Assembly (NCBI GenBank): GCA_003516025.1
Contig: CP023991.1
Location: forward strand, 420,001 to 452,000
Reading direction: 5' to 3'
From: Candidatus Saccharimonadota bacterium
GTDB lineage: Bacteria > Patescibacteriota > Saccharimonadia > Saccharimonadales > UBA4665
Length of the DNA stretch: 32,000 nt
In this document: in pieces, positions 1 to 32,000 of the stretch
Layout of the letters: each line of letters begins with the position of its first letter
How positions within the stretch are numbered: position 1 is the stretch's first letter
Position numbers and translations under genes: made by a program
Notes under the pieces: model-generated
What the model was told of the DNA's origin: nothing
The model's database searches: none
The model's input: the letters and a program-made list of their open reading frames with translations, nothing else

Positions 1-32
1 ACCAAAAGTAATAATCGATGGTATAGGTAAGT

Positions 33-911
33 TTATTTTGCGATTTTGCGCAGTACCACCATGCCGCGTCGTACCTGTTCGGCAAAGTAGGGTTTGCCCA
101 CGCCGGGTTGTATCATATGGGCTTCGACAATAGGACGTACCCGTTCGTCAACAGTCCGCCGCCATACGTGATGCATATGCGGTGGTATGCCGGTGCGGTT
201 AGCACTGAGTTTGACTGACATCAGGAAGTCGTCAATCCGATCACTGGTAATACGCGCGTCACAGAACTGTATAACGCTGCGGTCGATAACTTCCAGGTCA
301 CCTACACCGGCAACAATATGGTCGATGTCTTCTAAATAACAGTTTTCAGCCGGCGGTTTGAGAGGTGGTTCCGCATAGCCGTGCTCTTCGTTGAACCATT
401 CGGCGACCATGCGTTCGAATGTATGGCGCCATACGGCATGTTCGCGGCTGTTAGTGCTGATTATTAGCAGACCGTCCGGCTCGACAACCCGTTTCATCTC
501 TCCCAGCATGGCGCTAACTTCAGAAGACCGGAACAGCACGTTATGGCCGCTGGCGACCTTCACGGCATTATCCGGTAGCGGCATGGATTCGCCGCGGCTA
601 TGAACAAACGAAAAGCGGCTTTGATCAAGCCATGGCGGCATGTAAGACTGGTACGCCTCATCATCGCTGTCAAGGCCAATAAGATGTGATGGCACCTCAG
701 TTGCCTGGGCAGATTCAATTACAAAACGGCCGCTGCTGCAGCCGACATCAAGCACGGCATCCTGTGGGGTCAGGTCTGCATACTGCCGGGCTTTTTTAAA
801 ACCTTCCAAATAAAAGTCGACGCCCAGCTCGGCAAAATCATTAATTTCCCGCCTTAGAACCATATCAAAGTATGAGTCGGGTTTCTCGACGGGTATTTTC
901 TCCAAGGCCAT
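33..911 (-). CDS. class I SAM-dependent methyltransferase
   Basis: 292-aa ORF. SAM-binding motif I VLDVGCSSGRF is followed by an acidic LDSDD stretch. A TACTAT -10-like box lies 7 nt upstream of the ATG and there is no SD. Confidence 0.8.
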   Translation of the reverse strand: MALEKIPVEKPDSYFDMVLRREINDFAELGVDFYLEGFKKARQYADLTPQDAVLDVGCSSGRFVIESAQATEVPSHLIGLDSDDEAYQSYMPPWLDQSRFSFVHSRGESMPLPDNAVKVASGHNVLFRSSEVSAMLGEMKRVVEPDGLLIISTNSREHAVWRHTFERMVAEWFNEEHGYAEPPLKPPAENCYLEDIDHIVAGVGDLEVIDRSVIQFCDARITSDRIDDFLMSVKLSANRTGIPPHMHHVWRRTVDERVRPIVEAHMIQPGVGKPYFAEQVRRGMVVLRKIAK

Positions 912-918
912 ATAAAAT

Positions 919-951
919 ATAGTACAACACTTTTTGCAAACACTGTACTAT
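919..951. promoter_or_regulatory. back-to-back divergent -10 boxes (ATAGTA at 919-924 on the minus strand, TACTAT at 946-951 on the plus strand) forming the inverted repeat TAGTACA-N17-TGTACTA
   Basis: The two arms of the inverted repeat coincide with -10-like hexamers. These lie 7 nt from the ATG at 911 (minus strand) and 6 nt from the ATG at 958 (plus strand). Confidence 0.45.
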
Positions 952-957
952 ATGGGT

Positions 958-1626
958 ATGACTCCAGTGCCACGCTCGCCATATCTGTATGCTTTAATGG
1001 AGCAGGGTTTGGTGCGACACCATAGCAAGGGTGCTACATTTACCTCGACCGACGAAGGCGGGGAAGTAATTATGGTCGTTGACGGTTACGTTAAGCGCTA
1101 CTCGATCTTTAACGACGGTTCAACTGCTACTCAAATTATGTATGGTCCCCAAGATGTGTTTCCGCTTACCCGCGTGTTTGATAATCTGCGCCAGCTCAGT
1201 CTGCACGATGGGCCGCAAACGTTTTACTACGAAACGCTTACCGACGCGCACGTTCTTAATACGTCACTCGATGAGCTGAGACAGGTCACCCTAAACAATC
1301 CGTTGGTATACCGCGACTTGTTCACCGAGGCCGGACACCACCTTAAGTGGTGTGTGCATACCATTGAAAACATTGGTTTCAAAACGACCTATCAGCGGGT
1401 AGCTCATCAAATATTGTACTTCGCCCGTGAATTCGGCACGTCTCACGGCCAATCGGTTGTTATTGACGTGCCACTGACCCATCAAGACATTTCCGATATG
1501 CTTGGGACAACCAGGGCTACAATTTCTTTAGCGATTACAAAGCTGAAAAAGGATGGTTTACTCGACGAGGGCAGGACGCTGATGGTTACGGATCTAGTAA
1601 AACTTACCGAAGCTGTTTACGCCTAG
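958..1626 (+). CDS. Crp/Fnr-family transcriptional regulator
   Basis: N-terminal cNMP-binding-like beta-barrel region and C-terminal HTH (TRATISLAITKLKKDGLL). The track ORF starts at TTG 934. ATG 958 is preferred because TACTAT sits 6 nt upstream. ATG 952 is another possible start. Confidence 0.8.
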   Translation: MTPVPRSPYLYALMEQGLVRHHSKGATFTSTDEGGEVIMVVDGYVKRYSIFNDGSTATQIMYGPQDVFPLTRVFDNLRQLSLHDGPQTFYYETLTDAHVLNTSLDELRQVTLNNPLVYRDLFTEAGHHLKWCVHTIENIGFKTTYQRVAHQILYFAREFGTSHGQSVVIDVPLTHQDISDMLGTTRATISLAITKLKKDGLLDEGRTLMVTDLVKLTEAVYA

Positions 1627-1634
1627 CAGCTATT

Positions 1635-1648
1635 GTTCGAATTCGAAC
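1635..1648. repeat. perfect 14-bp palindrome GTTCGAATTCGAAC just after the regulator stop; possible terminator stem or operator
   Basis: Read directly from the sequence. It lies 9 nt after the stop at 1626 and has no T-run. Confidence 0.3.
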
Positions 1649-1741
1649 TGCGTCTATAGTATTTTAATGACAAAATGACCATATCCCGACATAGGCGGAT
1701 TTTTTTATAATCGCAAGGGAACATTTTACAGTAAGGCCGCT

Positions 1742-2386
1742 ATGATCAGTAATCCAACCACGCCAGCATTGTCAGCCTTTTTTCATAATGGCGATGTCCG
1801 GACCGTTAAACAGGGACAAACGATAGTTATCACCGAGCAGGACATGGGTCAGATGTTCTATATCGATCAGGGTTATTTTAAGGCAAGTATAGTGCATAAA
1901 GATGGCCAAAAGAACGTCCTTAACATCCTCGACGCCGGCTGTTTTTTTCCACTGCCGGATCTCGAATCAATCTGGAAAAATATGACATTGAGTTACGAAG
2001 CAGTGGCGGATACGACTATCTATGTCGTACCTACGGAGGGCTACTACCAGGAACGGTTAAGTAATTTTGAATTCGAAGAAGCCGTACATGATTTTTATGC
2101 CTTACAGATATGGGATATGACACAGCGAAGTAAGATGCGGCAAGGTGACACGGTTCATAATATGCTTACCGCGCGGCTAAAGTTTTTGGCGTACCGTTAT
2201 GGTAAGCCGGTTGACCAAAAACTGGTGCGCATTAGCGTGCCGCTTAATGAGACCGATTTAGCCGACTGGATCGCGGCTGAGCCGAAAAGTGTCCGTCAGG
2301 AGCTGTCGACTATGTCGAAGGCTGGCGTGGTGCAGGTAGACGGCGACTTTCTCATTGTAGACAAAGCTGCTTTAAGTAATACCTAG
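1742..2386 (+). CDS. Crp/Fnr-family transcriptional regulator (second paralogue)
   Basis: 214 aa with the same two-domain layout. C-terminal HTH-like segment ETDLADWIAAEPKSVRQELSTMSKAGVV. A TATAAT box lies about 30 nt upstream. Confidence 0.75.
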   Translation: MISNPTTPALSAFFHNGDVRTVKQGQTIVITEQDMGQMFYIDQGYFKASIVHKDGQKNVLNILDAGCFFPLPDLESIWKNMTLSYEAVADTTIYVVPTEGYYQERLSNFEFEEAVHDFYALQIWDMTQRSKMRQGDTVHNMLTARLKFLAYRYGKPVDQKLVRISVPLNETDLADWIAAEPKSVRQELSTMSKAGVVQVDGDFLIVDKAALSNT

Positions 2387-2401
2387 GCAGAGCTGGAGTA
2401 T

Positions 2402-2629
2402 ATGAAGCGTCCAACAAGAATCTTCCGTAAAATAATAGTCATCGCAATAAGCCTGCCGGTGTTCACGGTCGGTATAATCCTGATACCATTGCCGGGACCA
2501 GGGCTGTTGATATGCTTACTGGGTCTTGTAATCTTGTCTCTCGAATTCGAAGGAGCTAAAAAACATCGCGACAATATATGGGGAAAGATAAAAGACATTT
2601 TTAATGCAGCGCGGCAAAAGCGGCAGTAA
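2402..2629 (+). CDS. small PGPGW-type transmembrane protein
   Basis: 75 aa with IPLPGPGLLICLLGLVILSLEF, which matches the PGPGW membrane-protein signature. GGAG lies 5 nt upstream of the ATG. Confidence 0.65.
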   Translation: MKRPTRIFRKIIVIAISLPVFTVGIILIPLPGPGLLICLLGLVILSLEFEGAKKHRDNIWGKIKDIFNAARQKRQ

Positions 2630-2655
2630 AGAACGGCATAAAAGCCAGCAAGTTT

Positions 2656-3774
2656 CTAAGAATTAACCTTATTCCACCAGTGATCTTTTCGTTCGATGTT
2701 AGCGGTAACAGGCATTGATTCGCCGAGTCTAGCCGACACGATGCGTACGCCCGTTGCTTGGGCTGACTTTTCTGCTCGCTGGACCGAATCGTTCCATGGG
2801 TGAAGCGCGAGTACGAAAGCGCCCCAGTGTATTGGAAACAGCCGTTTGCCTCCGAGATCTTCATGAGCCCGGACGGTATCTTCAGGCATCATATGGATGT
2901 TCGGCCATCTTTTATCATACTGGCCGCATTCCATGAGCGTGATATCGAACGGGCCGCATTTTTGGCCTATCTGCTTAAAATGGGGACCATAGCCGGTATC
3001 ACCGCTGAAGAATAATGTCGCGCCAGGTGCTGCTATGACCCAGGAACACCACAGAGTCTTAAAGCGGTCGGTTATAGTGCGTCCTGAAAAGTGGCGGGCT
3101 GGCGTACAGGTTATTTTAAAACCGTCTACAGCAGCCGTGTTCCACCAGTCCAGCTCGGTTATCTGCGCGTCTTTGACGCCCCAGCGGCTAAGGTGGGCGG
3201 CAACTCCCAGTGGCACGAAGAATTGCTGGGTTTTATTACGGATTTTGCGGATTGTCGCATAATCGAGGTGGTCATAGTGGTCGTGAGATATCAATACTAT
3301 GTCGATCGGTGGCAGTTCTTCGGCTGTCATGGGCCGCTCACTGACAATTCGCTTTGGTCCGGCAAATGAAAAAGGCGACGACCGCTTGCTGAGTATGGGG
3401 TCGGTAAGTATTGTCTTGCCGTTTATCCGTAACAACACGGTTGAATGGCCTAACCAGATGAGTTGGGGTGTTTCTGCCGCCAAGAAACCGGCAACGTCAA
3501 CTTTTTGAGCGTTTAGCGGCGGTTTTGGCGCGCGTTTTGATTTGCCCGTCAACTGCTCGCGTATAAGAGAGGCTACGTCACGGGCTGCGACATTCATTGA
3601 AGTCGGAATCTGGTTCGTAAAAATTTGCTTGTTGAAGTTAGGTGAGCTGAGCCATTGCCCACGACGTGACCGGCCACCCAGCGGTGGGTAGAGAGCATAT
3701 AAAACATAGAGGGTTATGGGAATCAATAGGATGAACGGCAGTGGCATAGCTGTATGATACCAAAGGTCCGCCAT
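2656..3774 (-). CDS. MBL-fold metallo-hydrolase (NAPE-PLD-like) with N-terminal TM helix
   Basis: 372 aa with the HxHxDH metal-binding motif SHDHYDHLD and an N-terminal hydrophobic helix. Confidence 0.85.
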   Translation of the reverse strand: MADLWYHTAMPLPFILLIPITLYVLYALYPPLGGRSRRGQWLSSPNFNKQIFTNQIPTSMNVAARDVASLIREQLTGKSKRAPKPPLNAQKVDVAGFLAAETPQLIWLGHSTVLLRINGKTILTDPILSKRSSPFSFAGPKRIVSERPMTAEELPPIDIVLISHDHYDHLDYATIRKIRNKTQQFFVPLGVAAHLSRWGVKDAQITELDWWNTAAVDGFKITCTPARHFSGRTITDRFKTLWCSWVIAAPGATLFFSGDTGYGPHFKQIGQKCGPFDITLMECGQYDKRWPNIHMMPEDTVRAHEDLGGKRLFPIHWGAFVLALHPWNDSVQRAEKSAQATGVRIVSARLGESMPVTANIERKDHWWNKVNS

Positions 3775-3866
3775 GATACGGACATAAGTAATTTATATCT
3801 GCTGCGACTGCATTATAGTTAAACAGGCAATTTCACAACTTCAGTAATAGGTACTACACTATAACG

Positions 3867-4163
3867 ATGAACGTTACGGCAATCCCGCAAAGCGGCAACT
3901 CCGCGAAATTTCGAGTGACAACTAAGTCAGGAGAATTCACTATAGCCCTGTCATTTACCTTGCGCACTAAAATCTGGGTGCTCGCTGACGCGGATGCCGA
4001 ACTGTCTGCCGCCAGGCAACTGGCGGAGGCAATCGTTTCTCGCCATGACGTGTCACTGCCATTTAAGCCCCTCTATATTTTCGCGGAACACAATAGCGAG
4101 CAATCGCTGGAAACGGCAGTCCAGCGCATTCGTAAGTATGGATACGACAGGGAACAAGCCTAA
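3867..4163 (+). CDS. hypothetical protein
   Basis: 98-aa ORF that fills an intergenic gap. No recognisable motif or SD. Confidence 0.4.
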   Translation: MNVTAIPQSGNSAKFRVTTKSGEFTIALSFTLRTKIWVLADADAELSAARQLAEAIVSRHDVSLPFKPLYIFAEHNSEQSLETAVQRIRKYGYDREQA

Positions 4164-4170
4164 AAGCAAG

Positions 4171-4470
4171 CTAGCCGGTTATGTAGCAGACGTAACCCGT
4201 TATGCCAGCCCGGACATCGTATGGAACATTGGCGTTGATGGTCAGGGCATCGCCAGGCTGCAGCGACACGCTGGTCGAATCCTGACGGATCGTTAATGAA
4301 CCTTCAGCGCACCAAAAAGTTACGTCACTGGTCGATATTTGCTGAGACTTTACGCTTAATTCTTCCGCTGTATCGCGCCGGGCCACGAGTTTCCGGCTCT
4401 CCAGAAACGCTATGAGTTCTTCTTCCGAACTCTCATATACTTTTGACCAGCGGGTTTTTCGACTTCTCAT
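4171..4470 (-). CDS. hypothetical protein, possibly a small cupin-like fold
   Basis: 99-aa ORF. The C-terminal LQPGDALTINANVPYDV segment resembles a cupin strand pattern, but the match is weak. Confidence 0.45.
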   Translation of the reverse strand: MRSRKTRWSKVYESSEEELIAFLESRKLVARRDTAEELSVKSQQISTSDVTFWCAEGSLTIRQDSTSVSLQPGDALTINANVPYDVRAGITGYVCYITG

Positions 4471-4515
4471 AGGAGTTTAGTATAGCAAACAACGGTGTTT
4501 TCTGGTGGAGTTTCC

Positions 4516-4974
4516 CTAGACCGCTAAACGGCGCATTTCTTCCAAAAGGACCGATAAGTCATCGATTTGGTGTGAGTATTTTTCAGGTATCGCGGTTTCG
4601 GCAAGGTAATTTGCTTTTTCAACGCTGTATTCAAACAATACTTTGCCGCCCGGCGCTAACTTGACGTAACTAATACGAGCGTCGCGAGGACTGGCTTCGC
4701 GGATGACAAGGCCAATTTTTTCCATTGGCGGCAGTAACTTCGTGACTCCAGATGCCGTCATGCCAAGTCTGTCGGCTAGGTCAATACGCTTCAGTTTATG
4801 ATCGTCGGCCTGATACAAATGGTACAGAATAACAAAATCACTGAAGCCAAGGCCATTCCCAATACTATCAAAACGGCGTAATAATACGGATTGAACTTTA
4901 GACAAGTTCATAAAGAACTTAAGAGAGGGTTCAATTGTTAATTTATCATCTGGTTGTTGAGAAGTACTTGACAT
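4516..4974 (-). CDS. MarR-family transcriptional regulator
   Basis: 152 aa with a winged-HTH core (LKRIDLADRLGMTASGVTKLLPPMEKIGLV). Confidence 0.85.
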   Translation of the reverse strand: MSSTSQQPDDKLTIEPSLKFFMNLSKVQSVLLRRFDSIGNGLGFSDFVILYHLYQADDHKLKRIDLADRLGMTASGVTKLLPPMEKIGLVIREASPRDARISYVKLAPGGKVLFEYSVEKANYLAETAIPEKYSHQIDDLSVLLEEMRRLAV

Positions 4975-4981
4975 GGAAAGT

Positions 4982-5009
4982 ATTATAAATACAGTACATG
5001 TAAAGTCAA
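4982..5009 (-). promoter_or_regulatory. sigma70-like promoter TTGACT-N16-TATAAT placed 7 nt from the MarR ATG (leaderless architecture)
   Basis: The minus strand reads ATTGACTTTACATGTACTGTATTTATAATACTTTCCATG. Confidence 0.5.
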
Positions 5010-5026
5010 TAAGCTAGGCGCTAATA

Positions 5027-5056
5027 TTGACAGTATAGCGAAACCCAGCATACAGT
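5027..5056 (+). promoter_or_regulatory. sigma70-like promoter TTGACA-N18-TACAGT placed 6 nt from the map ATG (leaderless architecture)
   Basis: TTGACA at 5027-5032, TACAGT at 5051-5056, ATG at 5063. No SD. Confidence 0.5.
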
Positions 5057-5062
5057 TAGGCG

Positions 5063-5818
5063 ATGATGACACAAGTAAAAACCCCCGCTGAAATTGCGGC
5101 CATGCGCCAAAGCGGCAAAATAACTGCCTCGATCGTGCAGCTGCTAAAGGAGCGTGTCGAACCCGGCATGTCCACCATGGACTTGGCTTTACTGGCAGCC
5201 GCGGAAATCAAAGCGTACGGAGTTGAAGCGCCGTTTTTAGGTTATATGGGCTATCCGGATGTCATCCTCATTTCACTGAACGATGAAGTGGTGCATGGTA
5301 TTCCGCGGGCTGACAGGGTCATTAACGACGGCGACATCGTGAAACTGGATTTTGGCGTGAAGTACCAGGGGATGATTACCGACCATGCCATCACGACAAT
5401 TGTTGGTAAACCCAGGCAAAAGCGCCACCAGCAATTAGTTGAGCGGACGTTAACGGCTTTGGAGGCCGGTATTATGGCGGTCCATGACAGAGCACGTACG
5501 GGTGATATTGGTGCTGCCGTGCAGGCTGAGTTGGAGCGTTGGAACTACGGTGTTGTACGGGACTTGGTTGGCCACGGCGTGGGCCACTCTGTCCATGAAG
5601 ACCCGGATATTCCTAATTACGGACGTGCTGGTTCCGGGCCGTGGCTCAAGGCCGGTATGACAATCGCGATTGAGCCAATGGCAACGCTTGGTGATCATCG
5701 GGTGTATGTTGCCGATGATGAATGGACGTACTTGACCCAGGATGGCTCAATGGCGGCTCATTTTGAGCATACTGTGCTGATTACCCAAGAGGGCGTTGAA
5801 GTTTTAACGGCGCTGTAA
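5063..5818 (+). CDS. map: type I methionine aminopeptidase
   Basis: 251 aa with typical MetAP-I blocks (VVHGIP, DIVKLDFG, GHGVGHSVHEDP, IAIEPM, HFEHTVLIT). Confidence 0.95.
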   Translation: MMTQVKTPAEIAAMRQSGKITASIVQLLKERVEPGMSTMDLALLAAAEIKAYGVEAPFLGYMGYPDVILISLNDEVVHGIPRADRVINDGDIVKLDFGVKYQGMITDHAITTIVGKPRQKRHQQLVERTLTALEAGIMAVHDRARTGDIGAAVQAELERWNYGVVRDLVGHGVGHSVHEDPDIPNYGRAGSGPWLKAGMTIAIEPMATLGDHRVYVADDEWTYLTQDGSMAAHFEHTVLITQEGVEVLTAL

Positions 5819-5852
5819 CGACGACGCGCCCATTACTTGCTACAATTAAAGT

Positions 5853-6203
5853 ATGGAAACTCCCCGGATATATACAGTCAGTTTCGCGAGTGTCTATCCG
5901 CTTTATATCGCTAAGGCAGAGAAAAAAGGACGCACTCAAGCGGAGGTTGACGAGATCATTGGCTGGTTGACGGGTTATAACCAGAAAGAACTTGAAGTAC
6001 AGCTGGAAAAACAAACACATTTCGAAGCTTTTTTCGCGGAAGCGCCAAAGCTTAATCCTTCGCGCCGGCTGATTACGGGTGTAATCTGCGGAGTACGAGT
6101 AGAAGACATCGAAGAGCCTACGATGCAGGAAATTCGCTACCTGGATAAGTTGATAGATGAATTAGCCAAGGCTAAGCCAATGGATAAAATACTCCGCAAA
6201 TAA
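5853..6203 (+). CDS. DUF2200-family protein
   Basis: 116 aa. The N-terminus ([37 protein letters not shown]) matches the DUF2200 pattern. TGcTACAAT at 5838-5846 lies 6 nt from the ATG. Confidence 0.7.
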
Positions 6204-6210
6204 CAGTAAT

Positions 6211-6648
6211 TTATAGCAGTTGCGGCTGCTCTTTCATGGCTGCCGTATAGGTTTGAAAAAAATTTAGGACCGTTAGCTTATCCTCGTCGCGCAGACCTGA
6301 CAGGCCTTTTTTTATACCTGCGGAAGTAAGTTCTATTTGGGTTTGAATGATACCCCGGCCTTTCGGCGTCAGGTGAGCCTGTACGACCCGCCTGTCCAGT
6401 TTGTCGGGAACTCTTGTCACCAAGTCCAGTTCTTCTAGCCTGTCGACTATTGTGCTGACACTTGGCAGAGACAAACCGATCGCCTCCGCGATATCACGCA
6501 TTTTAGGTGGCCTGTCATTAAAAAATATGTAAGTAAGAACTTGGATATTAAGGACTGTCAAGTTGTGTAGCTCCCGGCTGGGACGTTGCTGCTGTGATAA
6601 GCGTCCCAGCTCGCCGAGGAGCTTCGCTATTTCCTGGTCGATATCCAT
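6211..6648 (-). CDS. MarR-family transcriptional regulator (distal gene of the MMPL operon)
   Basis: 145 aa with a winged-HTH core (MRDIAEAIGLSLPSVSTIVDRLEELDLV). Its start abuts the MMPL stop at 6649. Confidence 0.85.
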   Translation of the reverse strand: MDIDQEIAKLLGELGRLSQQQRPSRELHNLTVLNIQVLTYIFFNDRPPKMRDIAEAIGLSLPSVSTIVDRLEELDLVTRVPDKLDRRVVQAHLTPKGRGIIQTQIELTSAGIKKGLSGLRDEDKLTVLNFFQTYTAAMKEQPQLL

Positions 6649-8808
6649 TTAGTTATCGGTCGGGTCTTTACGGGCTACTTGCCGGTGGCTCGGCCACCAT
6701 ACCCACCTGCCAAGCAGTGTTGAAACTGCCGGGATAAGTATCAGGGATATCAGGAAGGCACCCAGCGCGATGCCGAAACTGACGCTAAAGCCCATCTGCG
6801 TGAGTAGGCTGAGGCCTGCCAGCATCAGCGAGGCGAAGGTTCCTGCCAGGATCACTCCGGCTGAAATCAGCGTTGAAGTAGTGTGTTCGATTGTCCGCTT
6901 GGCAGCTATTTTTGGATCGTTACCTTCAACATGAATCTCTTCCCGAAACCGGGTTATCATCAGGATGTTATAGTCCGTACCGACCGCGACCACGAACAGG
7001 TAGAGCAGGATGGGCAGCATGAAGATGAGGCCGGTGCTATCACCGATTCCTACGAACAGGTATGAAGTCGCTCCCAGAGTGGCTAGTACGCCCAGTCCTA
7101 CGGAGAGCAGCAAGTAAATAGGTGCTATCAGGCTGCGGAGTAAAAGCGCCAGGATTACGAATATTATAGCCGCGGCGATAGGAACGATGGTTTTTATGTC
7201 ACGGTTGGTTGCGGCATTCAGGTCCGCGTAGCTGGCGGTTTCGCCACCGACTGCGATCTGCGCGTTTAAGCCCGTACTATGGGCGGCTGTACGAATCGGG
7301 CCAGCTACGGCGTTCATGGCTTTGTCTGAGGTTGGGTCGTCTTTCAAAATTAATGAAATGATTGCCGCTTTACCATCGGATGACAACTGCGCGAGCTGCG
7401 GTGTCGTCGTTTGGCTTGTCGCGCTTGGTTGCGCGGGCATTACATTTGCCACGCCTTCGGCTTTAGATAGTGCCGTAGTCAGGGTGGTGAGGGACGCTTC
7501 ACTCAGCTTAGCGTCACTTTTTACATATACAGTTGTCGGGCTGGCAGTACCGGCCGGAAACGCGCTGGTCAAGTCCTTGAAGCCCTGGCTCGATTCGGTA
7601 TTGCTGGGCAACTGGCTGATCAGGTCGAAGGAAGCTTTGTACTTTGTTAAGCCGGTGGCAAGCGCTATGAGAATGACTGTGCAGGCAATGGTGACCTTAA
7701 GGGGATTGTTGGCGACAAGGCTGCCCAGTTTGGCGGCCAGCGAGCCGGTTTGCTCGGTCTGCCACTTTTTAGATGGCCAGAAGATTTTATCACCGATAAT
7801 TGCCAGCAGGGCCGGAACAAGCGTCATTGCGGCAACCAGCATCAGCAGAACGGATATTACAAGGCCAGGGGCTAATGAACTGAAGAATCCCAACGAAGCT
7901 GCGAACATGGCCGCGAACGCGGCGCTCACGACGAGTGCCGCCGAGAGAATGGCTTCGCCGGCCCGCGTCATGGCGAAACTGACGGCGCCTCTCGTGTGAT
8001 CGCCGCTTCTCAGACGCTCACGGTACCGGAAGAGCAGGAATAGTATGTAATCAGTGCCGATACCGAACAGGACGACGATAAGCAGGGAAGTAAGTTGGCC
8101 GCTGACATTAAAGTCAAACAGCTTAGCCATGAGCGCAAGCAGGGAGCTGGACATTGCGAAGACGATGCCGACGGAAACAAGCGACAGTATGCCGGCAAAC
8201 GGGCTCCTAAAGACAATAGTGGGCAGTAGGAGTATCAGGAGGACGGTTACGAGGCCGACGATCTTTTCAGCGCTTCCGGAGGATTCCTGTGTGTCGAGAG
8301 CAATAGCCGTGTTTCCTGTAACGGCATAGGTCAGGCCGGTACCTTCTACACTACGGCTGAGCTGCGCCCGTAAATCTTTGACTGCGTCGAGCAGTTTTTC
8401 ATCTTGAGGGTCGCCATTTAACTGGGCGCTTGCTAGTTGGATTTGCTTATTTTGAGACAGCATCTGCGGCGCTGAAACAATTGCGCCGACTTTGTCTATG
8501 TGTGCTTCGTTTACTCCAGCAACAATTTCCTGGACTTTTTGCTCGTCAGCTGCGGTCAGCTGCTGATTATTGTCTTTTTTGAAAAGAATAAGGGCTGTCT
8601 GGCCTTCGGATTGCGGGAACGATTCTTTGGCGATCTGTTGCGCCTGCGCCGATTCATATTTTTCCGGCAAGAAACTGGCCTGATCGTTCGAGGTTACGTC
8701 AGCGAGCTTTGGAGAGAAGCCAACGATGGCGATTGCCGCGATAATCCATACCGCGATAACATACCACCTCTTTTTTGTAATAAACTCGGCAAATTTTTGA
8801 AACATCAC
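6649..8808 (-). CDS. MMPL/RND-superfamily membrane transporter
   Basis: 719 aa with two six-helix bundles, each preceded by an extracytoplasmic domain. Conserved GIGTDYILFLL and GTDYNILMITRF motifs. GAGGGTG SD. Confidence 0.9.
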   Translation of the reverse strand: MMFQKFAEFITKKRWYVIAVWIIAAIAIVGFSPKLADVTSNDQASFLPEKYESAQAQQIAKESFPQSEGQTALILFKKDNNQQLTAADEQKVQEIVAGVNEAHIDKVGAIVSAPQMLSQNKQIQLASAQLNGDPQDEKLLDAVKDLRAQLSRSVEGTGLTYAVTGNTAIALDTQESSGSAEKIVGLVTVLLILLLPTIVFRSPFAGILSLVSVGIVFAMSSSLLALMAKLFDFNVSGQLTSLLIVVLFGIGTDYILFLLFRYRERLRSGDHTRGAVSFAMTRAGEAILSAALVVSAAFAAMFAASLGFFSSLAPGLVISVLLMLVAAMTLVPALLAIIGDKIFWPSKKWQTEQTGSLAAKLGSLVANNPLKVTIACTVILIALATGLTKYKASFDLISQLPSNTESSQGFKDLTSAFPAGTASPTTVYVKSDAKLSEASLTTLTTALSKAEGVANVMPAQPSATSQTTTPQLAQLSSDGKAAIISLILKDDPTSDKAMNAVAGPIRTAAHSTGLNAQIAVGGETASYADLNAATNRDIKTIVPIAAAIIFVILALLLRSLIAPIYLLLSVGLGVLATLGATSYLFVGIGDSTGLIFMLPILLYLFVVAVGTDYNILMITRFREEIHVEGNDPKIAAKRTIEHTTSTLISAGVILAGTFASLMLAGLSLLTQMGFSVSFGIALGAFLISLILIPAVSTLLGRWVWWPSHRQVARKDPTDN

Positions 8809-8832
8809 ACCCTCATTTATTTAATCTGTAAT

Positions 8833-8947
8833 AATAGTTAGTATACATTAATTAAATCAACAATCATCAAAAATAGTTCTTATGAATAGTTAATTATATT
8901 ACTGACGAATACCCATCGCGCTGGCATGGTAAGGGTACTAATAGTTA
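8833..8947. repeat. four direct copies of AATAGTT(A/C) in the MMPL upstream region
   Basis: Copies at 8833-8840, 8872-8879, 8885-8892 and 8940-8947, all within a 150-bp intergenic region. Confidence 0.5.
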
Positions 8948-8959
8948 AGGAGATTACCT

Positions 8960-9166
8960 ATGGCAGCAGAAGAATACGACGACCGACGGCATATGCAGCG
9001 AGACATCAGGGACGCACATGTAAGCTCATCGACAGCTAAAACCTTGGCGACATTAGCGTTAATTCTCTCAGCAATTGCTTTAGCTCTATCAGTTATGGCT
9101 TGGAACAAAGCCAATGACGCATGGGGTAATGCGCAGAGAGCTTTAAATACTACGCAAACCCAGTAA
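8960..9166 (+). CDS. small single-pass membrane protein
   Basis: 68 aa. AAGGAG SD lies 7 nt upstream. One TM helix (LATLALILSAIALALSVMAW). A terminator follows. Confidence 0.5.
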   Translation: MAAEEYDDRRHMQRDIRDAHVSSSTAKTLATLALILSAIALALSVMAWNKANDAWGNAQRALNTTQTQ

Positions 9167-9187
9167 CCTTAGCGAACGTGAGTTAAT

Positions 9188-9216
9188 AAAAAAGGCTTCC
9201 TCATGAAGCCTTTTTT
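9188..9216. terminator. bidirectional intrinsic terminator
   Basis: AAAAAAGGCTTC-ctcat-GAAGCCTTTTTT lies between convergent genes. A 12-bp stem is possible, and the A/T runs inside the arms supply a U-tract on either strand. Confidence 0.8.
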
Positions 9217-9217
9217 A

Positions 9218-11548
9218 TTAATGTCTTTGCCGGCGTCCTTTTGAACTGTTTTCTGACCTCCAGCCATAACGGCGCTGTTTGCGGTTAAAATTACCCTGCT
9301 GATTACGGCTAGGGGCGTTTAATGTATCGATGAGATCTTTATCAAGCCAATATTCAAGCCGGGCAAGCTTATGCAGTTCAATCCGTTCTTTTTTCGGCAG
9401 CTCTGCGACGGATATTGAGCCGCCCGCTTTAACTCGCACCGTATCTTCGATTTTTCGGAACGGTATAGAAGGAATTTTATGGAAGTTAACTGTCGATAGT
9501 GACTGGCGCTGGATATCGAGCTGCTGCTGTACCCATCGCGCATATTCGGTAATGAATATTTTTTGATGTGCGGCACTGCGCTCTAATACCGGCGTTCCCT
9601 TGACGTTGATAACCCGCCCCCTATATTTAATCTGCTTTCGTTCCGCTAGCGTGCCGAAGTAGGTATCGTAATATATTTCCCCATGGCTTACCTTGAAAAG
9701 ATCAGGTGCCGTATCCTGAAGCCAGGCAGGGTCAACGGCAGTAATGTTGTTTACCAAATGCAATACTTCGAGACCGGCAGGGGTTGGTACTTCTAAATCA
9801 AACGGCGTGCCAGCAATTATGCCTACTCCCGTTACTACAGAAGTACTGGACATCTCACGGTGACTTTTTGACTGCAAGTGCACAACGTCGTTCGTGCCTT
9901 CAAGCAACCAAATCTGATGCAACTGGCCGGCAACGATACATCGCAGCAGCGGCTCCTCGTCCTCCACGGCTATCGCTGATAGCTCATCATTCATAAGCCC
10001 AAGATCGCGGATAAGCCGCTCCCGGACCTCTGTGGCTTTGTCGACATTCTTGCCGATAATACCGAGCTCTTCGTAGTCATCTTCCGGAATCTGAGGTAGG
10101 GCTAGCAATATGTCGTACTGGGCTAGCAAATCTGAATGTGTTTGCCTGGTAAAGCGACGCCAACCACTGTGTCGTGGCCCGCCTTTAGTAATTCCGCCGA
10201 CTTCCTGGATAGCTATAATGGCAGCTAAGTTGGTACGGACGCTCGAGGAATATTTTTCAGACTCAACCAGCATACGTCCATACGTCGATTCGACTGGAAA
10301 GCGTTCCATTTTAATTCCGACTTCCGTGACGGATCCGTTCTTTAAGGCTCCCAAGCTCGCCAGTGTGCGTTTGGCACGTTTAACCATATTCTTACTCGGG
10401 GCATGGAAAAATTCTAAGCCCTCAATGTCGATACTGATATTAGCAAGTCGTAAAACCAGCCGGTCAATATGCTTTCGCATGATTTCCGGTATGCCGTAAG
10501 CTGGCCGGTCTGCAAACGGTGAGCAGGGCATATTGTTAAGCTTTGCCAATATATATGTACCAGGTTTCGTACGGCCGGCCCGTCCAGCCCGCTGCAGGCA
10601 GTCAGCTTGCGATATTTCTGAGATAAAAAGCCCCTCAACACCGTTCTTCACCTCAGCCCGGCGTTCCAGGCCGGAGTCTATCACAACATCTATATCGTCG
10701 ATAGTAATACTGGTTTGCGCTATGTTAGTCGAGAGGATGACTTTGCCTTGCGGATGTGATTCAAACGCCCGTTGTTGCATTTCCGGTTCCAGCTGGCTGT
10801 GGAGAGGGATGACCGGAATATTGCGAGGAAGTGCGCTGATTGCTTCGTTCACTTGGTCTATCTCTGCCTTGCCAGGTAAAAAAACGAGGATGTTAGAGCC
10901 GGAATGCTGCAGCTGAGTTTCTATCTCTGTAACCAGATCTTTGGCGTAACGGCGTTCAACGGGAAAATTTCGGCCCTCGACATGTATAGGTGCGGAAGCG
11001 CCAAAGAAAGCGGCTAGATCTTCCGCTTCTATGGTGGCGCTCATAAGGACGAGCTTAAAATCCGGCTCTTCTTCGCATCTTTTTTTGGCCCAGGCAAGCA
11101 GGACTTCCATATTTTCGTTCCATTCATGGATTTCATCGAGCACCAGTACCTGACGATTGTTTGTGCCGTTTCCTGTCAGCTCGCGCACGAGCTGTAGTCC
11201 GTCGGTACAATACAGGATGACATTATCCGGACTGTCATCCTGCTCATGCGCCGTGCGATAGCCAACAAGATTCGTACAATCTTTGCCCATGCGCCATGAG
11301 TACTCCTGCCTGACGCGGCTGCTTAAATTGCGCGCCGCCAAGATGCGCGGTTGGGTAAGTATGATTTTTCTGTAACCATGTTCCGCCAGAAATTGCGGTA
11401 CTTGCGTACTTTTACCGGCGCCTGTTTCCGCTGTGATTATCGTTACCTGGTTGTTGTCGACCGATGAAATAATTTCAGATTTTCTGTCATTAATCGGTAA
11501 AGCGTAAACCGAGTCCAATGAGTTAAGCGAGGCTTCTGTCATAGGCAT
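9218..11548 (-). CDS. ATP-dependent DEAH-box helicase, HrpA/HrpB-like
   Basis: 776 aa with Walker A TGAGKST, DEIH, SAT, TNIAQTSITIDDIDVVIDSG and QRAGRAGR. The more likely start is ATG 11542, because TATACT (11555-11550) lies 7 nt upstream of it. Confidence 0.9.
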   Translation of the reverse strand: MPMTEASLNSLDSVYALPINDRKSEIISSVDNNQVTIITAETGAGKSTQVPQFLAEHGYRKIILTQPRILAARNLSSRVRQEYSWRMGKDCTNLVGYRTAHEQDDSPDNVILYCTDGLQLVRELTGNGTNNRQVLVLDEIHEWNENMEVLLAWAKKRCEEEPDFKLVLMSATIEAEDLAAFFGASAPIHVEGRNFPVERRYAKDLVTEIETQLQHSGSNILVFLPGKAEIDQVNEAISALPRNIPVIPLHSQLEPEMQQRAFESHPQGKVILSTNIAQTSITIDDIDVVIDSGLERRAEVKNGVEGLFISEISQADCLQRAGRAGRTKPGTYILAKLNNMPCSPFADRPAYGIPEIMRKHIDRLVLRLANISIDIEGLEFFHAPSKNMVKRAKRTLASLGALKNGSVTEVGIKMERFPVESTYGRMLVESEKYSSSVRTNLAAIIAIQEVGGITKGGPRHSGWRRFTRQTHSDLLAQYDILLALPQIPEDDYEELGIIGKNVDKATEVRERLIRDLGLMNDELSAIAVEDEEPLLRCIVAGQLHQIWLLEGTNDVVHLQSKSHREMSSTSVVTGVGIIAGTPFDLEVPTPAGLEVLHLVNNITAVDPAWLQDTAPDLFKVSHGEIYYDTYFGTLAERKQIKYRGRVINVKGTPVLERSAAHQKIFITEYARWVQQQLDIQRQSLSTVNFHKIPSIPFRKIEDTVRVKAGGSISVAELPKKERIELHKLARLEYWLDKDLIDTLNAPSRNQQGNFNRKQRRYGWRSENSSKGRRQRH

Positions 11549-11622
11549 AAGTATAAGGGAAGGCTAGAAAAAAGAGTAAAACAGCGGCTATATTACAATG
11601 CCTATGCCGCTTGGCTTGAGAA

Positions 11623-12237
11623 ATGGCTGATGTGTTGCTACTATTTCTGCTTATGGATTATAAAACCGCGCTCGGTGGCCTGAGTTCCCTCTTGGTAATA
11701 ATCAGTTACCTGCCGTATCTAGTGCATGTTTTTCAAGGAAAAACGAAACCTCATGTATATTCATGGCTGGTCTGGGCCGTTTTAGGAGGGATTGGTTTTG
11801 GCATCCAGATGCAGGGAAACGCCGGGGCGGGTTCCTGGGCTCTAGGCGCGACCGCTCTCGTATGTATGGCCATATTCATGCTAGCGGTTATTCGTGGCGA
11901 AAAACACGTACATTATGTTGATACATTTAGTTTGGTGCTGGCCTCAGGCTCCTTAGCAGTGTGGCTAACCAGCCACAAGCCGCTGGTCACTGCTATAGCA
12001 ATAACATTGACTGACGCACTGGGAGGATTCTTTCCGACGTTCCGCAAATCCTACTACGCTCCATATAGTGAGACGGCGAGCACCTATCTGATAAACGCGT
12101 TGGCGTTTACTATTTCACTATTCGCGTTGACCGACTTTAGTGCCAGCAACCTGTTGTATCCAGCGTCGCTTATCGTACTGAACGGCGGGTTGAGCTTTTA
12201 TTTGGTAGTGAGACGTACGTATGTGCGGAAGACATAG
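11623..12237 (+). CDS. polytopic membrane protein of unknown function
   Basis: 204 aa with about six hydrophobic helices. The start is uncertain; an internal ATG lies at 11653. Confidence 0.6.
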   Translation: MADVLLLFLLMDYKTALGGLSSLLVIISYLPYLVHVFQGKTKPHVYSWLVWAVLGGIGFGIQMQGNAGAGSWALGATALVCMAIFMLAVIRGEKHVHYVDTFSLVLASGSLAVWLTSHKPLVTAIAITLTDALGGFFPTFRKSYYAPYSETASTYLINALAFTISLFALTDFSASNLLYPASLIVLNGGLSFYLVVRRTYVRKT

Positions 12238-12261
12238 GAGTTTGGCGGTTTGTTATATGGT

Positions 12262-12288
12262 GGCGTATCGTGGACGTACTTCGCAGTT
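12262..12288 (-). repeat. copy 3 (diverged) of the roughly 30-nt intergenic repeat family
   Basis: ATCGTGGACGTACTTCGCAGTT matches the repeat core at 19 of 22 positions. It starts 1 nt after the CofE-like stop codon. Confidence 0.6.
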
Positions 12289-12289
12289 T

Positions 12290-13021
12290 TTATAACGTCG
12301 CATCCGTAAGTGACGCCTTCTCATCGAGTTCAAATTCATGCCCGCGAATAATGGCGGCGGGAATATTATTTCCACGCTGTCCCATCACCAGTCCTGCCGC
12401 GGCGGCCAACATGTCGCAAATCGTTTCTTCGTTACTCTGTTGATCTCGGAGCGGCTGCATGCCACTCAGGCCTATACATAATTGCGTAGCACCACCAATG
12501 TCTTCACGGCCATCACTATCGGTGATTAGTATTGCTACGTCTATATTTGCCGAGTTTTTGATATTTATACGAATCTTTTTTGCGCTGGCGTTAGGATCAC
12601 GAGGCAATAAAAGCACGGTGTTGTCATCAACTGTATCAATGCCGGCACTGGTAAGCTTGCGGCCTGTTTTAGTCTTCACGCCTATCCAATTGCCGTGAAT
12701 ATCAATATTTTTTAAATCATAATCGCACTCTTGCAGTATTAACTCTAATATGGTGGGTTTTTTTCGAGGAATTTTTGCATGGAGTTCGTAGGCCTGCTTT
12801 GAGGGGACGACAGTGTTAAGTTCAACGAACCTGTTTTCCGAAATAGTTACAATTTTCGACGCGACGCAAATTATATCTCCCTGACGCAGTTCCAATCCGG
12901 TTTTATGGAGGCACGTAAGAAGAGCATCAGCTAGGTTATCTGCTGGCTGGATTGCCGGCATGTGGTGAATCCCCATGATGGTGATAGGCTTTTGCATATC
13001 GTTATGATACCAAACGCACAT
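12290..13021 (-). CDS. CofE-like (F420-0:gamma-glutamyl ligase family) protein
   Basis: 243 aa with an N-terminal PAIQPADNLADALL segment and an ILITDSDGR motif typical of the family. The true start may be ATG 12997. Confidence 0.7.
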   Translation of the reverse strand: MCVWYHNDMQKPITIMGIHHMPAIQPADNLADALLTCLHKTGLELRQGDIICVASKIVTISENRFVELNTVVPSKQAYELHAKIPRKKPTILELILQECDYDLKNIDIHGNWIGVKTKTGRKLTSAGIDTVDDNTVLLLPRDPNASAKKIRINIKNSANIDVAILITDSDGREDIGGATQLCIGLSGMQPLRDQQSNEETICDMLAAAAGLVMGQRGNNIPAAIIRGHEFELDEKASLTDATL

Positions 13022-13135
13022 AAAACTTTTTGGCGGAACTGCGCACGACGAGCGTGTGAGATAATAAGTTTACGGACAAACTCACCGTCATTTAATACGA
13101 CACGTGAGGGCCTAAAGTAACATGAAAGGTTATGT

Positions 13136-13702
13136 ATGGGAAAAGTAATGGCTGGCATGACCGTATCATTGGATGGCTCCATAAATGACCGTAACGGGAG
13201 CGCCGCAAGCCTCAGCCCGGACTTTGATGAACTTCTTGAATCTCCTTCTTTTAAGGAAATGACCAAAAACACCGGGGCCGTCATTATGGGCAGGCATACG
13301 TATGAGATGGCAGATCCGTTCTCGTGGATAAACGATGACTATGAATTCCAAGTTCCTATCTTTGTGCTTACCCATACGCCGCCCGAGCAGTATCCGAAGG
13401 GAAACGACAAACTTACGCTCACGTTCGTGACCGATGGAATTGAAAGCGCTATTGCTCAAGCGAAAAAGGCAGCCGGCGACAAGATGGTTCAGATAATAGG
13501 CGGGGCAGACACGATACAACAATGCCTGAATTCGGGTTTGTGCGATGAACTGGAGATAGATGTCATGCCCGTGCTCCTCGGCAACGGACTGCGACTATTT
13601 GAAAATATAGATACGGACAAAATAAAGCTTGAAAGAATCAGCGTGGAAGAAACTACGGGTATGAGGACGAGCGCTACGTTTAGAGTTACCAAATATCTAT
13701 AG
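13136..13702 (+). CDS. dihydrofolate-reductase-like protein (RibD C-terminal domain family)
   Basis: 188 aa with an N-terminal MTVSLDGSI segment, VIMGRHTYE and IIGGADTIQQ blocks. Confidence 0.75.
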   Translation: MGKVMAGMTVSLDGSINDRNGSAASLSPDFDELLESPSFKEMTKNTGAVIMGRHTYEMADPFSWINDDYEFQVPIFVLTHTPPEQYPKGNDKLTLTFVTDGIESAIAQAKKAAGDKMVQIIGGADTIQQCLNSGLCDELEIDVMPVLLGNGLRLFENIDTDKIKLERISVEETTGMRTSATFRVTKYL

Positions 13703-13969
13703 TTTTGCAAACCGAGGTACCGTTTCGCCTTCCCACTCAACCATGGCAATCCATGAGTTAAACGGCCGGATATATGTAAGGCGCTCTTCATAGTCGGCTT
13801 TATAAATGACGCACAGCTGATTATCTTCTTCTTGAAATGCCAAGTCTTGTACAGTGTATATTTTATGCGTCGCCTTATAGTGCCTGTATTTTGCGCCAAT
13901 CTCTACTTGCGTGAGAGCATGTTCTAGTTCTACTTTAAGCTGAATCTGCTCTTCAAGTGTTTTGCCCAT
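13697..13969 (-). CDS. DUF1653-family protein
   Basis: 90 aa. KYRHYKATHKIYTV...VIYKADY...IRPFNSW...VPRF fits the DUF1653 pattern. TGtTATAAT lies 6 nt from the ATG. Confidence 0.75.
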   Translation of the reverse strand: MGKTLEEQIQLKVELEHALTQVEIGAKYRHYKATHKIYTVQDLAFQEEDNQLCVIYKADYEERLTYIRPFNSWIAMVEWEGETVPRFAKL

Positions 13970-14030
13970 ACAAAAATTATAACAATAAAACGAGCCACTG
14001 ATGTGACCCTGGGGGTGATTAGTTTTTTCT

Positions 14031-14060
14031 GGCTGGTTATAGTTGACGTGCTTCTCGACA
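14031..14060 (-). repeat. copy 4 (diverged) of the roughly 30-nt intergenic repeat family
   Basis: GGCTGGTTATAGTTGACGTGCTTCTCGACA matches the identical copies at 22 of 30 positions without gaps. It begins 18 nt after the PNPOx-like stop. Confidence 0.5.
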
Positions 14061-14078
14061 TATCAGTTTGGAGGTCTG

Positions 14079-14543
14079 CTAAATATCTACAGTAATTCGA
14101 TAGTCTTTTATGAAGTCGCCATCAGTGTCTTGATGGGCGTCATTAAGCCAAGCCTTGATGGGGGTAGCCTTATAAATTCTTTGCTGGCCTCCTGGCAGGA
14201 ACTTTTCAATGTGCAAGAATGGCTTACCTCGTCTTGCTCCCAGCAGGTCAAGGGCAAATTCAATCTCATCGTTAGACTTAAGTTCGCTGGCAGATGCTTG
14301 TACGTATAAACCTACGCCTTCACCTTCAGTAGCTTTTGAGTTGTATATAACAATAAATGCTTTATGGCTTGCGGTGATATTTTTTGAGTGCTCAGATCCC
14401 GGATGCGAAGACCAGTAGATATTATTATCTTGGTCAGCCACGCAGAATACCGGCGTATTCCACGGATTGCCGTCAATGTCAGACGTTGCAATAGTAGCGT
14501 ACTGAATACTGTCTAGAATTTGCAGCGCCACTTTATTCGTCAT
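14079..14543 (-). CDS. pyridoxamine 5'-phosphate oxidase-family (split-barrel flavin/deazaflavin-binding) protein
   Basis: 154 aa. ATIATSDIDGNPWNTPVF...IYWSS fits the PNPOx-like N-terminal pattern. TGaTATAGT lies 6 nt from the ATG. Confidence 0.75.
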   Translation of the reverse strand: MTNKVALQILDSIQYATIATSDIDGNPWNTPVFCVADQDNNIYWSSHPGSEHSKNITASHKAFIVIYNSKATEGEGVGLYVQASASELKSNDEIEFALDLLGARRGKPFLHIEKFLPGGQQRIYKATPIKAWLNDAHQDTDGDFIKDYRITVDI

Positions 14544-14560
14544 GCGTTAACTATATCAAA

Positions 14561-14589
14561 TAAAAAGATCTCTAACGTGAAGAGATCTT
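14561..14589 (-). terminator. intrinsic terminator after lepB
   Basis: The minus strand reads AAGATCTCT-tcacgtt-AGAGATCTT followed by TTTTTATTT. Confidence 0.65.
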
Positions 14590-14604
14590 ATATTACTTAT
14601 GCTT

Positions 14605-14634
14605 GGCTGTCCATCGTTGACGTACTTCGCAACT
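14605..14634 (-). repeat. copy 1 of the 30-nt repeat (GGCTGTCCATCGTTGACGTACTTCGCAACT on the plus strand)
   Basis: Identical at 30 of 30 positions to 15240-15269. It lies in the 3' UTR position of lepB, upstream of the terminator. Confidence 0.8.
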
Positions 14635-14666
14635 TTGATGATTTAAAGAAGTGGTCCGGTTAAGCT

Positions 14667-15179
14667 CTAAGGCTCAACCTTGCCGACAATACTTTCTGCC
14701 GTAATAGGTCCAAATACTCGAGAATCCAATGAAACGCTTCTGTTGTCTCCGAGGACGAAATATTGGTTCGCAGGAATAGTAATATCAATTTTTCCGCTAG
14801 TGTCGATTTGTTGTTTTAGGTAAAGTGCATCAGGATTAAAGTCTCGCGAAAACTGACTATTGTATATAGTAACTTTCCCGTTAGATATGGTAACTCTTTC
14901 ATTGGGTAGCCCTACAACGCGTTTTATGAGTTGTTTGGTTTGGTTTTGTCCTTTTTCTGAAAAGACAACTATATCTCCTCGAGCAGGATTGGCCCCACCT
15001 TTATAGGGTTCTGCTTTTACTGTTTGTCCAGAATTAAGTGTCGGACTCATTGCGGGTCCGTCTACTGCATATAGGCTTCTGTGATAATGCACCAGAGCTA
15101 CCAATGCAATGGCGACCGCTACTAATAGGATGGCTATAATTATGAGAATAACTGTTATCTTTTTTACATTTCTTTTCAT
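14667..15179 (-). CDS. lepB: signal peptidase I
   Basis: 170 aa with an N-terminal TM anchor, the Ser box GPAMSPTL, RGDIVVF, the Lys box KRVVGLPNE and VLGDNRSVSLDSR. TGcTATAAT lies 6 nt from the ATG. Confidence 0.9.
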   Translation of the reverse strand: MKRNVKKITVILIIIAILLVAVAIALVALVHYHRSLYAVDGPAMSPTLNSGQTVKAEPYKGGANPARGDIVVFSEKGQNQTKQLIKRVVGLPNERVTISNGKVTIYNSQFSRDFNPDALYLKQQIDTSGKIDITIPANQYFVLGDNRSVSLDSRVFGPITAESIVGKVEP

Positions 15180-15196
15180 AACGGGATTATAGCATA

Positions 15197-15222
15197 TAAA
15201 AAGACCTCAAAATCTGAGGCCT
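15197..15222 (-). terminator. intrinsic terminator-like hairpin upstream of the lepB promoter
   Basis: The minus strand reads AGGCCTCA-gattt-TGAGGTCT followed by TTTT. Confidence 0.6.
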
Positions 15223-15239
15223 ATAAGCATAAGCTTTAT

Positions 15240-15269
15240 GGCTGTCCATCGTTGACGTACTTCGCAACT
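15240..15269 (-). repeat. copy 2 of the 30-nt repeat
   Basis: Identical to 14605-14634. It abuts the left edge of the AT-rich island. Confidence 0.8.
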
Positions 15270-15384
15270 ACGAGCAAATACAAAATTTGGCGAAATGATA
15301 ACATAATGTACTAAGATGTTAATGTCGGACAATTAGCAATTAAGTAAGTTATGTAGGTTATGAGACATCTTATCTGGATAATAA

Positions 15385-15406
15385 TGTCACTAGTGACAGG
15401 TATGAT
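15385..15406 (+). promoter_or_regulatory. perfect 14-bp palindrome TGTCACTAGTGACA followed 2 nt later by TATGAT; candidate operator overlapping a promoter
   Basis: Palindrome at 15385-15398 and -10-like TATGAT at 15401-15406, about 60 nt upstream of the ATG at 15465. Confidence 0.45.
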
Positions 15407-15464
15407 AGTAATTTTAATCGGAGGCACCCACCCATCATTGCCTCATTTGAATAGAGGATTCGAT

Positions 15465-16229
15465 ATGTCTGATGAAATTACGGCAGGAATAATCGGCGCC
15501 GGAGCTGGATTAGTCGGTGCTTTAATTGGGGCATATGCCGGTTATAGGTTTAATGAGAAGCTTGAAGCAACGCGTACTAAGGAACGCCGTCAAGTACAAA
15601 CAAAAAACACTATTTTCTCGCCAATTTATAAACAGCTCACAGGACTGAAAGCATTTTTAGATAATCGGCAAAATCCCTTAGCCCCTAATATTTCAGTTCA
15701 TTTCGCAAACGACAGATACCATGGCGGACTTAGCTATACCTTCGACATATGGGAGAGTATGAAGCGGGACATACGTAAATTATATATTCCAGTAAGTAAG
15801 CGTGAAGAACTAGATAAATTAACAAAAGTTATAGTGGATCATATGAATCTTCAGCAAGTTGTCCAAGCGTCCATTATTCAAATTGCTGTATCGTTTGCAG
15901 CGGAACATAGAGATCGTTTAAAAACGCCTTCTAGTTGGAATCCGCGGTTTATGGGAAACGCGTTGGATGTTTACTCGTCCGGCATCGCTTACCCTCGCAT
16001 TAAAGACGATATTAAAGAACACTTAAATTCTGGGTTCAACTTTAGCCCGGAAGAACAAGATCAGTTTGCTACCGAGCTACTGAAGAGAGTGGATGAACAT
16101 GAAAATCAAAAGCGTCTTATTAATAGCTTCAATCATGTCATGTCAACAATAGTACTAGTAACAGAATCATTTGAAACACTAGTCAGCGAGATAATTACTA
16201 AATACGAAGGAGGTGTTGATGTTAAATGA
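15465..16229 (+). CDS. hypothetical membrane-anchored protein (glycine-zipper-like N-terminal TM helix)
   Basis: 254 aa from ATG 15465, with AGAGGA SD 6 nt upstream. The track start at 15360 has no SD. TM segment GIIGAGAGLVGALIGAYAGY. The rest is soluble with no motif I recognise. Confidence 0.6.
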   Translation: MSDEITAGIIGAGAGLVGALIGAYAGYRFNEKLEATRTKERRQVQTKNTIFSPIYKQLTGLKAFLDNRQNPLAPNISVHFANDRYHGGLSYTFDIWESMKRDIRKLYIPVSKREELDKLTKVIVDHMNLQQVVQASIIQIAVSFAAEHRDRLKTPSSWNPRFMGNALDVYSSGIAYPRIKDDIKEHLNSGFNFSPEEQDQFATELLKRVDEHENQKRLINSFNHVMSTIVLVTESFETLVSEIITKYEGGVDVK

Positions 16230-16440
16230 TATAGGCCTGAGTAAAGCCGAGATTCGAAGAGAAATACAAAAACATTTAGATGAAAATGCTGACTTAGTAA
16301 TTGGAATAGATGACCCTGAAATGGTGCAGCTTATCGAAGTATTATGCGACGGATTTTCTGAAGCAATTTCCGCTAACAATAAAAAAATTGCGGATGATTT
16401 AAAACGTAACGACCGAGATATGGCTATGCGTCTTCGATAA
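16219..16440 (+). CDS. hypothetical small acidic protein, translationally coupled to the upstream gene
   Basis: 73 aa from ATG 16219. GAAGGAGG SD lies 5 nt upstream, inside the 3' end of the previous ORF, and the two ORFs overlap by 11 nt. Confidence 0.55.
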   Translation: MLNDIGLSKAEIRREIQKHLDENADLVIGIDDPEMVQLIEVLCDGFSEAISANNKKIADDLKRNDRDMAMRLR

Positions 16441-16447
16441 GTAGGCG

Positions 16448-17323
16448 TTACTTTGCTTTACCAATTTTGTTCATTAGTAGCTCATTCTTTTTACGCGATA
16501 TCCAGTAAACGAAATCAAAAATCAAAGGGGCTGTGATACGGTGACTATATATTGCATCTTGCAGTGCGCGTATGTCGGCCATATCAACTTGTTGTGTTTC
16601 GCTTGCGGCAAGAAGGGATTTTGATCTATTCAAATTAGCTTCTGCATTTTTTATTGCTTGGAAATTCTTATAACATTCAACAATCATGGTTTGAAATGCG
16701 GGAATCATCGGAACTATGATAACCAAAATGAATTCTTTTAGTTTTAAATCTCGCATATTTCCGACGTAAATTAAAACAAAGAATATTACAATTACTAAAG
16801 CTGTTGTTGTGATTGTGTATTTCGTTCTAAGACTGCCATCCCACCACGAATTTATTCTTTGAGCCGTAATGATTGCTTTGCTTTGTTCCCATCGAGGGCT
16901 AATCGTATACCAGTTTTTTAATCGAGGATCTTTATTTTTCTTCAGGAAAGTTTTTTTATTGAGTAATTTGTCTGCCCACTCTTCGATCACTTCTTTAATG
17001 TCAGGTTTATTAACGATGATTACATTCAAGGGTATCTCTAGAACGTGATGATCGAATAACTCCTGAATAGAGGCAGCAGTTTTTATATAGTTTTTTATAA
17101 TCAAATACAGTGCGGCATTAATGGCAATTACAGCGATACCCAAGATAGCTATGTGTGATGCAAACTGTGGTTTGAATATCGTAGCAAAACTAAAGACAGG
17201 GACTACAATAATATTAAGCAGAAGGGTTAATGCCCAGTATTTTTTTGCATGTGAGTAAATCGCTCTTTGGGCGGCAAGAAGTCGGATTGCTTTCTTCTCA
17301 TTCTGTTTTTTGATGCTGTTCAT
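16448..17323 (-). CDS. four-TM effector, S-4TM-like (SMODS-associated) CBASS effector candidate
   Basis: 291 aa with two TM hairpins (YWALTLLLNIIVVPVFSFATIF and IAILGIAVIAINAALYLII, then ALVIVIFFVLIYVG and FILVIIVPMIPAFQTMIV) separated by a soluble insert. It lies 1 nt downstream of the nucleotidyltransferase gene. Confidence 0.7.
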   Translation of the reverse strand: MNSIKKQNEKKAIRLLAAQRAIYSHAKKYWALTLLLNIIVVPVFSFATIFKPQFASHIAILGIAVIAINAALYLIIKNYIKTAASIQELFDHHVLEIPLNVIIVNKPDIKEVIEEWADKLLNKKTFLKKNKDPRLKNWYTISPRWEQSKAIITAQRINSWWDGSLRTKYTITTTALVIVIFFVLIYVGNMRDLKLKEFILVIIVPMIPAFQTMIVECYKNFQAIKNAEANLNRSKSLLAASETQQVDMADIRALQDAIYSHRITAPLIFDFVYWISRKKNELLMNKIGKAK

Positions 17324-17324
17324 A

Positions 17325-18233
17325 TCAATAGTTGTAATTAGGAAATTTATTATTAAACAGTAAATTTAACCAGTAGAACGCATCCTTAAAGTTACCACCT
17401 ATTGTAGCATTCATCGCTTTTTCACTTCTCACCATTGCCGTATGTATCTTGCTAAGTGCCGCTGTTTTCTTATATTCAGAATTGCATGCTGCGATATAGC
17501 CAACTATTCCTGTGGGATCTTGTAACTGCGCAAGATTTATAGAGTATAGATCTTTGAAATAATAATGTAGATGTACGACATAGCTTGCGACAGTGCCTTT
17601 TTTGAAATACGTCTCCGCATATTTAGCGGCTCTCATTTCTAAATAGAATGACGATATATCTACGACATTATAGTATTTCCATGCTTTGATGAATCTTATG
17701 AATGTTTTTACCTCGTAATTGTATGTGGTGTTAACCTCTGTTACGTAAGCATTATGAGCTTTTGGGGCTGTCTTAATCCATCCTCCGTTACCATCGGCGA
17801 TTCCATAGACGGGTATGCCGCTCTTCGTAAATTCTATTAAGTAACCGGGAACTACCTCGTTAGTCTCGACGCCGTATAAGCCAAATGGCACAACAACAGC
17901 AGGCGTACTAACGTGGACATTTGATTTAGGAAAGGTGTAATTCAGCTGATCTCTGACTTTAGTAAGCATTGTGGTTGAATTTGAAGTAAGCTGTTTTTCG
18001 GGTATCAATGCCATGTAATCAATATCACTGTAGTAGATGATGTCTGTTGAGTTGCCAGACGAGCCGCTCTGAAAAAAATAGTTAATTGTATAAATTTTTT
18101 CAAGGCTTGCAAGAACACTAGCTCTATGACCCTTGGCAGCATCCCTGGCTGTACTATTGGGTTTCAACGAGGTATGAAATTGGTCAAAAGCTACTTGTAG
18201 AGTACGTGGCATGTCCTTAACCCTTTTAACCAT
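17325..18233 (-). CDS. SMODS/CD-NTase-like nucleotidyltransferase (CBASS cyclase candidate)
   Basis: 302 aa with the pol-beta NTase signature G57-S58, 11 residues, then D70-I-D72 (QSGSSGNSTDIIYYSDIDYM). A candidate third acidic residue sits in the NEVVPG strand (E126). The alternative start is ATG 18212, because the ATG at 18233 overlaps a TGcTACAAT box. Confidence 0.8.
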   Translation of the reverse strand: MVKRVKDMPRTLQVAFDQFHTSLKPNSTARDAAKGHRASVLASLEKIYTINYFFQSGSSGNSTDIIYYSDIDYMALIPEKQLTSNSTTMLTKVRDQLNYTFPKSNVHVSTPAVVVPFGLYGVETNEVVPGYLIEFTKSGIPVYGIADGNGGWIKTAPKAHNAYVTEVNTTYNYEVKTFIRFIKAWKYYNVVDISSFYLEMRAAKYAETYFKKGTVASYVVHLHYYFKDLYSINLAQLQDPTGIVGYIAACNSEYKKTAALSKIHTAMVRSEKAMNATIGGNFKDAFYWLNLLFNNKFPNYNY

Positions 18234-18614
18234 TGTAGCACTAATGCTTAATAAAATAGCAATACTGACAAACTAAGTATTTGTCTTATGTTAATTTCTG
18301 CATTATAGTGTCTGGTAGCCTTCGAGATAATTCCATGACAATCCTGCAAGAGAAAGCTAAAGCGGCACAATTCCGCAAAAACCTCGCAGATCGCTGCGTT
18401 GTAATGAACAAGCCAGTCTGACGCGTATCCCGAAGATACAAACATAAGTAGATATGCCGTACGCAAGTCGAGGCCCTACTTAGTCAGATAGAACCTTTGA
18501 TTGCGAAACAGGTACTGCCACTCGCGACAAAGCTCAATCACCGTTTTTAGGTGTGCTCTATAAAGAGCGAGTTTTGTTGTGTCCTAGTACCGCAATATAA
18601 GAATCGATATTTAT

Positions 18615-18640
18615 AACCACCCAGAAATGGGTGGTTTTTT
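18615..18640 (+). terminator. strong intrinsic terminator with no annotated upstream plus-strand gene
   Basis: AACCACCCA-gaaa-TGGGTGGTT followed by TTTT. Confidence 0.6.
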
Positions 18641-18667
18641 AATACATAAAAATAGGAGGGATTTTAT

Positions 18668-18808
18668 ATGACGAAAAATCCAAAGCAGTTAGAACTTAAG
18701 TTCAACGTGAAGACCCGCAGCGATGGTGCTAGGAGCCGTGCGCCGCACCGGCGGGGCGGGCGTCCTGTATTACTTGATATACAGGACATAAATAGGGTCA
18801 TTTCATGA
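18668..18808 (+). CDS. small basic ORF (46 aa) coupled to rep by an ATGA overlap
   Basis: AGGAGGG SD lies 7 nt upstream. The product is MTKNPKQLELKFNVKTRSDGARSRAPHRRGGRPVLLDIQDINRVIS. The ORF is below the track size cut-off, and coding status is uncertain because the region also carries the origin-like hairpin. Confidence 0.4.
   Translation: MTKNPKQLELKFNVKTRSDGARSRAPHRRGGRPVLLDIQDINRVIS
18762..18787 (+). promoter_or_regulatory. candidate rolling-circle double-strand origin: 9-bp stem presenting TACTTGAT in the loop (CTTG/ATA nick-site consensus)
   Basis: GTCCTGTAT-tacttgat-ATACAGGAC. ACTTGATAT matches the nick region I recall for phiX174 and the CTTGATA core of pC194-class origins. It lies 18 nt upstream of the rep ATG. 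Confidence 0.6.
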
Positions 18809-19674
18809 ATAATGATCTCAACAAAATCGAGTCAATATTTGGAAAAATTAAAAAAATAGATGCCAGCTACGAGGTACGTGCCAGTGCGAAGTACTACCCT
18901 CATCATACAAAAGTATTTATTCCGAATGTTCCATACAGAAAAATGATTCCGTTCATGGAGCAACGCATTGATGATCTTGACGACATTGTAGAGGACTGGG
19001 ATACGAGGGTTATTGCTGATTCAAAAACATCAACTGAGGACAATTTGGAGCGGTCAATCCGCAGAACGAAAACACTTATTTCCGATTACGTTCTTTGTAA
19101 CGATTTTGATATATTCGCTACCTTTACCTTTTCCCCTAAGAAAACAGCCGATCGTACTGACACCCGTACCGTTAAACGCCAAATGAGTAACTGGATAAAA
19201 AACCAAAAAGCACGTAACAGCAATTTTGCATATTTGATTGTTCCAGAATTCCATAAAGACGGTAAGTCTTTGCATTTTCATGCACTTATCCATGACTATC
19301 CAGGCGAGCTCATCGATTCAGGCAATCGAATAAATGGCAGAAAATCGTACAACTTTAAAAGTTATACCCTCGGTATCAATAGCGCGGTAAAGATAGACGA
19401 CCGCCATAAAGTATCGAACTATGTTAAGAAATACATAACAAAAGACATGCCCCAGTTTCCCGGCAAGCACCGCTTTTGGTCTTCCACTGGCTTAGAGCGG
19501 CCACGGGTAGAGGATAACCCAAGTGAGTGGTACCTACAAGCAAAGCCACAGCGGGTATATGAAAATGAGTACGGGTGTACGCTCTACTTCATTACCGACT
19601 CGTCGCAAGCCACTGAGTCTCATAGTCTCACTGAAGGCAGCACTCCGCCATCGCTCTCGGAGAAAGACGCCTAG
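18805..19674 (+). CDS. HUH rolling-circle replication initiator (two-tyrosine, phiX174 gpA / Microviridae-like motif 3)
   Basis: 289 aa with motif 1 FATFTFSP, motif 2 SLHFHALIH (H157-F-H159) and motif 3 NYVKKYITK (Y206 and Y210). Confidence 0.85.
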   Translation: MNNDLNKIESIFGKIKKIDASYEVRASAKYYPHHTKVFIPNVPYRKMIPFMEQRIDDLDDIVEDWDTRVIADSKTSTEDNLERSIRRTKTLISDYVLCNDFDIFATFTFSPKKTADRTDTRTVKRQMSNWIKNQKARNSNFAYLIVPEFHKDGKSLHFHALIHDYPGELIDSGNRINGRKSYNFKSYTLGINSAVKIDDRHKVSNYVKKYITKDMPQFPGKHRFWSSTGLERPRVEDNPSEWYLQAKPQRVYENEYGCTLYFITDSSQATESHSLTEGSTPPSLSEKDA

Positions 19675-19675
19675 T

Positions 19676-19771
19676 ATGGCTTTGTCTTCCACTGACTTAG
19701 ATGCGTGGAAGGCTTACTTCAAGCTGCTTGCAGAACTCGACAAGAAACAGAATAAGAAGGACGCTAAATGA
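19676..19771 (+). CDS. possible 31-aa ORF between rep and the recombinase gene
   Basis: The ATG lies 1 nt after the rep stop. The product is MALSSTDLDAWKAYFKLLAELDKKQNKKDAK. There is no SD and the call is very tentative. Confidence 0.25.
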   Translation: MALSSTDLDAWKAYFKLLAELDKKQNKKDAK

Positions 19772-19811
19772 GCTATAATGTATATAAATTAAATCGGCGG
19801 TAACGGTGGGA

Positions 19812-21335
19812 ATGCATGCTTTTCTCATCGCTCGCGTATCGACTGCTGATCAGGTGGAAGCCTTGCCGGCTCAAGTCTATAAATTAACCGACTATGCTAA
19901 AAGTCAGGGTTACGATTTTGAGTTGTTCGAGTTTCATGAAAGCGCTTACAAAGGCACTCGAGAAAAGTTCCGCGAAGTCATAGCTACCATACAGGCGTCG
20001 ACCGAAAAAGTAGTCGTTGTCTTTGATAAAGTCGACCGTTTCACTCGTGATTCAAGCGCAGAAGAAACAAATATTTTCAAAAAGCTGTATCAGTCAGGAA
20101 AGATCGAGCTACATTTTCCATCTGAAAACCTGATACTACACGAAGGTTCACCGTCTACCGACAGAATGCGCCTCGGACTGAATACGATATTTGCAGAGTA
20201 TTACTCCGACGCTATAAGTGATAATGTAAAGCGCCGCAACTATCAGCTATGGAGAGACGGCTATTGGACCGGACCCGCACCGTTCGGATATGTAAATATA
20301 TCAAAACCAGATGGCAGTAAATGGATAGATAAAGTACCCGTTGAAGCATTAGCAGTGAAATTAGCCTATGAGTTATATGCCACTGGAAGCTACTCGCTCC
20401 GGCTTGTTCGCATGCAAGTTATAAAGCAATACGGTATTTCTCGTTCAATTGGCCAATGGGATAAGGTGCTCAAGAATCCGTTCTATGCAGGACAAATGAG
20501 AATCAAAGGCAAGCTGTACAAACACAACTATGAACAGCTCATTAACTCGTCATTATTCGATCAAGTTAAAGCCGTGCGGGAAGGTCATGCGATACAACCA
20601 AAAAGGTGGGCTGGCTTGCCGTATCCATATCGTGGACTTATTACGTGTGCTGACTGCGGTTGTAAGGTGACTTTCGAGATAAAGAAAGGCAAGTATGTAT
20701 ATGGTCACTGTACGCAGTTCAGAGGTAAGCACGATGCAGCGTATGTTAATGAAAAGTTAATGACAAAACAGCTTAGATCAGTATTCTGGCAGATACAAAT
20801 ACCGGAAGATGCTTATGAAGAAGTATCAAAAGCATTACTGGCTGATGATGAACAATCAAACCGACAAAACAGTGAAAAGCTAGAGCATATTAACGCCGAA
20901 ATCAAACGCTATGAATCGAAAATTGAACGTAATTACGATATGTATTTAGACGGCGGCATAAGCAAAGAAACCTATCAAAAGAAGCATGACGAATTGACAT
21001 TAATTAAGGCCTCACTCGAAAGCACTAGAAAAAATATCGAACTTATGGCGAACAATAATTATGACGGTGCATTACATCTGTTAGAGCTATCTCGTAAAGC
21101 GCCTGATTTATTTGAGACTGCTGAAATTGAAGAACGCCGTACGCTCATCAATATGGTACTTTCGAACTTGGAGCTAGACGACAAAGAACTTTGGTGGAAA
21201 CTAAAAGAACCATACGATTGTATGGTTCTTTGTAATGAAAACGCAAATTGGCTGGGGATGAGGGATTCGAACCCCCGAATGCTGGTACCAGAAACCAGTG
21301 CCTTACCACTTGGCGAATCCCCAATATATATGTAA
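19812..21335 (+). CDS. large serine recombinase (integrase)
   Basis: N-terminal resolvase domain with the catalytic-Ser context AFLIARVSTADQ, a recombinase domain, a zinc ribbon (CADCGCKVTFEIKKGKYVYGHC) and a C-terminal coiled coil. The last 28 codons read antisense through tRNA-Gln and beyond. The track start is GTG 19806. Confidence 0.9.
   Translation: MHAFLIARVSTADQVEALPAQVYKLTDYAKSQGYDFELFEFHESAYKGTREKFREVIATIQASTEKVVVVFDKVDRFTRDSSAEETNIFKKLYQSGKIELHFPSENLILHEGSPSTDRMRLGLNTIFAEYYSDAISDNVKRRNYQLWRDGYWTGPAPFGYVNISKPDGSKWIDKVPVEALAVKLAYELYATGSYSLRLVRMQVIKQYGISRSIGQWDKVLKNPFYAGQMRIKGKLYKHNYEQLINSSLFDQVKAVREGHAIQPKRWAGLPYPYRGLITCADCGCKVTFEIKKGKYVYGHCTQFRGKHDAAYVNEKLMTKQLRSVFWQIQIPEDAYEEVSKALLADDEQSNRQNSEKLEHINAEIKRYESKIERNYDMYLDGGISKETYQKKHDELTLIKASLESTRKNIELMANNNYDGALHLLELSRKAPDLFETAEIEERRTLINMVLSNLELDDKELWWKLKEPYDCMVLCNENANWLGMRDSNPRMLVPETSALPLGESPIYM
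21249..21323 (-). tRNA. tRNA-Gln (anticodon CUG), CCA encoded
   Basis: The reverse complement folds as a cloverleaf. Acceptor stem UGGGGAU/AUCCCCA, anticodon arm CUGGU-UUCUGGU-ACCAG, T arm GGGGG-UUCGAAU-CCCUC, discriminator G plus CCA. Length 75 nt. Confidence 0.95.
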
Positions 21336-21417
21336 AACGTGCGTGTAACCCCGGTGATTATAAAGCAATACTGGAAAAAAATCTAGGCCCATGTTACCAT
21401 TTAAAGCATTAACAACT

Positions 21418-21588
21418 AAGAATATACAGAGTGCGGCAAGAGAACTAGCTCTACGACCCGCCAGCAACCTGCCAGTGTGCCTATCGGTATGCAAGCAAGG
21501 TGCTCCATCTAGCCCAGGCTTCAGCGCTGGAAAGATATTTATTTGTCACGATATCCTTTCAGCGCTTTTGCCAAGAAAGGATATTTTT
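21418..21588 (+). promoter_or_regulatory. SAM-I-clan riboswitch candidate with terminator / SD-sequestering expression platform upstream of metK
   Basis: P1 GAATAT (21420-21425) pairs with ATATTT (21535-21540). J1/2 AGAG at 21428-21431, GCAACC at 21464-21469, GGTGC at 21499-21503, and a GAAAGATAT 3' strand. A P2 loop CTAG could pair with CTAG at 21509-21512. Downstream hairpin GATATCCTTTC (21550-21560) / GAAAGGATAT (21575-21584) is followed by TTTT and ATG, and its right arm contains the SD. Confidence 0.65.
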
Positions 21589-22731
21589 ATGTCAACTCAA
21601 ACACAAGGCGCCTACTTGTTCACCAGCGAATCGGTCTGCGCAGGGCATCCGGATAAAATCGCTGATGCTGTCAGTGATGCCGTATTAGATGCCGCGCTTG
21701 CACAGGATTCCAATTCCCGCACGGGAATAGAGACGGTTGTTGGCGCAAACCAAATCAGTCTGTTCGGTGAAATTAAAACTACTGCCACGCTCGATTTTGA
21801 AGCCATTGCTCGCGGCGCCGTTGAAAGGCTCGGCTATACCAACCCGGCTTGGGGATTTTCTGACAAATCGGCGTTTAGTAACTATATACACCAGCAGTCA
21901 CCGGAAATTGCGGCTGGAGTTGACCAGGCAGGTGCGATTGGTGCCGGCGACCAGGGAATGATGTTCGGCTATGCCTGCACCGAAACTGCTGAGTATATGC
22001 CAGCGCCGATAGCTCTGGCGCATTCCTTAACCAGGGCAATCGACGATGCTCGAATAGACCAAAAATTGCAATGGTTGCGGCCTGACGGCAAGGCTCAGGT
22101 GACCTTACGCTACGAGAATTTTAAGCCGGTGAGCGTCGAGAAGGTGGTTGTAGCGGTCGCTCACGACGAAGCGGCGACGGCCCGTCAGGTACGGGAAGAC
22201 ATTATCGCGCATGTTATTGAGCCGACCTTGCGTGCTGCCGGCTATGCAGTGCCCTCATCGGAAAATATTGTCGTTAATGGTACTGGCGTGTGGCATATTC
22301 CCGGCCCGGACTCAGATGCCGGCCTCACCGGTCGTAAGATTGTCGTCGATACCTACGGCGGTTATGCTCGGGTTGGTGGTGGCGCCTTTAGTGGCAAGGA
22401 TCCTAGTAAGGTTGACCGCAGTGGGGCGTATGCCGCCCGCTTTATTGCGAAAAATGTTGTGACGGCCGGTTTGGCCACGCGCTGCGAAGTCGGCTTGGCG
22501 TACGTAATCGGCCAGTCTGAACCGTTGATGCAGACAATTGAAACATTCGGTACTGCTACGGTTAGCGAGGCGGAGTTGGCCGCGTTTAAAGACAACCTGA
22601 TACATACTTCAGTGTCCGGAATTATAAACAAGCTTAATCTATCGCGGCCAATATATAGTCAGACCTGCGCTTACGGGCATTTTGGCAAGCCAACATTGCC
22701 ATGGGAAGAGATAGTTAACAAGCGTCGTTAA
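21589..22731 (+). CDS. metK: S-adenosylmethionine synthetase
   Basis: 380 aa from ATG 21589 with FTSESVCAGHPDKIADAVSDAVLDA, GAGDQGMMFGYA and GGGAFSGKDPSKVDRS. The track's upstream extension to 21391 covers the riboswitch and is rejected. Confidence 0.95.
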   Translation: MSTQTQGAYLFTSESVCAGHPDKIADAVSDAVLDAALAQDSNSRTGIETVVGANQISLFGEIKTTATLDFEAIARGAVERLGYTNPAWGFSDKSAFSNYIHQQSPEIAAGVDQAGAIGAGDQGMMFGYACTETAEYMPAPIALAHSLTRAIDDARIDQKLQWLRPDGKAQVTLRYENFKPVSVEKVVVAVAHDEAATARQVREDIIAHVIEPTLRAAGYAVPSSENIVVNGTGVWHIPGPDSDAGLTGRKIVVDTYGGYARVGGGAFSGKDPSKVDRSGAYAARFIAKNVVTAGLATRCEVGLAYVIGQSEPLMQTIETFGTATVSEAELAAFKDNLIHTSVSGIINKLNLSRPIYSQTCAYGHFGKPTLPWEEIVNKRR

Positions 22732-22867
22732 AACTGTTTTCGTCCTTTTGGACTCATCAGCATGAAATTCCCATAATGGGCATTCATGGAACAGTGAGTG
22801 GTGACAGGTAGTGGAATCCTCCCGGTATGAGGGGGACTCAACAGTACCTGCCACCTGGCCGGAGTAC

Positions 22868-22889
22868 GATGTGACGACATTGTCACATC
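22868..22889 (-). terminator. hairpin after the last gene of the GC-rich operon
   Basis: GATGTGAC-gacatt-GTCACATC, an 8-bp perfect stem 15 nt after the stop at 22904. There is no U-tract, so function is uncertain. Confidence 0.45.
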
Positions 22890-22903
22890 AACTCACGGCT
22901 TCC

Positions 22904-24442
22904 CTAGACAGTGTCCAGGGTGTTCTTTCGTGTGGTCTCCAACCGCACCTCGCTCTCTTTGAGGATGTCGTGGCCGTGCTCGGTCTTGTGCCAGGTGTAG
23001 CGGGTCTTGCGACGAGCGAGCTCGAAGAGGACCCGGTACGCCGACCAGCTGGTGAAGATCCACCAGAAGGGTGCGAGCAGCATGTACTTGACGCTGCCGT
23101 AGCCCTCACGGTCGAGACATGCCGTAACCAGCTGCAGGAAGAGCAGCAGGTTGCCGACCAGGAGCAGTGCCACGCCAGTGTAGAACACCGGAGTGGGGAA
23201 CAACTGCTCGATGGCCTGCGAACCATCGGTGTAGCCCGCGACGCGAGTCACGAAGTACGCGATGGTCAGACCCCAGTAGATCGGGTTGAGCATCAGGCTG
23301 AAGGGCGTACCCAGCATCAGCAGGTTGAAGCAGAACCACTTGACGGGTCCCATCTGCCGAGCCGTACGTACCGGCTGCCTGGTGTAGACCAGACCGGTCT
23401 GCAGGTAGCCCTTCAGCCAGCGGCGTCGCTGCCCATCGGCCACGCGGACACGGGAAGTTGCCTCCTCGTAGGTCACCGAGTCGATGATCTTGATGTCGTA
23501 GCCGTACATGGCGAGGGCGCCAGCCAGCTCCGCATCCTCGGTGACGTTGTACGAGTCCCATCCGTAGGCGGCATCGGTGCCACCGGGGAGTGCCGGGAAC
23601 TCGCTCTGCGGGAAGGCGATCTTGCGGAGCACCTCCGTGCGGAAGTGGTTCGAAGTTCCTCCCAGCGGCGGTACCAGGTTGAGCTTGGCCAGCCCCGCCA
23701 GGTTGTACACGAAGTGCACCACGTACTCCGCCCAGTAGAACCGGGTGACCCACGAGGTGTCTTCGTTCCAGAACTGCAGCCGGGCCTGCACGCAGGCGAC
23801 GGTGCCTTTCTGGTCCTTGCGGAACTCGGCCACTGCCTTGAGCAGCTGGTCCGGGTCCGGACGGTCCTCGGCGTCGTAGATGACACTGAAGACGCCGGTG
23901 GCACGGGCCAGGCCGATGTTGAGCGCGCGCGGCTTGCCCTTGGGCTGGTTCATGCGCGCCTGGCCCTGGGGGATGCCCGGTGCGACGATGATCTCGAAGT
24001 TGTCCGGCAGGTCCATGATCTGGGCCTCCAGGAGGGTCTCGGTGTCATCTTCCTCGAGCAGCAACAGCACCTGCAGCCTGTGCTTGGGGTACTGGAGCTG
24101 GCTGAGGTTGTACACCAGCGCCGGCAGGATCTGGGCCTCCCTGTAGAGGGGAACCAGGGCGGTGTAGGTCGGCAGATCCGGGTCGTTGATGCTCAGCGGC
24201 GGCGTTGCCGGTGAAGATCCGCGGACCTGGAGTGATGCCACGAACAGCACGGCCTTCAGCAGCATGATGCAGCCGTAGAAGGTCAAGCTGATGTCGACGA
24301 GCACTTGCAGCGTGCCGGTGGTGAAGAGCACCAGGCCGACCAGGACTGCGAACAGGCCCAGTGCGAGGGTGATCTTCTGGCCGGTGCTCAGGAACACCCG
24401 GGCTGAACGCCGCGGCAGTGCCTTGTTGCGATGACCGCTCAC
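22904..24442 (-). CDS. membrane-embedded processive family-2 glycosyltransferase (cellulose/chitin/hyaluronan-synthase-like)
   Basis: Motifs VIYDAEDRPDPDQL, VTEDAELA and QRRRWLKG (the D, D, D, QxxRW signature), flanked by TM helices. The start is reassigned to GTG 24442, which forms a GTGA overlap with the upstream stop and has GAGGAG SD upstream. Confidence 0.85.
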   Translation of the reverse strand: MSGHRNKALPRRSARVFLSTGQKITLALGLFAVLVGLVLFTTGTLQVLVDISLTFYGCIMLLKAVLFVASLQVRGSSPATPPLSINDPDLPTYTALVPLYREAQILPALVYNLSQLQYPKHRLQVLLLLEEDDTETLLEAQIMDLPDNFEIIVAPGIPQGQARMNQPKGKPRALNIGLARATGVFSVIYDAEDRPDPDQLLKAVAEFRKDQKGTVACVQARLQFWNEDTSWVTRFYWAEYVVHFVYNLAGLAKLNLVPPLGGTSNHFRTEVLRKIAFPQSEFPALPGGTDAAYGWDSYNVTEDAELAGALAMYGYDIKIIDSVTYEEATSRVRVADGQRRRWLKGYLQTGLVYTRQPVRTARQMGPVKWFCFNLLMLGTPFSLMLNPIYWGLTIAYFVTRVAGYTDGSQAIEQLFPTPVFYTGVALLLVGNLLLFLQLVTACLDREGYGSVKYMLLAPFWWIFTSWSAYRVLFELARRKTRYTWHKTEHGHDILKESEVRLETTRKNTLDTV

Positions 24443-26013
24443 GGCTTCTCCTCGAAGACGTAGTAGGAATTGTTCTGGAAGGCCAGCGTGTAGCCGTCCA
24501 GTTCCGGCGAACCGTCGAGGGTGGTGTAGACCTCGTCCGGCTGGTCGGTGTGGCGCATGACGATCCACTGGATGTCACTGCCTGCGGGGTGGGCCAGGGC
24601 CGGCTCCCAGAGCTGGTAGCTGCCCTCGTAGAGGTTGGCCCCTGTCGGGATGCCGGCCTCGAAGAGGACGAGCTCGTTGCCGAACGACTCCATGAGCACC
24701 AGGCCGCCCTCGTAGTGTTCCTTGAGGTAGGCGCTGGCCTCGGAAGAGTCCGTGCTGTAGCTGGTGTCGAGTGCCACCACCGGCTCCTTGAGTGTCACGA
24801 CGTTGCTGGTGTCCGTTGCCGTCCACAAGCCGAACATCACGACGAAGCCGATGATGACCACGCTGGCCATCTGCGTGTAGATCCTGCTGGTGAGCAGGCT
24901 CGACAGGTAGCCGATCAGCACTGCTGCTGGCAGAACCATCAGCAGACCGAAGCGCACGTTGTACAAGTCACCGGAGATCTGCTCGACGTGCAGCGGCCGC
25001 TGGCCACTGTAGAGGGCGAACACGAAGAACGGGAACAGCGTCAGGAGCGACAGAACCGGCAGCGAGTGCGCGGACAGCCGTTCACGAACGATGTACCCGA
25101 TCAGACCGATGACGGCCAGCACTGCGATCGGCAACCAGAGGTTGCTGACCGTCGCGATGGTGTAGGTGCGCAGCGCGACTAGCGGGTGTCCCAGCGAGGG
25201 TTCACCGCTGCCGACCCAGAGGGACGGCTTGGCGTACTCGCCGACCTGGAAGCTGAGCGGGTTCCCGAAGATGATCAGGTTCCACAGCATCCAGCCGGAG
25301 ATGGCGATTCCGCCGATGATCGCGAAGGCGATGACGGTGCCCTCGATCTTGCGACCTTCGAACTTGGAGCGCCATCCCATGATCCCGATCAGAACCGTCA
25401 GTACTGCGAACAGCACCCACGCTTCGTAGCGGGTCAGGCATCCTGCCAGTCCTGCCAGCCCGGCACCGATGAGGTAGCCGAACCGGTCAGTCTTGATCCA
25501 GCGCTGTGCACCGTAGACCATCCCCGCCATGCAGGCGAAGAGCAGGAGCTCGGTCATCGGCGTGGACTGCATGTACAGCACGTTGGGGTTCAGCATGAAC
25601 ACCAACGCACCGACGATGCCGGCCAGCTTGTGACCCGTGAGGTCGACGACGATCTTGTACAGCAGCGCGCTGGTGATGACGTAGGCCACCATCGACACGA
25701 TGCTGCCAGCGAAGCCGTTGAAGTACAGCGGGTCGATCCAGACGAACGGCAGGGACAGCAGGTGGGGCAGCGGAAGCCACACTCCACCGAGCTGCGCGAA
25801 CGACATGCCGCCGGACGGGTTGTTCAGTGTCCGGCTGGCGATCTCGAGGTGCGAGATGCCGTCCTTGTACGCCAAGATCACGCCCTTCTGGAAGAAGTAC
25901 GTGAACGAGGCGACCGACAGCAGGCTGGCTACGAGCGCCACCCAGCGGACGGTCTTGTCACGCTGCGGTGGACTGATGACCATGGGGTCACGGTCGAGTG
26001 TTGCGGTAGCCAT
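24439..26013 (-). CDS. polytopic membrane protein, putative GT-C-fold (ArnT/PMT-like) glycosyltransferase
   Basis: 524 aa with about 11-13 TM helices, a first loop carrying YKDGISHLEIA, and a C-terminal soluble domain. Its position after a polyprenyl-phosphate GT2 fits a three-component Gtr-type system. The family assignment is an inference. Confidence 0.7.
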   Translation of the reverse strand: MATATLDRDPMVISPPQRDKTVRWVALVASLLSVASFTYFFQKGVILAYKDGISHLEIASRTLNNPSGGMSFAQLGGVWLPLPHLLSLPFVWIDPLYFNGFAGSIVSMVAYVITSALLYKIVVDLTGHKLAGIVGALVFMLNPNVLYMQSTPMTELLLFACMAGMVYGAQRWIKTDRFGYLIGAGLAGLAGCLTRYEAWVLFAVLTVLIGIMGWRSKFEGRKIEGTVIAFAIIGGIAISGWMLWNLIIFGNPLSFQVGEYAKPSLWVGSGEPSLGHPLVALRTYTIATVSNLWLPIAVLAVIGLIGYIVRERLSAHSLPVLSLLTLFPFFVFALYSGQRPLHVEQISGDLYNVRFGLLMVLPAAVLIGYLSSLLTSRIYTQMASVVIIGFVVMFGLWTATDTSNVVTLKEPVVALDTSYSTDSSEASAYLKEHYEGGLVLMESFGNELVLFEAGIPTGANLYEGSYQLWEPALAHPAGSDIQWIVMRHTDQPDEVYTTLDGSPELDGYTLAFQNNSYYVFEEKP

Positions 26014-26780
26014 CAGGCTGCCATCTCCTTGGAGTCGTGGTGCTTGAGCGCACGCTTGAACTTGCGGTTGATGCGGTTCAGCTCCCTGATGGAACTGAAG
26101 GCCACATGGATCTTGGCGCCCGACTGCTTGCCGTAACGGCGCGGGCCGTGCGTAACGCCGACGTTCACCACCCGAAGCTGGTGTTCCTTGACGTACCGCA
26201 TGATCTCCGGAGAGATCGCCGCGCCCTGCATGGCGGTCAGCTGGTCGGCGAAGAGCTTGAGGCCCTCGCGCTTGAACAGCTTGAAGCCGCAGTCGACGTT
26301 GAACGCCTCGTGCTTGACGATCGCCCGCGAGAGCAACTGCCAGGCATGGCCGATGAGCTTCCTCGTCCAGTTGTCGGCACGTTTGATCCTGAAGCCGATG
26401 GCGACATCCGCGTTGGCGGAGAGCGCTTCGTTCAGGAGCTTGCTGACTTCCTGGGGAGCGAACTGCCCGTCGGCATCGCAGAACCCGATCCAGTCGTAAC
26501 CCATGGCCAAGCCGGTCTTGAGGCCGGTCTGGAGGGCTCCGCCGTATCCGAGGTTCCGGATGTGGGTCTCGGTCCGCACCTTGTCACCGTAGAGGCTTTC
26601 GAGGCGCTTGCAGACCGTGGACGTGTCGTCCTTGCTGCCGTCGTTGACGATGATGACGACGAACTCGTGCCCCTGCTTGTCCAGGTGGTCGACGGCTTCG
26701 CCTACCACGAAGGGCAAGTTCTCCGCCTCGTTCCAGGCCGGCAGGAAGAACGCGATGCTGGGCTTTGCTGAAGTGTCCAT
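26013..26780 (-). CDS. family-2 glycosyltransferase, polyprenyl-phosphate sugar synthase type (GtrB/Ppm1/DPM1-like)
   Basis: 255 aa from ATG 26780 with IAFFLPAWNEAENL, VNDGSKDDT, NLGYGGAL and CDADGQF. The TAATG overlap with gtrA and the TGATG overlap with the next gene indicate coupling. The track's extension to 26963 is rejected. Confidence 0.85.
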   Translation of the reverse strand: MDTSAKPSIAFFLPAWNEAENLPFVVGEAVDHLDKQGHEFVVIIVNDGSKDDTSTVCKRLESLYGDKVRTETHIRNLGYGGALQTGLKTGLAMGYDWIGFCDADGQFAPQEVSKLLNEALSANADVAIGFRIKRADNWTRKLIGHAWQLLSRAIVKHEAFNVDCGFKLFKREGLKLFADQLTAMQGAAISPEIMRYVKEHQLRVVNVGVTHGPRRYGKQSGAKIHVAFSSIRELNRINRKFKRALKHHDSKEMAA

Positions 26781-27178
26781 TAGACACCCCTTTCTGGTTG
26801 GAAGACCACGTGGTGGTTGATCAGGAAGGTGCAGACAGTGCTGAGCAGCGTCGCGAAAATTGCCGCGACTAGACTTGGGAGAGCACAGACGTTGTGCGCC
26901 AAGCCAAACAGTAGGCTGTTGATGCCGAGCGCCAGTGTGGCGTTGAAGGCAAACTTGAGCCATGTCAGCAACAGATACCCACCAGTACGCCGCGCAGAGT
27001 CACCCCAGGTAAAGGTGTAACTGAGCACGAAGTTCAACTGAGCGGATATCATGAAACCAATGCCGTTCGCATAGAGCGCGGGCATGTAGTGTTCCAGCAG
27101 GTGCAGTAGTAATAACTGGACGAGGAAACACAGCAACCCAACTCCAACGAACTTTATCTGTCGGCTCATGTATTCCAA
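26780..27178 (-). CDS. GtrA-family small membrane protein (polyprenyl-phosphate sugar flippase-like)
   Basis: About 130 aa with four TM helices and FVGVGLLCFLVQLLLLHLL at the N-terminus. 27178 is a TTG, so ATG 27169 is the likelier start. Confidence 0.75.
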   Translation of the reverse strand: MEYMSRQIKFVGVGLLCFLVQLLLLHLLEHYMPALYANGIGFMISAQLNFVLSYTFTWGDSARRTGGYLLLTWLKFAFNATLALGINSLLFGLAHNVCALPSLVAAIFATLLSTVCTFLINHHVVFQPERGV

Positions 27179-27342
27179 TCTGAGGTAGTTTGGAGACCAA
27201 ATTGTGAAAGAACTTGAGTGTAAGCATGGTATGCCACACTACCGTTATGTATACTATAAAAGTAGATATATTACAACATAAATCATATATTTATGTAAGA
27301 TATTTAACAATATCCTTGAAAATTATGCTAAATATCACTGAT

Positions 27343-28527
27343 TTAGGTCACAAAAAAGTCTGTCCCATGTAACTCATCGGGCAAAAACCCATTCGTATGC
27401 TTAAAATCAGCCTCCCATTTATAACCTTTATTGTAGCCTAAATCTTTCATGAGTTTGGTTGGCGCGTTACGGAGATGCAGAGGAACGGGCAAGTCAGGGT
27501 GCTCCTTCGCGGCGGCCTGAGCAGCGTACATGGCATTTGAAACTGCCCGTGACTTAGCGGTTTTTGCCAGTACCGAAGCGCAGTGGAATAAGTTGTACTG
27601 GCATTCCGGCATACCGATGCGCTCAACGGCCTGGAAAGTCGCTACAGCTAAGTTCAAGGCCGCCGGTGCCGCCAGCCCAATGTCTTCAGAAGCGAATATT
27701 ACCATACGGCGGGCGATAAACTTAGGGTCTTCGCCGGCCTGTAGCATCCGGGCCATGTAGTACAGCGCGGCAGTGGCGTCGGAGCCCCGCATGCTTTTAA
27801 TGAACGCGCTGATGATGTTGTAGTGGTTCTCGCCATTTTTGTCATAGCCGGGTACTCGTTTTTGAGCGGCGGTACGGACGACTTCGGGCGTTATTTTTTC
27901 GGTAGTCAGCTGTAGTGCCAGCTCTAAGTTACCCAGGGCCACGCGGGCATCACCGCCGGCGGCTTCCGCCAGCAGGTCAATGCTTTCCTTTGGCAGACGT
28001 TTAGCGGATAGTCCTTCTGCTTTAGCGGTAGACTGCAAAATATGTATGATGTCTTCTTTGCTGTGCGGCTCAAGTACCAATACTCTCGATCGGCTGAGCA
28101 GCGGCGTTATGACTTCGAAACTGGGGTTTTCAGTAGTGGCGCCGACCAGCACGATCGTTCCGTCTTCCACGTACGGCAGCAAAGAATCCTGCTGCGCCTT
28201 GTTAAAACGGTGGATTTCATCGACGAACAAAATAGTCTTCATCCCGAGACGGCGATTTTGTTCGGCCCGCTCTACGGCCTTTAATATGTCCGCCTTACCG
28301 GCCGTAACGGCGCTGAGTTCTATGAATTCAGCTTCTGTCTCCCGGGCAATAATACGGGCCAAGGTAGTCTTGCCACTGCCGGGCGGCCCCCATAAGATAA
28401 GGCTGGTCGGCTGTTTCTGTTCGACGATCTGCCGGATAATCTTGCCGGCACCTACTAGATGCGACTGTCCCACAACATCAGCCAGTGTCTCAGGCCTCAT
28501 TCTCTCCGCGAGTGGTCTCGTGTCCAT
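27343..28527 (-). CDS. rarA: replication-associated recombination protein A (AAA+ ATPase)
   Basis: MDTRPLAERMRP N-terminus, Walker A GPPGSGKTT, Walker B FVDEIHRFNK, and a C-terminal MgsA-type domain. The start is set at ATG 28527 because TATACT lies 7 nt upstream. Confidence 0.9.
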   Translation of the reverse strand: MDTRPLAERMRPETLADVVGQSHLVGAGKIIRQIVEQKQPTSLILWGPPGSGKTTLARIIARETEAEFIELSAVTAGKADILKAVERAEQNRRLGMKTILFVDEIHRFNKAQQDSLLPYVEDGTIVLVGATTENPSFEVITPLLSRSRVLVLEPHSKEDIIHILQSTAKAEGLSAKRLPKESIDLLAEAAGGDARVALGNLELALQLTTEKITPEVVRTAAQKRVPGYDKNGENHYNIISAFIKSMRGSDATAALYYMARMLQAGEDPKFIARRMVIFASEDIGLAAPAALNLAVATFQAVERIGMPECQYNLFHCASVLAKTAKSRAVSNAMYAAQAAAKEHPDLPVPLHLRNAPTKLMKDLGYNKGYKWEADFKHTNGFLPDELHGTDFFVT

Positions 28528-28582
28528 AATTACCAGTATAATCCCTTTGTGAAAAGTTAGCGCCACGGGTACAATATGAGGA

Positions 28583-29629
28583 GTGAAAATTAGCCATCCT
28601 CATTCGCCGGTACGTATTTTTGGGTTTTCAGTCACGGCGACCATACTGACGTTTATTGCCATTGCCTATTTTCTGGGGCCAGGCGCTCTTGTCGTAGCGC
28701 TGATTCTTATGGCCGTAGAACTGGCATTTAGTTTTGATAACGCGATTATCAACGCTAAAATCCTGGCCCATATGTCGCCGCTGTGGCAAAAGCTGTTCCT
28801 GACCGTAGGTATTGTAATAGCTATTTTCGGTATGCGCGTCCTGTTCCCGATTGTTATTGTTATGCTGACCGCGGATCTTGGCTGGGGATCAGTTGTTGAT
28901 CTCGCCTTGAACCATCCGAAAGAGTACGCCGAACATTTGGAAGAGGCTCATCCGGCAATTTCTTCATTCGGTGGCGGCTTTCTGCTGATGCTGGCCCTGC
29001 ATTTCTTTATGGATGACAACCGTGAGACTGACTGGATCAAGCGTATCGAGCGGCCGCTTAAGAGGTTTTCCAGCCGCTGGCTGCCGGCAGTCGTCTCGGT
29101 AGTTGTAATGGGTATTTTTGCCGCTTTGCCTATGAACCACCACCCGCGTGAAACGTTACAGGCTGGTATCCTCGGTATCCTGGTATATCTTGGCATCAAC
29201 CTATTCACTGAATGGGTCGGTAAGATTGCCGGTGGTGACGCTGCTGCTAGCGGTAAGGTTGCCACCCGGACTGGCTGGGCGGCTTTCCTGACCTTTATAT
29301 ATCTCGAAATACTGGACGCCAGCTTCTCGTTCGACGGGGTTATTGGCGCTTTCGCCATTACTAACGATGTGGTCCTGATCGCCGCCGGCCTGGGTATTGG
29401 CGCCATCTGGGTACGCTCGCTAACTGTTTACATGGTCCGTACTGGTACGCTTGATTCCTATAAATTCCTGGAACACGGCGCGCATTACGCCGTCTTTGTC
29501 CTGGCGGCTACCATGTTACTGAGCCTGATTGTTTCAGTGCCCGAAGTGGTTACCGGCGTTTTAGGGCTGGGTCTTATTGGCGCCTCCATCGTAGCTTCGC
29601 GCCAGGCCCGTAAGACAGAGCAAGCATAA
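28583..29629 (+). CDS. DUF475/TerC-like integral membrane protein
   Basis: 348 aa, polytopic, with ELAFSFDNAIINAKIL and a second LEILDASFSFDGVIGAFA repeat. GTG start with TACAAT 7 nt upstream. Confidence 0.75.
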   Translation: MKISHPHSPVRIFGFSVTATILTFIAIAYFLGPGALVVALILMAVELAFSFDNAIINAKILAHMSPLWQKLFLTVGIVIAIFGMRVLFPIVIVMLTADLGWGSVVDLALNHPKEYAEHLEEAHPAISSFGGGFLLMLALHFFMDDNRETDWIKRIERPLKRFSSRWLPAVVSVVVMGIFAALPMNHHPRETLQAGILGILVYLGINLFTEWVGKIAGGDAAASGKVATRTGWAAFLTFIYLEILDASFSFDGVIGAFAITNDVVLIAAGLGIGAIWVRSLTVYMVRTGTLDSYKFLEHGAHYAVFVLAATMLLSLIVSVPEVVTGVLGLGLIGASIVASRQARKTEQA

Positions 29630-29673
29630 ATTTCTATAGACAAGAATATAGAAACGTGATATAATAATTGTTT

Positions 29674-32000
29674 ATGACTATGCAAGGTGAAATCATTGGT
29701 TTACCACCGCAATATGGCTCTGATAGTGCTCGGCCGGATGTACTCCAAGCCCCTCTTGATCCAGAGGTCGATAAGGCTTTTGGCGAACATGTTGAATATG
29801 TCCGCCAGTATGGCGATAGCATTGACGCCGCCGACTATTATACTGACTGGAAATCAGGCCTATTAGGCTATACCGGCCGCGGTATAGCTGTTGGTAGTGT
29901 TTTGAGCGTTGCCGCCGGTACGCCACTGGTAGCTATGGGGGCTCTCGCGGCTACCAGCGGTACTGTTGCCTACAATAACCATCGCCGCCGGAAACAGGTA
30001 TCGGAAGAAATTGACGAGCGCACGCAAGAAGAAATCGGTATCGCCCTGGGCGAACAATATGAGTTGCATTCCGTAACAGATAAAGTTACCGGAGTTAATG
30101 AAGTCGTGCTTCGTTGGCAGGGTTCGCTGGAGCGGGCCGCCGAAGAAGGAGCGCCGCACATTCCCGCCAAGCCGGTCGGTGACAGTATTGGCCTGTTATC
30201 AGATCTTGCGGAGCGTCACAACATCAGGGCTGTCCTGGTCGACGAAGCACTGTTACCGGAAACGTACCATGCTGAGCGCTACGCTGCTGCCCGCGTGCCA
30301 GTCGGGCGCTGGATCAGCGACACTAAATCGCTGCCGGTGAATTTTACAAAAAACCGCCAACCGACTGACGTTGATGCCCTGGCGTTTACGCCGGCCCAAC
30401 TGCGCCGGCTTTCATTCAATGTGCTGCGCGACGAGCGCCTGAGCGAGGAGCTGGAAGGCGTCGTTAATGTCCTGCGCCAGCATGAGCCGGGTCATCCGCT
30501 GGTACGGAAATTCGATGATTATAAACAACAGCCAGCTCGGTTGCAGCAAGAGCTCCAGGCGACGGGTCGCCGCTGCCTGGAGCGCAAACTGGAAGACATA
30601 GCTGGAATACGGACCCGTACGCCTGAGGGTGTTCCATCGCGCAGTAAAGTCTATATGGACGGCCGTATAGCCGATGGTACGGTAACCTGGCAGGGTACCG
30701 GAGATCGCTTCGGCCAGATCTTTGGCCGGCAGAACGTGCTGAACGCTCTCAACCTGTCAGAAGAGACTATCACGCAAACAATTGAAAATCACGCCTACCT
30801 GCCGCCGCATAAGGTGGTCACCGCCGCCGAGGCCGCCGTTTACTTGCAAGCCAGTTTGCCGCCGCTGCCCGTAGAAATGGATAGTGAGAACGACGAACCG
30901 GCGCTTGCGACGACGTATTATCTGCAACACGCTATATTCGCCAGCGCCCACACTTTTGATGCCCGGCATCCCGTTACCCGTACTATAGAAACAGAAAAGC
31001 TGGAAGTAAAGACCAGGCACGCCTTCAAACACCGTTTTGCCCTCAATTTACTGGTCGGCGGTTCGGTTCTCGCGGGGTTTATACAAGGCGATCAATGGTT
31101 GCAGCAGCAATCGACGACTTATGAGCAGGCCCATCAAAAAGCCGAAGACGCCGCCAGCTATATTGAATCTTTGATTCCAACGGGCAATGCCCGGGATAAC
31201 GGCTCATATGGCAACTACGTAGGTGGCAGCCGGACCGGCCTGGGGCATGGAGTAAGCTCAATCGGCAATTCCCCTGAAAGTAAGGGTGACGCGGCAACTG
31301 AGTGGCATCTTGAAACCACCGGCGATATCAGCACCGAGGGCTATTGGAGTACCGGTACCATGAACGTCATGGACTTTGATTATCGTACCTACCGTACTGA
31401 AGACGGCAATACTTTTTTGGATCTTCCAGAACAGCCCGAACAGGAATACGACGCGACCATAAAGGTCAGCCGGGATACTGATTTTTCGGATTGGACACAG
31501 CTCGGTGACGATTTCTTTACCCTCGACGTGCCGGTTCTCCAGGGCACCATGCCGGTGGCGTCCAATATCGATGGGCGATATACCGGCGTCCTGTTACATG
31601 ATGACAATTCATTCAGCATTGTCGTAAACCGGGACAGATTCCTGGAACTGGCTGGAAGTGACCAGCGAATCAACTACTGGCTAGCCGCTGGCAGTTATAT
31701 GGGTGTTCGCGCGACATCGGGTACCTCGTATCCCGGCGACGAAAGCAATTACAACCATACTGACATTACTGATACCTGGAATGAAGCGCTCGGTTCGGCT
31801 CCTGTTGATCCCGAAGAGCGCATCCAGGCTGAAGTTGATTATATCCATGAACATTTTACCTACAGTCTCGAACCGCTGAGCGACGATACGATGGAAGATA
31901 TGGATATGTCAGGGCCTATGCTGCCGTTTAATGAATTCTTACAGATCGCCCTCGACGAAGAGAAAGCCAACTGTAATGTCGCGGCAGCGCTCGTCGCTAT
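29674..32000 (+). CDS. large membrane-anchored protein, 3'-truncated by the window edge; possible transglutaminase-like region at the end
   Basis: Frame 1 is open from ATG 29674 to the window end (775 complete codons, read by hand). The ORF is absent from the track because it has no stop. TM segments GIAVGSVLSVAAGTPLVAMGALAATSG and FALNLLVGGSVLAGFI. TGaTATAAT lies 8 nt upstream. The final residues EEKANCNVAAALVA could be a transglutaminase-type Cys context, but that evidence is weak. Confidence 0.7.
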   Translation, partial: MTMQGEIIGLPPQYGSDSARPDVLQAPLDPEVDKAFGEHVEYVRQYGDSIDAADYYTDWKSGLLGYTGRGIAVGSVLSVAAGTPLVAMGALAATSGTVAYNNHRRRKQVSEEIDERTQEEIGIALGEQYELHSVTDKVTGVNEVVLRWQGSLERAAEEGAPHIPAKPVGDSIGLLSDLAERHNIRAVLVDEALLPETYHAERYAAARVPVGRWISDTKSLPVNFTKNRQPTDVDALAFTPAQLRRLSFNVLRDERLSEELEGVVNVLRQHEPGHPLVRKFDDYKQQPARLQQELQATGRRCLERKLEDIAGIRTRTPEGVPSRSKVYMDGRIADGTVTWQGTGDRFGQIFGRQNVLNALNLSEETITQTIENHAYLPPHKVVTAAEAAVYLQASLPPLPVEMDSENDEPALATTYYLQHAIFASAHTFDARHPVTRTIETEKLEVKTRHAFKHRFALNLLVGGSVLAGFIQGDQWLQQQSTTYEQAHQKAEDAASYIESLIPTGNARDNGSYGNYVGGSRTGLGHGVSSIGNSPESKGDAATEWHLETTGDISTEGYWSTGTMNVMDFDYRTYRTEDGNTFLDLPEQPEQEYDATIKVSRDTDFSDWTQLGDDFFTLDVPVLQGTMPVASNIDGRYTGVLLHDDNSFSIVVNRDRFLELAGSDQRINYWLAAGSYMGVRATSGTSYPGDESNYNHTDITDTWNEALGSAPVDPEERIQAEVDYIHEHFTYSLEPLSDDTMEDMDMSGPMLPFNEFLQIALDEEKANCNVAAALVA

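Follow-up and report, generated by a model that had tools for sequence, protein, structure and literature searches.

In the 32,000-nt stretch of DNA analysed here (the window), a minus-strand tRNA-Gln(CTG) gene (21249-21323; ARAGORN; Rfam tRNA, 59.1 bits) adjoins a large serine recombinase (LSR), a rolling-circle replication initiator (Rep), a structured region with an origin-like hairpin, and two cargo modules. A first-pass annotation of the window had claimed this gene content, including the motifs of a two-tyrosine HUH Rep, and searches with Pfam and PADLOC together with comparison of homologues bear it out. The host is probably Saccharibacteria/Patescibacteria-like, judging from a metK that matches a Saccharibacteria MAG at 64% and from two source names among the Rep homologues.

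Rep (18805-19674, plus strand) is a two-tyrosine HUH initiator of the REP_ORF2-G2P family (PF23343, 48.9 bits against a cut-off of 27.8), and its motifs FATFTF, HFHAL and YxxKY are invariant across 30 homologues. It had been described as phiX174/Microviridae-like, an assignment that we reject: the profile search returns only PF23343, a family of inovirus/plectrovirus type, and no other Pfam family, hence no microvirus Rep family, matches at E <= 0.01. The Reps nearest to it initiate replication in inoviruses and in 1.4-kb plasmids with no other gene; both inoviruses and 1.4-kb Staphylococcus plasmids are run by Reps of the PF23343 type.

The structured non-coding region (18380-18804, plus strand) that precedes Rep is marked by conserved blocks (A5) and by its fold as single-stranded DNA, which none of 100 shuffled sequences equals (z = -6.76). 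It contains a terminator-like hairpin (18615-18636), a GC-rich palindromic block (18730-18761) and a candidate plus-strand origin and Rep nick site at 18762-18787 (plus strand), a hairpin with a 9-bp stem (GTCCTGTAT/ATACAGGAC) and the loop TACTTGAT. The origin-like hairpin proposed earlier is real: all 31 Rep-LSR loci with enough upstream sequence have a hairpin with an ACT[T/C]GA-containing loop near the called Rep start (in most, at a distance of 17-62 nt upstream), and the stems vary among loci yet remain complementary. The loop also occurs in 27 of 94 Zot-carrying relatives, including those with the most similar Reps. Nucleotide similarity to the region as a whole is confined to LSR-carrying contigs and one 1-kb Rep-only fragment, with no match in any Zot contig. 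The hairpin and the Rep start (ATGA) are both overlapped by orf46 (18668-18808, plus strand), a small basic ORF whose Shine-Dalgarno site is strong and whose status as a real gene is uncertain; relatives have small ORFs of 51-77 aa at this position, and in P0023 and P0024 the hairpin-encoded PVLLDIQD forms an N-terminal extension of Rep.

The LSR (19806-21335, plus strand, with an ATG start possible at 19812) matches Pfam Resolvase (2.9e-17) and Recombinase (5.7e-07), as well as the PHROG 95 integrase over residues 2-461 (1.6e-57), while its Zn_ribbon_recom match of 23.0 bits falls slightly below the Pfam cut-off of 25.3. It has 617 homologues at E <= 1e-10. In the family, LSR sequence clusters track the target tRNA. 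The gene ends, counting its stop codon, in 87 nt (21249-21335) that consist of antisense tRNA-Gln and 12 nt of host DNA; the reading frame spans the attachment core, as it does in 24 of 24 relatives having a tRNA. A micro-ORF between Rep and the LSR (19676-19771, plus strand) encodes an acidic amphipathic peptide of 31 aa (MALSSTDLDAWKAYFKLLAELDKKQNKKDAK) that is conserved in relatives: of 36 Rep-LSR loci examined, 35 have an ORF of 25-46 aa that begins close to or at the stop codon of Rep and shows a conserved hydrophobic pattern (in one locus it was read from a longer ORF). The micro-ORF still adjoins the LSR in L232, a locus that has lost Rep and retains the origin hairpin. The element encodes no recognised recombination directionality factor, and our guess is that the micro-ORF is a candidate for that role or for an LSR partner.

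One cargo module, on the minus strand, consists of an oligonucleotide cyclase (SMODS/CD-NTase, 17325-18233; Pfam PF18144, 6.9e-11; PADLOC cyclase, 1.5e-100) and an effector of the S-4TM family (16448-17323; Pfam PF18159, 5.5e-63; PADLOC 4TM effector, 3.7e-61), which together are a type I CBASS anti-phage pair. No known family could be assigned to the other module. Its larger gene, orf289 (15360-16229, plus strand; NCBI calls a 254-aa form from 15465), encodes a predicted membrane-anchored helical protein with no Pfam, PADLOC or PHROG match, and its AlphaFold2 model (pLDDT 74.7) has no fold match in the PDB. Only 3 relatives were found among 5.8 billion clusters, and full HMMER gave 64 cluster representatives. 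Its small partner ORF is orf75 (16213-16440, plus strand). Virion, conjugation and mobilisation genes are absent from the element. Defence families are found in 10 relatives (ThsB, SoFic, OLD, NERD, PDC-M48, PDC-M50, a restriction endonuclease and others), and the cargo of relatives is mostly defence genes.

The composition of the element is foreign relative to the backbone. The first-pass annotation noted a sharp fall in G+C, and the figures agree (0.399 for 15239-21248 against 0.493 for the backbone at 1-12257), as does the tetranucleotide distance to the backbone, 0.35-0.44 within the segment and 0.14-0.18 outside it. The extent proposed at that stage needs correction on both sides: the segment itself holds up, but the drop starts at about 12.3 kb (G+C of 0.437 for 12258-15238), the left end lies at 15239-15269, just before the 15270 that had been given, and the right end is the tRNA 3' terminus (21249-21254) and not 21335. 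A switch in translation signals was likewise partly right. Backbone genes are leaderless, with TATAAT adjoining the ATG, and strong Shine-Dalgarno sites do occur in the element, but only at orf46 (AGGAGGG), the internal start of orf289 (AGAGGA) and orf75 (GGAG); the cyclase, the S-4TM effector and the LSR have none.

The ends of the element can be read from its attachment sites. On the left, attL (15239-15269, plus strand) joins the core TGGCTG, common to the tRNA 3' end, to an element-side P' half-site (TGGCTGTCCATCGTTGACGTACTTCGCAACT). On the right, attR (21219-21254, plus strand) joins the P half-site in the LSR 3' coding end (...TTCTTTGTAATGAAAACGCAAAT), an arm conserved in relatives, to the same core, and the element ends at the tRNA 3' terminus (21249-21254). 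The tRNA-Gln gene is left intact because the core equals this terminus, CCA included. Positions 15239-21254 are a genuine mobile element, AT-rich, 6.0 kb long and integrated at the 3' tip of tRNA-Gln(CTG). The same attL, with its P' motif, lies at the distal end of six elements of the window's subfamily (L230, L202, L220, L179, L229 and L232). In the window attL is an exact 31-nt repeat (chance expectation 0), present at 14604 and at 15239. The left boundary is ambiguous, and lepB might travel with the element, because of this second attL at 14604 and because a JGI contig of identical sequence begins at 14596. The attP junction of the window copy (...AACGCAAAT-TGGCTG-TCCATCGTTGACG...) was not found in IMG/VR.

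Beyond the left end lies an older part of the island (12258-15238), made up of three units that have neither Rep nor LSR and that each open with an attL-like site (12258, 14030 and 14604). They carry an F420-ligase-like gene, RibD_C, DUF1653, PNPOx and lepB. These sites show the 9 kb nearest the tRNA to be a tandem island, with lepB inside it; pairs of attL-like sites are present in L179, L229 and L211 as well. An empty site with tRNA-Gln directly adjoining lepB, as had been predicted, is therefore unlikely, since lepB itself sits within an older unit bounded by attL-like sites.

The Rep-LSR-tRNA module was found again in about 40 loci. Of 145 related Rep loci, Zot is encoded in 94 and an LSR in 42, and never the two together. 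A neighbour-joining tree of 128 Reps groups those linked to an LSR into two clades, one of 39 and one of 3, and in it an LSR-linked Rep is never paired with a Zot-linked one as nearest neighbour. In the 42 Zot-less loci the ORFs of Rep and LSR are open as far as the contig covers them, and in 24 relatives the 3' end of the LSR directly adjoins a tRNA gene on the minus strand (Gln, Asn or Trp). One relative, L209, is a closed circle (a 5907-bp unit, by a 127-bp terminal overlap) with no tRNA, an intact LSR and an attP in which an analogous P' motif lies 3' of the core; this attP motif recurs in L214, which is circularly permuted. L209 and its integrated relative L208 match as far as TGGCTGGGGAT, which is the final 11 nt of the tRNA, and differ thereafter; circular attP and integrated attR cease to be identical within these 11 nt. 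A P'-motif attL lies 4.6-8.3 kb from attR in L171, L180, L192, L195 and L211, and attL/attR pairs could be defined in eight integrated elements, that of the window included. The tRNA-Gln-SAM riboswitch-metK locus is occupied by a divergent family member in a related genome (L157) and is free of any element in a more distant one (L003).

These comparisons indicate a widespread family of small (4.6-8.3 kb) integrative replicons in Saccharibacteria/Patescibacteria-like bacteria, with a backbone of about 3 kb: an origin region with its hairpin, an inovirus-type Rep, a micro-protein of about 30 aa, and an LSR containing attP in its 3' coding end. The first-pass proposal of a small capsid-less element, integrated next to a tRNA by an LSR and carrying a rolling-circle Rep, gains support from the roughly 40 recurrent loci, the circular L209 with its attP, the eight attL/attR pairs, the occupied L157 and the empty L003. 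We are confident that the window carries an integrated copy of such a replicon, with exchangeable cargo, LSR integration and inferred rolling-circle replication.

From sequence comparison, the LSR would join attP to the tRNA gene within its final 6-11 nt, and the gene would survive because the shared core reproduces its 3' end; the final LSR codons would come from the tRNA when the element is integrated and from the P' arm when it is circular. Excision would restore the circle, as seen for relatives, and we infer that the window copy is capable of both reactions. Rep would then start rolling-circle replication of the excised circle by nicking the loop of the hairpin (AACTTGAT), a step to which the invariant Rep motifs, the conserved loop and complementary stems, the fold of the region, the plasmids and inoviruses of the Rep family, and L232 all point. 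The island may have grown as the regenerated site was reused and older insertions were pushed outward, leaving the attL-bounded units at 12258-15238. Candidate routes between cells are packaging by an inovirus helper and natural transformation.

The transfer step would be refined if the element were a filamentous-phage satellite, bringing its own Rep, origin and integrase and having its ssDNA packaged by the coat and Zot of a co-resident inovirus. RS1 relies in this way on CTXphi for leaving the cell as packaged DNA. Such a life cycle is not opposed to that of an integrative replicon, and we regard it as a possibility of some weight, though on balance an unlikely one. The Rep and the hairpin loop are common to Zot-carrying inoviruses with the most similar Reps, the multi-hairpin non-coding region of about 420 nt 5' of Rep recalls the filamentous-phage intergenic region, and an inovirus contig with Rep and Zot (L196) comes from metagenome Ga0066648, as does L001, a contig identical to the element. 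L232 has no Rep yet retains the origin, a sign that replication may be possible in trans. However, no packaging signal was identified in the element, and outside the hairpin no Zot-carrying contig resembles its intergenic region at the nucleotide level. LSRs are found in 0 of 65 IMG/VR viral contigs with a related Rep, in a database that selects for viral hallmark genes, and the LSR-linked Reps form their own clade and do not track particular helper phages.

The inovirus-like Rep family and origin hairpin, the absence of structural genes from the segment (Pfam, PHROG) and the resemblance of the neighbouring units at 12258-15238 to decayed insertions would also fit an inovirus prophage that lost its structural and assembly genes, gained CBASS and is now an inert remnant. 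We consider this very improbable: random decay is not expected to yield the same architecture repeatedly, and 42 independent loci have an identical Zot-less layout with Rep and LSR open where covered. No locus has both LSR and Zot, the LSR-linked Reps group apart in a clade of their own, circular relatives exist, and the Rep and LSR catalytic motifs are intact in the window copy. Only slightly less remote, in our view, is an integrative and mobilisable element (IME) whose HUH protein would act mainly as a relaxase and whose hairpin would be an oriT, with transfer by conjugative or type IV secretion machinery whose genes lie elsewhere. HUH Reps and relaxases work by similar mechanisms, some streptococcal IMEs use Rep-related relaxases and IMEs can have serine recombinases (PMC5704250), and the element has no transfer genes of its own. 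Against this, the nearest Rep relatives are initiators of inoviruses and single-gene 1.4-kb plasmids, conjugation genes are absent from the window, and the cargo census contains neither a coupling protein nor mobilisation accessory genes.

We found no published description of a Rep-LSR family with defence cargo; the design itself, an integrase with a replication module, has precedents. Actinomycete integrative and conjugative elements (AICEs) of the pSAM2 type combine an integrase with a rolling-circle Rep. Like the present family, these elements (int, xis, repSA, traSA; PMC3218068) are small, integrate site-specifically at tRNA 3' ends and have a Rep of the kind that amplifies the excised circle, but their Rep family and integrase lineage are different, they have an FtsK-like Tra gene, and their hosts are Actinomycetota rather than Patescibacteria; attP within the integrase ORF also sets our family apart. 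Tycheposons of Prochlorococcus, which pair an integrase with a replication module (Hackl et al., 10.1101/2020.12.28.424599), resemble it in their small integration and replication modules, exchangeable cargo, streamlined genomes, tRNA targets, and tandem insertions and remnants that build tRNA-adjoining islands, and a few use a large serine recombinase. They are defined, however, by a lineage-specific tyrosine recombinase with primase, helicase or polymerase replication genes and leave partial tRNA copies, whereas our family uses an HUH Rep, is smaller and has its crossover within the last 6-11 nt of the tRNA.

Inoviruses (Tubulavirales), including those reported from Candidate Phyla Radiation hosts (Roux et al. 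2019, PMC6813254), share with the family the PF23343 Rep and an origin hairpin directly upstream of rep with the loop ACTTGAT; they are of similar size (4-8 kb), and some integrate via tyrosine or serine recombinases. Unlike them, the family has no Zot/pI ATPase and no recognisable coat genes, LSR and Zot being mutually exclusive across the 145 loci, and defence cargo fills the space; elements of this kind would escape the pI-based detection of that study. Pipolins (PMC11551731) and Vibrio PLEs (PMC7145576) are likewise integrative self-replicating platforms holding defence reservoirs, and PLE encodes a replication initiator of its own alongside a large serine recombinase. Pipolins differ in their primer-independent PolB and tyrosine recombinases and PLE in its RepA_N-type initiator, its size of about 18 kb and its status as a tailed-phage satellite, and we found no sequence relationship of the element to either. 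Small cryptic rolling-circle plasmids of Staphylococcus (1.4 kb; e.g. NC_013451) lack both integrase and cargo; the catalytic domain of their Rep is 36-39% identical, so a Rep of this family can maintain a plasmid alone.

The 6.0-kb insert that ends at the 3' end of tRNA-Gln(CTG) is very probably a site-specifically integrated member of a family of elements that pair a two-tyrosine HUH rolling-circle initiator (Rep) with a large serine recombinase (LSR). The first-pass annotation had proposed an AT-rich segment of foreign composition here, and the segment does stand apart: G+C is 0.399 at 15239-21248 and 0.437 at 12258-15238 against 0.49 in the backbone, and the low-G+C stretch lies at a tetranucleotide distance of 0.35-0.44 from the backbone versus 0.14-0.18 elsewhere. 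To the left of the element's ORFs is lepB (14667-15179, minus strand), and to the right is the tRNA (21249-21323, minus strand), the single one in the window. The element encodes orf289 and orf75, which lie between lepB and the tRNA and match no family, a pair of CBASS genes, a small basic ORF (orf46), a 289-aa Rep and a 509-aa LSR. A proposed switch in translation signals holds in part: backbone genes are leaderless, with a TATAAT box adjoining the ATG, but Shine-Dalgarno sites precede only three element ORFs. Beyond the tRNA, a probable SAM riboswitch (21419-21541, plus strand; Rfam RF00162, 41 bits against a gathering score of 44.4, E 1.1e-06) lies upstream of metK, and because it precedes that gene we place the metK start at 21589 and treat a 446-aa ORF from 21391 as an artefact. 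Riboswitch and metK are the host's own. The closest metK relatives come from a Candidatus Saccharibacteria MAG (64%) and a Patescibacteria MAG (59%), and on this similarity the host, whose source contig spans 1,005,782 bp, is Saccharibacteria-like.

The recombinase and Rep assignments of the first-pass annotation both survive profile searches. The LSR has an N-terminal resolvase catalytic domain (PF00239, 2.9e-17), a Recombinase domain (5.7e-07; 30.2 bits against a cut-off of 21.1) and a match to the PHROG 95 integrase across residues 2-461 (1.6e-57), with Zn_ribbon_recom at 23.0 bits falling under its cut-off of 25.3. Its translation contains ARVSTADQ and DKVDRFTRD, and so the catalytic serine and the D-R-x-x-R motif. 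At E <= 1e-10 there are 617 homologues, on contigs of 1.5 kb to 1.19 Mb; no PDB sequence matches at E <= 0.001, and the solved structures offer no usable relative of either LSR or Rep. NCBI calls a 507-aa form (P0121), and no database record was found for the GTG-started translation. The LSR frame runs antisense through the entire tRNA to a stop at 21335. This arrangement recurs: a minus-strand tRNA (Gln-CTG, Gln-TTG, Asn-GTT or Trp-CCA) sits at the end of the LSR gene in the 24 Rep-LSR relatives that extend far enough, and every one of them, like the window, has an LSR ORF that shares 12 nt or more with the 3' end of the tRNA. LSR clusters match the target, with one holding every tRNA-Asn element, three the tRNA-Trp elements and the rest the tRNA-Gln elements.

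The ends of the element can be read from relatives caught in different states. Contig L209 closes on itself: its ends overlap by 127 bp, which leaves a circular unit of 5907 bp with an intact LSR and no tRNA. A relative, L208, sits integrated at tRNA-Gln. L209 and L208 are identical up to and including ...TTCTTCT-TGGCTGGGGAT, where the final 11 nt are the 3'-terminal nucleotides of the tRNA, CCA among them; beyond this 11-nt core, L209 continues into the P' half-site and L208 into the tRNA body. Another contig, L214, is circularly permuted (LSR, cargo, Rep) and carries the L209-type attP motif inside the LSR 3' end. At the far end, five relatives (L171, L180, L192, L195 and L211) share the attL sequence TGGCTGGGG[A/C]TAGTGGATG[C/T]GTT[T/C]CAGGAA, 4601-8258 bp from attR. 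The P' arm of the window's subfamily differs, being the 31-nt TGGCTGTCCATCGTTGACGTACTTCGCAACT at 15239-15269, of which the window holds two exact copies where none is expected by chance. Close variants occur near position 108 of L230, whose attR is at tRNA-Gln at 5480, whose LSR is 69% identical and which also has a SMODS gene, and at the far ends of L229 (LSR 77% identical), L232, L220, L202 (tRNA-Asn) and L179. TGGCTG (TGGCTC at tRNA-Asn) is the only sequence common to attL and attR in this subfamily, so the crossover must fall within the tRNA's discriminator-CCA end. The predicted attP and attB are short and share little beyond this small core, as is characteristic of LSRs. These sites set the span at 15239-21254, leaving the tRNA intact, and agree with the proposed integrative element of about 6 kb adjoining tRNA-Gln; at the far end there is no partial tRNA copy or repeat of at least 14 nt, the shared core being 6 nt.

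Excision of the window copy would join GTAATGAAAACGCAAAT through TGGCTG to TCCATCGTTGACGTACTTCGC, an attP junction with no exact match in IMG/VR. Reading the sequence of the re-formed circle, the LSR would end in ...NWL-SIVDVLRNYEQIQNLAK instead of ...NWL-GMRDSNPRMLVPETSALPLGESPIYM, and the vacated attB would bring TGGCTGGGGATGAGGG next to the sequence that flanks 15239, 14604, 14030 or 12258 on the left. The empty site that had been predicted, with tRNA-Gln beside lepB, was not found among the metK relatives retrieved, which are at most 64% identical and show no left-side synteny. The tRNA-Gln-riboswitch-metK locus is free of any element in the more distant L003 and in L157 holds a divergent member with about 50% identical Rep and LSR and different cargo. 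In L229 (5130-5356), high-G+C sequence unlike the remainder follows the att core and a truncated stretch resembling a tRNA (TGGCTGGGGATAAGGGATTCGAAC); either a chimeric assembly or an atypical insertion site could explain the switch. In L195, a 77-nt partial tmRNA match at 5020-5096 (plus strand; 38.6 bits against a gathering score of 47, with no ARAGORN call) sits just inside the element beside attL at 4888, and may be a tRNA-like fragment; Rfam gave no match within the elements other than tRNA.

Three further attL-like sites, at 12258, 14030 and 14604, split the region left of the element (12258-15238) into units without Rep or LSR; the one at 14604 is identical to the site at 15239. The units hold an F420-0:gamma-glutamyl ligase-like gene with RibD_C and DUF1653, a PNPOx-like gene, and lepB (signal peptidase), all with host-style leaderless promoters; the ligase-like, RibD_C and PNPOx-like genes are flavin/deazaflavin-type functions. 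L229 likewise has single genes enclosed by a pair of these sites, and L179 and L211 have two sites each. The simplest reading is that new copies repeatedly inserted at the regenerated tRNA end and that the older backbones were then lost, a process described for tycheposon islands (10.1101/2020.12.28.424599). Because the 31-nt site is duplicated, excision might use 14604 rather than 15239, giving a 6.65-kb circle that includes lepB. A JGI contig of the same sequence covers 14596-21325, and a Logan contig breaks at 15240, presumably as expected from a 31-mer repeat if Logan assembles with k = 31.

Rep matches PF23343 (REP_ORF2-G2P) at 48.9 bits against a Pfam gathering threshold of 27.8, matches the PHROG 'rolling circle DNA replication initiation', and has 403 homologues. 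FATFTF, HFHAL and Y206-x-x-K-Y210 are invariant in a 30-sequence alignment, with residues F101, T106 and T108 (motif I, FxTxT), H157 and H159 (motif II, HxH) and Y206, K209 and Y210 (motif III, YxxxY) conserved throughout. All three motifs of the proposed two-tyrosine HUH Rep are thus confirmed, and as judged from sequence Rep belongs to this class and to the family REP_ORF2-G2P. Its description as 'phiX174/Microviridae-like' did not hold up. No Pfam family other than PF23343 matches Rep at E <= 0.01, and a Zot-like assembly ATPase of filamentous phages is encoded on all but one of 65 IMG/VR contigs (4.3-17 kb) with a related Rep, the exception beginning inside rep. Many of the 65 also carry a tyrosine integrase and none carries an LSR or a microvirus capsid gene, ruling out a microvirus origin. 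Relatives in GenBank come from uncultured inovirus-like viruses, Ralstonia phages, which we take to be inoviruses, and 1.4-kb cryptic Staphylococcus plasmids; four records titled 'Microviridae sp.' are weak matches at below 60% identity. Given the linkage to Zot and these inovirus-like and plasmid relatives, the label should be 'inovirus/plectrovirus-like'.

Across 145 loci with a related Rep from IMG/VR and metagenomes, with LSR called by HMM and Zot by phmmer, 94 carry Zot, 42 carry an LSR, none carries both and nine carry neither, seven of these nine being contigs shorter than 2 kb. A neighbour-joining tree of 128 Reps places those linked to an LSR in one clade of 39 and one of three, and no nearest-neighbour pair mixes the LSR and Zot types. 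Neither the element nor any of the 42 Rep-LSR loci yields a Zot match by Pfam, PHROG or phmmer, and the hallmarks of an inovirus prophage (Zot/pI ATPase, small coat proteins) are not found in the element, in keeping with its earlier description as lacking capsid genes. The separation of Zot from LSR together with the Rep tree leads us to reject a decayed prophage, and by these sequence comparisons the Rep-LSR elements are a stable lineage, not a collection of such remnants. On two 5-6 kb contigs without a tRNA (L152 and L223), the serine recombinase that comes after Rep is more divergent (Resolvase about 1e-11), and L152 additionally encodes DUF6602 and a SMODS-like nucleotidyltransferase; these contigs may represent a sister subfamily in its episomal form. 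A 3.5-kb locus (L232, 3729-7344) has attL, cargo, origin hairpin, micro-ORF, LSR and tRNA-Gln(TTG) with rep cleanly deleted, and may be a non-autonomous derivative replicated in trans.

The origin-like hairpin noted at first pass lies at 18762-18787 (stem GTCCTGTAT/ATACAGGAC, loop TACTTGAT), and its conservation upholds that call. A hairpin whose loop contains ACT[T/C]GA is found near the called Rep start in all 31 Rep-LSR loci with upstream sequence, in most of them 17-62 nt upstream. The stems vary yet stay complementary (CCTGT/ACAGG, CCTAT/ATAGG, GCCAT/ATGGC, GCCTC/GAGGC, TCCCA/TGGGA), as measured in each sequence separately, the ungapped alignment (A4) misregistering the 5' arms. Of the 94 relatives with Zot, 27 share this loop, including those with the most similar Reps. 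We infer that the hairpin is the plus-strand origin, nicked in its loop, with AACTTGATA as the candidate Rep nicking sequence, and it is fairly likely that the excised circle replicates by a rolling-circle mechanism driven by Rep. As single-stranded DNA, the 336 nt preceding rep fold strongly (z = -6.76), and subfamily-conserved blocks at 18380-18810 include a terminator-like hairpin (18615-18636); the other upstream hairpins may serve a minus-strand origin or packaging. One 10-kb Zot-carrying contig (L222) has three copies of the origin hairpin (177, 4338 and 8512), about 4.1-4.2 kb apart, which suggests a tandem or concatemeric inovirus genome.

In 35 of 36 Rep-LSR loci examined, a 25-46-aa ORF begins at the Rep stop codon or close to it (in one via a longer ORF), L202 being the only locus where none was found. 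In the window it occupies 19676-19771 (MALSSTDLDAWKAYFKLLAELDKKQNKKDAK). A 24-sequence alignment has a mean column identity of 31%, keeps an amphipathic pattern and contains only three end gaps, in two sequences. L232, having lost rep, retains this micro-ORF with the origin hairpin and LSR. That its product works with the recombinase, for example as a directionality factor, is speculative, and we think it improbable that it controls the direction of recombination. A separate stretch, ...FLLLMGGCARK..(S/G)(M/I)SDLG(C/S)H(N/D)RPFLVG..., is kept in one frame immediately upstream of the LSR start in several subfamilies (L154, L171, L180, L184, L192-L195, L204, L208-L211). It is absent from the window, has no Rfam match, and may encode a small protein or mark a conserved element of DNA or RNA.

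As had been proposed, the window copy carries two cargo modules, the CBASS pair and orf289/orf75, a pair of no known family. The CBASS genes are adjacent and co-oriented, encoding a SMODS cyclase (PADLOC 1.5e-100) and an S-4TM effector (PADLOC 3.7e-61, Pfam 5.5e-63); a CD-NTase/SMODS gene beside an effector and without ubiquitin-like accessory genes is, on sequence criteria, a type I system. A census of 45 proteins between attL and rep in 10 relatives returned ThsB-TIR, SoFic, OLD (AAA_15 + TOPRIM), NERD, DUF2726, PDC-M48A/B and PDC-M50A/B, as well as the DpnII restriction endonuclease, SocA/Panacea, HNH, SNase and others. These matches to defence families indicate that the Rep-LSR family largely carries defence systems.

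An integrase, a dedicated replication initiator and cargo at a tRNA also characterize pSAM2-type AICEs, tycheposons, pipolins and PLEs. AICEs are defined by an FtsK-like Tra for double-stranded DNA conjugation, whereas no FtsK/Tra domain occurs in the element or in the 45-protein cargo census. Tycheposons have a lineage-specific tyrosine recombinase, primase/helicase hallmark genes and partial tRNA repeats; here the integrase is a serine recombinase, replication is by an HUH Rep and no partial tRNA copy of at least 14 nt is present, which excludes membership. What is distinctive is an LSR clade targeting tRNA 3' termini with attP within the LSR ORF, a virion-less replication module of filamentous-phage type, a conserved micro-ORF, and defence cargo in ultra-small genomes. 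In the literature, of which our coverage is incomplete, we found no account of a Zot-less element at tRNA 3' ends in Patescibacteria with an inovirus-type Rep and a serine integrase.

The element could be a filamentous-phage satellite (RS1-like) whose transfer depends on an inovirus helper. The evidence is circumstantial: Rep and the origin loop are shared with Zot-carrying inoviruses, and one JGI metagenome (Ga0066648 / 3300004213) contains both a contig identical to the element (L001) and an inovirus with Zot and a 42%-identical Rep (L196), a possible co-resident helper. We regard satellite dependence as doubtful. A broader reading seems still less likely to us. It would make the family a distinct, ancient lineage of capsid-less inovirus relatives and a major vehicle of anti-phage defence genes in Patescibacteria, spreading as filamentous-phage satellites. 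Integration would swap the recombinase's C-terminal tail, attP being inside its gene, the ~30-aa micro-protein would be a minimal directionality factor, and the recombinase would also install Rep-less or cargo-only units in trans, giving integron-like cassette arrays at tRNA 3' ends. Examples of such installation would be L232 and, in the window and L229, the single-gene units flanked by attL-like sites.

Patescibacteria (Candidate Phyla Radiation) have tiny genomes, and the Rep-LSR family would offer them a compact, recurrent route to gain and exchange other genes as well as defence systems such as CBASS, Thoeris-like TIR proteins, OLD nucleases and restriction enzymes. Most known targets of large serine recombinases are protein-coding genes; this clade is unusual in combining an extreme tRNA 3'-end target, specificity for Gln, Asn or Trp that tracks lineage, and an attP in its own frame. 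The family also connects filamentous-phage replication modules with capsid-less integrative replicons. Genetic tools for Saccharibacteria seem to be scarce, and the 3-kb origin, Rep and integrase backbone with defined att sites could be a starting point for replicating or integrating vectors, as well as a source of new serine integrases. A study of oral and environmental TM7 genomes remarked that evidence tying the group to phages had so far been scant, and it detected no prophages in its three environmental genomes (PMC7739484).

Elsewhere in the window, a 4.1-kb block at 22904-26963, between metK and mgsA, stands out by its G+C (0.63; backbone 0.49) and its tetranucleotide distance (0.49-0.52), and encodes GT2-family and PMT_2 glycosyltransferases. 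In L003, ~3.3 kb of unrelated genes separates metK from mgsA. The block looks like a second, independent foreign island.

Follow-up and report, generated by a model that had tools for sequence, protein, structure and literature searches.

The window analysed here, a stretch of 32,000 nucleotides from a Saccharibacteria-like (Patescibacteria) genome, contains a small integrated mobile element of about 6 kb, inserted at the 3' end of a tRNA-Gln gene (21249-21323, minus strand). The backbone of the element consists of a rolling-circle Rep (18805-19674, plus strand) and a large serine recombinase (19806-21335, plus strand), whose gene abuts or overlaps the tRNA gene. The G+C content is 36-44% at this backbone (18805-21335), against 46-50% in the left flank (11-14 kb). 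No convincing att-type direct repeats were found at the element, as expected for a serine recombinase, and its left boundary cannot be fixed because the closest genome (L017) retains tRNA-Gln and metK without the left flank. The element carries two cargo modules. One is a CBASS operon (16448-18233, minus strand), recognised early on from the sequence and genuinely of type I, with a CD-NTase (SMODS cyclase; 17325-18233, minus strand; PADLOC E = 1.5e-100) and an S_4TM effector (16448-17323, minus strand; Pfam E = 5.5e-63). The other is a pair of plus-strand genes, A and B, and the CBASS operon converges on gene B.

Gene A had been read as encoding a protein of 254 residues with a single N-terminal helix. 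The corresponding reading frame exists (15465-16229, plus strand), with a Shine-Dalgarno (SD) sequence AGAGGA 6 nt before its ATG. The conserved protein is longer: it has 289 residues (15360-16229, plus strand, in an open frame from the ATG at 15360) and two N-terminal hydrophobic helices. This follows from the N-terminal extension, which aligns to residues 1-35 of the window protein, is conserved in P0002, P0003, P0009 and the L003 copy and is constrained in its non-synonymous changes (pN 0.37 vs pS 0.69), and from the methionine at the 'MSDE' position (the 15465 start), which is missing in P0003, P0009 and L003. Gene callers disagree on the matter, giving 254 residues in P0001 and 289 in L009. 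The shorter form may also be used alongside the long one in the window; dual-start isoforms as a feature of the whole family were rejected on account of the missing methionine.

The first hydrophobic helix of A (residues 4-22, LIWIIMSLVTGMIVILIGG; 15369-15425, plus strand) is modelled by AlphaFold2 as a helix spanning residues 2-21, and its L4, W6 and I7 are invariant among close homologues. About 60% of the family members have a second N-terminal hydrophobic segment. The hallmark of the family is a glycine-zipper (GxxxG) membrane helix (residues 43-62; 15486-15545, plus strand), found in all members inspected with a Kyte-Doolittle hydrophobicity of about 1.1-2.1; among 44 diverse members, G53 is invariant and G57 nearly so (at least 90%). 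The best-conserved part of the protein comes after it, a juxtamembrane basic motif RTKERRxIQxKNxIxSPIYKQL (residues 72-93; 15573-15638, plus strand) in which K82, I85 and Y90 hardly vary within the family, followed by a second conserved motif, WxxxKxDIRKxY (residues 131-142; 15750-15785, plus strand), with W131, D137 and R139 invariant in the 44 members. The AlphaFold2 model of A is confident (pLDDT 90.6) and all-alpha-helical, with one continuous helix (38-101) that takes in the glycine zipper and the RTKERR..QxKN..SPxYK motif. The prediction is thus of a protein with one or two N-terminal helices as its membrane anchor and a helical domain of about 190 residues. The positive charge directly after the second helix places this domain in the cytoplasm, on the same side as B, so that almost all of A is predicted to be cytoplasmic and the outward-facing part to be only a loop of some 20 residues.

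Gene B (16219-16440, plus strand) encodes, as originally described, a small acidic protein (73 residues, pI 4.7, net charge -5.4). Its AlphaFold2 model, predicted from an alignment of five sequences, is a helix-loop-helix with a pLDDT of 82, and the loop IGIDDPE is invariant. B is translationally coupled to A: the two frames overlap by 11 nt, and B lies behind an SD sequence AAGGAGG (16207-16213), both as first reported. This SD sequence is held by the codons (TAC GAA GGA GGT) of a C-terminal YEGG motif of A (16203-16214, plus strand), in which E283 is nearly invariant in the family. The YEGG motif is retained where B does not overlap A (L014) and where B is absent (L015). The coupling means that B, a cytoplasmic protein, is made together with A.

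The same region had been credited with a dedicated operator. A perfect 14-nt palindrome, TGTCACTAGTGACA (15385-15398), and a TATGAT at 15401-15406 do exist, 2 nt apart; their reading as an operator and promoter did not hold. The palindrome lies inside the coding sequence of A, where it encodes S-L-V-T within the first hydrophobic helix, and it is at chance level, since the window has 3 perfect 14-nt palindromes for 2.3 expected and 89% of shuffled sequences have at least one. Neither palindrome nor TATGAT is present in the equivalent DNA of the closest homologue, L002, and a promoter scan called no plus-strand promoter at this position. We therefore rejected an operator-controlled promoter for the pair. 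If the long form of A is made, its real promoter would be found upstream of 15360. The case is a methodological caution: what was taken by eye for an operator and promoter is part of a conserved coding region.

Both reading frames show coding conservation, a point on which the original prediction hung. The comparison with L002 gives pN/pS values of 0.25/0.80 for A, and the value for B is 0.14/0.84; for the two genes together pS is about 0.8, i.e., synonymous sites are saturated, and pN ranges from 0.14 to 0.39, which indicates purifying selection on both. At E<1e-3, A is matched by 127 of 1.8 billion cluster representatives (clusters at 50% identity); the B family has 63 homologous clusters. 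Their hosts range from Patescibacteria to a Bacillota isolate, Pseudalkalibacillus sp. JSM 102089 (GCA_041366475.1), whose genome encodes a homologous pair. B follows A directly in 11 of 12 independent contexts (the window, L001, L002, L003/4, L005-7, L097, L013, L014, L103, L104 and L106), with junctions that vary from overlaps of 11, 8, 4 or 1 nt to a gap of 12 nt. At L008, B lies at the contig edge, so that A falls off the end of the contig; L015 encodes an A homologue without any B. The pair is therefore almost certainly a real conserved operon. In all pairwise comparisons, conservation is higher for B than for A (e.g., 68% vs 41%, or 41% vs 27.5%). In L003/L004, A is interrupted by a CAG-to-TAG nonsense codon and B is intact, which fits A being a harmful partner whose loss is tolerated.

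The pair was described from the outset as uncharacterised, and it is: neither gene belongs to a family in Pfam, NCBIfam, PHROGs or PADLOC. No family of PADLOC-DB v2.0.0 matched A or B at E<0.1, and that run gave strong hits for the neighbouring cyclase and effector. For 44 members of the A family, Pfam returned scattered single hits only, and it gave nothing informative for family members that carry additional polytopic domains at the N-terminus (P0085, P0133 and others). The Pfam glycine-zipper families (Gly-zipper_Omp, Gly-zipper_YMGG, Rick_17kDa_Anti) matched neither A at E<0.1 nor any of the 44 members. Remote homology searches, including structure-based ones, had been suggested along with the original prediction. 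Foldseek found no real match of the A model in the PDB or BFVD (best E = 0.2 and 0.03, TM-scores <0.3) and only insignificant hits of B to baseplate protein fragments in the PDB, and profile searches of PDB sequences returned no relative of either protein. Literature searches on glycine zippers and anti-phage defence, on Saccharibacteria and CBASS, and on DUF5677 turned up no description of the pair.

A defence gene recognised by PADLOC lies within three genes of the pair in 8 of the 12 contexts, and its identity varies: CBASS in the window; at L001, a reverse transcriptase of the Drt6/Drt4 kind together with an ApeA-like HEPN protein, both within a T4SS element; DUF3800_VII at L003; DUF4238 at L008; SoFic at L103; an SNase-domain protein matching the PADLOC family C3a212 (SNc+LTD), in the same operon, at L097; AbiEi/AbiEii and a trypsin-like protease at L106; and, at L015, a SIR2-like protein that stands downstream of A in place of B (weak matches, E about 1e-6). 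The other four contexts (L005, L013, L014 and L104) have no recognised defence gene, with only YaaC at L013. Three unrelated serine-recombinase elements (that of the window, that of L097, seen in more than 20 contigs, and that of L106) carry the pair at their integrase-distal end, L001 has it in a conjugative element, and L014 in an FtsK/Replic_Relax element of Pseudalkalibacillus; no mobility genes are visible around the pair or homologue at L003, L104 and L015. Homologues of the pair thus occur beside defence genes and on mobile elements in many other genomes, so that the co-occurrence test proposed with the original prediction came out in its favour. The original description, of two tightly coupled and uncharacterised genes that form a module in a mobile element carrying defence genes, is upheld.

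Between loci, only A and B recur. Their neighbours change from locus to locus, identity between the integrases is 24%, and neither Rep nor CBASS is shared. A search for a conserved third gene across loci found none: DUF5677, RadC and VanY recur sporadically, the VanY carboxypeptidase being near the pair in two distant lineages (L003 and L014, 42% identical). We conclude that the pair is very probably a horizontally shuffled cargo, independent of CBASS, that travels on integrative or conjugative elements and resides in defence islands. Two back-translated A motifs picked up no relatives in the GTDB species-representative genomes; nor did a scan of IMG/VR viral contigs for A, or tblastn searches of PLSDB plasmids and INPHARED phages with A and a Firmicutes-type member. 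With the family missing, at the sensitivity used, from plasmid and phage databases and from the GTDB representatives, its description as mobile rests on metagenomic contigs.

Because the pair recurs beside many different defence genes in other bacteria, it can credibly be proposed as a new module of anti-phage defence or addiction, and we rate the chance that its function lies in immunity or addiction as slightly better than even. The explanation that we prefer, with a probability of roughly 0.4, is that the pair is mobile, works autonomously and acts on the membrane, as a defence module of the abortive-infection or toxin-antitoxin-like kind. Under this explanation, B would bind the cytoplasmic domain of A and keep it inactive. 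Infection or loss of the element would remove or displace B, and the freed A would self-associate through its glycine-zipper helix and compromise the membrane, which would either stop phage production or kill element-free cells. This particular mechanism, with B restraining A and A damaging the membrane, is doubtful. Of comparable tentativeness, if a little easier to credit, is the broader proposal of a new anti-phage (or anti-mobile-element) immune system with an unseen fold, in which A would be a membrane-tethered sensor-effector gated by its small acidic partner. The home of this system would be the ultra-small symbiotic Patescibacteria, with Bacillota as exchange partners.

Several observations go against the explanation that we prefer. 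No homology links A or B to toxicity, membrane damage or phage resistance, and a third of the contexts (4/12) have no recognised defence gene. The stronger conservation of B is the reverse of what is usual for antitoxins, which evolve fast; B also has no DNA-binding domain for autoregulation, and the putative toxin gene comes first, the less common order in toxin-antitoxin systems. At L015, an A homologue occurs without B. Finally, a single glycine-zipper anchor is also compatible with a plain membrane tether.

A first alternative has the roles reversed, with A as a sensor or anchor tethered to the membrane and varying with the threat, and the slowly evolving B as a conserved output, i.e., an adaptor or effector that acts on a host or phage target once released by A. 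Sensors of immune systems usually diverge faster than effectors, which matches the conservation of B over A in all pairwise comparisons, and the succession of A and a SIR2-like protein at L015 looks as if the partner were exchangeable. However, those SIR2 matches are weak and the gene may belong to an independent system, a helix-loop-helix of 70 residues without an enzymatic motif is an unlikely effector, and the intact B beside the nonsense allele in L003/L004 indicates that B is harmless without full-length A. We regard this reversal as unlikely.

Prophage Sie-type membrane proteins block entry without killing the cell, and the pair could likewise form a superinfection- or entry-exclusion complex, in which the membrane protein A and its cofactor B block phage DNA injection or conjugative entry. 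The membrane anchor of A, the place of the pair at the far end of integrated elements (the classical 'moron' position) and the presence in a conjugative element are all consistent with exclusion. The predicted topology argues against it, as nearly all of A and all of B would be cytoplasmic, with only the short loop facing outwards; the pair is also found in a chromosomal-looking context (L104), and neither PHROGs nor Pfam gave homology to known Sie or Eex proteins. We consider exclusion rather improbable.

The same low probability attaches to a pure addiction module that would stabilise mobile elements by post-segregational killing and have no role in immunity. The compact build, the translational coupling and the presence on several unrelated mobile elements are what such a module would show, but the three loci without visible mobility genes (L003, L104 and L015) and the specific co-location with immunity genes in 8 of the 12 contexts are harder to reconcile with it, and we found neither an antitoxin-type DNA-binding domain nor a known toxin fold. 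Less probable again is an ordinary, non-immune membrane-associated pair of variable regions, e.g., an envelope-stress or regulatory tether in the manner of an anti-sigma factor and its partner. The chromosomal look of L104 and L015 and the VanY carboxypeptidase near L003 and L014 would suit such a pair; its extremely sparse and patchy distribution (127 clusters among 1.8 billion representatives, and nothing in the GTDB motif scan), its different neighbours at every locus, the nonsense allele in one lineage and the enrichment in mobile-element and defence neighbours would not.

There remains the adjacent CBASS operon, which the original prediction thought the pair might modulate. The stop codons of B and of the convergent 4TM effector are, as first noted, separated by a spacer of 7 bp (16441-16447) that holds no terminator-like site. 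Downstream of the CBASS operon, the best candidate for a minus-strand terminator is an intrinsic-terminator-like hairpin with a 9-bp stem and a T run (15202-15222, minus strand), preceded only by a weak 5-bp stem (16248-16234) in the A/B overlap. It would be the terminator for CBASS read-through, and since it lies beyond the 5' end of A, such read-through would be antisense to B and A. Homologues of the cyclase or of the 4TM effector are missing from all 11 other contexts of the pair, which makes the convergence peculiar to the element of the window, and the CBASS-modulating option fails. A CBASS accessory (Cap-type) gene was rejected as a candidate, given the convergent orientation and the lack of recurrent co-occurrence elsewhere. 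That the pair regulates this CBASS, by antisense or convergent transcription or by proteins tuning the 4TM effector, is very improbable: despite the close stops and the distant terminator candidate, the pair faces the operon from outside it, the PADLOC models of CBASS accessory genes do not match, and if the transcripts do interfere, that would be an accident confined to this element.

In the Patescibacteria, Saccharibacteria included, genomes are tiny and little is known of the defence repertoire. Should the pair prove to be an immune or addiction module, the membrane-acting defence systems would gain a family without sequence or structural relatives; if it is a new immune system, it would belong to the very few that were first found in the Candidate Phyla Radiation and are largely restricted to it. 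The module is small and easily tractable, with two genes in about 1.1 kb and one homologous pair from a named isolate.

The pair shares traits with several known systems and differs from each. In the pair, as in type II toxin-antitoxin systems with the toxin gene first (higBA, mqsRA), two small, adjacent and co-directional genes form a compact, translationally coupled operon whose stop and start codons overlap (by 11, 8, 4 or 1 nt, depending on the locus). The pair is likewise found on mobile elements and in defence islands, and one lineage has lost the large partner and kept the small one. Unlike in these systems, B has no HTH, RHH, AbrB or Phd-type DNA-binding domain (in Pfam, PDB sequences and Foldseek), A is a membrane protein without a match to a known toxin superfamily or fold (for A and 44 members), and it is B that is the more conserved. 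A holin/antiholin dual-start lysis gene was also considered and rejected: A has 289 residues with a large cytoplasmic domain, its second methionine is missing in P0003, P0009 and L003, and there is no neighbouring endolysin gene. Transmembrane effectors of CBASS, Pycsar and retrons, such as the adjacent S_4TM protein, resemble A in being membrane-anchored in defence loci and are thought to kill by perturbing the membrane. A differs from them in that it matches no PADLOC model of such effectors, has no nucleotide-sensing domain and is never in an operon with a signal-producing enzyme. Glycine-zipper membrane proteins include channel-forming toxins such as VacA, and A has, like them, a conserved small-residue GxxxG helix that could drive homo-oligomerisation; unlike them, it matches no Pfam Gly-zipper family, and its zipper is a single helix on a large cytoplasmic domain. 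The last comparison is with RexA/RexB of phage lambda, a membrane-acting two-gene abortive-infection system in which the membrane protein is a small channel with 4 TM segments and the soluble protein a large sensor. There is no similarity in sequence or fold, and the proportions are inverted, since in the A-B pair the large protein bears the anchor and the soluble partner has only 73 residues. Yet both are two adjacent genes on an integrated element, expressed in the lysogenic or integrated state, with one partner embedded in the membrane and the other in the cytoplasm, and in both the proposed output is a loss of membrane integrity.

The two genes under study, A (15360-16229, plus strand) and B (16219-16440, plus strand), form a conserved, translationally coupled pair that is mobile between unrelated elements and resides among immunity genes. 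Immediately downstream of A comes B, both in the window and at loci L001, L002, L003/L004, L005-L007, L097 (the same as L010), L013, L014, L103, L104/L105 and L106 of other genomes and contigs, with a junction that is an overlap of 11, 8, 4 or 1 nt, or a gap of 12 nt. Among these loci is one from a Bacillota genome of cultured type, that of Pseudalkalibacillus sp. JSM 102089 (L014). In an all-against-all BLAST of all ORFs lying up to 4 kb from the pair, only A and B recurred consistently. The L003 and L004 copies carry an in-frame TAG in A (L003 9850-9852), where the homologue P0009 has Gln (CAG), which splits A into pieces of 237 and 52 aa; the B beside it is intact, and the layout is the same in a second sample. 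Only L015 has A without B. There (10001-12034), a YfbU-domain protein precedes A and a SIR2-like protein of 358 aa follows after 171 nt; this may reflect a swap of partner, or the SIR2-like gene may belong to an unrelated neighbouring system.

An exhaustive profile search for A (E<1e-3, representatives of 50%-identity clusters) gave 127 cluster representatives, 37 of them below 1e-10, and the search for B gave 63 clusters. Four features of A are conserved: a GxxxG glycine-zipper helix in its membrane anchor (G53 invariant, G57 nearly so), the juxtamembrane motif RTKERRxIQ(R/T)KNxI(Y/F)SP(I/L)YK(Q/E)L, the motif WxxxKxDIRxxY (W131, D137 and R139 invariant) and a C-terminal KYEGG. The E-G-G codons also serve as the Shine-Dalgarno (SD) sequence of B, which starts 5 nt after GGAGG, part of AAGGAGG at 16207-16213. 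Since YEGG is kept in L014, where B does not overlap, and in L015, where B is missing, it is also a feature of the protein. In the distant members P0085 and P0133, the A domain is fused to a further polytopic region at its N-terminal side, which has 8-9 hydrophobic segments and no Pfam match; to judge from these sequences, the A module is evidently able to join larger membrane domains. B itself (73 aa, 11-nt overlap with A) is as originally described, including its acidity (pI 4.7, net charge -5.4). Its invariant core is DL.IG.DDPE..QL...L......NN..I, and pN between homologues is 0.14-0.28 with synonymous sites saturated.

The first ORF ends at 16229, but its start had been placed too far downstream, giving 254 aa: the conserved form begins at ATG 15360, from which the frame is open, and has 289 aa. 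The extension, aligning to residues 1-35, is present in P0002 (63% identical to A), P0003 (42%), P0009 and the L003 copy, with L4, W6, I7, P28 and N31 invariant, whereas the methionine of the shorter start ("MSDE") is missing in P0003, P0009 and L003. The extension has pN 0.37 against pS 0.69 (0.23 against 0.82 in the remainder of A) and is therefore coding. It forms a helix (residues 2-21) in the AlphaFold2 model, and about 60% of the family have a second N-terminal hydrophobic segment of this kind. Identical DNA was called 254 aa by one gene caller and 289 aa by another. Because the internal ATG has a better SD than the 15360 start, a short isoform may exist in this particular element; the internal start is no conserved feature.

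This revision also bears on the putative operator. The palindrome TGTCACTAGTGACA is indeed found at 15385-15398, with TATGAT 2 nt downstream, but it encodes S-L-V-T within the first helix of A and is therefore coding sequence. Perfect 14-nt palindromes occur in the window at chance level (3 observed, 2.3 expected), neither palindrome nor TATGAT is present in the corresponding DNA of L002, and the promoter scan called no plus-strand promoter at the palindrome. The proposed operator is thus unsupported.

The genes convergent on B make up a genuine type I CBASS, with an S_4TM effector (16448-17323; Pfam E = 5.5e-63) and a SMODS cyclase (17325-18233; PADLOC E = 1.5e-100). As predicted, 7 bp separate the stop codons of B and the effector, with no terminator-like site between them. 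Among terminator-like hairpins on the minus strand downstream of the CBASS operon, the strongest (15222-15202) lies past the 5' end of A, and the sole other site before it is a weak 5-bp stem (16248-16234), so CBASS read-through would run antisense to B and A. Downstream genes differ in the other loci, and this convergence is therefore a local trait.

The element carrying both modules is very compact (15180-21335, about 6.1 kb); G+C in the 6 kb around the pair is lower, at 36-44%, than in the left flank (46-50%). It holds only a large serine recombinase (19806-21335, plus strand), a rolling-circle Rep (PF23343; 18805-19674), the CBASS and A-B, so that it amounts to little more than a mobile vehicle for two cargo modules. 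The recombinase ORF spans the complete tRNA-Gln(ctg) gene of the opposite strand (21249-21323, minus), its last ~29 codons being antisense tRNA, so the integration crossover is probably at the tRNA 3' end; the integrase C-terminus may differ between integrated and excised forms. A related Saccharibacteria genome bin (L017) retains tRNA-Gln(ctg) and metK and has other genes at the position of the element. MetK has its closest relatives in Candidatus Saccharibacteria and Patescibacteria genome bins (64% and 59% identity), which makes the host a CPR bacterium. Flanking the rep 3' end and the rep-int intergenic region is a 21-nt direct repeat (TTGGTCTTCCACTGGCTTAGA at 19476-19496, TTTGTCTTCCACTGACTTAGA at 19681-19701; 90% identical, 205 nt apart), which may belong to a replication origin or act as a site of recombinase binding. 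Further along, at 23000-27000, G+C rises sharply to 61-64% from the ~47-50% found elsewhere. This region includes an ORF of 554 aa rich in hydrophobic stretches (22904-24568, minus strand); it may have been acquired separately, by horizontal transfer from a high-GC donor, or may be a chimera of the assembly.

Elsewhere the pair has other company. Its neighbours are a Drt6/Drt4-like reverse transcriptase (E = 6e-108) immediately upstream and an ApeA-like HEPN protein in a T4SS conjugative element (L001); DUF3800_VII in an islet at the 3' end of tRNA-Gln(ttg) (L003/L004); DUF4238 (L008); a YaaC-like protein (L013); the SIR2-like protein (L015); an IS200 transposase and SoFic (L103); and, in a serine-recombinase element (L106), a trypsin-like protease before A-B and AbiEi/AbiEii after it. 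L014 lies at the edge of an FtsK/Replic_Relax element adjoining a prophage, and L005 and L104 have no recognised neighbour. In L097, a serine-recombinase element found in >20 metagenomic contigs, the pair closes a four-gene operon (4745-7264) in which stop and start codons overlap. The operon lies at the end far from the integrase, and its first two genes encode an SNase-like nuclease anchored in the membrane and an unknown protein of 202 aa. A DUF5677 protein lies directly downstream of the pair in L106 (7282-8019; Pfam E = 1.7e-31), and a weakly DUF5677-like one two genes upstream in L001 (7539-8225); such a protein may now and then act as a third partner, or may simply be one more inhabitant of defence islands. 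VanY-type D,D-carboxypeptidases, 42% identical, adjoin the pair in L003 (Saccharibacteria; 7046-7819) and L014 (Pseudalkalibacillus; 11471-12355), which may be coincidental because the L003 gene lies across the tRNA from the islet. No other locus had a counterpart of Rep or CBASS, and the integrases of the window and L010 are only 24% identical. Small serine recombinases are reported in a recent preprint to mark defence loci (doi 10.1101/2025.10.07.681051); those found here are large, and the precedent is only loosely related.

The AlphaFold2 model of A (44 sequences, pLDDT 90.6, pTM 0.78) is confident and all-helical: after the first helix, a continuous helix (38-101) runs from the glycine zipper through the basic motif, followed by a short beta-hairpin and a five-helix bundle. 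From the basic cluster that follows the second membrane helix, the large domain is predicted to be cytoplasmic; B, having no signal peptide, would be in the same compartment. The B model (pLDDT 82) has a short helix, a conserved acidic loop and a 40-residue helix.

The co-occurrence with defence islands expected by the original prediction is observed, with a PADLOC-recognised defence gene within three genes of A-B in 8 of 12 independent contexts. We give a probability of roughly 50-60% to A-B being an immunity or addiction module. The most likely reading is an autonomous, abortive-infection or toxin-antitoxin-like module in which B would keep the cytoplasmic domain of A inactive and A, once B is lost or displaced, would self-associate via its zipper helix and damage the membrane. 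To this specific mechanism we give a low probability. The conservation of A is strongest at the membrane-proximal helix. B is always more conserved than A (e.g., 68% vs 41%, 64% vs 33%, 41% vs 27.5%), which counts against the module reading; the roles could be reversed, with A as the sensor and B as the output. The pair, membrane-anchored and carried by mobile elements, might instead provide superinfection or entry exclusion, or be a pure addiction module; B has no DNA-binding domain and one A homologue has no B, two further points against the module reading. It might even be an ordinary membrane or regulatory pair. That 4 of the 12 contexts have no known defence gene also counts against the module reading. 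Modulation of CBASS is largely refuted, as CBASS accompanies the pair in only one context.

We regard it as doubtful that the pair represents a truly novel immune system with its centre in CPR bacteria. It is a well-supported and cheap-to-test candidate with a putative immune function, rare, and one of many unannotated defence-island families. Neither protein matched Pfam, NCBIfam, PHROGs or PADLOC, or had a PDB relative by profile search; Foldseek found nothing significant for A in PDB (best E = 0.2, TM below 0.3) or BFVD, and B had no significant fold match. Literature searches found no publication describing these families. The A and B protein families and the fold of A thus have no known relatives in any library searched. 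The pair as such is of a familiar kind: a compact, membrane-associated module of two genes that resides in defence islands.

Follow-up and report, generated by a model that had tools for sequence, protein, structure and literature searches.

A probable two-gene type I CBASS operon on a small integrated element of a Saccharibacteria-like genome

The cyclase and effector genes

The window, i.e. the whole 32,000-nucleotide stretch of DNA analysed here, contained two adjacent genes on the minus strand. The upstream gene (17325..18233) encoded, in an open reading frame of 302 aa, an oligonucleotide cyclase of the CD-NTase/SMODS type, identified by profiles, conserved motifs and predicted fold. The downstream gene (16448..17323) encoded an S-4TM effector of 291 aa, identified with Pfam, PADLOC, hydropathy and an AF2 model, and began 1 nt past the cyclase stop codon. 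The junction reads ...TAT TGA T ATG... on the same strand, which agrees with the two minus-strand genes and the 1-nt spacing of an earlier, sequence-only reading. Because of this 1-nt gap, the cyclase and the effector are probably co-transcribed and translationally coupled.

The 302-aa cyclase of that reading exists as an ORF, but its length needs correction. The true start is probably, if not almost certainly, M8 (ATG at 18212), giving a protein of 295 aa. The first residue aligned with M8 in 32 of the 35 aligned homologues, the other three having short N-terminal extensions, and the NCBI copy of the same protein also begins at M8 and has 295 aa. Residue numbers below refer to the 302-aa ORF, and 7 should be subtracted for the 295-aa protein. 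A putative operon promoter (18232..18262, minus strand), read from the sequence as a consensus match, consists of TTGCTA, a 19-nt spacer and TGcTACAAT (extended −10), and this TGnTACAAT motif overlaps the upstream in-frame ATG of the cyclase ORF. The 570-bp region between the cyclase and the neighbouring replication gene gave no Rfam match. In a related element, L087, the same space is filled by a gene for a 165-aa protein, of which no remnant was found in the window.

The 302-aa ORF matched Pfam SMODS (PF18144) over residues 12–168 with 43.1 bits (cut-off 26.5, E 6.9e-11). Among PADLOC cyclase models, 29 matched; the best, full-length match was to PDLC00776 (E 1.5e-100), in which residues 8–300 covered positions 1–286 of the 287-position profile. 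The SMODS/CD-NTase identity proposed from the letters was thus borne out by profile search. The NCBIfam model CBASS_cyclase_b (NF041117) gave 89.1 bits, below its equivalog cut-off of 200 bits. The cyclase lies under the NCBIfam equivalog cut-offs and therefore falls outside the curated named subfamilies, being related to CBASS_cyclase_b and not a member of it.

The catalytic signature was read as G57-S58, 11 residues, D70-I71-D72, and then E126-V-V-P. The pol-beta residues G57, S58, D70 and D72, already picked out by the sequence-only reading, were invariant in an alignment of 36 sequences. The same reading had noted E126 in the VVP strand in place of the usual Asp. In the 36-sequence alignment E123 and E126 were at least 90% conserved and two sequences had Asp in place of E126, which makes Glu the normal third acidic residue of this subfamily. 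E126 would act as the third metal ligand in a GS...DxD...E site.

Structure prediction gave a cyclase model with a pLDDT of 92.7, a bilobed cGAS-like fold including the C-terminal helical lobe, and E126 on a predicted strand at 123–135. In Foldseek searches against the PDB the best match was Pseudomonas aeruginosa CdnD (6p8u, TM 0.81, E 1.4e-16), followed by CdnC, CdnB, CdnE, CdnG and DncV, and the top 44 PDB matches were all CD-NTases. The predicted fold was nearest to clade D (CdnD), which weakly suggests a clade D assignment; this assignment and any product prediction are weak because the cyclase shares only ~22% identity with solved CD-NTases. Cyclase homologues showed 45–49% identity and were scattered patchily across unrelated phyla, a spread typical of defence genes.

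The 291-aa effector matched Pfam S_4TM (PF18159) with 213.5 bits (E 5.5e-63) over residues 5–286 on a 291-position model, and nine PADLOC 4TM models, with E 3.7e-61 for the 4TM effector. Placement in the S-4TM class, first proposed from the layout of the TM hairpins, is therefore firm. Hydropathy showed four TM segments at about 30–50, 55–78, 170–190 and 197–217, which form two hairpins around an insert of ~90 aa, as had been described earlier. The AF2 model (pLDDT 91) was all-helical with long helical hairpins at 10–95 and 147–241. The N-terminus, the 80–170 insert and the C-terminus all carried net positive charge, and by the positive-inside rule they were placed in the cytoplasm. In an alignment of 41 sequences the effector kept each of the 15 invariant columns. 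Conserved motifs lay in the cytoplasmic helices (LAAQR..Y..AK, AA.IQELFD, QR.N.WWD..LR and R.LQD.IY.HR), and R20, Y23, K27, Q87, E88, D91, W138, Y139, Q155, R252, Q255 and R262 are among the residues conserved on this cytoplasmic side.

The effector belongs to a small divergent S_4TM branch: only 13 of the 1480 family clusters matched it at E ≤ 1e-30, and only four exceeded 40% identity. Searches against solved structures found nothing similar in sequence or fold, and since S-4TM has neither a solved structure nor a detectable structural relative, genomic association is the ground on which ligand binding and pore formation are assumed. The same SMODS–S-4TM gene pairing was observed in loci L084–L087. 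Burroughs et al. are said to have predicted this family in 2015, and NCBI lists it as 'S-4TM family putative pore-forming effector'. The well-predicted, all-helical model with its conserved cytoplasmic motifs and no solved relative should be useful to biochemists, and the Glu that the cyclase family shares at the third catalytic position is a useful detail for the biochemistry of this effector class.

The surrounding element and its relatives

The operon lies in a low-GC3 island (about 14.6–21.25 kb) beside a tRNA-Gln gene, with GC3 values of 0.29–0.46 against 0.43–0.60 in the backbone. Genes for a rolling-circle Rep and for a large serine recombinase lie in the island. The replication initiator, of the REP_ORF2-G2P family (18805..19674, plus strand), diverges from the CBASS operon and matched Pfam PF23343 (E 8.1e-13) and the rolling-circle initiation family PHROG 3419 (E 4.2e-12). 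It was 35–38% identical to Rep proteins of small ssDNA phages and related to 121 metagenome loci. Neither Rep nor the element had a match in IMG/VR, and no capsid or packaging genes were recognised in the element. Identification of the element as a known virus was rejected, as Rep had no IMG/VR relative and only distant similarity to small ssDNA phages.

The large serine recombinase, or integrase (19806..21335, plus strand), showed the Pfam domains Resolvase, Recombinase and Zn_ribbon_recom and matched the PHROG 95 integrase (E 2e-57). Its ORF crosses a terminator hairpin (21207–21228) and the antisense strand of tRNA-Gln(CTG) (21249..21323, minus strand; ARAGORN, Rfam tRNA 59 bits), which is probably the right-hand boundary and the integration target. 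The probable left end lies at 14596..15269, where a low-GC3 (0.31) signal peptidase I gene (14667–15179, minus strand) is flanked by identical 31-nt repeats (14604–14634 and 15239–15269). A short-word BLAST and a 3-mismatch pattern search for an att repeat or displaced tRNA fragment in the window found only the tRNA itself, and the left boundary is therefore only approximate. An independent JGI contig spans exactly 14596–21325, and the CBASS sequence was identical in two independent metagenomes and the genome record.

Between the left end and the operon are two overlapping plus-strand ORFs of 289 aa and 75 aa (15360..16440), inside the island and convergent on the CBASS operon. They had no Pfam, PADLOC or PHROG match, and homologues were found in only three clusters. 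The pair is kept on another mobile element, where the small protein is 68% identical. For the one homologue whose context was read (P0256, on L168), no CBASS gene could be recognised among the genes called around it. A role as CBASS accessories was rejected on the opposite strand and the absence of any defence-profile match. The two ORFs are probably a separate cargo and not part of the CBASS.

The proteins of backbone and island that were looked up all lie on one contig of 1,005,782 bp. The backbone was most similar to Saccharibacteria MAGs, with identities of 62–65% for MetK and 75–79% for MgsA. The reduced-genome epibiont suggested earlier as the backbone stands only as far as a reduced genome, and that as far as the 1.006-Mb contig and this Saccharibacteria affinity go. 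The best GTDB relatives, L003 and L004, are Saccharibacteria MAGs that keep the order tRNA-Gln–MetK–MgsA. Their left flank is unrelated to that of the window, and so they do not define the element boundary; at the tRNA-Gln(CTG)–MetK site of L004, whose left flank lacks synteny, not one island protein of the window had a match.

Element L087 keeps the order recombinase–Rep–cyclase–4TM, with identities of 46%, 41%, 61% and 46%, respectively. In total, nine related Rep–recombinase loci had recombinases 40–51% identical, and in eight of the nine a tRNA lies inside the locus. The L087 contig begins in a tRNA 3' end, and sister element L101 carries a 22-nt direct repeat of a tRNA 3' end. In the same slot, sister elements hold Shedu, a type IIG RM-like gene or a ThiF/multiubiquitin (ubiquitin-like) system, and a Zeta toxin is also found among their modules. 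The best explanation is that the element swaps defence cargo between relatives. Given the low GC3, the position next to a tRNA, the presence of Rep and a serine recombinase, and the related element in the same gene order, the pair is cargo of an integrated mobile element, in support of the earlier suggestion. An abortive-infection system has thereby reached a ~1-Mb genome on a tiny Rep/serine-recombinase element with an exchangeable cargo slot.

A wider reading, which we put forward tentatively and rate somewhat short of probable, is that the CBASS pair belongs to the cargo of a family of integrative elements, ~4.6–6.7 kb in size and not described before, that serve as dedicated shuttles of single defence systems. 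Such elements would have as their core an ssDNA-phage-type Rep together with a large serine recombinase, would lack recognisable virion genes and would target tRNA genes (Gln, Asn and Trp) at their 3' ends, with the recombinase frame running into the tRNA antisense strand. Their cargo would include CBASS, Shedu, the type IIG RM-like gene and the ubiquitin-like E1 system, and possibly the 289-aa and 75-aa module. The hosts would possibly be Saccharibacteria and other small-genome bacteria, the taxon being assigned for the backbone of the window only. If true, the family would explain a flexible immune repertoire in ~1-Mb genomes. We regard the element family as more interesting than the CBASS pair, and this family together with the 289-aa and 75-aa module as the leads with most discovery potential.

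Proposed function and alternative explanations

No ancillary CBASS gene (Cap2/Cap3, HORMA/TRIP13 or other) was matched among the flanking island proteins scanned with Pfam and PADLOC. Because the locus consists of a cyclase and one effector without ancillary genes, it is classified as type I, as the sequence-only reading had also concluded. With family membership, intact catalytic and conserved residues, topology, operon structure and island context all observed, we consider it very likely that the two genes make up an intact anti-phage system, a type I CBASS, which a ~6.6-kb integrative element carries as cargo. The enzymatic product, trigger, ligand-binding site, membrane disruption and phage protection in this organism are those we infer from the families.

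During infection, a phage cue would switch on the CD-NTase, whose GS...DxD...E site would bind Mg2+ and convert NTPs to a cyclic oligonucleotide, likely a cyclic tri- or dinucleotide. The S-4TM protein would bind this signal with its cytoplasmic bundle of helices, which is conserved and positively charged and to which the N-terminal helix, the insert separating the TM hairpins and the C-terminal helices contribute. The bound effector would then oligomerise or open in the membrane, and loss of membrane integrity would lead to cell death or arrest before release of phage progeny.

A different beneficiary is conceivable with the same biochemistry. The pair may mainly serve the element, either as a module for addiction or stabilisation or by fighting off rival elements and phages that would displace it. 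It travels with Rep and recombinase in two elements, is better conserved there (61% for the cyclase) than the element backbone (41–46%), and has counterparts in the other defence and toxin modules of sister elements, including the Zeta toxin. However, nothing antitoxin-like was found in the locus, and the closest non-element copies (L084–L086) adjoin housekeeping genes and have neither Rep nor recombinase. Service to the element is also compatible with host defence, and type I CBASS operons have protected the host cell experimentally. We consider it unlikely that the element is the main beneficiary.

Loss of function behind intact ORFs, for instance through Glu in place of the catalytic Asp or lack of operon expression, is very improbable. 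E126 does stand where most CD-NTases have Asp, and the promoter is a consensus guess. Against a relic, Glu is at least 90% conserved among the 36 subfamily members, every invariant residue is kept in both proteins, both ORFs are full length against the profiles, and the sequence is identical in the two independent metagenomes and the genome record.

The pair could also be a housekeeping second-messenger circuit that gates membrane permeability, e.g. for exchange between epibiont and host cell, and not an immune system. CPR bacteria depend on host-cell exchange, and both the trigger and the product given above are putative. The location of the pair within a horizontally acquired island, the Shedu, RM-like and ubiquitin-like defence systems in the same slot of sister elements, and the patchy homologues across unrelated phyla at 45–49% identity make such a circuit very improbable indeed. 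A non-signalling NTase (an antibiotic NTase or MNT toxin–antitoxin component) beside an unrelated membrane transporter, suggested by the generic pol-beta GS...DxD motif common to both kinds of NTase and by weak Foldseek matches of the 4TM model to ABC-transporter TM domains (E ≥ 0.7, TM ≤ 0.26, against 5.5e-63 for S_4TM), was refuted by the profile and fold searches and keeps practically no probability, as no such NTase family matched at E ≤ 1 in Pfam or NCBIfam, the CD-NTase models matched full length with the fold nearest to CdnD including the C-terminal helical lobe, and the 291-aa protein matched no transporter family and S_4TM over its full length. Neither of the outcomes that the sequence-only reading had named as its refutation was thus found.

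Comparison with known systems

As a type I CBASS anti-phage system, the locus is by itself one further example of the architecture most common in type I, an operon whose effector is of the 2- or 4-TM kind; it is well supported and ordinary. The novelty suggested by the sequence-only reading was overstated, since phage restriction by a CdnD12–4TM operon has been demonstrated (bioRxiv 10.1101/2023.05.21.541620) and a survey of CPR defence systems already exists (PMC12259885). What the locus contributes is a divergent pair of S-4TM and CdnD-like proteins, from a Saccharibacteria-like genome of ~1 Mb.

The precedent for phage protection, the EcCdnD12–4TM type I operon of E. coli, restricted phage at least 10,000-fold; with both catalytic Asp residues mutated (DDAA), the operon lost its CBASS-dependent toxicity, and this version was used in plaque assays as the inactive control (10.1101/2023.05.21.541620). 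Like it, the operon in the window has two genes without ancillary genes, a CD-NTase of ~290–300 aa followed by a four-TM effector of ~290 aa. The likeness is one of architecture and CdnD-like fold, and the Glu as third catalytic acid is a difference. The host here is a ~1-Mb Saccharibacteria-like bacterium, whereas that of EcCdnD12–4TM is a proteobacterium, and the operon here lies on a Rep and serine recombinase mini-element.

PaCdnD of type III CBASS (PDB 6P82, 6P8U, 6P8J) was the best solved match of the cyclase (phmmer E 1.6e-4, Foldseek TM 0.81). The two proteins have the same length and their GS and DxD motifs align, at an identity of only ~22%. In work that Ye et al. are said to have reported in 2020, HORMA and TRIP13 proteins control PaCdnD, which is paired with the NucC nuclease. 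In contrast, no HORMA, TRIP13 or nuclease gene was found near the window cyclase.

The effector resembles Pfam PF18159 S_4TM over its full length, with the same topology, the invariant residues kept and a SMODS gene adjacent. CBASS TM effectors kill by inner-membrane disruption (PMC10419184). With Cap15 (2TM-beta-barrel) and Cap14 (2TM-SAVED), the action presumed to be shared is nucleotide-triggered oligomerisation and disruption of the inner membrane (PMC10419184). Unlike these, the window effector has no SAVED, beta-barrel or NUDIX sensor, and its putative sensor is an all-helical cytoplasmic bundle.

P4-like satellites and PICIs are integrative elements that target tRNA genes and have defence hotspots. 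The element in the window differs from them in its ssDNA-phage-type HUH Rep and large serine recombinase, in place of a tyrosine integrase and primase, and in a recombinase ORF that overlaps the tRNA on the antisense strand. Like them, it is small, is integrated at a tRNA 3' end, and combines a conserved core for replication and integration with a slot in which the defence system varies.

The cyclase and effector genes

The sequence-only reading had described a minimal two-gene CBASS-like operon, and both minus-strand ORFs were confirmed in the sequence where it had placed them, the cyclase at 17325–18233 (302 aa) and the 4TM effector at 16448–17323 (291 aa). Their junction read TAT-TGA-T-ATG, giving a 1-nt gap. 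The nucleotidyltransferase signature pointed out earlier was present in the cyclase as G57-S58, 11 residues and D70-I-D72, with E126 directly before V-V-P. In an alignment of the window protein with 35 homologues (identity 42–67%), G57, S58, D70, and D72 were invariant, and E123 and E126 were at least 90% conserved. Asp occupied position 126 in two sequences only, so Glu is the usual third acidic residue of the subfamily and not a defect. Among the 35 homologues, 32 begin at the residue matching M8 and three have short N-terminal extensions; the NCBI copy of the same cyclase (295 aa) also starts at the M8 position. The upstream ATG overlapped with a TGcTACAAT extended −10 motif, and M8 was preceded by AAGG-rich sequence. 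The true start is probably at 18212, and residue numbers would then shift by 7.

Pfam SMODS matched the cyclase with 43 bits (cut-off 26.5), and PADLOC matched a cyclase model over the full length (E 1.5e-100) together with 28 more cyclase models. The NCBIfam CBASS cyclase equivalogs gave a sub-threshold match only (89 vs 200 bits), and no antibiotic-NTase or MNT family was found among the NCBIfam matches. The AlphaFold2 model built on the alignment was confident (pLDDT 92.7, pTM 0.88), and E126 lay on one of the strands of its catalytic sheet. The best 44 PDB matches by fold were all CD-NTases, P. aeruginosa CdnD ranking first (TM 0.81, E 1.4e-16, identity 22%), followed by CdnC, CdnB, CdnE, CdnG, and DncV. 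PaCdnD was also the sole significant PDB match by sequence. Pfam, PADLOC, and fold matches agree with the proposed SMODS/CD-NTase identity, and the fold match hints that the cyclase may belong to clade D.

The effector showed four hydrophobic segments at about residues 30–50, 55–78, 170–190, and 197–217, and net positive charge in the N-terminus, the 80–170 insert, and the C-terminus, in agreement with two TM hairpins split by a soluble insert. Its assignment as an S-4TM effector was borne out by Pfam S_4TM (213 bits, E 5.5e-63, residues 5–286 of 291) and by the PADLOC 4TM effector model (E 3.7e-61), with eight more models matching. The effector kept the residue at every one of the 15 invariant columns in an S-4TM alignment of 41 sequences, including those in the motifs LAAQR..Y..AK, AA.IQELFD, WY, QR.N.WWD..LR, and R.LQD.IY.HR. 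The all-helical model (pLDDT 91) consisted of long hairpins at 10–95 and 147–241 and three shorter helices; by model and topology, the conserved motifs map to the C-terminal helices and to those parts of the TM helices that extend into the cytoplasm. No solved relative was found by sequence or by fold (best E 0.7). The family comprised 1480 clusters (50% identity, E ≤ 1e-3), and the window effector sat on a small divergent branch with 13 clusters only at E ≤ 1e-30.

Among the scanned neighbouring proteins, no match was found for Cap2/Cap3, HORMA/TRIP13, or other CBASS accessories, so the system is the two-gene type I that had been proposed. In the family tests, the cyclase qualified as CD-NTase/SMODS, the effector as S-4TM, and the operon as type I CBASS.

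The island and its backbone

The CBASS pair lay within a compositional island (about 14.6–21.25 kb). GC3 was 0.31 for the signal peptidase, 0.33 for a 289-aa ORF, 0.29 for a 75-aa ORF, 0.35 for the 4TM effector, 0.38 for the cyclase, 0.46 for Rep, and 0.41 for the recombinase, and 0.43–0.60 for backbone genes. An independent JGI metagenome contig spanned exactly 14596–21325 at 100% identity. At the right end, tRNA-Gln(CTG) (21249–21323) stood beside a large serine recombinase (19806–21335) with Resolvase, Recombinase, and Zn-ribbon domains (PHROG integrase, 2e-57), and next to it was a rolling-circle Rep (ORF2/G2P family, 18805–19674) that shares 35–38% identity with the Reps of small ssDNA phages. 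No tRNA-derived repeat for the left end was found anywhere in the window.

The 3' end of the recombinase ORF (21148–21335) had no stop codon ahead of tRNA-Gln; it traversed a bidirectional terminator-like hairpin (21207–21228) and the entire antisense strand of the tRNA. At the left, the identical 31-nt sequence TGGCTGTCCATCGTTGACGTACTTCGCAACT occurred at 14604–14634 and 15239–15269, flanking the signal peptidase I gene (14667–15179), with weaker copies (74% identical) in two other intergenic regions (12258–12288 and 14030–14060). Two Logan contigs, L002 and L083, broke precisely at the two exact copies. The repeat may serve regulation or transcription termination, or it may mark the left end of the island as a site of recombination.

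The plus-strand module at 15360–16440 comprised two genes overlapping by 17 nt; the 289-aa product has TM segments near its N-terminus, and the second product is 75 aa long. Neither protein had a match in Pfam, PADLOC, or PHROG, and a search of 5.8 billion proteins yielded only 3 homologue clusters. On another mobile element, L168, the two genes recurred (identity 41% and 68%) with ApeA-HEPN on one side, RadC on the other, and type IV secretion genes next to them. An uncharacterised function in defence or as a toxin–antitoxin pair is possible for the module.

The 570-bp gap between cyclase and Rep (18234–18804) held promoter-like sites near 18265–18309 and a strong plus-strand intrinsic terminator (18615–18636) followed by a T-run; it gave no Rfam match and no convincing ORF, and a small RNA or regulator is possible there. 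A 46-aa Arg-rich plus-strand ORF (18668–18808) ended in a stop codon that overlaps the start codon of Rep; gene calling had picked this ORF up in both metagenome contigs as well.

The backbone and island proteins looked up were all recorded on one NCBI contig of 1,005,782 bp. When each GTDB species was represented by a single genome, the top two matches of the backbone protein MetK (65% and 62%) were Saccharibacteria MAGs; MgsA was 75–79% identical on contigs of the same two MAGs, and one of them kept tRNA-Gln(CTG) immediately upstream of MetK. Contig size and these affinities together support the supposed backbone as reduced-genome and Saccharibacteria-like. A glycosyltransferase cluster (22811–27178; two GT2 genes, PMT_2, GtrA; GC 61–64%, GC3 0.68–0.89) was inserted between MetK and MgsA; in the related Saccharibacteria MAG L003 just ~600 bp separate these two genes. 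Its best matches in a limited plasmid collection were actinobacterial (Nonomuraea 45%, Frigoribacterium 40%), which hints that the cluster was acquired from an organism of high GC, perhaps a host.

Related elements and their cargo

The closest informative relative, the Logan contig L087, had the order recombinase, Rep, cyclase, and 4TM as in the window, with identities of 46%, 41%, 61%, and 46%, respectively, and its contig began within a tRNA 3' end. It shared the recombinase tail KLK.P...M..CNEN..W.G with the window, carried in the equivalent of the cyclase–Rep gap a gene for a TM protein of 165 aa that matched PycTM faintly, and had a 38-aa ORF without obvious sequence similarity in place of the 46-aa ORF.

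A metagenome scan with the Rep alignment gave 121 related loci; in 9 of the 80 kept, a homologous recombinase came after Rep. The recombinase ORF of eight (L088–L090, L093, L097, L101, L102, and L105) ended in or crossed a tRNA gene (Asn, Gln(CTG), Gln(TTG), or Trp) on its antisense strand, and no tRNA was found beside the recombinase of the ninth, L098. In the sister elements the ORF ended 8–53 nt inside the tRNA, or past it. Together with the read-through in the window and the tail conserved in L087, this layout suggests an attachment site that overlaps the 3' end of the integrase gene; excision may then alter the C-terminus or stop codon of the recombinase. In L101, 22 nt of the tRNA-Gln(TTG) 3' end recurred as a perfect direct repeat (1670–1691 and 6276–6297) that bounded an element of ~4.6 kb and is a likely att core; the window had no equivalent. 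The core of ssDNA-phage-type Rep followed by large serine recombinase, mostly abutting a tRNA, recurred in the window (18805–21335), L087, and these nine loci.

None of the nine carried CBASS. Upstream of Rep we observed an 826-aa N6-methylase/specificity fusion scoring as type IIG RM (L097), Shedu SduA (L102), multiubiquitin with DUF6791/ThiF E1 and DUF6527 (L093), a secreted SNase (L098), and, at a locus or loci among the nine, Zeta toxin and DUF2726. The next-closest CBASS pairs (L084–L086, cyclase 57% identical) were beside housekeeping genes without Rep or recombinase, that of L084 directly after tRNA-Gly. Together, the island and its relatives show the CBASS pair to be cargo that is exchangeable on a small integrative element with a conserved core, which strengthens the earlier proposal of mobile-element cargo beyond the window alone. 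No virion genes were recognised in the Rep/recombinase elements, and IMG/VR held no relative of Rep. We consider it possible, a little short of evenly balanced, that the Rep/serine-recombinase/tRNA elements form a separate family, so far undescribed, each member of which shuttles a single defence cargo among small genomes, the host type being that of this window.

Proposed mechanism and known systems

Clade D, E, or F cyclases with 2- or 4-TM effectors predominate in type I operons, and the E. coli CdnD12-4TM operon restricts five phage families at least 10,000-fold; mutating two catalytic Asp abolishes its CBASS-dependent toxicity (10.1101/2023.05.21.541620). CBASS TM effectors are described as lethal via oligomerisation and inner-membrane damage (PMC10419184). 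This family-level literature supports abortive infection as the best explanation for the window pair. The sequence and models establish family membership, intact residues, topology, and operon structure; product, trigger, binding site, and pore mechanism are inferred. Phage would trigger the cyclase to make a cyclic oligonucleotide, the S-4TM cytoplasmic bundle would sense it, and the effector would permeabilise the membrane.

That the pair serves the element selfishly is rather unlikely; such a role fits the data and could coexist with host defence. An inactive relic is very improbable, as key residues were fully conserved and identical copies occurred in independent samples. A physiological, non-immune signalling circuit appears slightly less probable still, since the pair lies in an island and sister elements hold defence systems in the same slot. 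A non-signalling NTase with a transporter is hardly credible, being refuted by profile and fold searches.

Cyclase homologues at 45–49% identity occurred in Woesebacteria, an ACD aquifer CPR bin, Pseudomonas, and Noviherbaspirillum, so the subfamily is horizontally spread and already present in other CPR lineages. CPR defence repertoires, including delivery via mobile elements, have already been surveyed (PMC12259885). The window CBASS is cleanly supported, yet unsurprising to a specialist.

Follow-up and report, generated by a model that had tools for sequence, protein, structure and literature searches.

A predicted rolling-circle nick hairpin beside the rep gene of an integrated Saccharibacteria element

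Within the 32,000-nucleotide stretch of Candidatus Saccharimonadota DNA analyzed here (the window), an inverted repeat at positions 18762-18787 very probably forms the dso nick locus for a replication initiator, Rep, encoded 18 nt downstream. We put the probability of this reading, which is drawn from sequence comparison, at about 85%. A first-pass annotation of the window had proposed a rolling-circle origin beside rep, and that proposal is supported by a hairpin that is conserved and covaries across related loci and keeps a fixed position and strand relative to the gene.

The nick hairpin and its Rep

The hairpin lies on the + strand and consists of a perfect 9-bp stem, with GTCCTGTAT as its 5' arm (18762-18770) and ATACAGGAC as its 3' arm (18779-18787), closed by the loop TACTTGAT (18771-18778). 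The nonamer ACTTGATAT (18772-18780, + strand) begins in the loop and contains the predicted nick core CTTGATA (18773-18779), which is marked out by loop bases that are invariant in relatives and by matches to the phiX174 and pC194 origins. Every feature that the first-pass annotation had described at this stem and its nick-like loop is present. Folded as single-stranded DNA, the segment 18700-18810 reaches -24.3 kcal/mol (z = -3.7), and none of 200 shuffled versions folds as well; the minimum-free-energy structure contains both this 9-bp hairpin and a neighboring GC-rich one. Perfect hairpins with a stem of at least 9 bp number nine in the 32-kb window, compared with about 1.35 in random sequence generated by a first-order Markov model of the window. 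The nonamer occurs once against 0.18 copies expected, and at least one copy appears in 17 of 100 shuffles. By itself the nonamer is weak evidence, as its presence in 32 kb is not improbable. The real evidence against chance is comparative, namely the same hairpin and motif at the same position in dozens of related loci.

The likeness to known origins had been pointed out in the first-pass annotation, and we read both origins directly, phiX174 from its sequence record and pC194 from a primer table. The phiX174 record contains CCCCCAACTTGATATTAATAAC, with the rep_origin annotated at A4306 and CAACTTG/ATAT around the nick (slash); the nine nucleotides of ACTTGATAT are identical around that annotated position, as had been claimed. 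The pC194 origin likewise contains the core attributed to its class, in the form CTTAT-CTTGATA-ATAAG (PMC7072734). The phiX174 cut falls between G and A. By analogy, the + (rep-coding) strand is most probably cleaved here between G18776 and A18777; the exact position is transferred by analogy because this Rep lies outside both the phiX gpA (PF05840) and pC194 Rep_1 (PF01446) families.

The initiator itself is a 289-residue protein (rep, 18805-19674, + strand) that matches Pfam PF23343 (REP_ORF2-G2P) with 48.9 bits, above the gathering threshold of 27.8, and a PHROG annotated as 'rolling circle DNA replication initiation'. Its motif 1 (FxTFTF) reads FATFTF at residues 104-109, motif 2 is H157-F158-H159, and motif 3 is Y206-VKK-Y210-ITK. 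In 22 homologues, F104, T106 and T108 of the first motif, the whole of the second, and Y206, K209, Y210 and K213 of the third are invariant. A search of the PDB by Rep sequence gave no meaningful match, and we used fold comparison instead. The AF2 model (pLDDT 80) finds HUH domains as its best PDB matches, led by wheat dwarf virus Rep (6q1m/6we0, probability 0.99), along with the Helitron transposase 7lcc and the AAV and TYLCV Reps, with weak E-values of about 6e-3. From these motifs and the model, Rep is a two-tyrosine HUH nuclease that would cleave with formation of a covalent 5'-phosphotyrosine link.

The juxtaposed tyrosines resemble those of phiX gpA, as the first-pass annotation had noticed: YVKKYITK here corresponds to YVAKYVNK in gpA, which we confirmed as Y343-VAK-Y347-VNK. 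A VPE(F/Y)...LHFHA block also aligns (gpA LHFHAV), and the sole link to gpA at the family level is a remote hhalign match over motifs 1-2 (57 columns, probability 73%). Against the Phage_GPA (PF05840) and Rep_1 (PF01446) HMMs, Rep gives nothing at E ≤ 0.01. In both systems the nicked strand is the rep-coding strand, here by prediction. The two differ in protein family (PF05840 versus PF23343) and in size, this Rep being about half as large. The phiX origin also lies inside gene A, whereas the site here is upstream of rep, in the loop that closes a perfect 9-bp stem; we know of no hairpin requirement in phiX.

Resemblance to the pC194-family dso extends to a CTTGATA core between short inverted repeats and to a small replicon with its origin beside rep. 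The stem here is longer and covaries, and pC194 Rep_1 and this Rep have no Pfam match in common. pC194 RepA uses one tyrosine and a glutamate, and its translated sequence lacks the YxxKYxxK pair that this Rep has.

Conservation and covariation in related loci

Comparison with the origins of Rep homologues, which the first-pass annotation had put forward as a check, finds the hairpin and its CTTGA core conserved beside rep and the stem covarying. The CT(T/C)G(A/T) core is present in about 57 of the 58 related loci whose sequence extends upstream of rep; the single exception, L035, has no recognizable motif. Nearly all motif-bearing loci have it 0-100 nt from the rep start, on the rep strand, and in 1.4-kb plasmids the hairpin falls just inside the annotated rep CDS, toward its 5' end. 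Among the first 15 related loci, CTTGATA stands just upstream of rep in nine and the loop variants CTTGATT, CTTGACA and CTTGAGA in four more, with stem sequences that vary while complementarity is always kept. A simple scan for perfect hairpins of at least 8 bp with CT(T/C)G in the loop found one at the rep-upstream position in 46 loci; at other positions, in some 0.5 Mb of sequence, it found about a dozen. Perfect stems measure 8-15 bp across loci. All but one of the remaining 12 loci keep (T)ACTTGA(T/C/G)A or CTTGTTA, with a 3' arm of (A)TAGGTACAC or a close variant. A conserved (A/G)GGGTCA follows downstream of the nick hairpin.

The loops vary in length and in where the core sits, so that plain MAFFT misaligned the 5' arm of the hairpins, and a covariance-model alignment was used instead. 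Seven of its ten pairs change on both sides. Pairing cells amount to 93%, compared with 79.5% after shuffling, and double-change cells number 54 against 16, a level that none of 500 shuffles attained; slid controls of the test collapse. The inner eight pairs are canonical in 216 of 217 cells, and no aligned loop departs from the C, T and G of CT(T/C)G. Run over both strands of 446 kb of related loci, covariance model R1 matched only the rep-upstream site, always on the rep-coding strand.

At the nucleotide level, the hairpin and CTTGA core are kept down to about 34% Rep identity, and three kinds of replicon share them: integrated elements, inovirus-type genomes and 1.4-kb plasmids. The Inoviridae example bajarodino virus 42 carries AAGTGAACCT-CTACTTGACTAA-AGGTTCACTT upstream of rep, and one-gene 1.4-kb Staphylococcus and Macrococcus plasmids carry AAGTTGGTCGT-CTACTTGACAT-ACGACCAACTT. 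In the pAvY-type 1.4-kb Staphylococcus plasmids and the Dulem and bajarodino inoviruses, the Rep belongs to the same Pfam family at about 35-39% identity, and a hairpin with CTACTTGAC in its loop lies near the 5' end of rep; the core is CTTGACA, versus CTTGATA here. Plasmids pAvY-B1 and pAvY-B2 encode the replication protein alone, and pAvY one further short ORF (PMC6491766). With so little beyond rep in these plasmids, a replicon of the PF23343-Rep family therefore needs little more than Rep and sites in cis. Our literature search found no experimental description of the pAvY-type, Dulem or bajarodino inovirus origins, no mapped nick site or origin for any PF23343 Rep, and no paper on PF23343, on inovirus origins of this kind or with the phiX origin string.

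These comparisons bear directly on whether the hairpin might be a palindrome that arose by chance, or else a site of recombination for the serine recombinase encoded nearby. Serine-recombinase sites are imperfect palindromes, and the nonamer alone is not statistically rare. However, the covarying hairpin also stands beside rep in elements that have no recombinase (inovirus-type contigs and plasmids), and in the window the recombinase gene is 1 kb and the tRNA junction 2.5 kb away from it. The comparative data have effectively ruled this reading out already.

The leader ORF and the structured DNA around the hairpin

A second, GC-rich bulged hairpin (18714-18760, + strand) adjoins the nick hairpin. 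Its core at 18725-18749 reads GGTGC-TA-GGAGC-CGT-GCGCC-GCACC, and most folded related loci have an equivalent upstream of the nick hairpin, whether they are integrated or of inovirus type. The design of an outer stem, a 2-nt 5' bulge, an inner stem and a short loop is common to most integrated loci and L013. Changes are compensatory (AGCGC/GCGCT, GGCAA/TTGCC, AGCGA/TCGCT, ACAGC/GCTGT), in the outer stem too (GGTGC/GCACC versus GGCGC/GCGCC). The palindrome GTGCG-C-CGCAC, singled out in the first-pass annotation as a possible Rep-binding site, is present at 18738-18748, but the conserved feature is this larger covarying hairpin. It is a candidate Rep-binding locus or lagging-strand (minus-strand) origin element. 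The arrangement recalls the Ff phages (f1/M13), in which more hairpins come before the one that contains the nick. Those preceding hairpins are the minus-strand origin and packaging signal, and Ff gpII differs in protein family and nick sequence.

Farther upstream lies a conserved structured non-coding region of roughly 330 nt (18287-18652, + strand), which begins at a promoter-like site and is closed by a terminator-like hairpin (18615-18636) with a T-run after it. By nhmmer it was found in integrated-type loci only, and RNAalifold shows hairpins with compensatory changes and + strand G-U pairs. Candidate functions of the region are a single-strand origin and a 5' leader RNA. Rfam has no match for it or for the hairpins. 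An ORF at 18281-18421 in this region was ruled out, since L066 has a stop in the aligned frame.

Both hairpins are also read through by a 46-codon leader ORF (MTKNPKQLELKF...; 18668-18808, + strand), which has the Shine-Dalgarno sequence GGAGGG (18655-18660) 7 nt upstream and ends in an ATGA overlap with rep, just as the first-pass annotation had described it. The gene caller used for the sequence collection called it as well (L068). Counterparts occur in about 20 integrated relatives and are mostly preceded by a Shine-Dalgarno-like sequence. Counted from the probable start codon they have 31-50 codons, and M-(S/T)-(K/Q/N) is a frequent N-terminus; with few exceptions the stop falls 4-11 nt inside rep or just a few nucleotides short of it. 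Inovirus-type loci have no consistent Shine-Dalgarno-led ORF ending at rep, although in some of them open frames of 40-95 codons do cover the site.

The first-pass annotation had wavered between dual-use DNA and a spurious ORF. The ORF is probably not spurious, but it does not look like a functional arginine-rich protein either. Across the hairpin it encodes LLDIQD in the window and L066, and (Y/N)LI(Y/H)RT in the others. Because the reading frame differs between relatives, it is the DNA structure and not the peptide that is conserved there: the hairpin and core are kept and the stem covaries, the frame switches, and the loop bases are invariant at every codon position despite the frame differences. 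This is the outcome of weighing the hairpin against the ORF that the earlier annotation had recommended. A codon-position test of the ORF gives a mild third-position excess (9 versus 5 and 6, and 13 versus 8 and 8), which is too weak to prove selection on the leader peptide. In the integrated lineage, the ORF has the appearance of a translated leader that is coupled to rep.

A hairpin inside a translated leader raises the possibility that it acts mainly at the RNA level in the rep leader, for instance as a translational operator, as an attenuator or as a site of Rep autorepression, and not as a DNA nick site. In most loci it does lie within the rep 5' leader (in the plasmids, within the 5' part of the annotated rep CDS), the integrated lineage places it inside an ORF that ends at the rep ATG, and the same strand has two terminator-like hairpins upstream of it. 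We nevertheless consider an RNA element very improbable as its main role. No T-run follows the hairpin, and the stem stops 6-7 nt short of the rep Shine-Dalgarno sequence, leaving it uncovered. What does not vary is the loop sequence, and this agrees with the nick region of phiX174 and with the core of the pC194 origin; the hairpin also has the same form inside the annotated rep CDS of pAvY-type plasmids and in inovirus intergenic regions. In addition, G-T pairs are almost absent from the stems, which form perfect palindromes as a duplex-DNA cruciform would. The nick hairpin may have an additional role at the RNA level, being also within the rep mRNA leader. A long-range pairing that would sequester the rep Shine-Dalgarno sequence appears in the centroid fold of the window; it is inconsistent in relatives, and we rejected it.

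The integrated element and a model for its replication

The nick hairpin and rep belong to an island of roughly 6 kb that contains, in addition to Rep, a large serine recombinase, CBASS cargo and two unknown ORFs, and that adjoins a tRNA-Gln gene. Its GC content is 36-45%, compared with about 50% in the flanks. The recombinase, or integrase (19806-21335, + strand), has the Pfam domains Resolvase, Recombinase and Zn_ribbon_recom and a PHROG integrase match, and the last 28 or so codons of its ORF are the antisense of the tRNA-Gln(CTG) gene (21249-21323, - strand; ARAGORN and Rfam). This tRNA gene is probably the integration target and the right edge of the element. Adjacency to a tRNA gene is seen here and in 12 related loci, with Gln in seven and Pro, Glu and Trp in addition; an Asn gene is more distant. 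Synteny of Rep and recombinase is kept in L002-L005, L008, L063 and L066. The cargo is a two-gene CBASS system (16448-18233, - strand; Pfam SMODS and S_4TM), with a SMODS cyclase at 17325-18233 (PADLOC 1.5e-100) and a 4TM effector at 16448-17323 (PADLOC 3.7e-61).

On the left, the border lies at approximately 15.3 kb. No repeat of the tRNA-Gln gene was found at this side of the island, the only two-copy matches being short and probably due to chance, and a look-up of the flanking signal peptidase returned as its only other contig one that carries the same island, with no empty site. Relatives of this Rep in inovirus-type genomes are encoded directly after a Zot/pI-like morphogenesis ATPase. 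In tblastn, neither that Zot-like ATPase nor the other proteins of the L014 contig matched the window. The element has no Zot, coat or other virion genes in the window and is therefore not an inovirus prophage.

Its plan resembles Gram-positive elements that combine a serine recombinase with a rolling-circle initiator or relaxase: both have a backbone of integrase and rolling-circle nuclease with variable cargo, and both insert next to or within tRNA genes. It differs from them in its Saccharibacteria host and in a Rep/origin module of the inovirus/PF23343 type, not Rep_trans or Rep_2. Another reading is that the hairpin is an origin of transfer, at which Rep would act as a relaxase that mobilizes the excised element through another element's apparatus. 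The chemistry and site architecture would be the same, rolling-circle Reps of the pC194 and pUB110 types can serve ICEBs1 mobilization (PMC5714925), and the element is integrative and has no transfer genes. The Rep and hairpin module is, however, the only replication function in the 1.4-kb plasmids and inovirus genomes, so that replication is the setting in which it is demonstrated, and no conjugation apparatus or coupling protein was seen in the window. We judge a transfer origin improbable. Transfer and replication roles are not mutually exclusive.

Taking the hairpin as a replication origin, we propose the following course of events. The large serine recombinase would excise the element as a supercoiled circle; less probably, the element would be acted on in place. 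Extrusion or melting of the inverted repeat would expose TACTTGAT as single-stranded DNA, and Rep, as a two-tyrosine HUH nuclease, would cut the + strand, most probably between G18776 and A18777, with Tyr206 or Tyr210 forming the covalent bond to the 5' phosphate. The 3' OH would then be extended around the circle by a helicase and a polymerase of the host. We infer that the nicked + strand is the one displaced. At the regenerated site the second tyrosine would cleave and the first would join the ends, releasing a + strand circle as phiX174 gpA does; the two tyrosines of gpA carry out initiation and termination (PMC5714925). The displaced strand would be converted to duplex from the structured element just upstream, through the GC-rich bulged hairpin, the 330-nt region or both. 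In the integrated lineage, the same DNA would be read as the short leader ORF, and its translation would probably bring ribosomes to the rep start codon.

As a mechanism this is textbook rolling-circle replication from an origin of a well-known kind, and it will not surprise a specialist. Its practical interest lies with the host. We know of no replicating plasmid vectors in use for the Saccharibacteria phylum, and a rep and origin cassette of about 1.3 kb, the cognate serine integrase and the tRNA target are parts from which one could be built, a possible tool for the CPR.

A broader reading is tentative, and we regard it as rather unlikely. The origin would be deliberately embedded in expressed sequence, with a promoter-led, structured leader of about 330 nt and a terminator-like end, then a leader ORF running through both hairpins into the start of rep. 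On this reading, Rep synthesis and origin firing would both be gated by the transcription and translation that pass over the origin; replication might in this way be coupled, for instance, to excision or to the state of the host. The parts would define an undescribed family of Saccharibacteria integrative replicons that arose when a tRNA-targeting serine recombinase captured an inovirus rep and origin, and that ferries defense systems.

For the PF23343 Reps, which are common in inovirus-like phages and tiny plasmids, the present analysis offers a concrete predicted origin and a predicted nick site between G18776 and A18777. In Saccharibacteria, this origin module appears to have been captured by small tRNA-integrating elements that carry CBASS and other defense-like cargo.

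A hairpin with a known nick core beside a predicted initiator gene

The putative origin lies on the + strand just upstream of rep. A perfect 9-bp stem with arms GTCCTGTAT (18762-18770) and ATACAGGAC (18779-18787) closes the 8-nt loop TACTTGAT (18771-18778), as the first-pass annotation, made from sequence alone, had proposed for a motif presented in a loop. The motif, the 9-mer ACTTGATAT at 18772-18780, is by itself too common to carry weight: 0.18 copies are expected in the window, and 17 of 100 shuffles contain at least one. Perfect hairpins of this size number nine in the window, against about 1.35 in random Markov sequences modelled on it. Folded as single-stranded DNA (-24.3 kcal/mol, z = -3.7), 18700-18810 forms two neighbouring hairpins, a GC-rich one at 18714-18760 and the 9-bp nick hairpin.

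The loop resembles nick sites that have been characterised elsewhere. In the phiX174 record the sequence is CCCCCAACTTGATATTAATAAC and rep_origin is placed at A4306, which implies a nick between G4305 and A4306. The phage origin and the window share nine consecutive bases, ACTTGATAT, bearing out the match given in the first-pass annotation. The CTTGATA core ascribed to the pC194 class is likewise present in the pC194 origin sequences used in PMC7072734 (TTCTTATCTTGATAATAAGGG), where a short inverted repeat flanks it (CTTAT-CTTGATA-ATAAG). By analogy, cleavage in the window is predicted between G18776 and A18777.

The 289-aa product of rep matches Pfam PF23343 (REP_ORF2-G2P) at 48.9 bits (cutoff 27.8) and no other Rep family in the Pfam search; it also matches PHROG families labelled rolling-circle initiation. 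Its homologues are found in genomes of Saccharibacteria and other Patescibacteria. Across an alignment of 22 of them (42-66% identity), motif 1 (F104, T106, T108), the HUH motif (H157-F-H159) and the tyrosine motif (Y206, K209, Y210, K213) are invariant. The nearest PDB folds to the AlphaFold model (pLDDT 80) are HUH Rep domains, namely wheat dwarf virus Rep, Helitron, AAV and TYLCV, with weak statistics. Profile comparison with phiX174 gpA aligned motif 1 through HUH at a probability of 73% (FDIFATFTF...IVPEFHKDGKSLHFHAL in Rep, FIVFDTLTL...CVPEYGTANGRLHFHAV in gpA). The suggested likeness in motif 3 also holds, with Y206-VKK-Y210-ITK (YVKKYITK) in Rep and Y343-VAK-Y347-VNK (YVAKYVNK) in gpA, whose two tyrosines carry out initiation and termination (PMC5714925). 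Sequence and model together identify the gene beside the hairpin as a predicted rolling-circle initiator. Our literature search found no mapped origin for the PF23343 Rep family.

Two database homologues are unusual and are either gene-calling fusions or genuine variants. An N-terminal extension of P0023, in frame with Rep, reads ...PVLLDIQD... across the hairpin, and P0031 (496 aa) joins Rep and serine-recombinase domains in a single product.

Conservation of the hairpin upstream of rep

Comparison with the regions beside Rep homologues, which the first-pass annotation had called for, showed that hairpin and core recur. CTTGATA stands just upstream of rep in 9 of the first 15 related loci, and four more carry the loop variants CTTGATT, CTTGACA or CTTGAGA at the same place; stem sequences vary from locus to locus, with the arms complementary every time. 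When all loci were scanned for a perfect stem of at least 8 bp with CT(T/C)G in the loop, 46 had such a hairpin upstream of rep, compared with about a dozen hits away from that position in ~0.5 Mb. Eleven of the 12 loci missed by the scan keep (T)ACTTGA(T/C/G)A or CTTGTTA together with (A)TAGGTACAC, or a sequence close to it, as the 3' arm, and L035 has no recognisable motif. Several of the missed loci have an additional GC mini-hairpin within the loop or a decayed 5' arm.

A covariance model made from five hairpins matched, in 446 kb, solely the nick-hairpin site and its reverse complement. In the alignment it guided, 93% of cells are paired (79.5% when shuffled), seven of ten base pairs change on both sides, and double-change cells number 54, against 16.1 after shuffling, with 0 of 500 shuffles reaching 54. 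Pairing collapses when partners are slid. Restricted to + strand rows, the inner eight pairs have 216 canonical cells out of 217. Conservation is partial in the outer stem, (G)TGTCC/GGACA(C), and the inner stem is freely variable (TGTAT, CATA, TATA, CGTA, TGTT, CTATTA and others). The loop core is constant, with C, T and G of CT(T/C)G invariant, and the motif always lies on the rep-coding strand.

These patterns bear on what the hairpin does. A purely RNA-level role is unlikely: no T-run follows the hairpin, its stem leaves the rep Shine-Dalgarno sequence uncovered, it is kept across differing coding contexts, and its invariant part is a loop sequence matching DNA nick sites. A recombinase site or chance palindrome is excluded, because the hairpin is conserved in elements that have no recombinase. 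It may serve as an origin of transfer, for which the chemistry would be the same as for replication, but in tiny pAvY-type plasmids and phage genomes replication is the only role open to the module. The hairpin is real, and the comparative sequence evidence gives good support to it as the putative rolling-circle origin of the adjacent Rep, as first proposed. It is of a known type, in which the hairpin loop presents a nick core like that of phiX and pC194 and would serve a two-tyrosine HUH Rep.

The hairpin reads AAGTGAACCT-CTACTTGACTAA-AGGTTCACTT upstream of rep in bajarodino virus 42 and AAGTTGGTCGT-CTACTTGACAT-ACGACCAACTT in the pAvY-type plasmids. The CTACTTGACAT hairpin lies within the 5' part of the annotated rep CDS (363-395 in pAVY, NC_013451, locus L054; 143-175 in L055). 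The origin may be intragenic there, as it is in phiX174, or else the true start lies downstream of the annotated one. Some inovirus-type relatives (L024, L031, L038, L040, L041, L043/L044, L049) have a branched version upstream of rep, in which a GC-rich mini-hairpin interrupts the loop immediately 5' of the CTTG core, as in GTGTACCTTA-[GGACGGCC GTCA GGCCGTCC]-CCCTACTTGACA-TAAGGTACAC.

Structures and a small ORF around the origin

Most loci folded have a GC-rich hairpin a short way upstream of the nick hairpin. The palindrome GTGCG-C-CGCAC noted earlier is present (18738-18748), but the conserved unit is a larger bulged hairpin (18725-18749; GGTGC-TA-GGAGC-CGT-GCGCC-GCACC, with one inner mismatch). 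Most integrated loci and L013 share its design of outer stem, 2-nt bulge on the 5' side, inner stem and short loop, built from outer stems GGTGC/GCACC, GGCGC/GCGCC, GACGAGC/GCTCGTC or GCACGCTC/GAGCGTGC and inner stems AGCGC/GCGCT, GGCAA/TTGCC, AGCGA/TCGCT, ACAGC/GCTGT or GGCT/AGCC. Inovirus-type loci also have a GC-rich hairpin, there intergenic, which indicates that it belongs to the origin region and not to the small ORF. It may be a Rep-binding site or a lagging-strand origin; in Ff phages, hairpins directly upstream of the plus-strand nick play the latter role.

The small ORF (18668-18808, + strand, 46 codons) follows GGAGGG at 18655-18660, passes through the nick hairpin and ends in an ATGA overlap with rep (18805-19674, + strand, 289 codons). 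About 20 integrated-type loci have a counterpart at the same position, most with a Shine-Dalgarno-like sequence upstream and many starting M-(S/T)-(K/Q/N). These ORFs run 31-50 codons from the likely start, span both hairpins and nearly all end 4-11 nt inside rep or a few nucleotides short of it. Inovirus-type loci show no consistent ORF of this kind; a few have 40-95-codon open frames over the site. The proposed comparison of hairpin and ORF separated the two: the nick-hairpin structure is kept and the frame across it is not, reading ...PVLLDIQD... in the window and L066 and ...(Y/N)LI(Y/H)RT... in others. The recurring peptide VGAKRxALHPR is the bulged hairpin translated, and it shifts to ARQYLPH or ANSLLCA where that hairpin covaries. 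The third-codon-position excess over the N-terminal 30 codons is only mild. We conclude from these sequences that selection acts on the nucleic-acid structures. Judged by geometry alone, the ORF is most likely a translated leader over origin DNA that couples ribosomes to the rep start, in keeping with the dual use first suggested; its counterparts disfavour the other suggestion, that it is spurious. Less probably, it encodes a small protein that binds DNA or sets recombination directionality.

A conserved structured non-coding region of ~330 nt (18287-18652, +) separates this leader from the CBASS cargo. It starts with promoter-like TTGTCT-17-TATAGT, whose -10 box aligns with a TATAAT-like sequence in relatives. 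Hairpins inside it show compensatory changes and G-U pairs on the + strand, and a terminator-like hairpin (18615-18636) with a T-run closes it. By nhmmer it is confined to integrated Rep and recombinase loci (the window, L066, L064, L016/L018 and L001; weakly L030 and L060), and an Rfam search of 18287-18652 gave no match. Its possible roles are those of a single-strand origin, a 5' leader or attenuator, and a separate RNA.

The island and its relatives

The island, roughly 15.3 to 21.25 kb, has 36-45% GC against ~50% in its flanks. It comprises, in this order, two ORFs of unknown function, a CBASS cyclase and 4TM effector (16448-18233, -), a non-coding stretch of ~430 nt, the small ORF and rep, and a large serine recombinase (19806-21335, +). 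The recombinase ORF runs stop-free across the entire opposite-strand tRNA-Gln gene (21249-21323, -), making its last ~28 residues tRNA antisense; L008 reads through likewise, L005 has a fragment, and recombinases of relatives not at tRNA-Gln end at ~482-491 aa. This suggests an attachment site at the 3' end of the recombinase gene, with the C-terminus altered on excision. A perfect 12-bp palindrome within this ORF, just past the tRNA 3' end (AAAGAACCATAC-GATT-GTATGGTTCTTT, 21204-21231; kept in L008, partly in L005), may act as terminator of the tRNA or belong to the attachment site.

Three further features lie around the island. A 31-nt sequence occurs at 14030-14060, 14604-14634 and 15239-15269 (two copies identical, the third 74%), each time just upstream of a minus-strand gene, including signal peptidase (14667-15179), and alongside a second repeat (14552-14575, 15188-15211); duplication of a promoter or 5' UTR is the probable source, and the repeat likely marks the host side of the left border. 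An S-box (SAM) riboswitch match at 21419-21541 (+) upstream of a metK ORF (41 bits, E = 8.6e-07; below the Rfam gathering score of 44.4) would place the true metK start downstream of the ORF's first ATG. At ~23000-27000, GC rises to 61-65% (45-55% elsewhere in the window), with long overlapping ORFs on both strands; this may reflect a foreign origin or simply a gene cluster with its own base composition.

Relatives are of two kinds. The inovirus type (4.5-7.4 kb contigs and some chromosomal loci) has a Zot-family ATPase immediately upstream of hairpin and rep and also encodes membrane proteins. The Zot-rep order recurs in GenBank records of Inoviridae, among them Dulem virus 66 and bajarodino virus 42. 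In the integrated type, Rep is followed by a large serine recombinase, without Zot, and cargo is variable and often defence-like; sister elements (L058-L066) carry AAA_15/AAA_21 ATPases, RVT_1 with Trypsin (reverse transcriptase, trypsin-like), YafQ/RelB and others. These loci adjoin a tRNA gene, Gln in seven, also Pro, Glu and Trp, with Asn farther off. The window's element, which has no virion genes, belongs to the integrated type. The Rep also occurs in a third setting, 1.4-kb pAvY-group plasmids of Staphylococcus and Macrococcus, of which pAvY-B1 and pAvY-B2 carry the replication-protein gene alone and pAvY one further short ORF (PMC6491766).

The window's island and its sister elements have the look of a family of small integrative elements that carry defence systems in Saccharibacteria. 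The practical interest of the finding is a minimal replicon and integrase pair for these bacteria. Biologically, it draws attention to the structured leader upstream and to tRNA-integrating, defence-carrying elements that have apparently captured their rep/ori module from an inovirus.

Follow-up and report, generated by a model that had tools for sequence, protein, structure and literature searches.

How did a block of unusually G+C-rich genes come to lie between metK and rarA, two housekeeping genes of a small bacterial genome, and what might it encode? We consider it probable that an intact operon with a predicted surface-polysaccharide function was acquired horizontally at the rarA|metK junction from a source of higher G+C content. 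Horizontal acquisition of the segment from a high-GC source is, taken by itself, well supported.

Composition and limits of the inserted segment

The inserted segment (positions 22732..27342, 4611 bp or ~4.6 kb, no strand assigned) fills the space between the metK and rarA stop codons in the window, i.e. the whole 32-kb stretch of DNA that was analysed. Its G+C content is 62%, versus ~47-53% in its surroundings. The original prediction had placed a compositional island at 22800-27180, and the contrast is found there: 62.1%, against 47.2% for the remainder of the window. The level of 67-70% given for it holds for the two lines that had been counted (0.70 and 0.67) but not for the whole, as the mean of the 60-nt lines is 0.62 and 21% of them reach 0.67; in 500-bp windows from 23001 to 27000, G+C ranges from 60 to 67%. 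Similarly, of the edges described as sharp and AT-rich, only the one towards rarA is strongly AT-rich (28-34% G+C in 27201-27400); the one towards metK is at 41-44%.

Codons were said to be overwhelmingly G/C-ending, which is the case for the three large genes: their GC3 is 0.875-0.894 (z = 6.7-7.0), relative to a backbone reference of 0.520 +/- 0.053 obtained from 17 genes within the 32 kb; metK itself is at 0.51-0.53. Other high-GC genes of the genome were considered over these 32 kb plus ~10 kb of extra flank. In the two-fold degenerate families of the island 85-97% of codons end in C or G, with the exception of E (GAG, 0.74), and the long antisense shadow ORFs that had been noticed measure 467, 254, 316 and 244 aa on the plus strand. 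In codon usage the island is much closer to high-GC genomes than to any of the Saccharibacteria backbones examined: its mean log-likelihood is -0.84 to -0.90 under the codon usage of high-GC genome flanks, versus -1.08 to -1.26 under that of Saccharibacteria-type flanks (flanks of 22 loci, with crude ORF calling in the high-GC ones). Over the 22 loci this measure splits high-GC from low-GC genomes and singles out no donor. Codon and tetranucleotide statistics had both been suggested as checks; GC3 marks the island as an outlier, but the tetranucleotide z-score correlation with the backbone (r = 0.34) lies within the range of backbone windows of the same size (0.29-0.52), a low value in a measure that is not discriminating at the island's length. 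The compositional signal is therefore essentially a third-codon-position signal.

The gtrA gene is compositionally intermediate, as predicted (G+C 0.53, GC3 0.69, z = 3.1 versus backbone). A mosaic or mixed origin was considered for it and rejected, because in almost all taxa examined the GC3 of gtrA is below that of the other operon genes: the intermediate composition is a property of the family.

No target-site duplications, terminal inverted repeats or flanking direct repeats were found at the island edges, nor any integrase or tRNA at its borders or recombinase inside the segment. A serine integrase and a tRNA-Gln, the latter being the sole match of an Rfam scan of the whole 32-kb window, are present at 19.8-21.3 kb as part of a separate low-GC element.

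Gene content and predicted functions

The segment carries four minus-strand genes linked, as originally described, by overlapping stop and start codons: TAATG (gtrA/GT2a), TGATG, and GTGA (GT-C stop/GT2b start), with Shine-Dalgarno-like GGAG/AGGGG ahead of each overlapping start. Upstream of gtrA lies an AT-rich leader (27179..27342, minus strand, ~28-34% G+C), with two promoter-like hexamer pairs. These sigma-70-like sites are at 27351-27322 and 27310-27282 (minus strand); the leader region contains 4 such sites, versus 1.1 expected from shuffles. Transcription of the operon from this leader is predicted.

The first gene (26780..27178, minus strand) encodes a GtrA-family small membrane protein of 132 aa from a TTG start, with an alternative ATG at 27169; it matches Pfam PF04138 (GtrA_DPMS_TM, 2.7e-17) over 117/117 profile positions. 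The second, GT2a (26013..26780, minus strand; Pfam PF00535, 7.9e-23), encodes a protein of 255 aa without transmembrane domain that resembles polyprenyl-phosphate sugar synthases. Among PDB sequences it matches dolichol-P-mannose synthase (5mlz, 5e-10), ArnC (1e-9) and GtrB (sll0501, 1.7e-4), and its top NCBIfam match is PpgS, at 56 bits far under the cutoff (370). We predict that GT2a is a DPMS/ArnC/PpgS-like polyprenyl-phosphate glycosyltransferase.

The third gene (24439..26013, minus strand) encodes a GT-C fold glycosyltransferase of 524 aa (PMT_2 / GT39-like; Pfam PF13231, 5.5e-9). Its AlphaFold model (pLDDT 84.9, pTM 0.88) retrieves with Foldseek GT-C enzymes only, namely DPY19, STT3/OST, PglB, Pmt4, ArnT and AftA (TM 0.5-0.58), and its first loop holds a conserved Asp, D51, invariant in alignment A1. 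The fourth gene, GT2b (22904..24442, minus strand, GTG start; Pfam PF13632/PF13641), encodes a 512-aa protein with the features of a membrane-integrated processive synthase. Its motifs D190, E192-D193, T301-E302-D303 and Q338/R341/W342 are invariant or nearly so in 35 homologues including the window protein (alignment A2). The AlphaFold model (pLDDT 91.5) has N- and C-terminal helices and a GT-A domain packed on a transmembrane channel; its best Foldseek matches are hyaluronan synthase, BcsA and chitin synthase (E 1e-13 to HAS and BcsA, TM <=0.57). Motifs and model point to a processive enzyme of the cellulose/hyaluronan-synthase type, for which polymer export is predicted.

A strongly structured 3' trailer (22732..22903, minus strand) occupies the stretch from the GT2b stop to that of metK. 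It folds into three hairpins (MFE -76.7 kcal/mol, z = -6.1 versus shuffles), has no Rfam family match and no homologue in the other loci, and is probably the terminator region of the two convergent transcription units.

Taken together, these predictions suggest the following pathway. GT2a, assisted by the GtrA-like membrane protein, would transfer a sugar from a nucleotide sugar to polyprenyl phosphate at the cytoplasmic face; the lipid-linked sugar would then be flipped across the membrane, and the GT-C enzyme would move it onto an acceptor at the outer face. The likely acceptor is the beta-linked glycan that the GT2b synthase would polymerise and export. Such a pathway would yield a decorated polysaccharide, either at the cell surface or extracellular.

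The insertion site in related genomes

Pfam domains bear out the housekeeping nature of both flanking genes: metK (21391..22731, plus strand, probable start ~21586) has the S-AdoMet synthetase N, M and C domains, and rarA/mgsA (27343..28566, minus strand) has MgsA_C, AAA and RuvB_N. The start codon of RarA differs between calls: the ORF here has 407 aa, whereas the starts called in other assemblies give 385 or 394 aa, and the 385-aa form served for the comparison that follows. The best RarA matches are 80-88% identical and all named ones are Saccharibacteria or Saccharimonadales, so that the backbone, as had been supposed, belongs to Saccharibacteria.

Related genomes had been proposed as a presence/absence check, and they provide empty sites. 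In three relatives, L169, L170 and L089 (RarA 88%, 84% and 75% identical to that of the window), rarA and metK are convergent and abutting with nothing in between, the two genes being 104 bp apart, overlapping and 12 bp apart, respectively. Two others carry different cargo at the same place: a hypothetical gene and a GH5 cellulase in L171 (RarA 83%), an ABC transporter in L090 (RarA 79%). Since the segment is absent from this junction in the closest relatives, it was acquired; the empty sites and the other cargo together indicate a lineage-specific insertion at a hotspot, and the rarA|metK junction is a recurrent insertion site within the group. The near-unameliorated composition had been taken as a sign of a recent event. 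The age of the insertion is only bracketed: it is later than the split from the relatives with 88% RarA identity.

These same sites make it very unlikely that the cassette is ancestral at rarA|metK, lost in the relatives, and maintained at high GC3 by selection or biased gene conversion. None of the three close junctions (overlapping or 12-104 bp apart) retains a remnant and the two occupied ones hold unrelated cargo; cassettes of other Saccharibacteria lie elsewhere in the genome, away from both metK and rarA; and no known mechanism keeps a single operon 7 SD above the genome GC3. Ancestry would agree with the frequency of the cassette in Saccharibacteria and with its 54-59% identity to the L087 copy, similar to that of a backbone helicase (55%).

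A chimera of assembly or binning, by which a high-GC fragment was joined to a Saccharibacteria contig, is hardly credible. It would draw on the Logan assembly of SRR6241621, which is broken inside GT2a and 27 bp past the GT2b stop (end of contig L002), and on the absence of the metK-side junction from independently retrieved assemblies. The segment is, however, 100% identical in the independent assemblies L001, L002 and L176; JGI contig L001 and Logan contig L176 both run across the rarA-gtrA junction at 100% identity, and the break in GT2a leaves the sequence uninterrupted because L176 and L002 overlap (window 26273-26302). Moreover, island and backbone proteins are recorded on one NCBI contig of 1,005,782 bp and GT2b also on a JGI contig of 1,005,352 bp. 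The operon, for its part, comes with an AT-rich leader of its own and occupies precisely the interval between two stop codons.

Homologues and origin of the cassette

The operon is widespread in Actinobacteria as well as Saccharibacteria: the order gtrA-GT2-GT-C-GT2 recurs in Mycobacteriaceae, Glycomyces, Herbidospora, Nonomuraea, Kocuria, Pseudarthrobacter, Sinomonas and several Saccharibacteria. Searches of 5.8 billion proteins and of contig collections yielded neither a donor nor a near-donor sequence: the best homologues are 60-63% identical at the protein level, and the best non-self DNA identity is 67.5%. After a recent transfer from a phylum that is well sampled, a near-identical donor would have been expected among these sequences. 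A search of plasmid and phage collections with GT-C returned a single match, a Nonomuraea chromosome filed among plasmids, and zero phage; no vector is therefore identified.

Best homologues within the backbone's own lineage had been named as grounds for refuting a foreign origin, and this is partly what we observed: the named ones among the best homologues are Saccharibacteria (<=63% for GT2b, 53-54% for GT-C) as often as Actinobacteria. The closest homologues are on Saccharibacteria-like contigs of ~53% G+C (L083). When the flank proteins of L083 were compared with the other loci to place it taxonomically, only a GSDH/PKD protein was informatively shared. In the concatenated neighbour-joining tree a clade with 100% bootstrap unites Saccharimonas L012, Mycobacteriaceae and a radiation that includes the window copy, is dominated by Saccharibacteria-type contigs and has inner deep branches with bootstrap below 60 (neighbour-joining trees only). 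The window copy pairs with L083 (94% bootstrap). In these trees the family is nested among Actinobacteria, with Mycobacteriaceae and Micrococcaceae interleaved with Saccharibacteria at weak inner nodes; the cassette family appears to be deeply rooted among Actinobacteria.

The G+C content of the cassettes relative to their own flanks differs between groups: up to +9 points, or about level (L008, -1), in Saccharibacteria-type contigs, about -8 to -13 points in Micrococcaceae and -3 to -5 points in Mycobacteriaceae. Among named actinobacterial copies the nearest ones (Kocuria, Pseudarthrobacter, Sinomonas) are low-GC islands in their own genomes and therefore look like recipients, not donors. 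A high-GC, actinobacterial-like donor as first proposed is favoured by codon fit and by the Actinobacteria-rooted family, but not by these nearest copies.

The immediate donor might instead have been a cassette-bearing Saccharibacterium or other Patescibacterium, Actinobacteria being only the remote source of the family. We regard this as unlikely on compositional grounds: a GC3 of 0.88 and 62% G+C are above every Saccharibacteria-type backbone examined (flanks 47-53%), such a donor would pass on an ameliorated cassette like those of L086, L008 and L003 (51-53%), and the L083 copy, being itself a high-GC island, looks recently imported too. Transfer within the phylum would nevertheless account for the best matches (60-63%) being on low-GC contigs of small-genome type (flanks of L083 53%, L086 47%, L087 49%), for the L087 helicase being 55% identical to the window helicase, for a Saccharimonadales among the named top matches (63%, GT2b), and for the pairing with L083 in a radiation rich in Saccharibacteria. 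A published survey, in which HGT into Patescibacteria is mostly intra-phylum (PMC12455944), also counts in its favour.

Our preferred reading remains acquisition from a source of higher G+C content. An intact four-gene operon would have entered the convergent rarA|metK junction of a Saccharimonadales genome of ~1.0 Mb, after the lineage split from relatives with RarA 84-88% identical. Because cassette GC3 is 0.88, the source genome would have had a clearly higher G+C content, roughly 60-66% or more; the most likely source is an actinobacterium, or else a lineage in which the cassette had resided long enough to reach such a composition. A direct and recent host-to-epibiont transfer is plausible but unproven. 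Repeated exchange of the cassette family has taken place between Saccharibacteria and Actinobacteria, and apparently it went both ways. A bolder possibility, which we put forward tentatively, is that the cassette is a surface-glycan module shuttling both ways between Saccharibacteria and actinobacterial hosts, the window copy having come back from an actinobacterium, as yet unsampled, of ~62-66% G+C. The Kocuria, Pseudarthrobacter and Sinomonas copies, as low-GC islands that nest among sequences of Saccharibacteria, would then have passed from epibiont to host.

Significance

The Saccharibacteria that have been cultivated grow attached to Actinobacteria. TM7x with its Actinomyces host, the pair studied in most depth, nevertheless gave no strong sign of gene exchange (PMC7427843), and evidence of exchange between the two groups is only now emerging (preprint 10.64898/2026.09.16.751625). 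At this locus the entry of a surface-glycan operon into a Saccharibacteria genome can be seen cleanly and resolved to the site, and the cassette family at large has compositional footprints of transfer into both phyla. Considered singly, the locus remains a conventional HGT island with enzymes of known types. The cassette could help to predict which hosts uncultivated Saccharibacteria have, Micrococcaceae and Mycobacteriaceae being candidates, and the glycan deserves to be examined for a part in cell-cell contact. If the two-way shuttle were true, the cassette would be a marker of host-epibiont pairs, in which attachment or mimicry may involve a shared surface glycan.

Comparison with known systems

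Three-component extracytoplasmic glycosylation of the Gtr type is known from GtrA/GtrB/GtrX of Shigella phages, ArnC/ArnT, mycobacterial PpgS/Rv3632/Rv3779, CsbB/GtcA/YfhO and GacI/GacJ/GacL. Like these systems, the island combines a GtrA-family protein, a DPMS/ArnC/GtrB/PpgS-like GT2 and a GT-C transferase in contiguous, translationally coupled genes. Unlike GtrB and ArnC, its GT2a has only 255 aa and lacks C-terminal transmembrane helices; like PpgS, it probably depends on a GtrA-like partner. The island also departs from Gtr-type systems in that every curated NCBIfam equivalog cutoff is missed by a wide margin and in that the operon holds a fourth gene, the processive synthase.

GT2b shares its D, DxD, TED and QxxRW motifs and a transmembrane bundle with BcsA, hyaluronan synthase, chitin synthase/NodC, PgaC and Streptomyces CslA-GlxA; its model matches HAS, BcsA and Chs1, with 11-19% identity to the solved synthases. 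In other genomes the cassettes adjoin GH26, GH113 and GH16 hydrolases, and in Pseudarthrobacter a GlxA-like oxidase, which echoes the synthase-plus-hydrolase pairing of synthase-dependent systems. The window copy differs from such systems in having no PilZ domain, no BcsB or other partner and no hydrolase gene.

With the reported Saccharimonadia-Actinomycetota transfers (10.64898/2026.09.16.751625) the island has in common that the partner phylum holds the known hosts of cultivated Saccharibacteria; for those transfers the preprint set a threshold of >99% nucleotide identity (>90% in its Methods), whereas the island has no near-identical counterpart in the partner phylum and its best match overall is at 67%. 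Although its borders are without the integrase, tRNA or repeats of typical genomic islands, the segment resembles islands defined by composition in its atypical G+C content and codon usage and in its presence/absence polymorphism at a conserved junction.

Composition of the segment

The high-G+C segment between metK and rarA carries four genes on the minus strand: gtrA (26780-27178), GT2a (26013-26780), GT-C (24439-26013) and GT2b (22904-24442). The compositional island was confirmed, with corrected values: G+C content is 62.1% over 22800-27180 versus 47.2% for the remaining window, and the profile in 500-bp steps climbs from about 0.50 to 0.60-0.67 over 23001-27000, then drops to 0.41 at 27001-27500. 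The 67-70% announced in the original prediction holds for the two 60-nt lines then counted (0.70 and 0.67) but not overall, the line mean being 0.62 with only 21% of lines at 0.67 or more. Likewise, the AT-rich edges are found on the rarA side (28-34% G+C), whereas the metK side falls to just 41-44%. The excess is confined to third codon positions, GC1 and GC2 being ordinary. As predicted, codons end preferentially in G or C: GC3 is 0.875-0.894 in the three large genes versus 0.520 +/- 0.053 in 17 backbone genes (z = 6.7-7.0), and the C- or G-ending share of two-fold degenerate codons is 85-97%, except for glutamate (GAG, 0.74). The antisense shadow ORFs were also recovered as long stop-free frames opposite the island genes, together with the stop/start overlaps (TAATG, TGATG and GTGA, a Shine-Dalgarno-like motif lying upstream of each). 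Tetranucleotide z-scores, proposed as a check, did not make the island an outlier against the backbone. The intermediate composition of gtrA was considered as a sign of mosaic origin and rejected: its GC3 is lower than that of its operon partners in nearly every taxon examined, and is therefore uninformative in this respect.

A second island of opposite skew (35-42% G+C) occupies 14600-21335 and ends at a tRNA-Gln(CTG) gene (21249-21323). It encodes a large serine integrase (19806-21335), whose ORF runs through the tRNA in antisense, a rolling-circle Rep protein (18805-19674), and a type I CBASS pair made of a CD-NTase/SMODS cyclase (17325-18233; PADLOC 1.5e-100) and an S-4TM effector (16448-17323; PADLOC 3.7e-61). 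The region probably represents a mobile element integrated in a Saccharibacteria genome, with an anti-phage system as cargo. Two perfect copies of a 31-nt direct repeat, TGGCTGTCCATCGTTGACGTACTTCGCAACT, at 14604-14634 and 15239-15269, enclose a signal peptidase I gene (14667-15179); a third, weaker one (74% identical) is found 574 bp upstream at 14030-14060. The repeat may act in regulation, serve as an att-like site or mark the boundary of a gene cassette.

Insertion site and assembly

The Saccharibacteria-type backbone was verified with RarA, whose best homologues are 80-88% identical and, where named, all belong to Candidatus Saccharibacteria or Saccharimonadales. In the window, rarA, gtrA, GT2a, GT-C and GT2b follow each other on one strand and converge on metK. 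Presence or absence, proposed as a check, was examined at the same junction in five relatives, and the island is missing from all of them. Three junctions are empty: L169 (RarA 88% identical) has 104 bp of intergenic sequence, L170 (84%) has overlapping genes, and L089 (75%) has 12 bp. The two others hold different cargo, namely a small hypothetical protein and a GH5 cellulase in L171 (GCA_036388415.1, RarA 83%; 9319-11109), and an ABC transporter ATPase and permease with a 404-aa protein in L090 (RarA 79%; 2400-6290). The 4611 bp at 22732-27342 are thus a gain specific to this lineage, and the junction takes up cargo repeatedly. In related Saccharimonadales this junction behaves as an insertion hotspot without visible recombinase genes, the cargoes of L171 and L090 being unrelated. 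No direct or inverted repeats were found at the island edges, and no integrase genes inside the segment. The segment includes a 164-bp AT-rich leader carrying promoter-like hexamers and, after GT2b, a trailer of about 172-175 nt (22732 to about 22906, minus strand) for which folding gives three strong hairpins (-76.7 kcal/mol, z = -6.1); this trailer lacks a T-run, and neither Rfam nor the related loci yielded a match to it.

It is unlikely that a high-G+C fragment was artificially joined to a Saccharibacteria contig. One JGI contig (L001) and two Logan contigs (L002 and L176) match the island at 100% identity, and the rarA-gtrA junction is crossed by both L001 and L176. It is on this side only that independent contigs cross, whereas on the metK side L002 stops 27 bp past the GT2b stop, at 22877, near the island edge. 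Exact copies of the island proteins and of backbone proteins are recorded on one contig of 1,005,782 bp. The Logan assembly of SRR6241621 is broken at this position and also within GT2a, where L176 ends at about 26273 and L002 at 26302; these breaks could reflect ordinary fragmentation or strain variation around the island.

Predicted functions of the cassette

GtrA matches the GtrA/DPMS transmembrane family over its full length. The sequence of GT2a (255 aa) is similar to those of dolichol-P-mannose synthase, ArnC and GtrB, its best NCBIfam model, PpgS, scoring far under the cutoff. The GT-C protein has a confident structural model (pLDDT 85) whose matches are limited to GT-C enzymes (DPY19, STT3, PglB, Pmt4, ArnT, AftA). 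GT2b retains the DxD, TED and QxxRW motifs, and its model (pLDDT 91.5) is structurally similar to hyaluronan, cellulose and chitin synthases. Most likely, the island combines two known pathways. GT2a and GtrA inside and GT-C outside would form a lipid-linked sugar pathway, and GT2b would be a processive synthase making and exporting a beta-glycan, which the lipid-linked sugars would decorate. In other genomes the cassette neighbours GH26, GH113 and GH16 hydrolases, the Kocuria GH26 bearing a CBM11, and in Pseudarthrobacter it adjoins a GlxA-like oxidase. Such neighbours would fit a beta-mannan-like or beta-glucan-like polymer; the window copy consists of the four core genes only.

Relatives of the cassette

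Many Actinobacteria (Mycobacteriaceae, Glycomyces, Herbidospora, Nonomuraea, Actinomadura and others) and several Saccharibacteria share this four-gene order, while Chloroflexota and other Patescibacteria have more distant GT-C/synthase pairs. The best non-self identities are only 60% (GT-C) and 63% (GT2b) for proteins and 67.5% for DNA. Where homologues near that level are named, they come from Saccharibacteria (up to 63%) or Micrococcaceae (52-57%), so that the best matches fall partly within the backbone's own lineage, which weakens in part the proposal of an actinobacterial-like donor. A concatenated neighbour-joining tree (1065 positions) contains a clade with 100% support, made up of a basal Saccharimonas copy (L012), a group of Mycobacteriaceae and a radiation. 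In this radiation the partner of the window copy is the Saccharibacteria-like contig L083 (94%), and L087 clusters with L086, Kocuria, Pseudarthrobacter and Sinomonas (99%); support for branching among these groups is weak.

Cassette and flank G+C contents were then compared. The cassette exceeds its flanks in the window (0.62 versus 0.47-0.53) and in L083 (0.62 versus 0.53), which gives both copies the appearance of imports from higher-GC donors. Values for the other comparison loci are 0.59 and 0.50 (L012), 0.54 and 0.49 (L087), 0.53 and 0.48 (L003), 0.51 and 0.47 (L086), and 0.51 and 0.52 (L008). In Mycobacteriaceae the cassette is at 0.61-0.63 and the flanks at 0.64-0.68. The nearest named actinobacterial copies lie below their flanks, as expected of imports from lower-GC donors: Kocuria sp. 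M4R5S9 (L004, about 5500-13000, with the GH26+CBM11 hydrolase) has 0.59 (range 53-64%) versus 0.72 (72-80%), Pseudarthrobacter sp. W1I19 (L173, about 8000-13100) about 0.53 (51-56%) versus 0.60-0.69, and Sinomonas atrocyanea (L174, about 2000-6200, beside an rve integrase) about 0.57 (53-62%) versus about 0.65. These Micrococcaceae copies are low-GC islands nested in the trees among Saccharibacteria-type sequences, which suggests transfer from the epibiont to the host phylum.

A protein of about 1180 aa with GSDH, PKD and DUF1349 domains adjoins the cassette on the Saccharibacteria-like contigs L083 (8417-11224), L086 (4836-8396) and L087 (1259-4840), and in three Mycobacteriaceae-clade loci, two from named Mycobacteriaceae and one from an unclassified Actinomycetota MAG (L048, 1537-5016; L005, 5165-8626; L006, 4609-8652). 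Its identity across phyla among these six is 62-68%. In Sinomonas, a protein next to the cassette (L174, 6444-9983) has a matching set of Pfam domains, the assignment being by domains only. The protein, which the window lacks, apparently moves together with the cassette and is further evidence of exchange.

Origin of the segment and comparison with known systems

Island codon usage is fitted far better by any high-GC genome than by the Saccharibacteria flanks, and no single donor is picked out. It is well supported that the segment is foreign, that its source was clearly higher in G+C, and that it entered after the split from the relatives with 88% RarA identity. That this source was an actinobacterium, as the original prediction held, is plausible, as is its identification with the host of the epibiont. 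The term "recent" calls for caution, since no close donor sequence was found. A further reading, in which the cassette moves back and forth between epibiont and host and serves as a marker of such pairs, is possible but rather unlikely.

Islands of atypical composition, three-component glycosylation systems and synthase-dependent glycans are all well known. Patescibacteria are documented recipients of horizontal transfer, mostly from within their own phylum (PMC12455944), and natural transformation of Saccharibacteria has been reported (PMC10633639). No strong exchange was reported between TM7x and its Actinomyces host (PMC7427843), and a 2026 preprint describes exchange between a Saccharimonadia genus and Ca. 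Phosphoribacter (10.64898/2026.09.16.751625). To these the present locus adds compositional evidence that one glycan cassette crossed between both phyla, in both directions.
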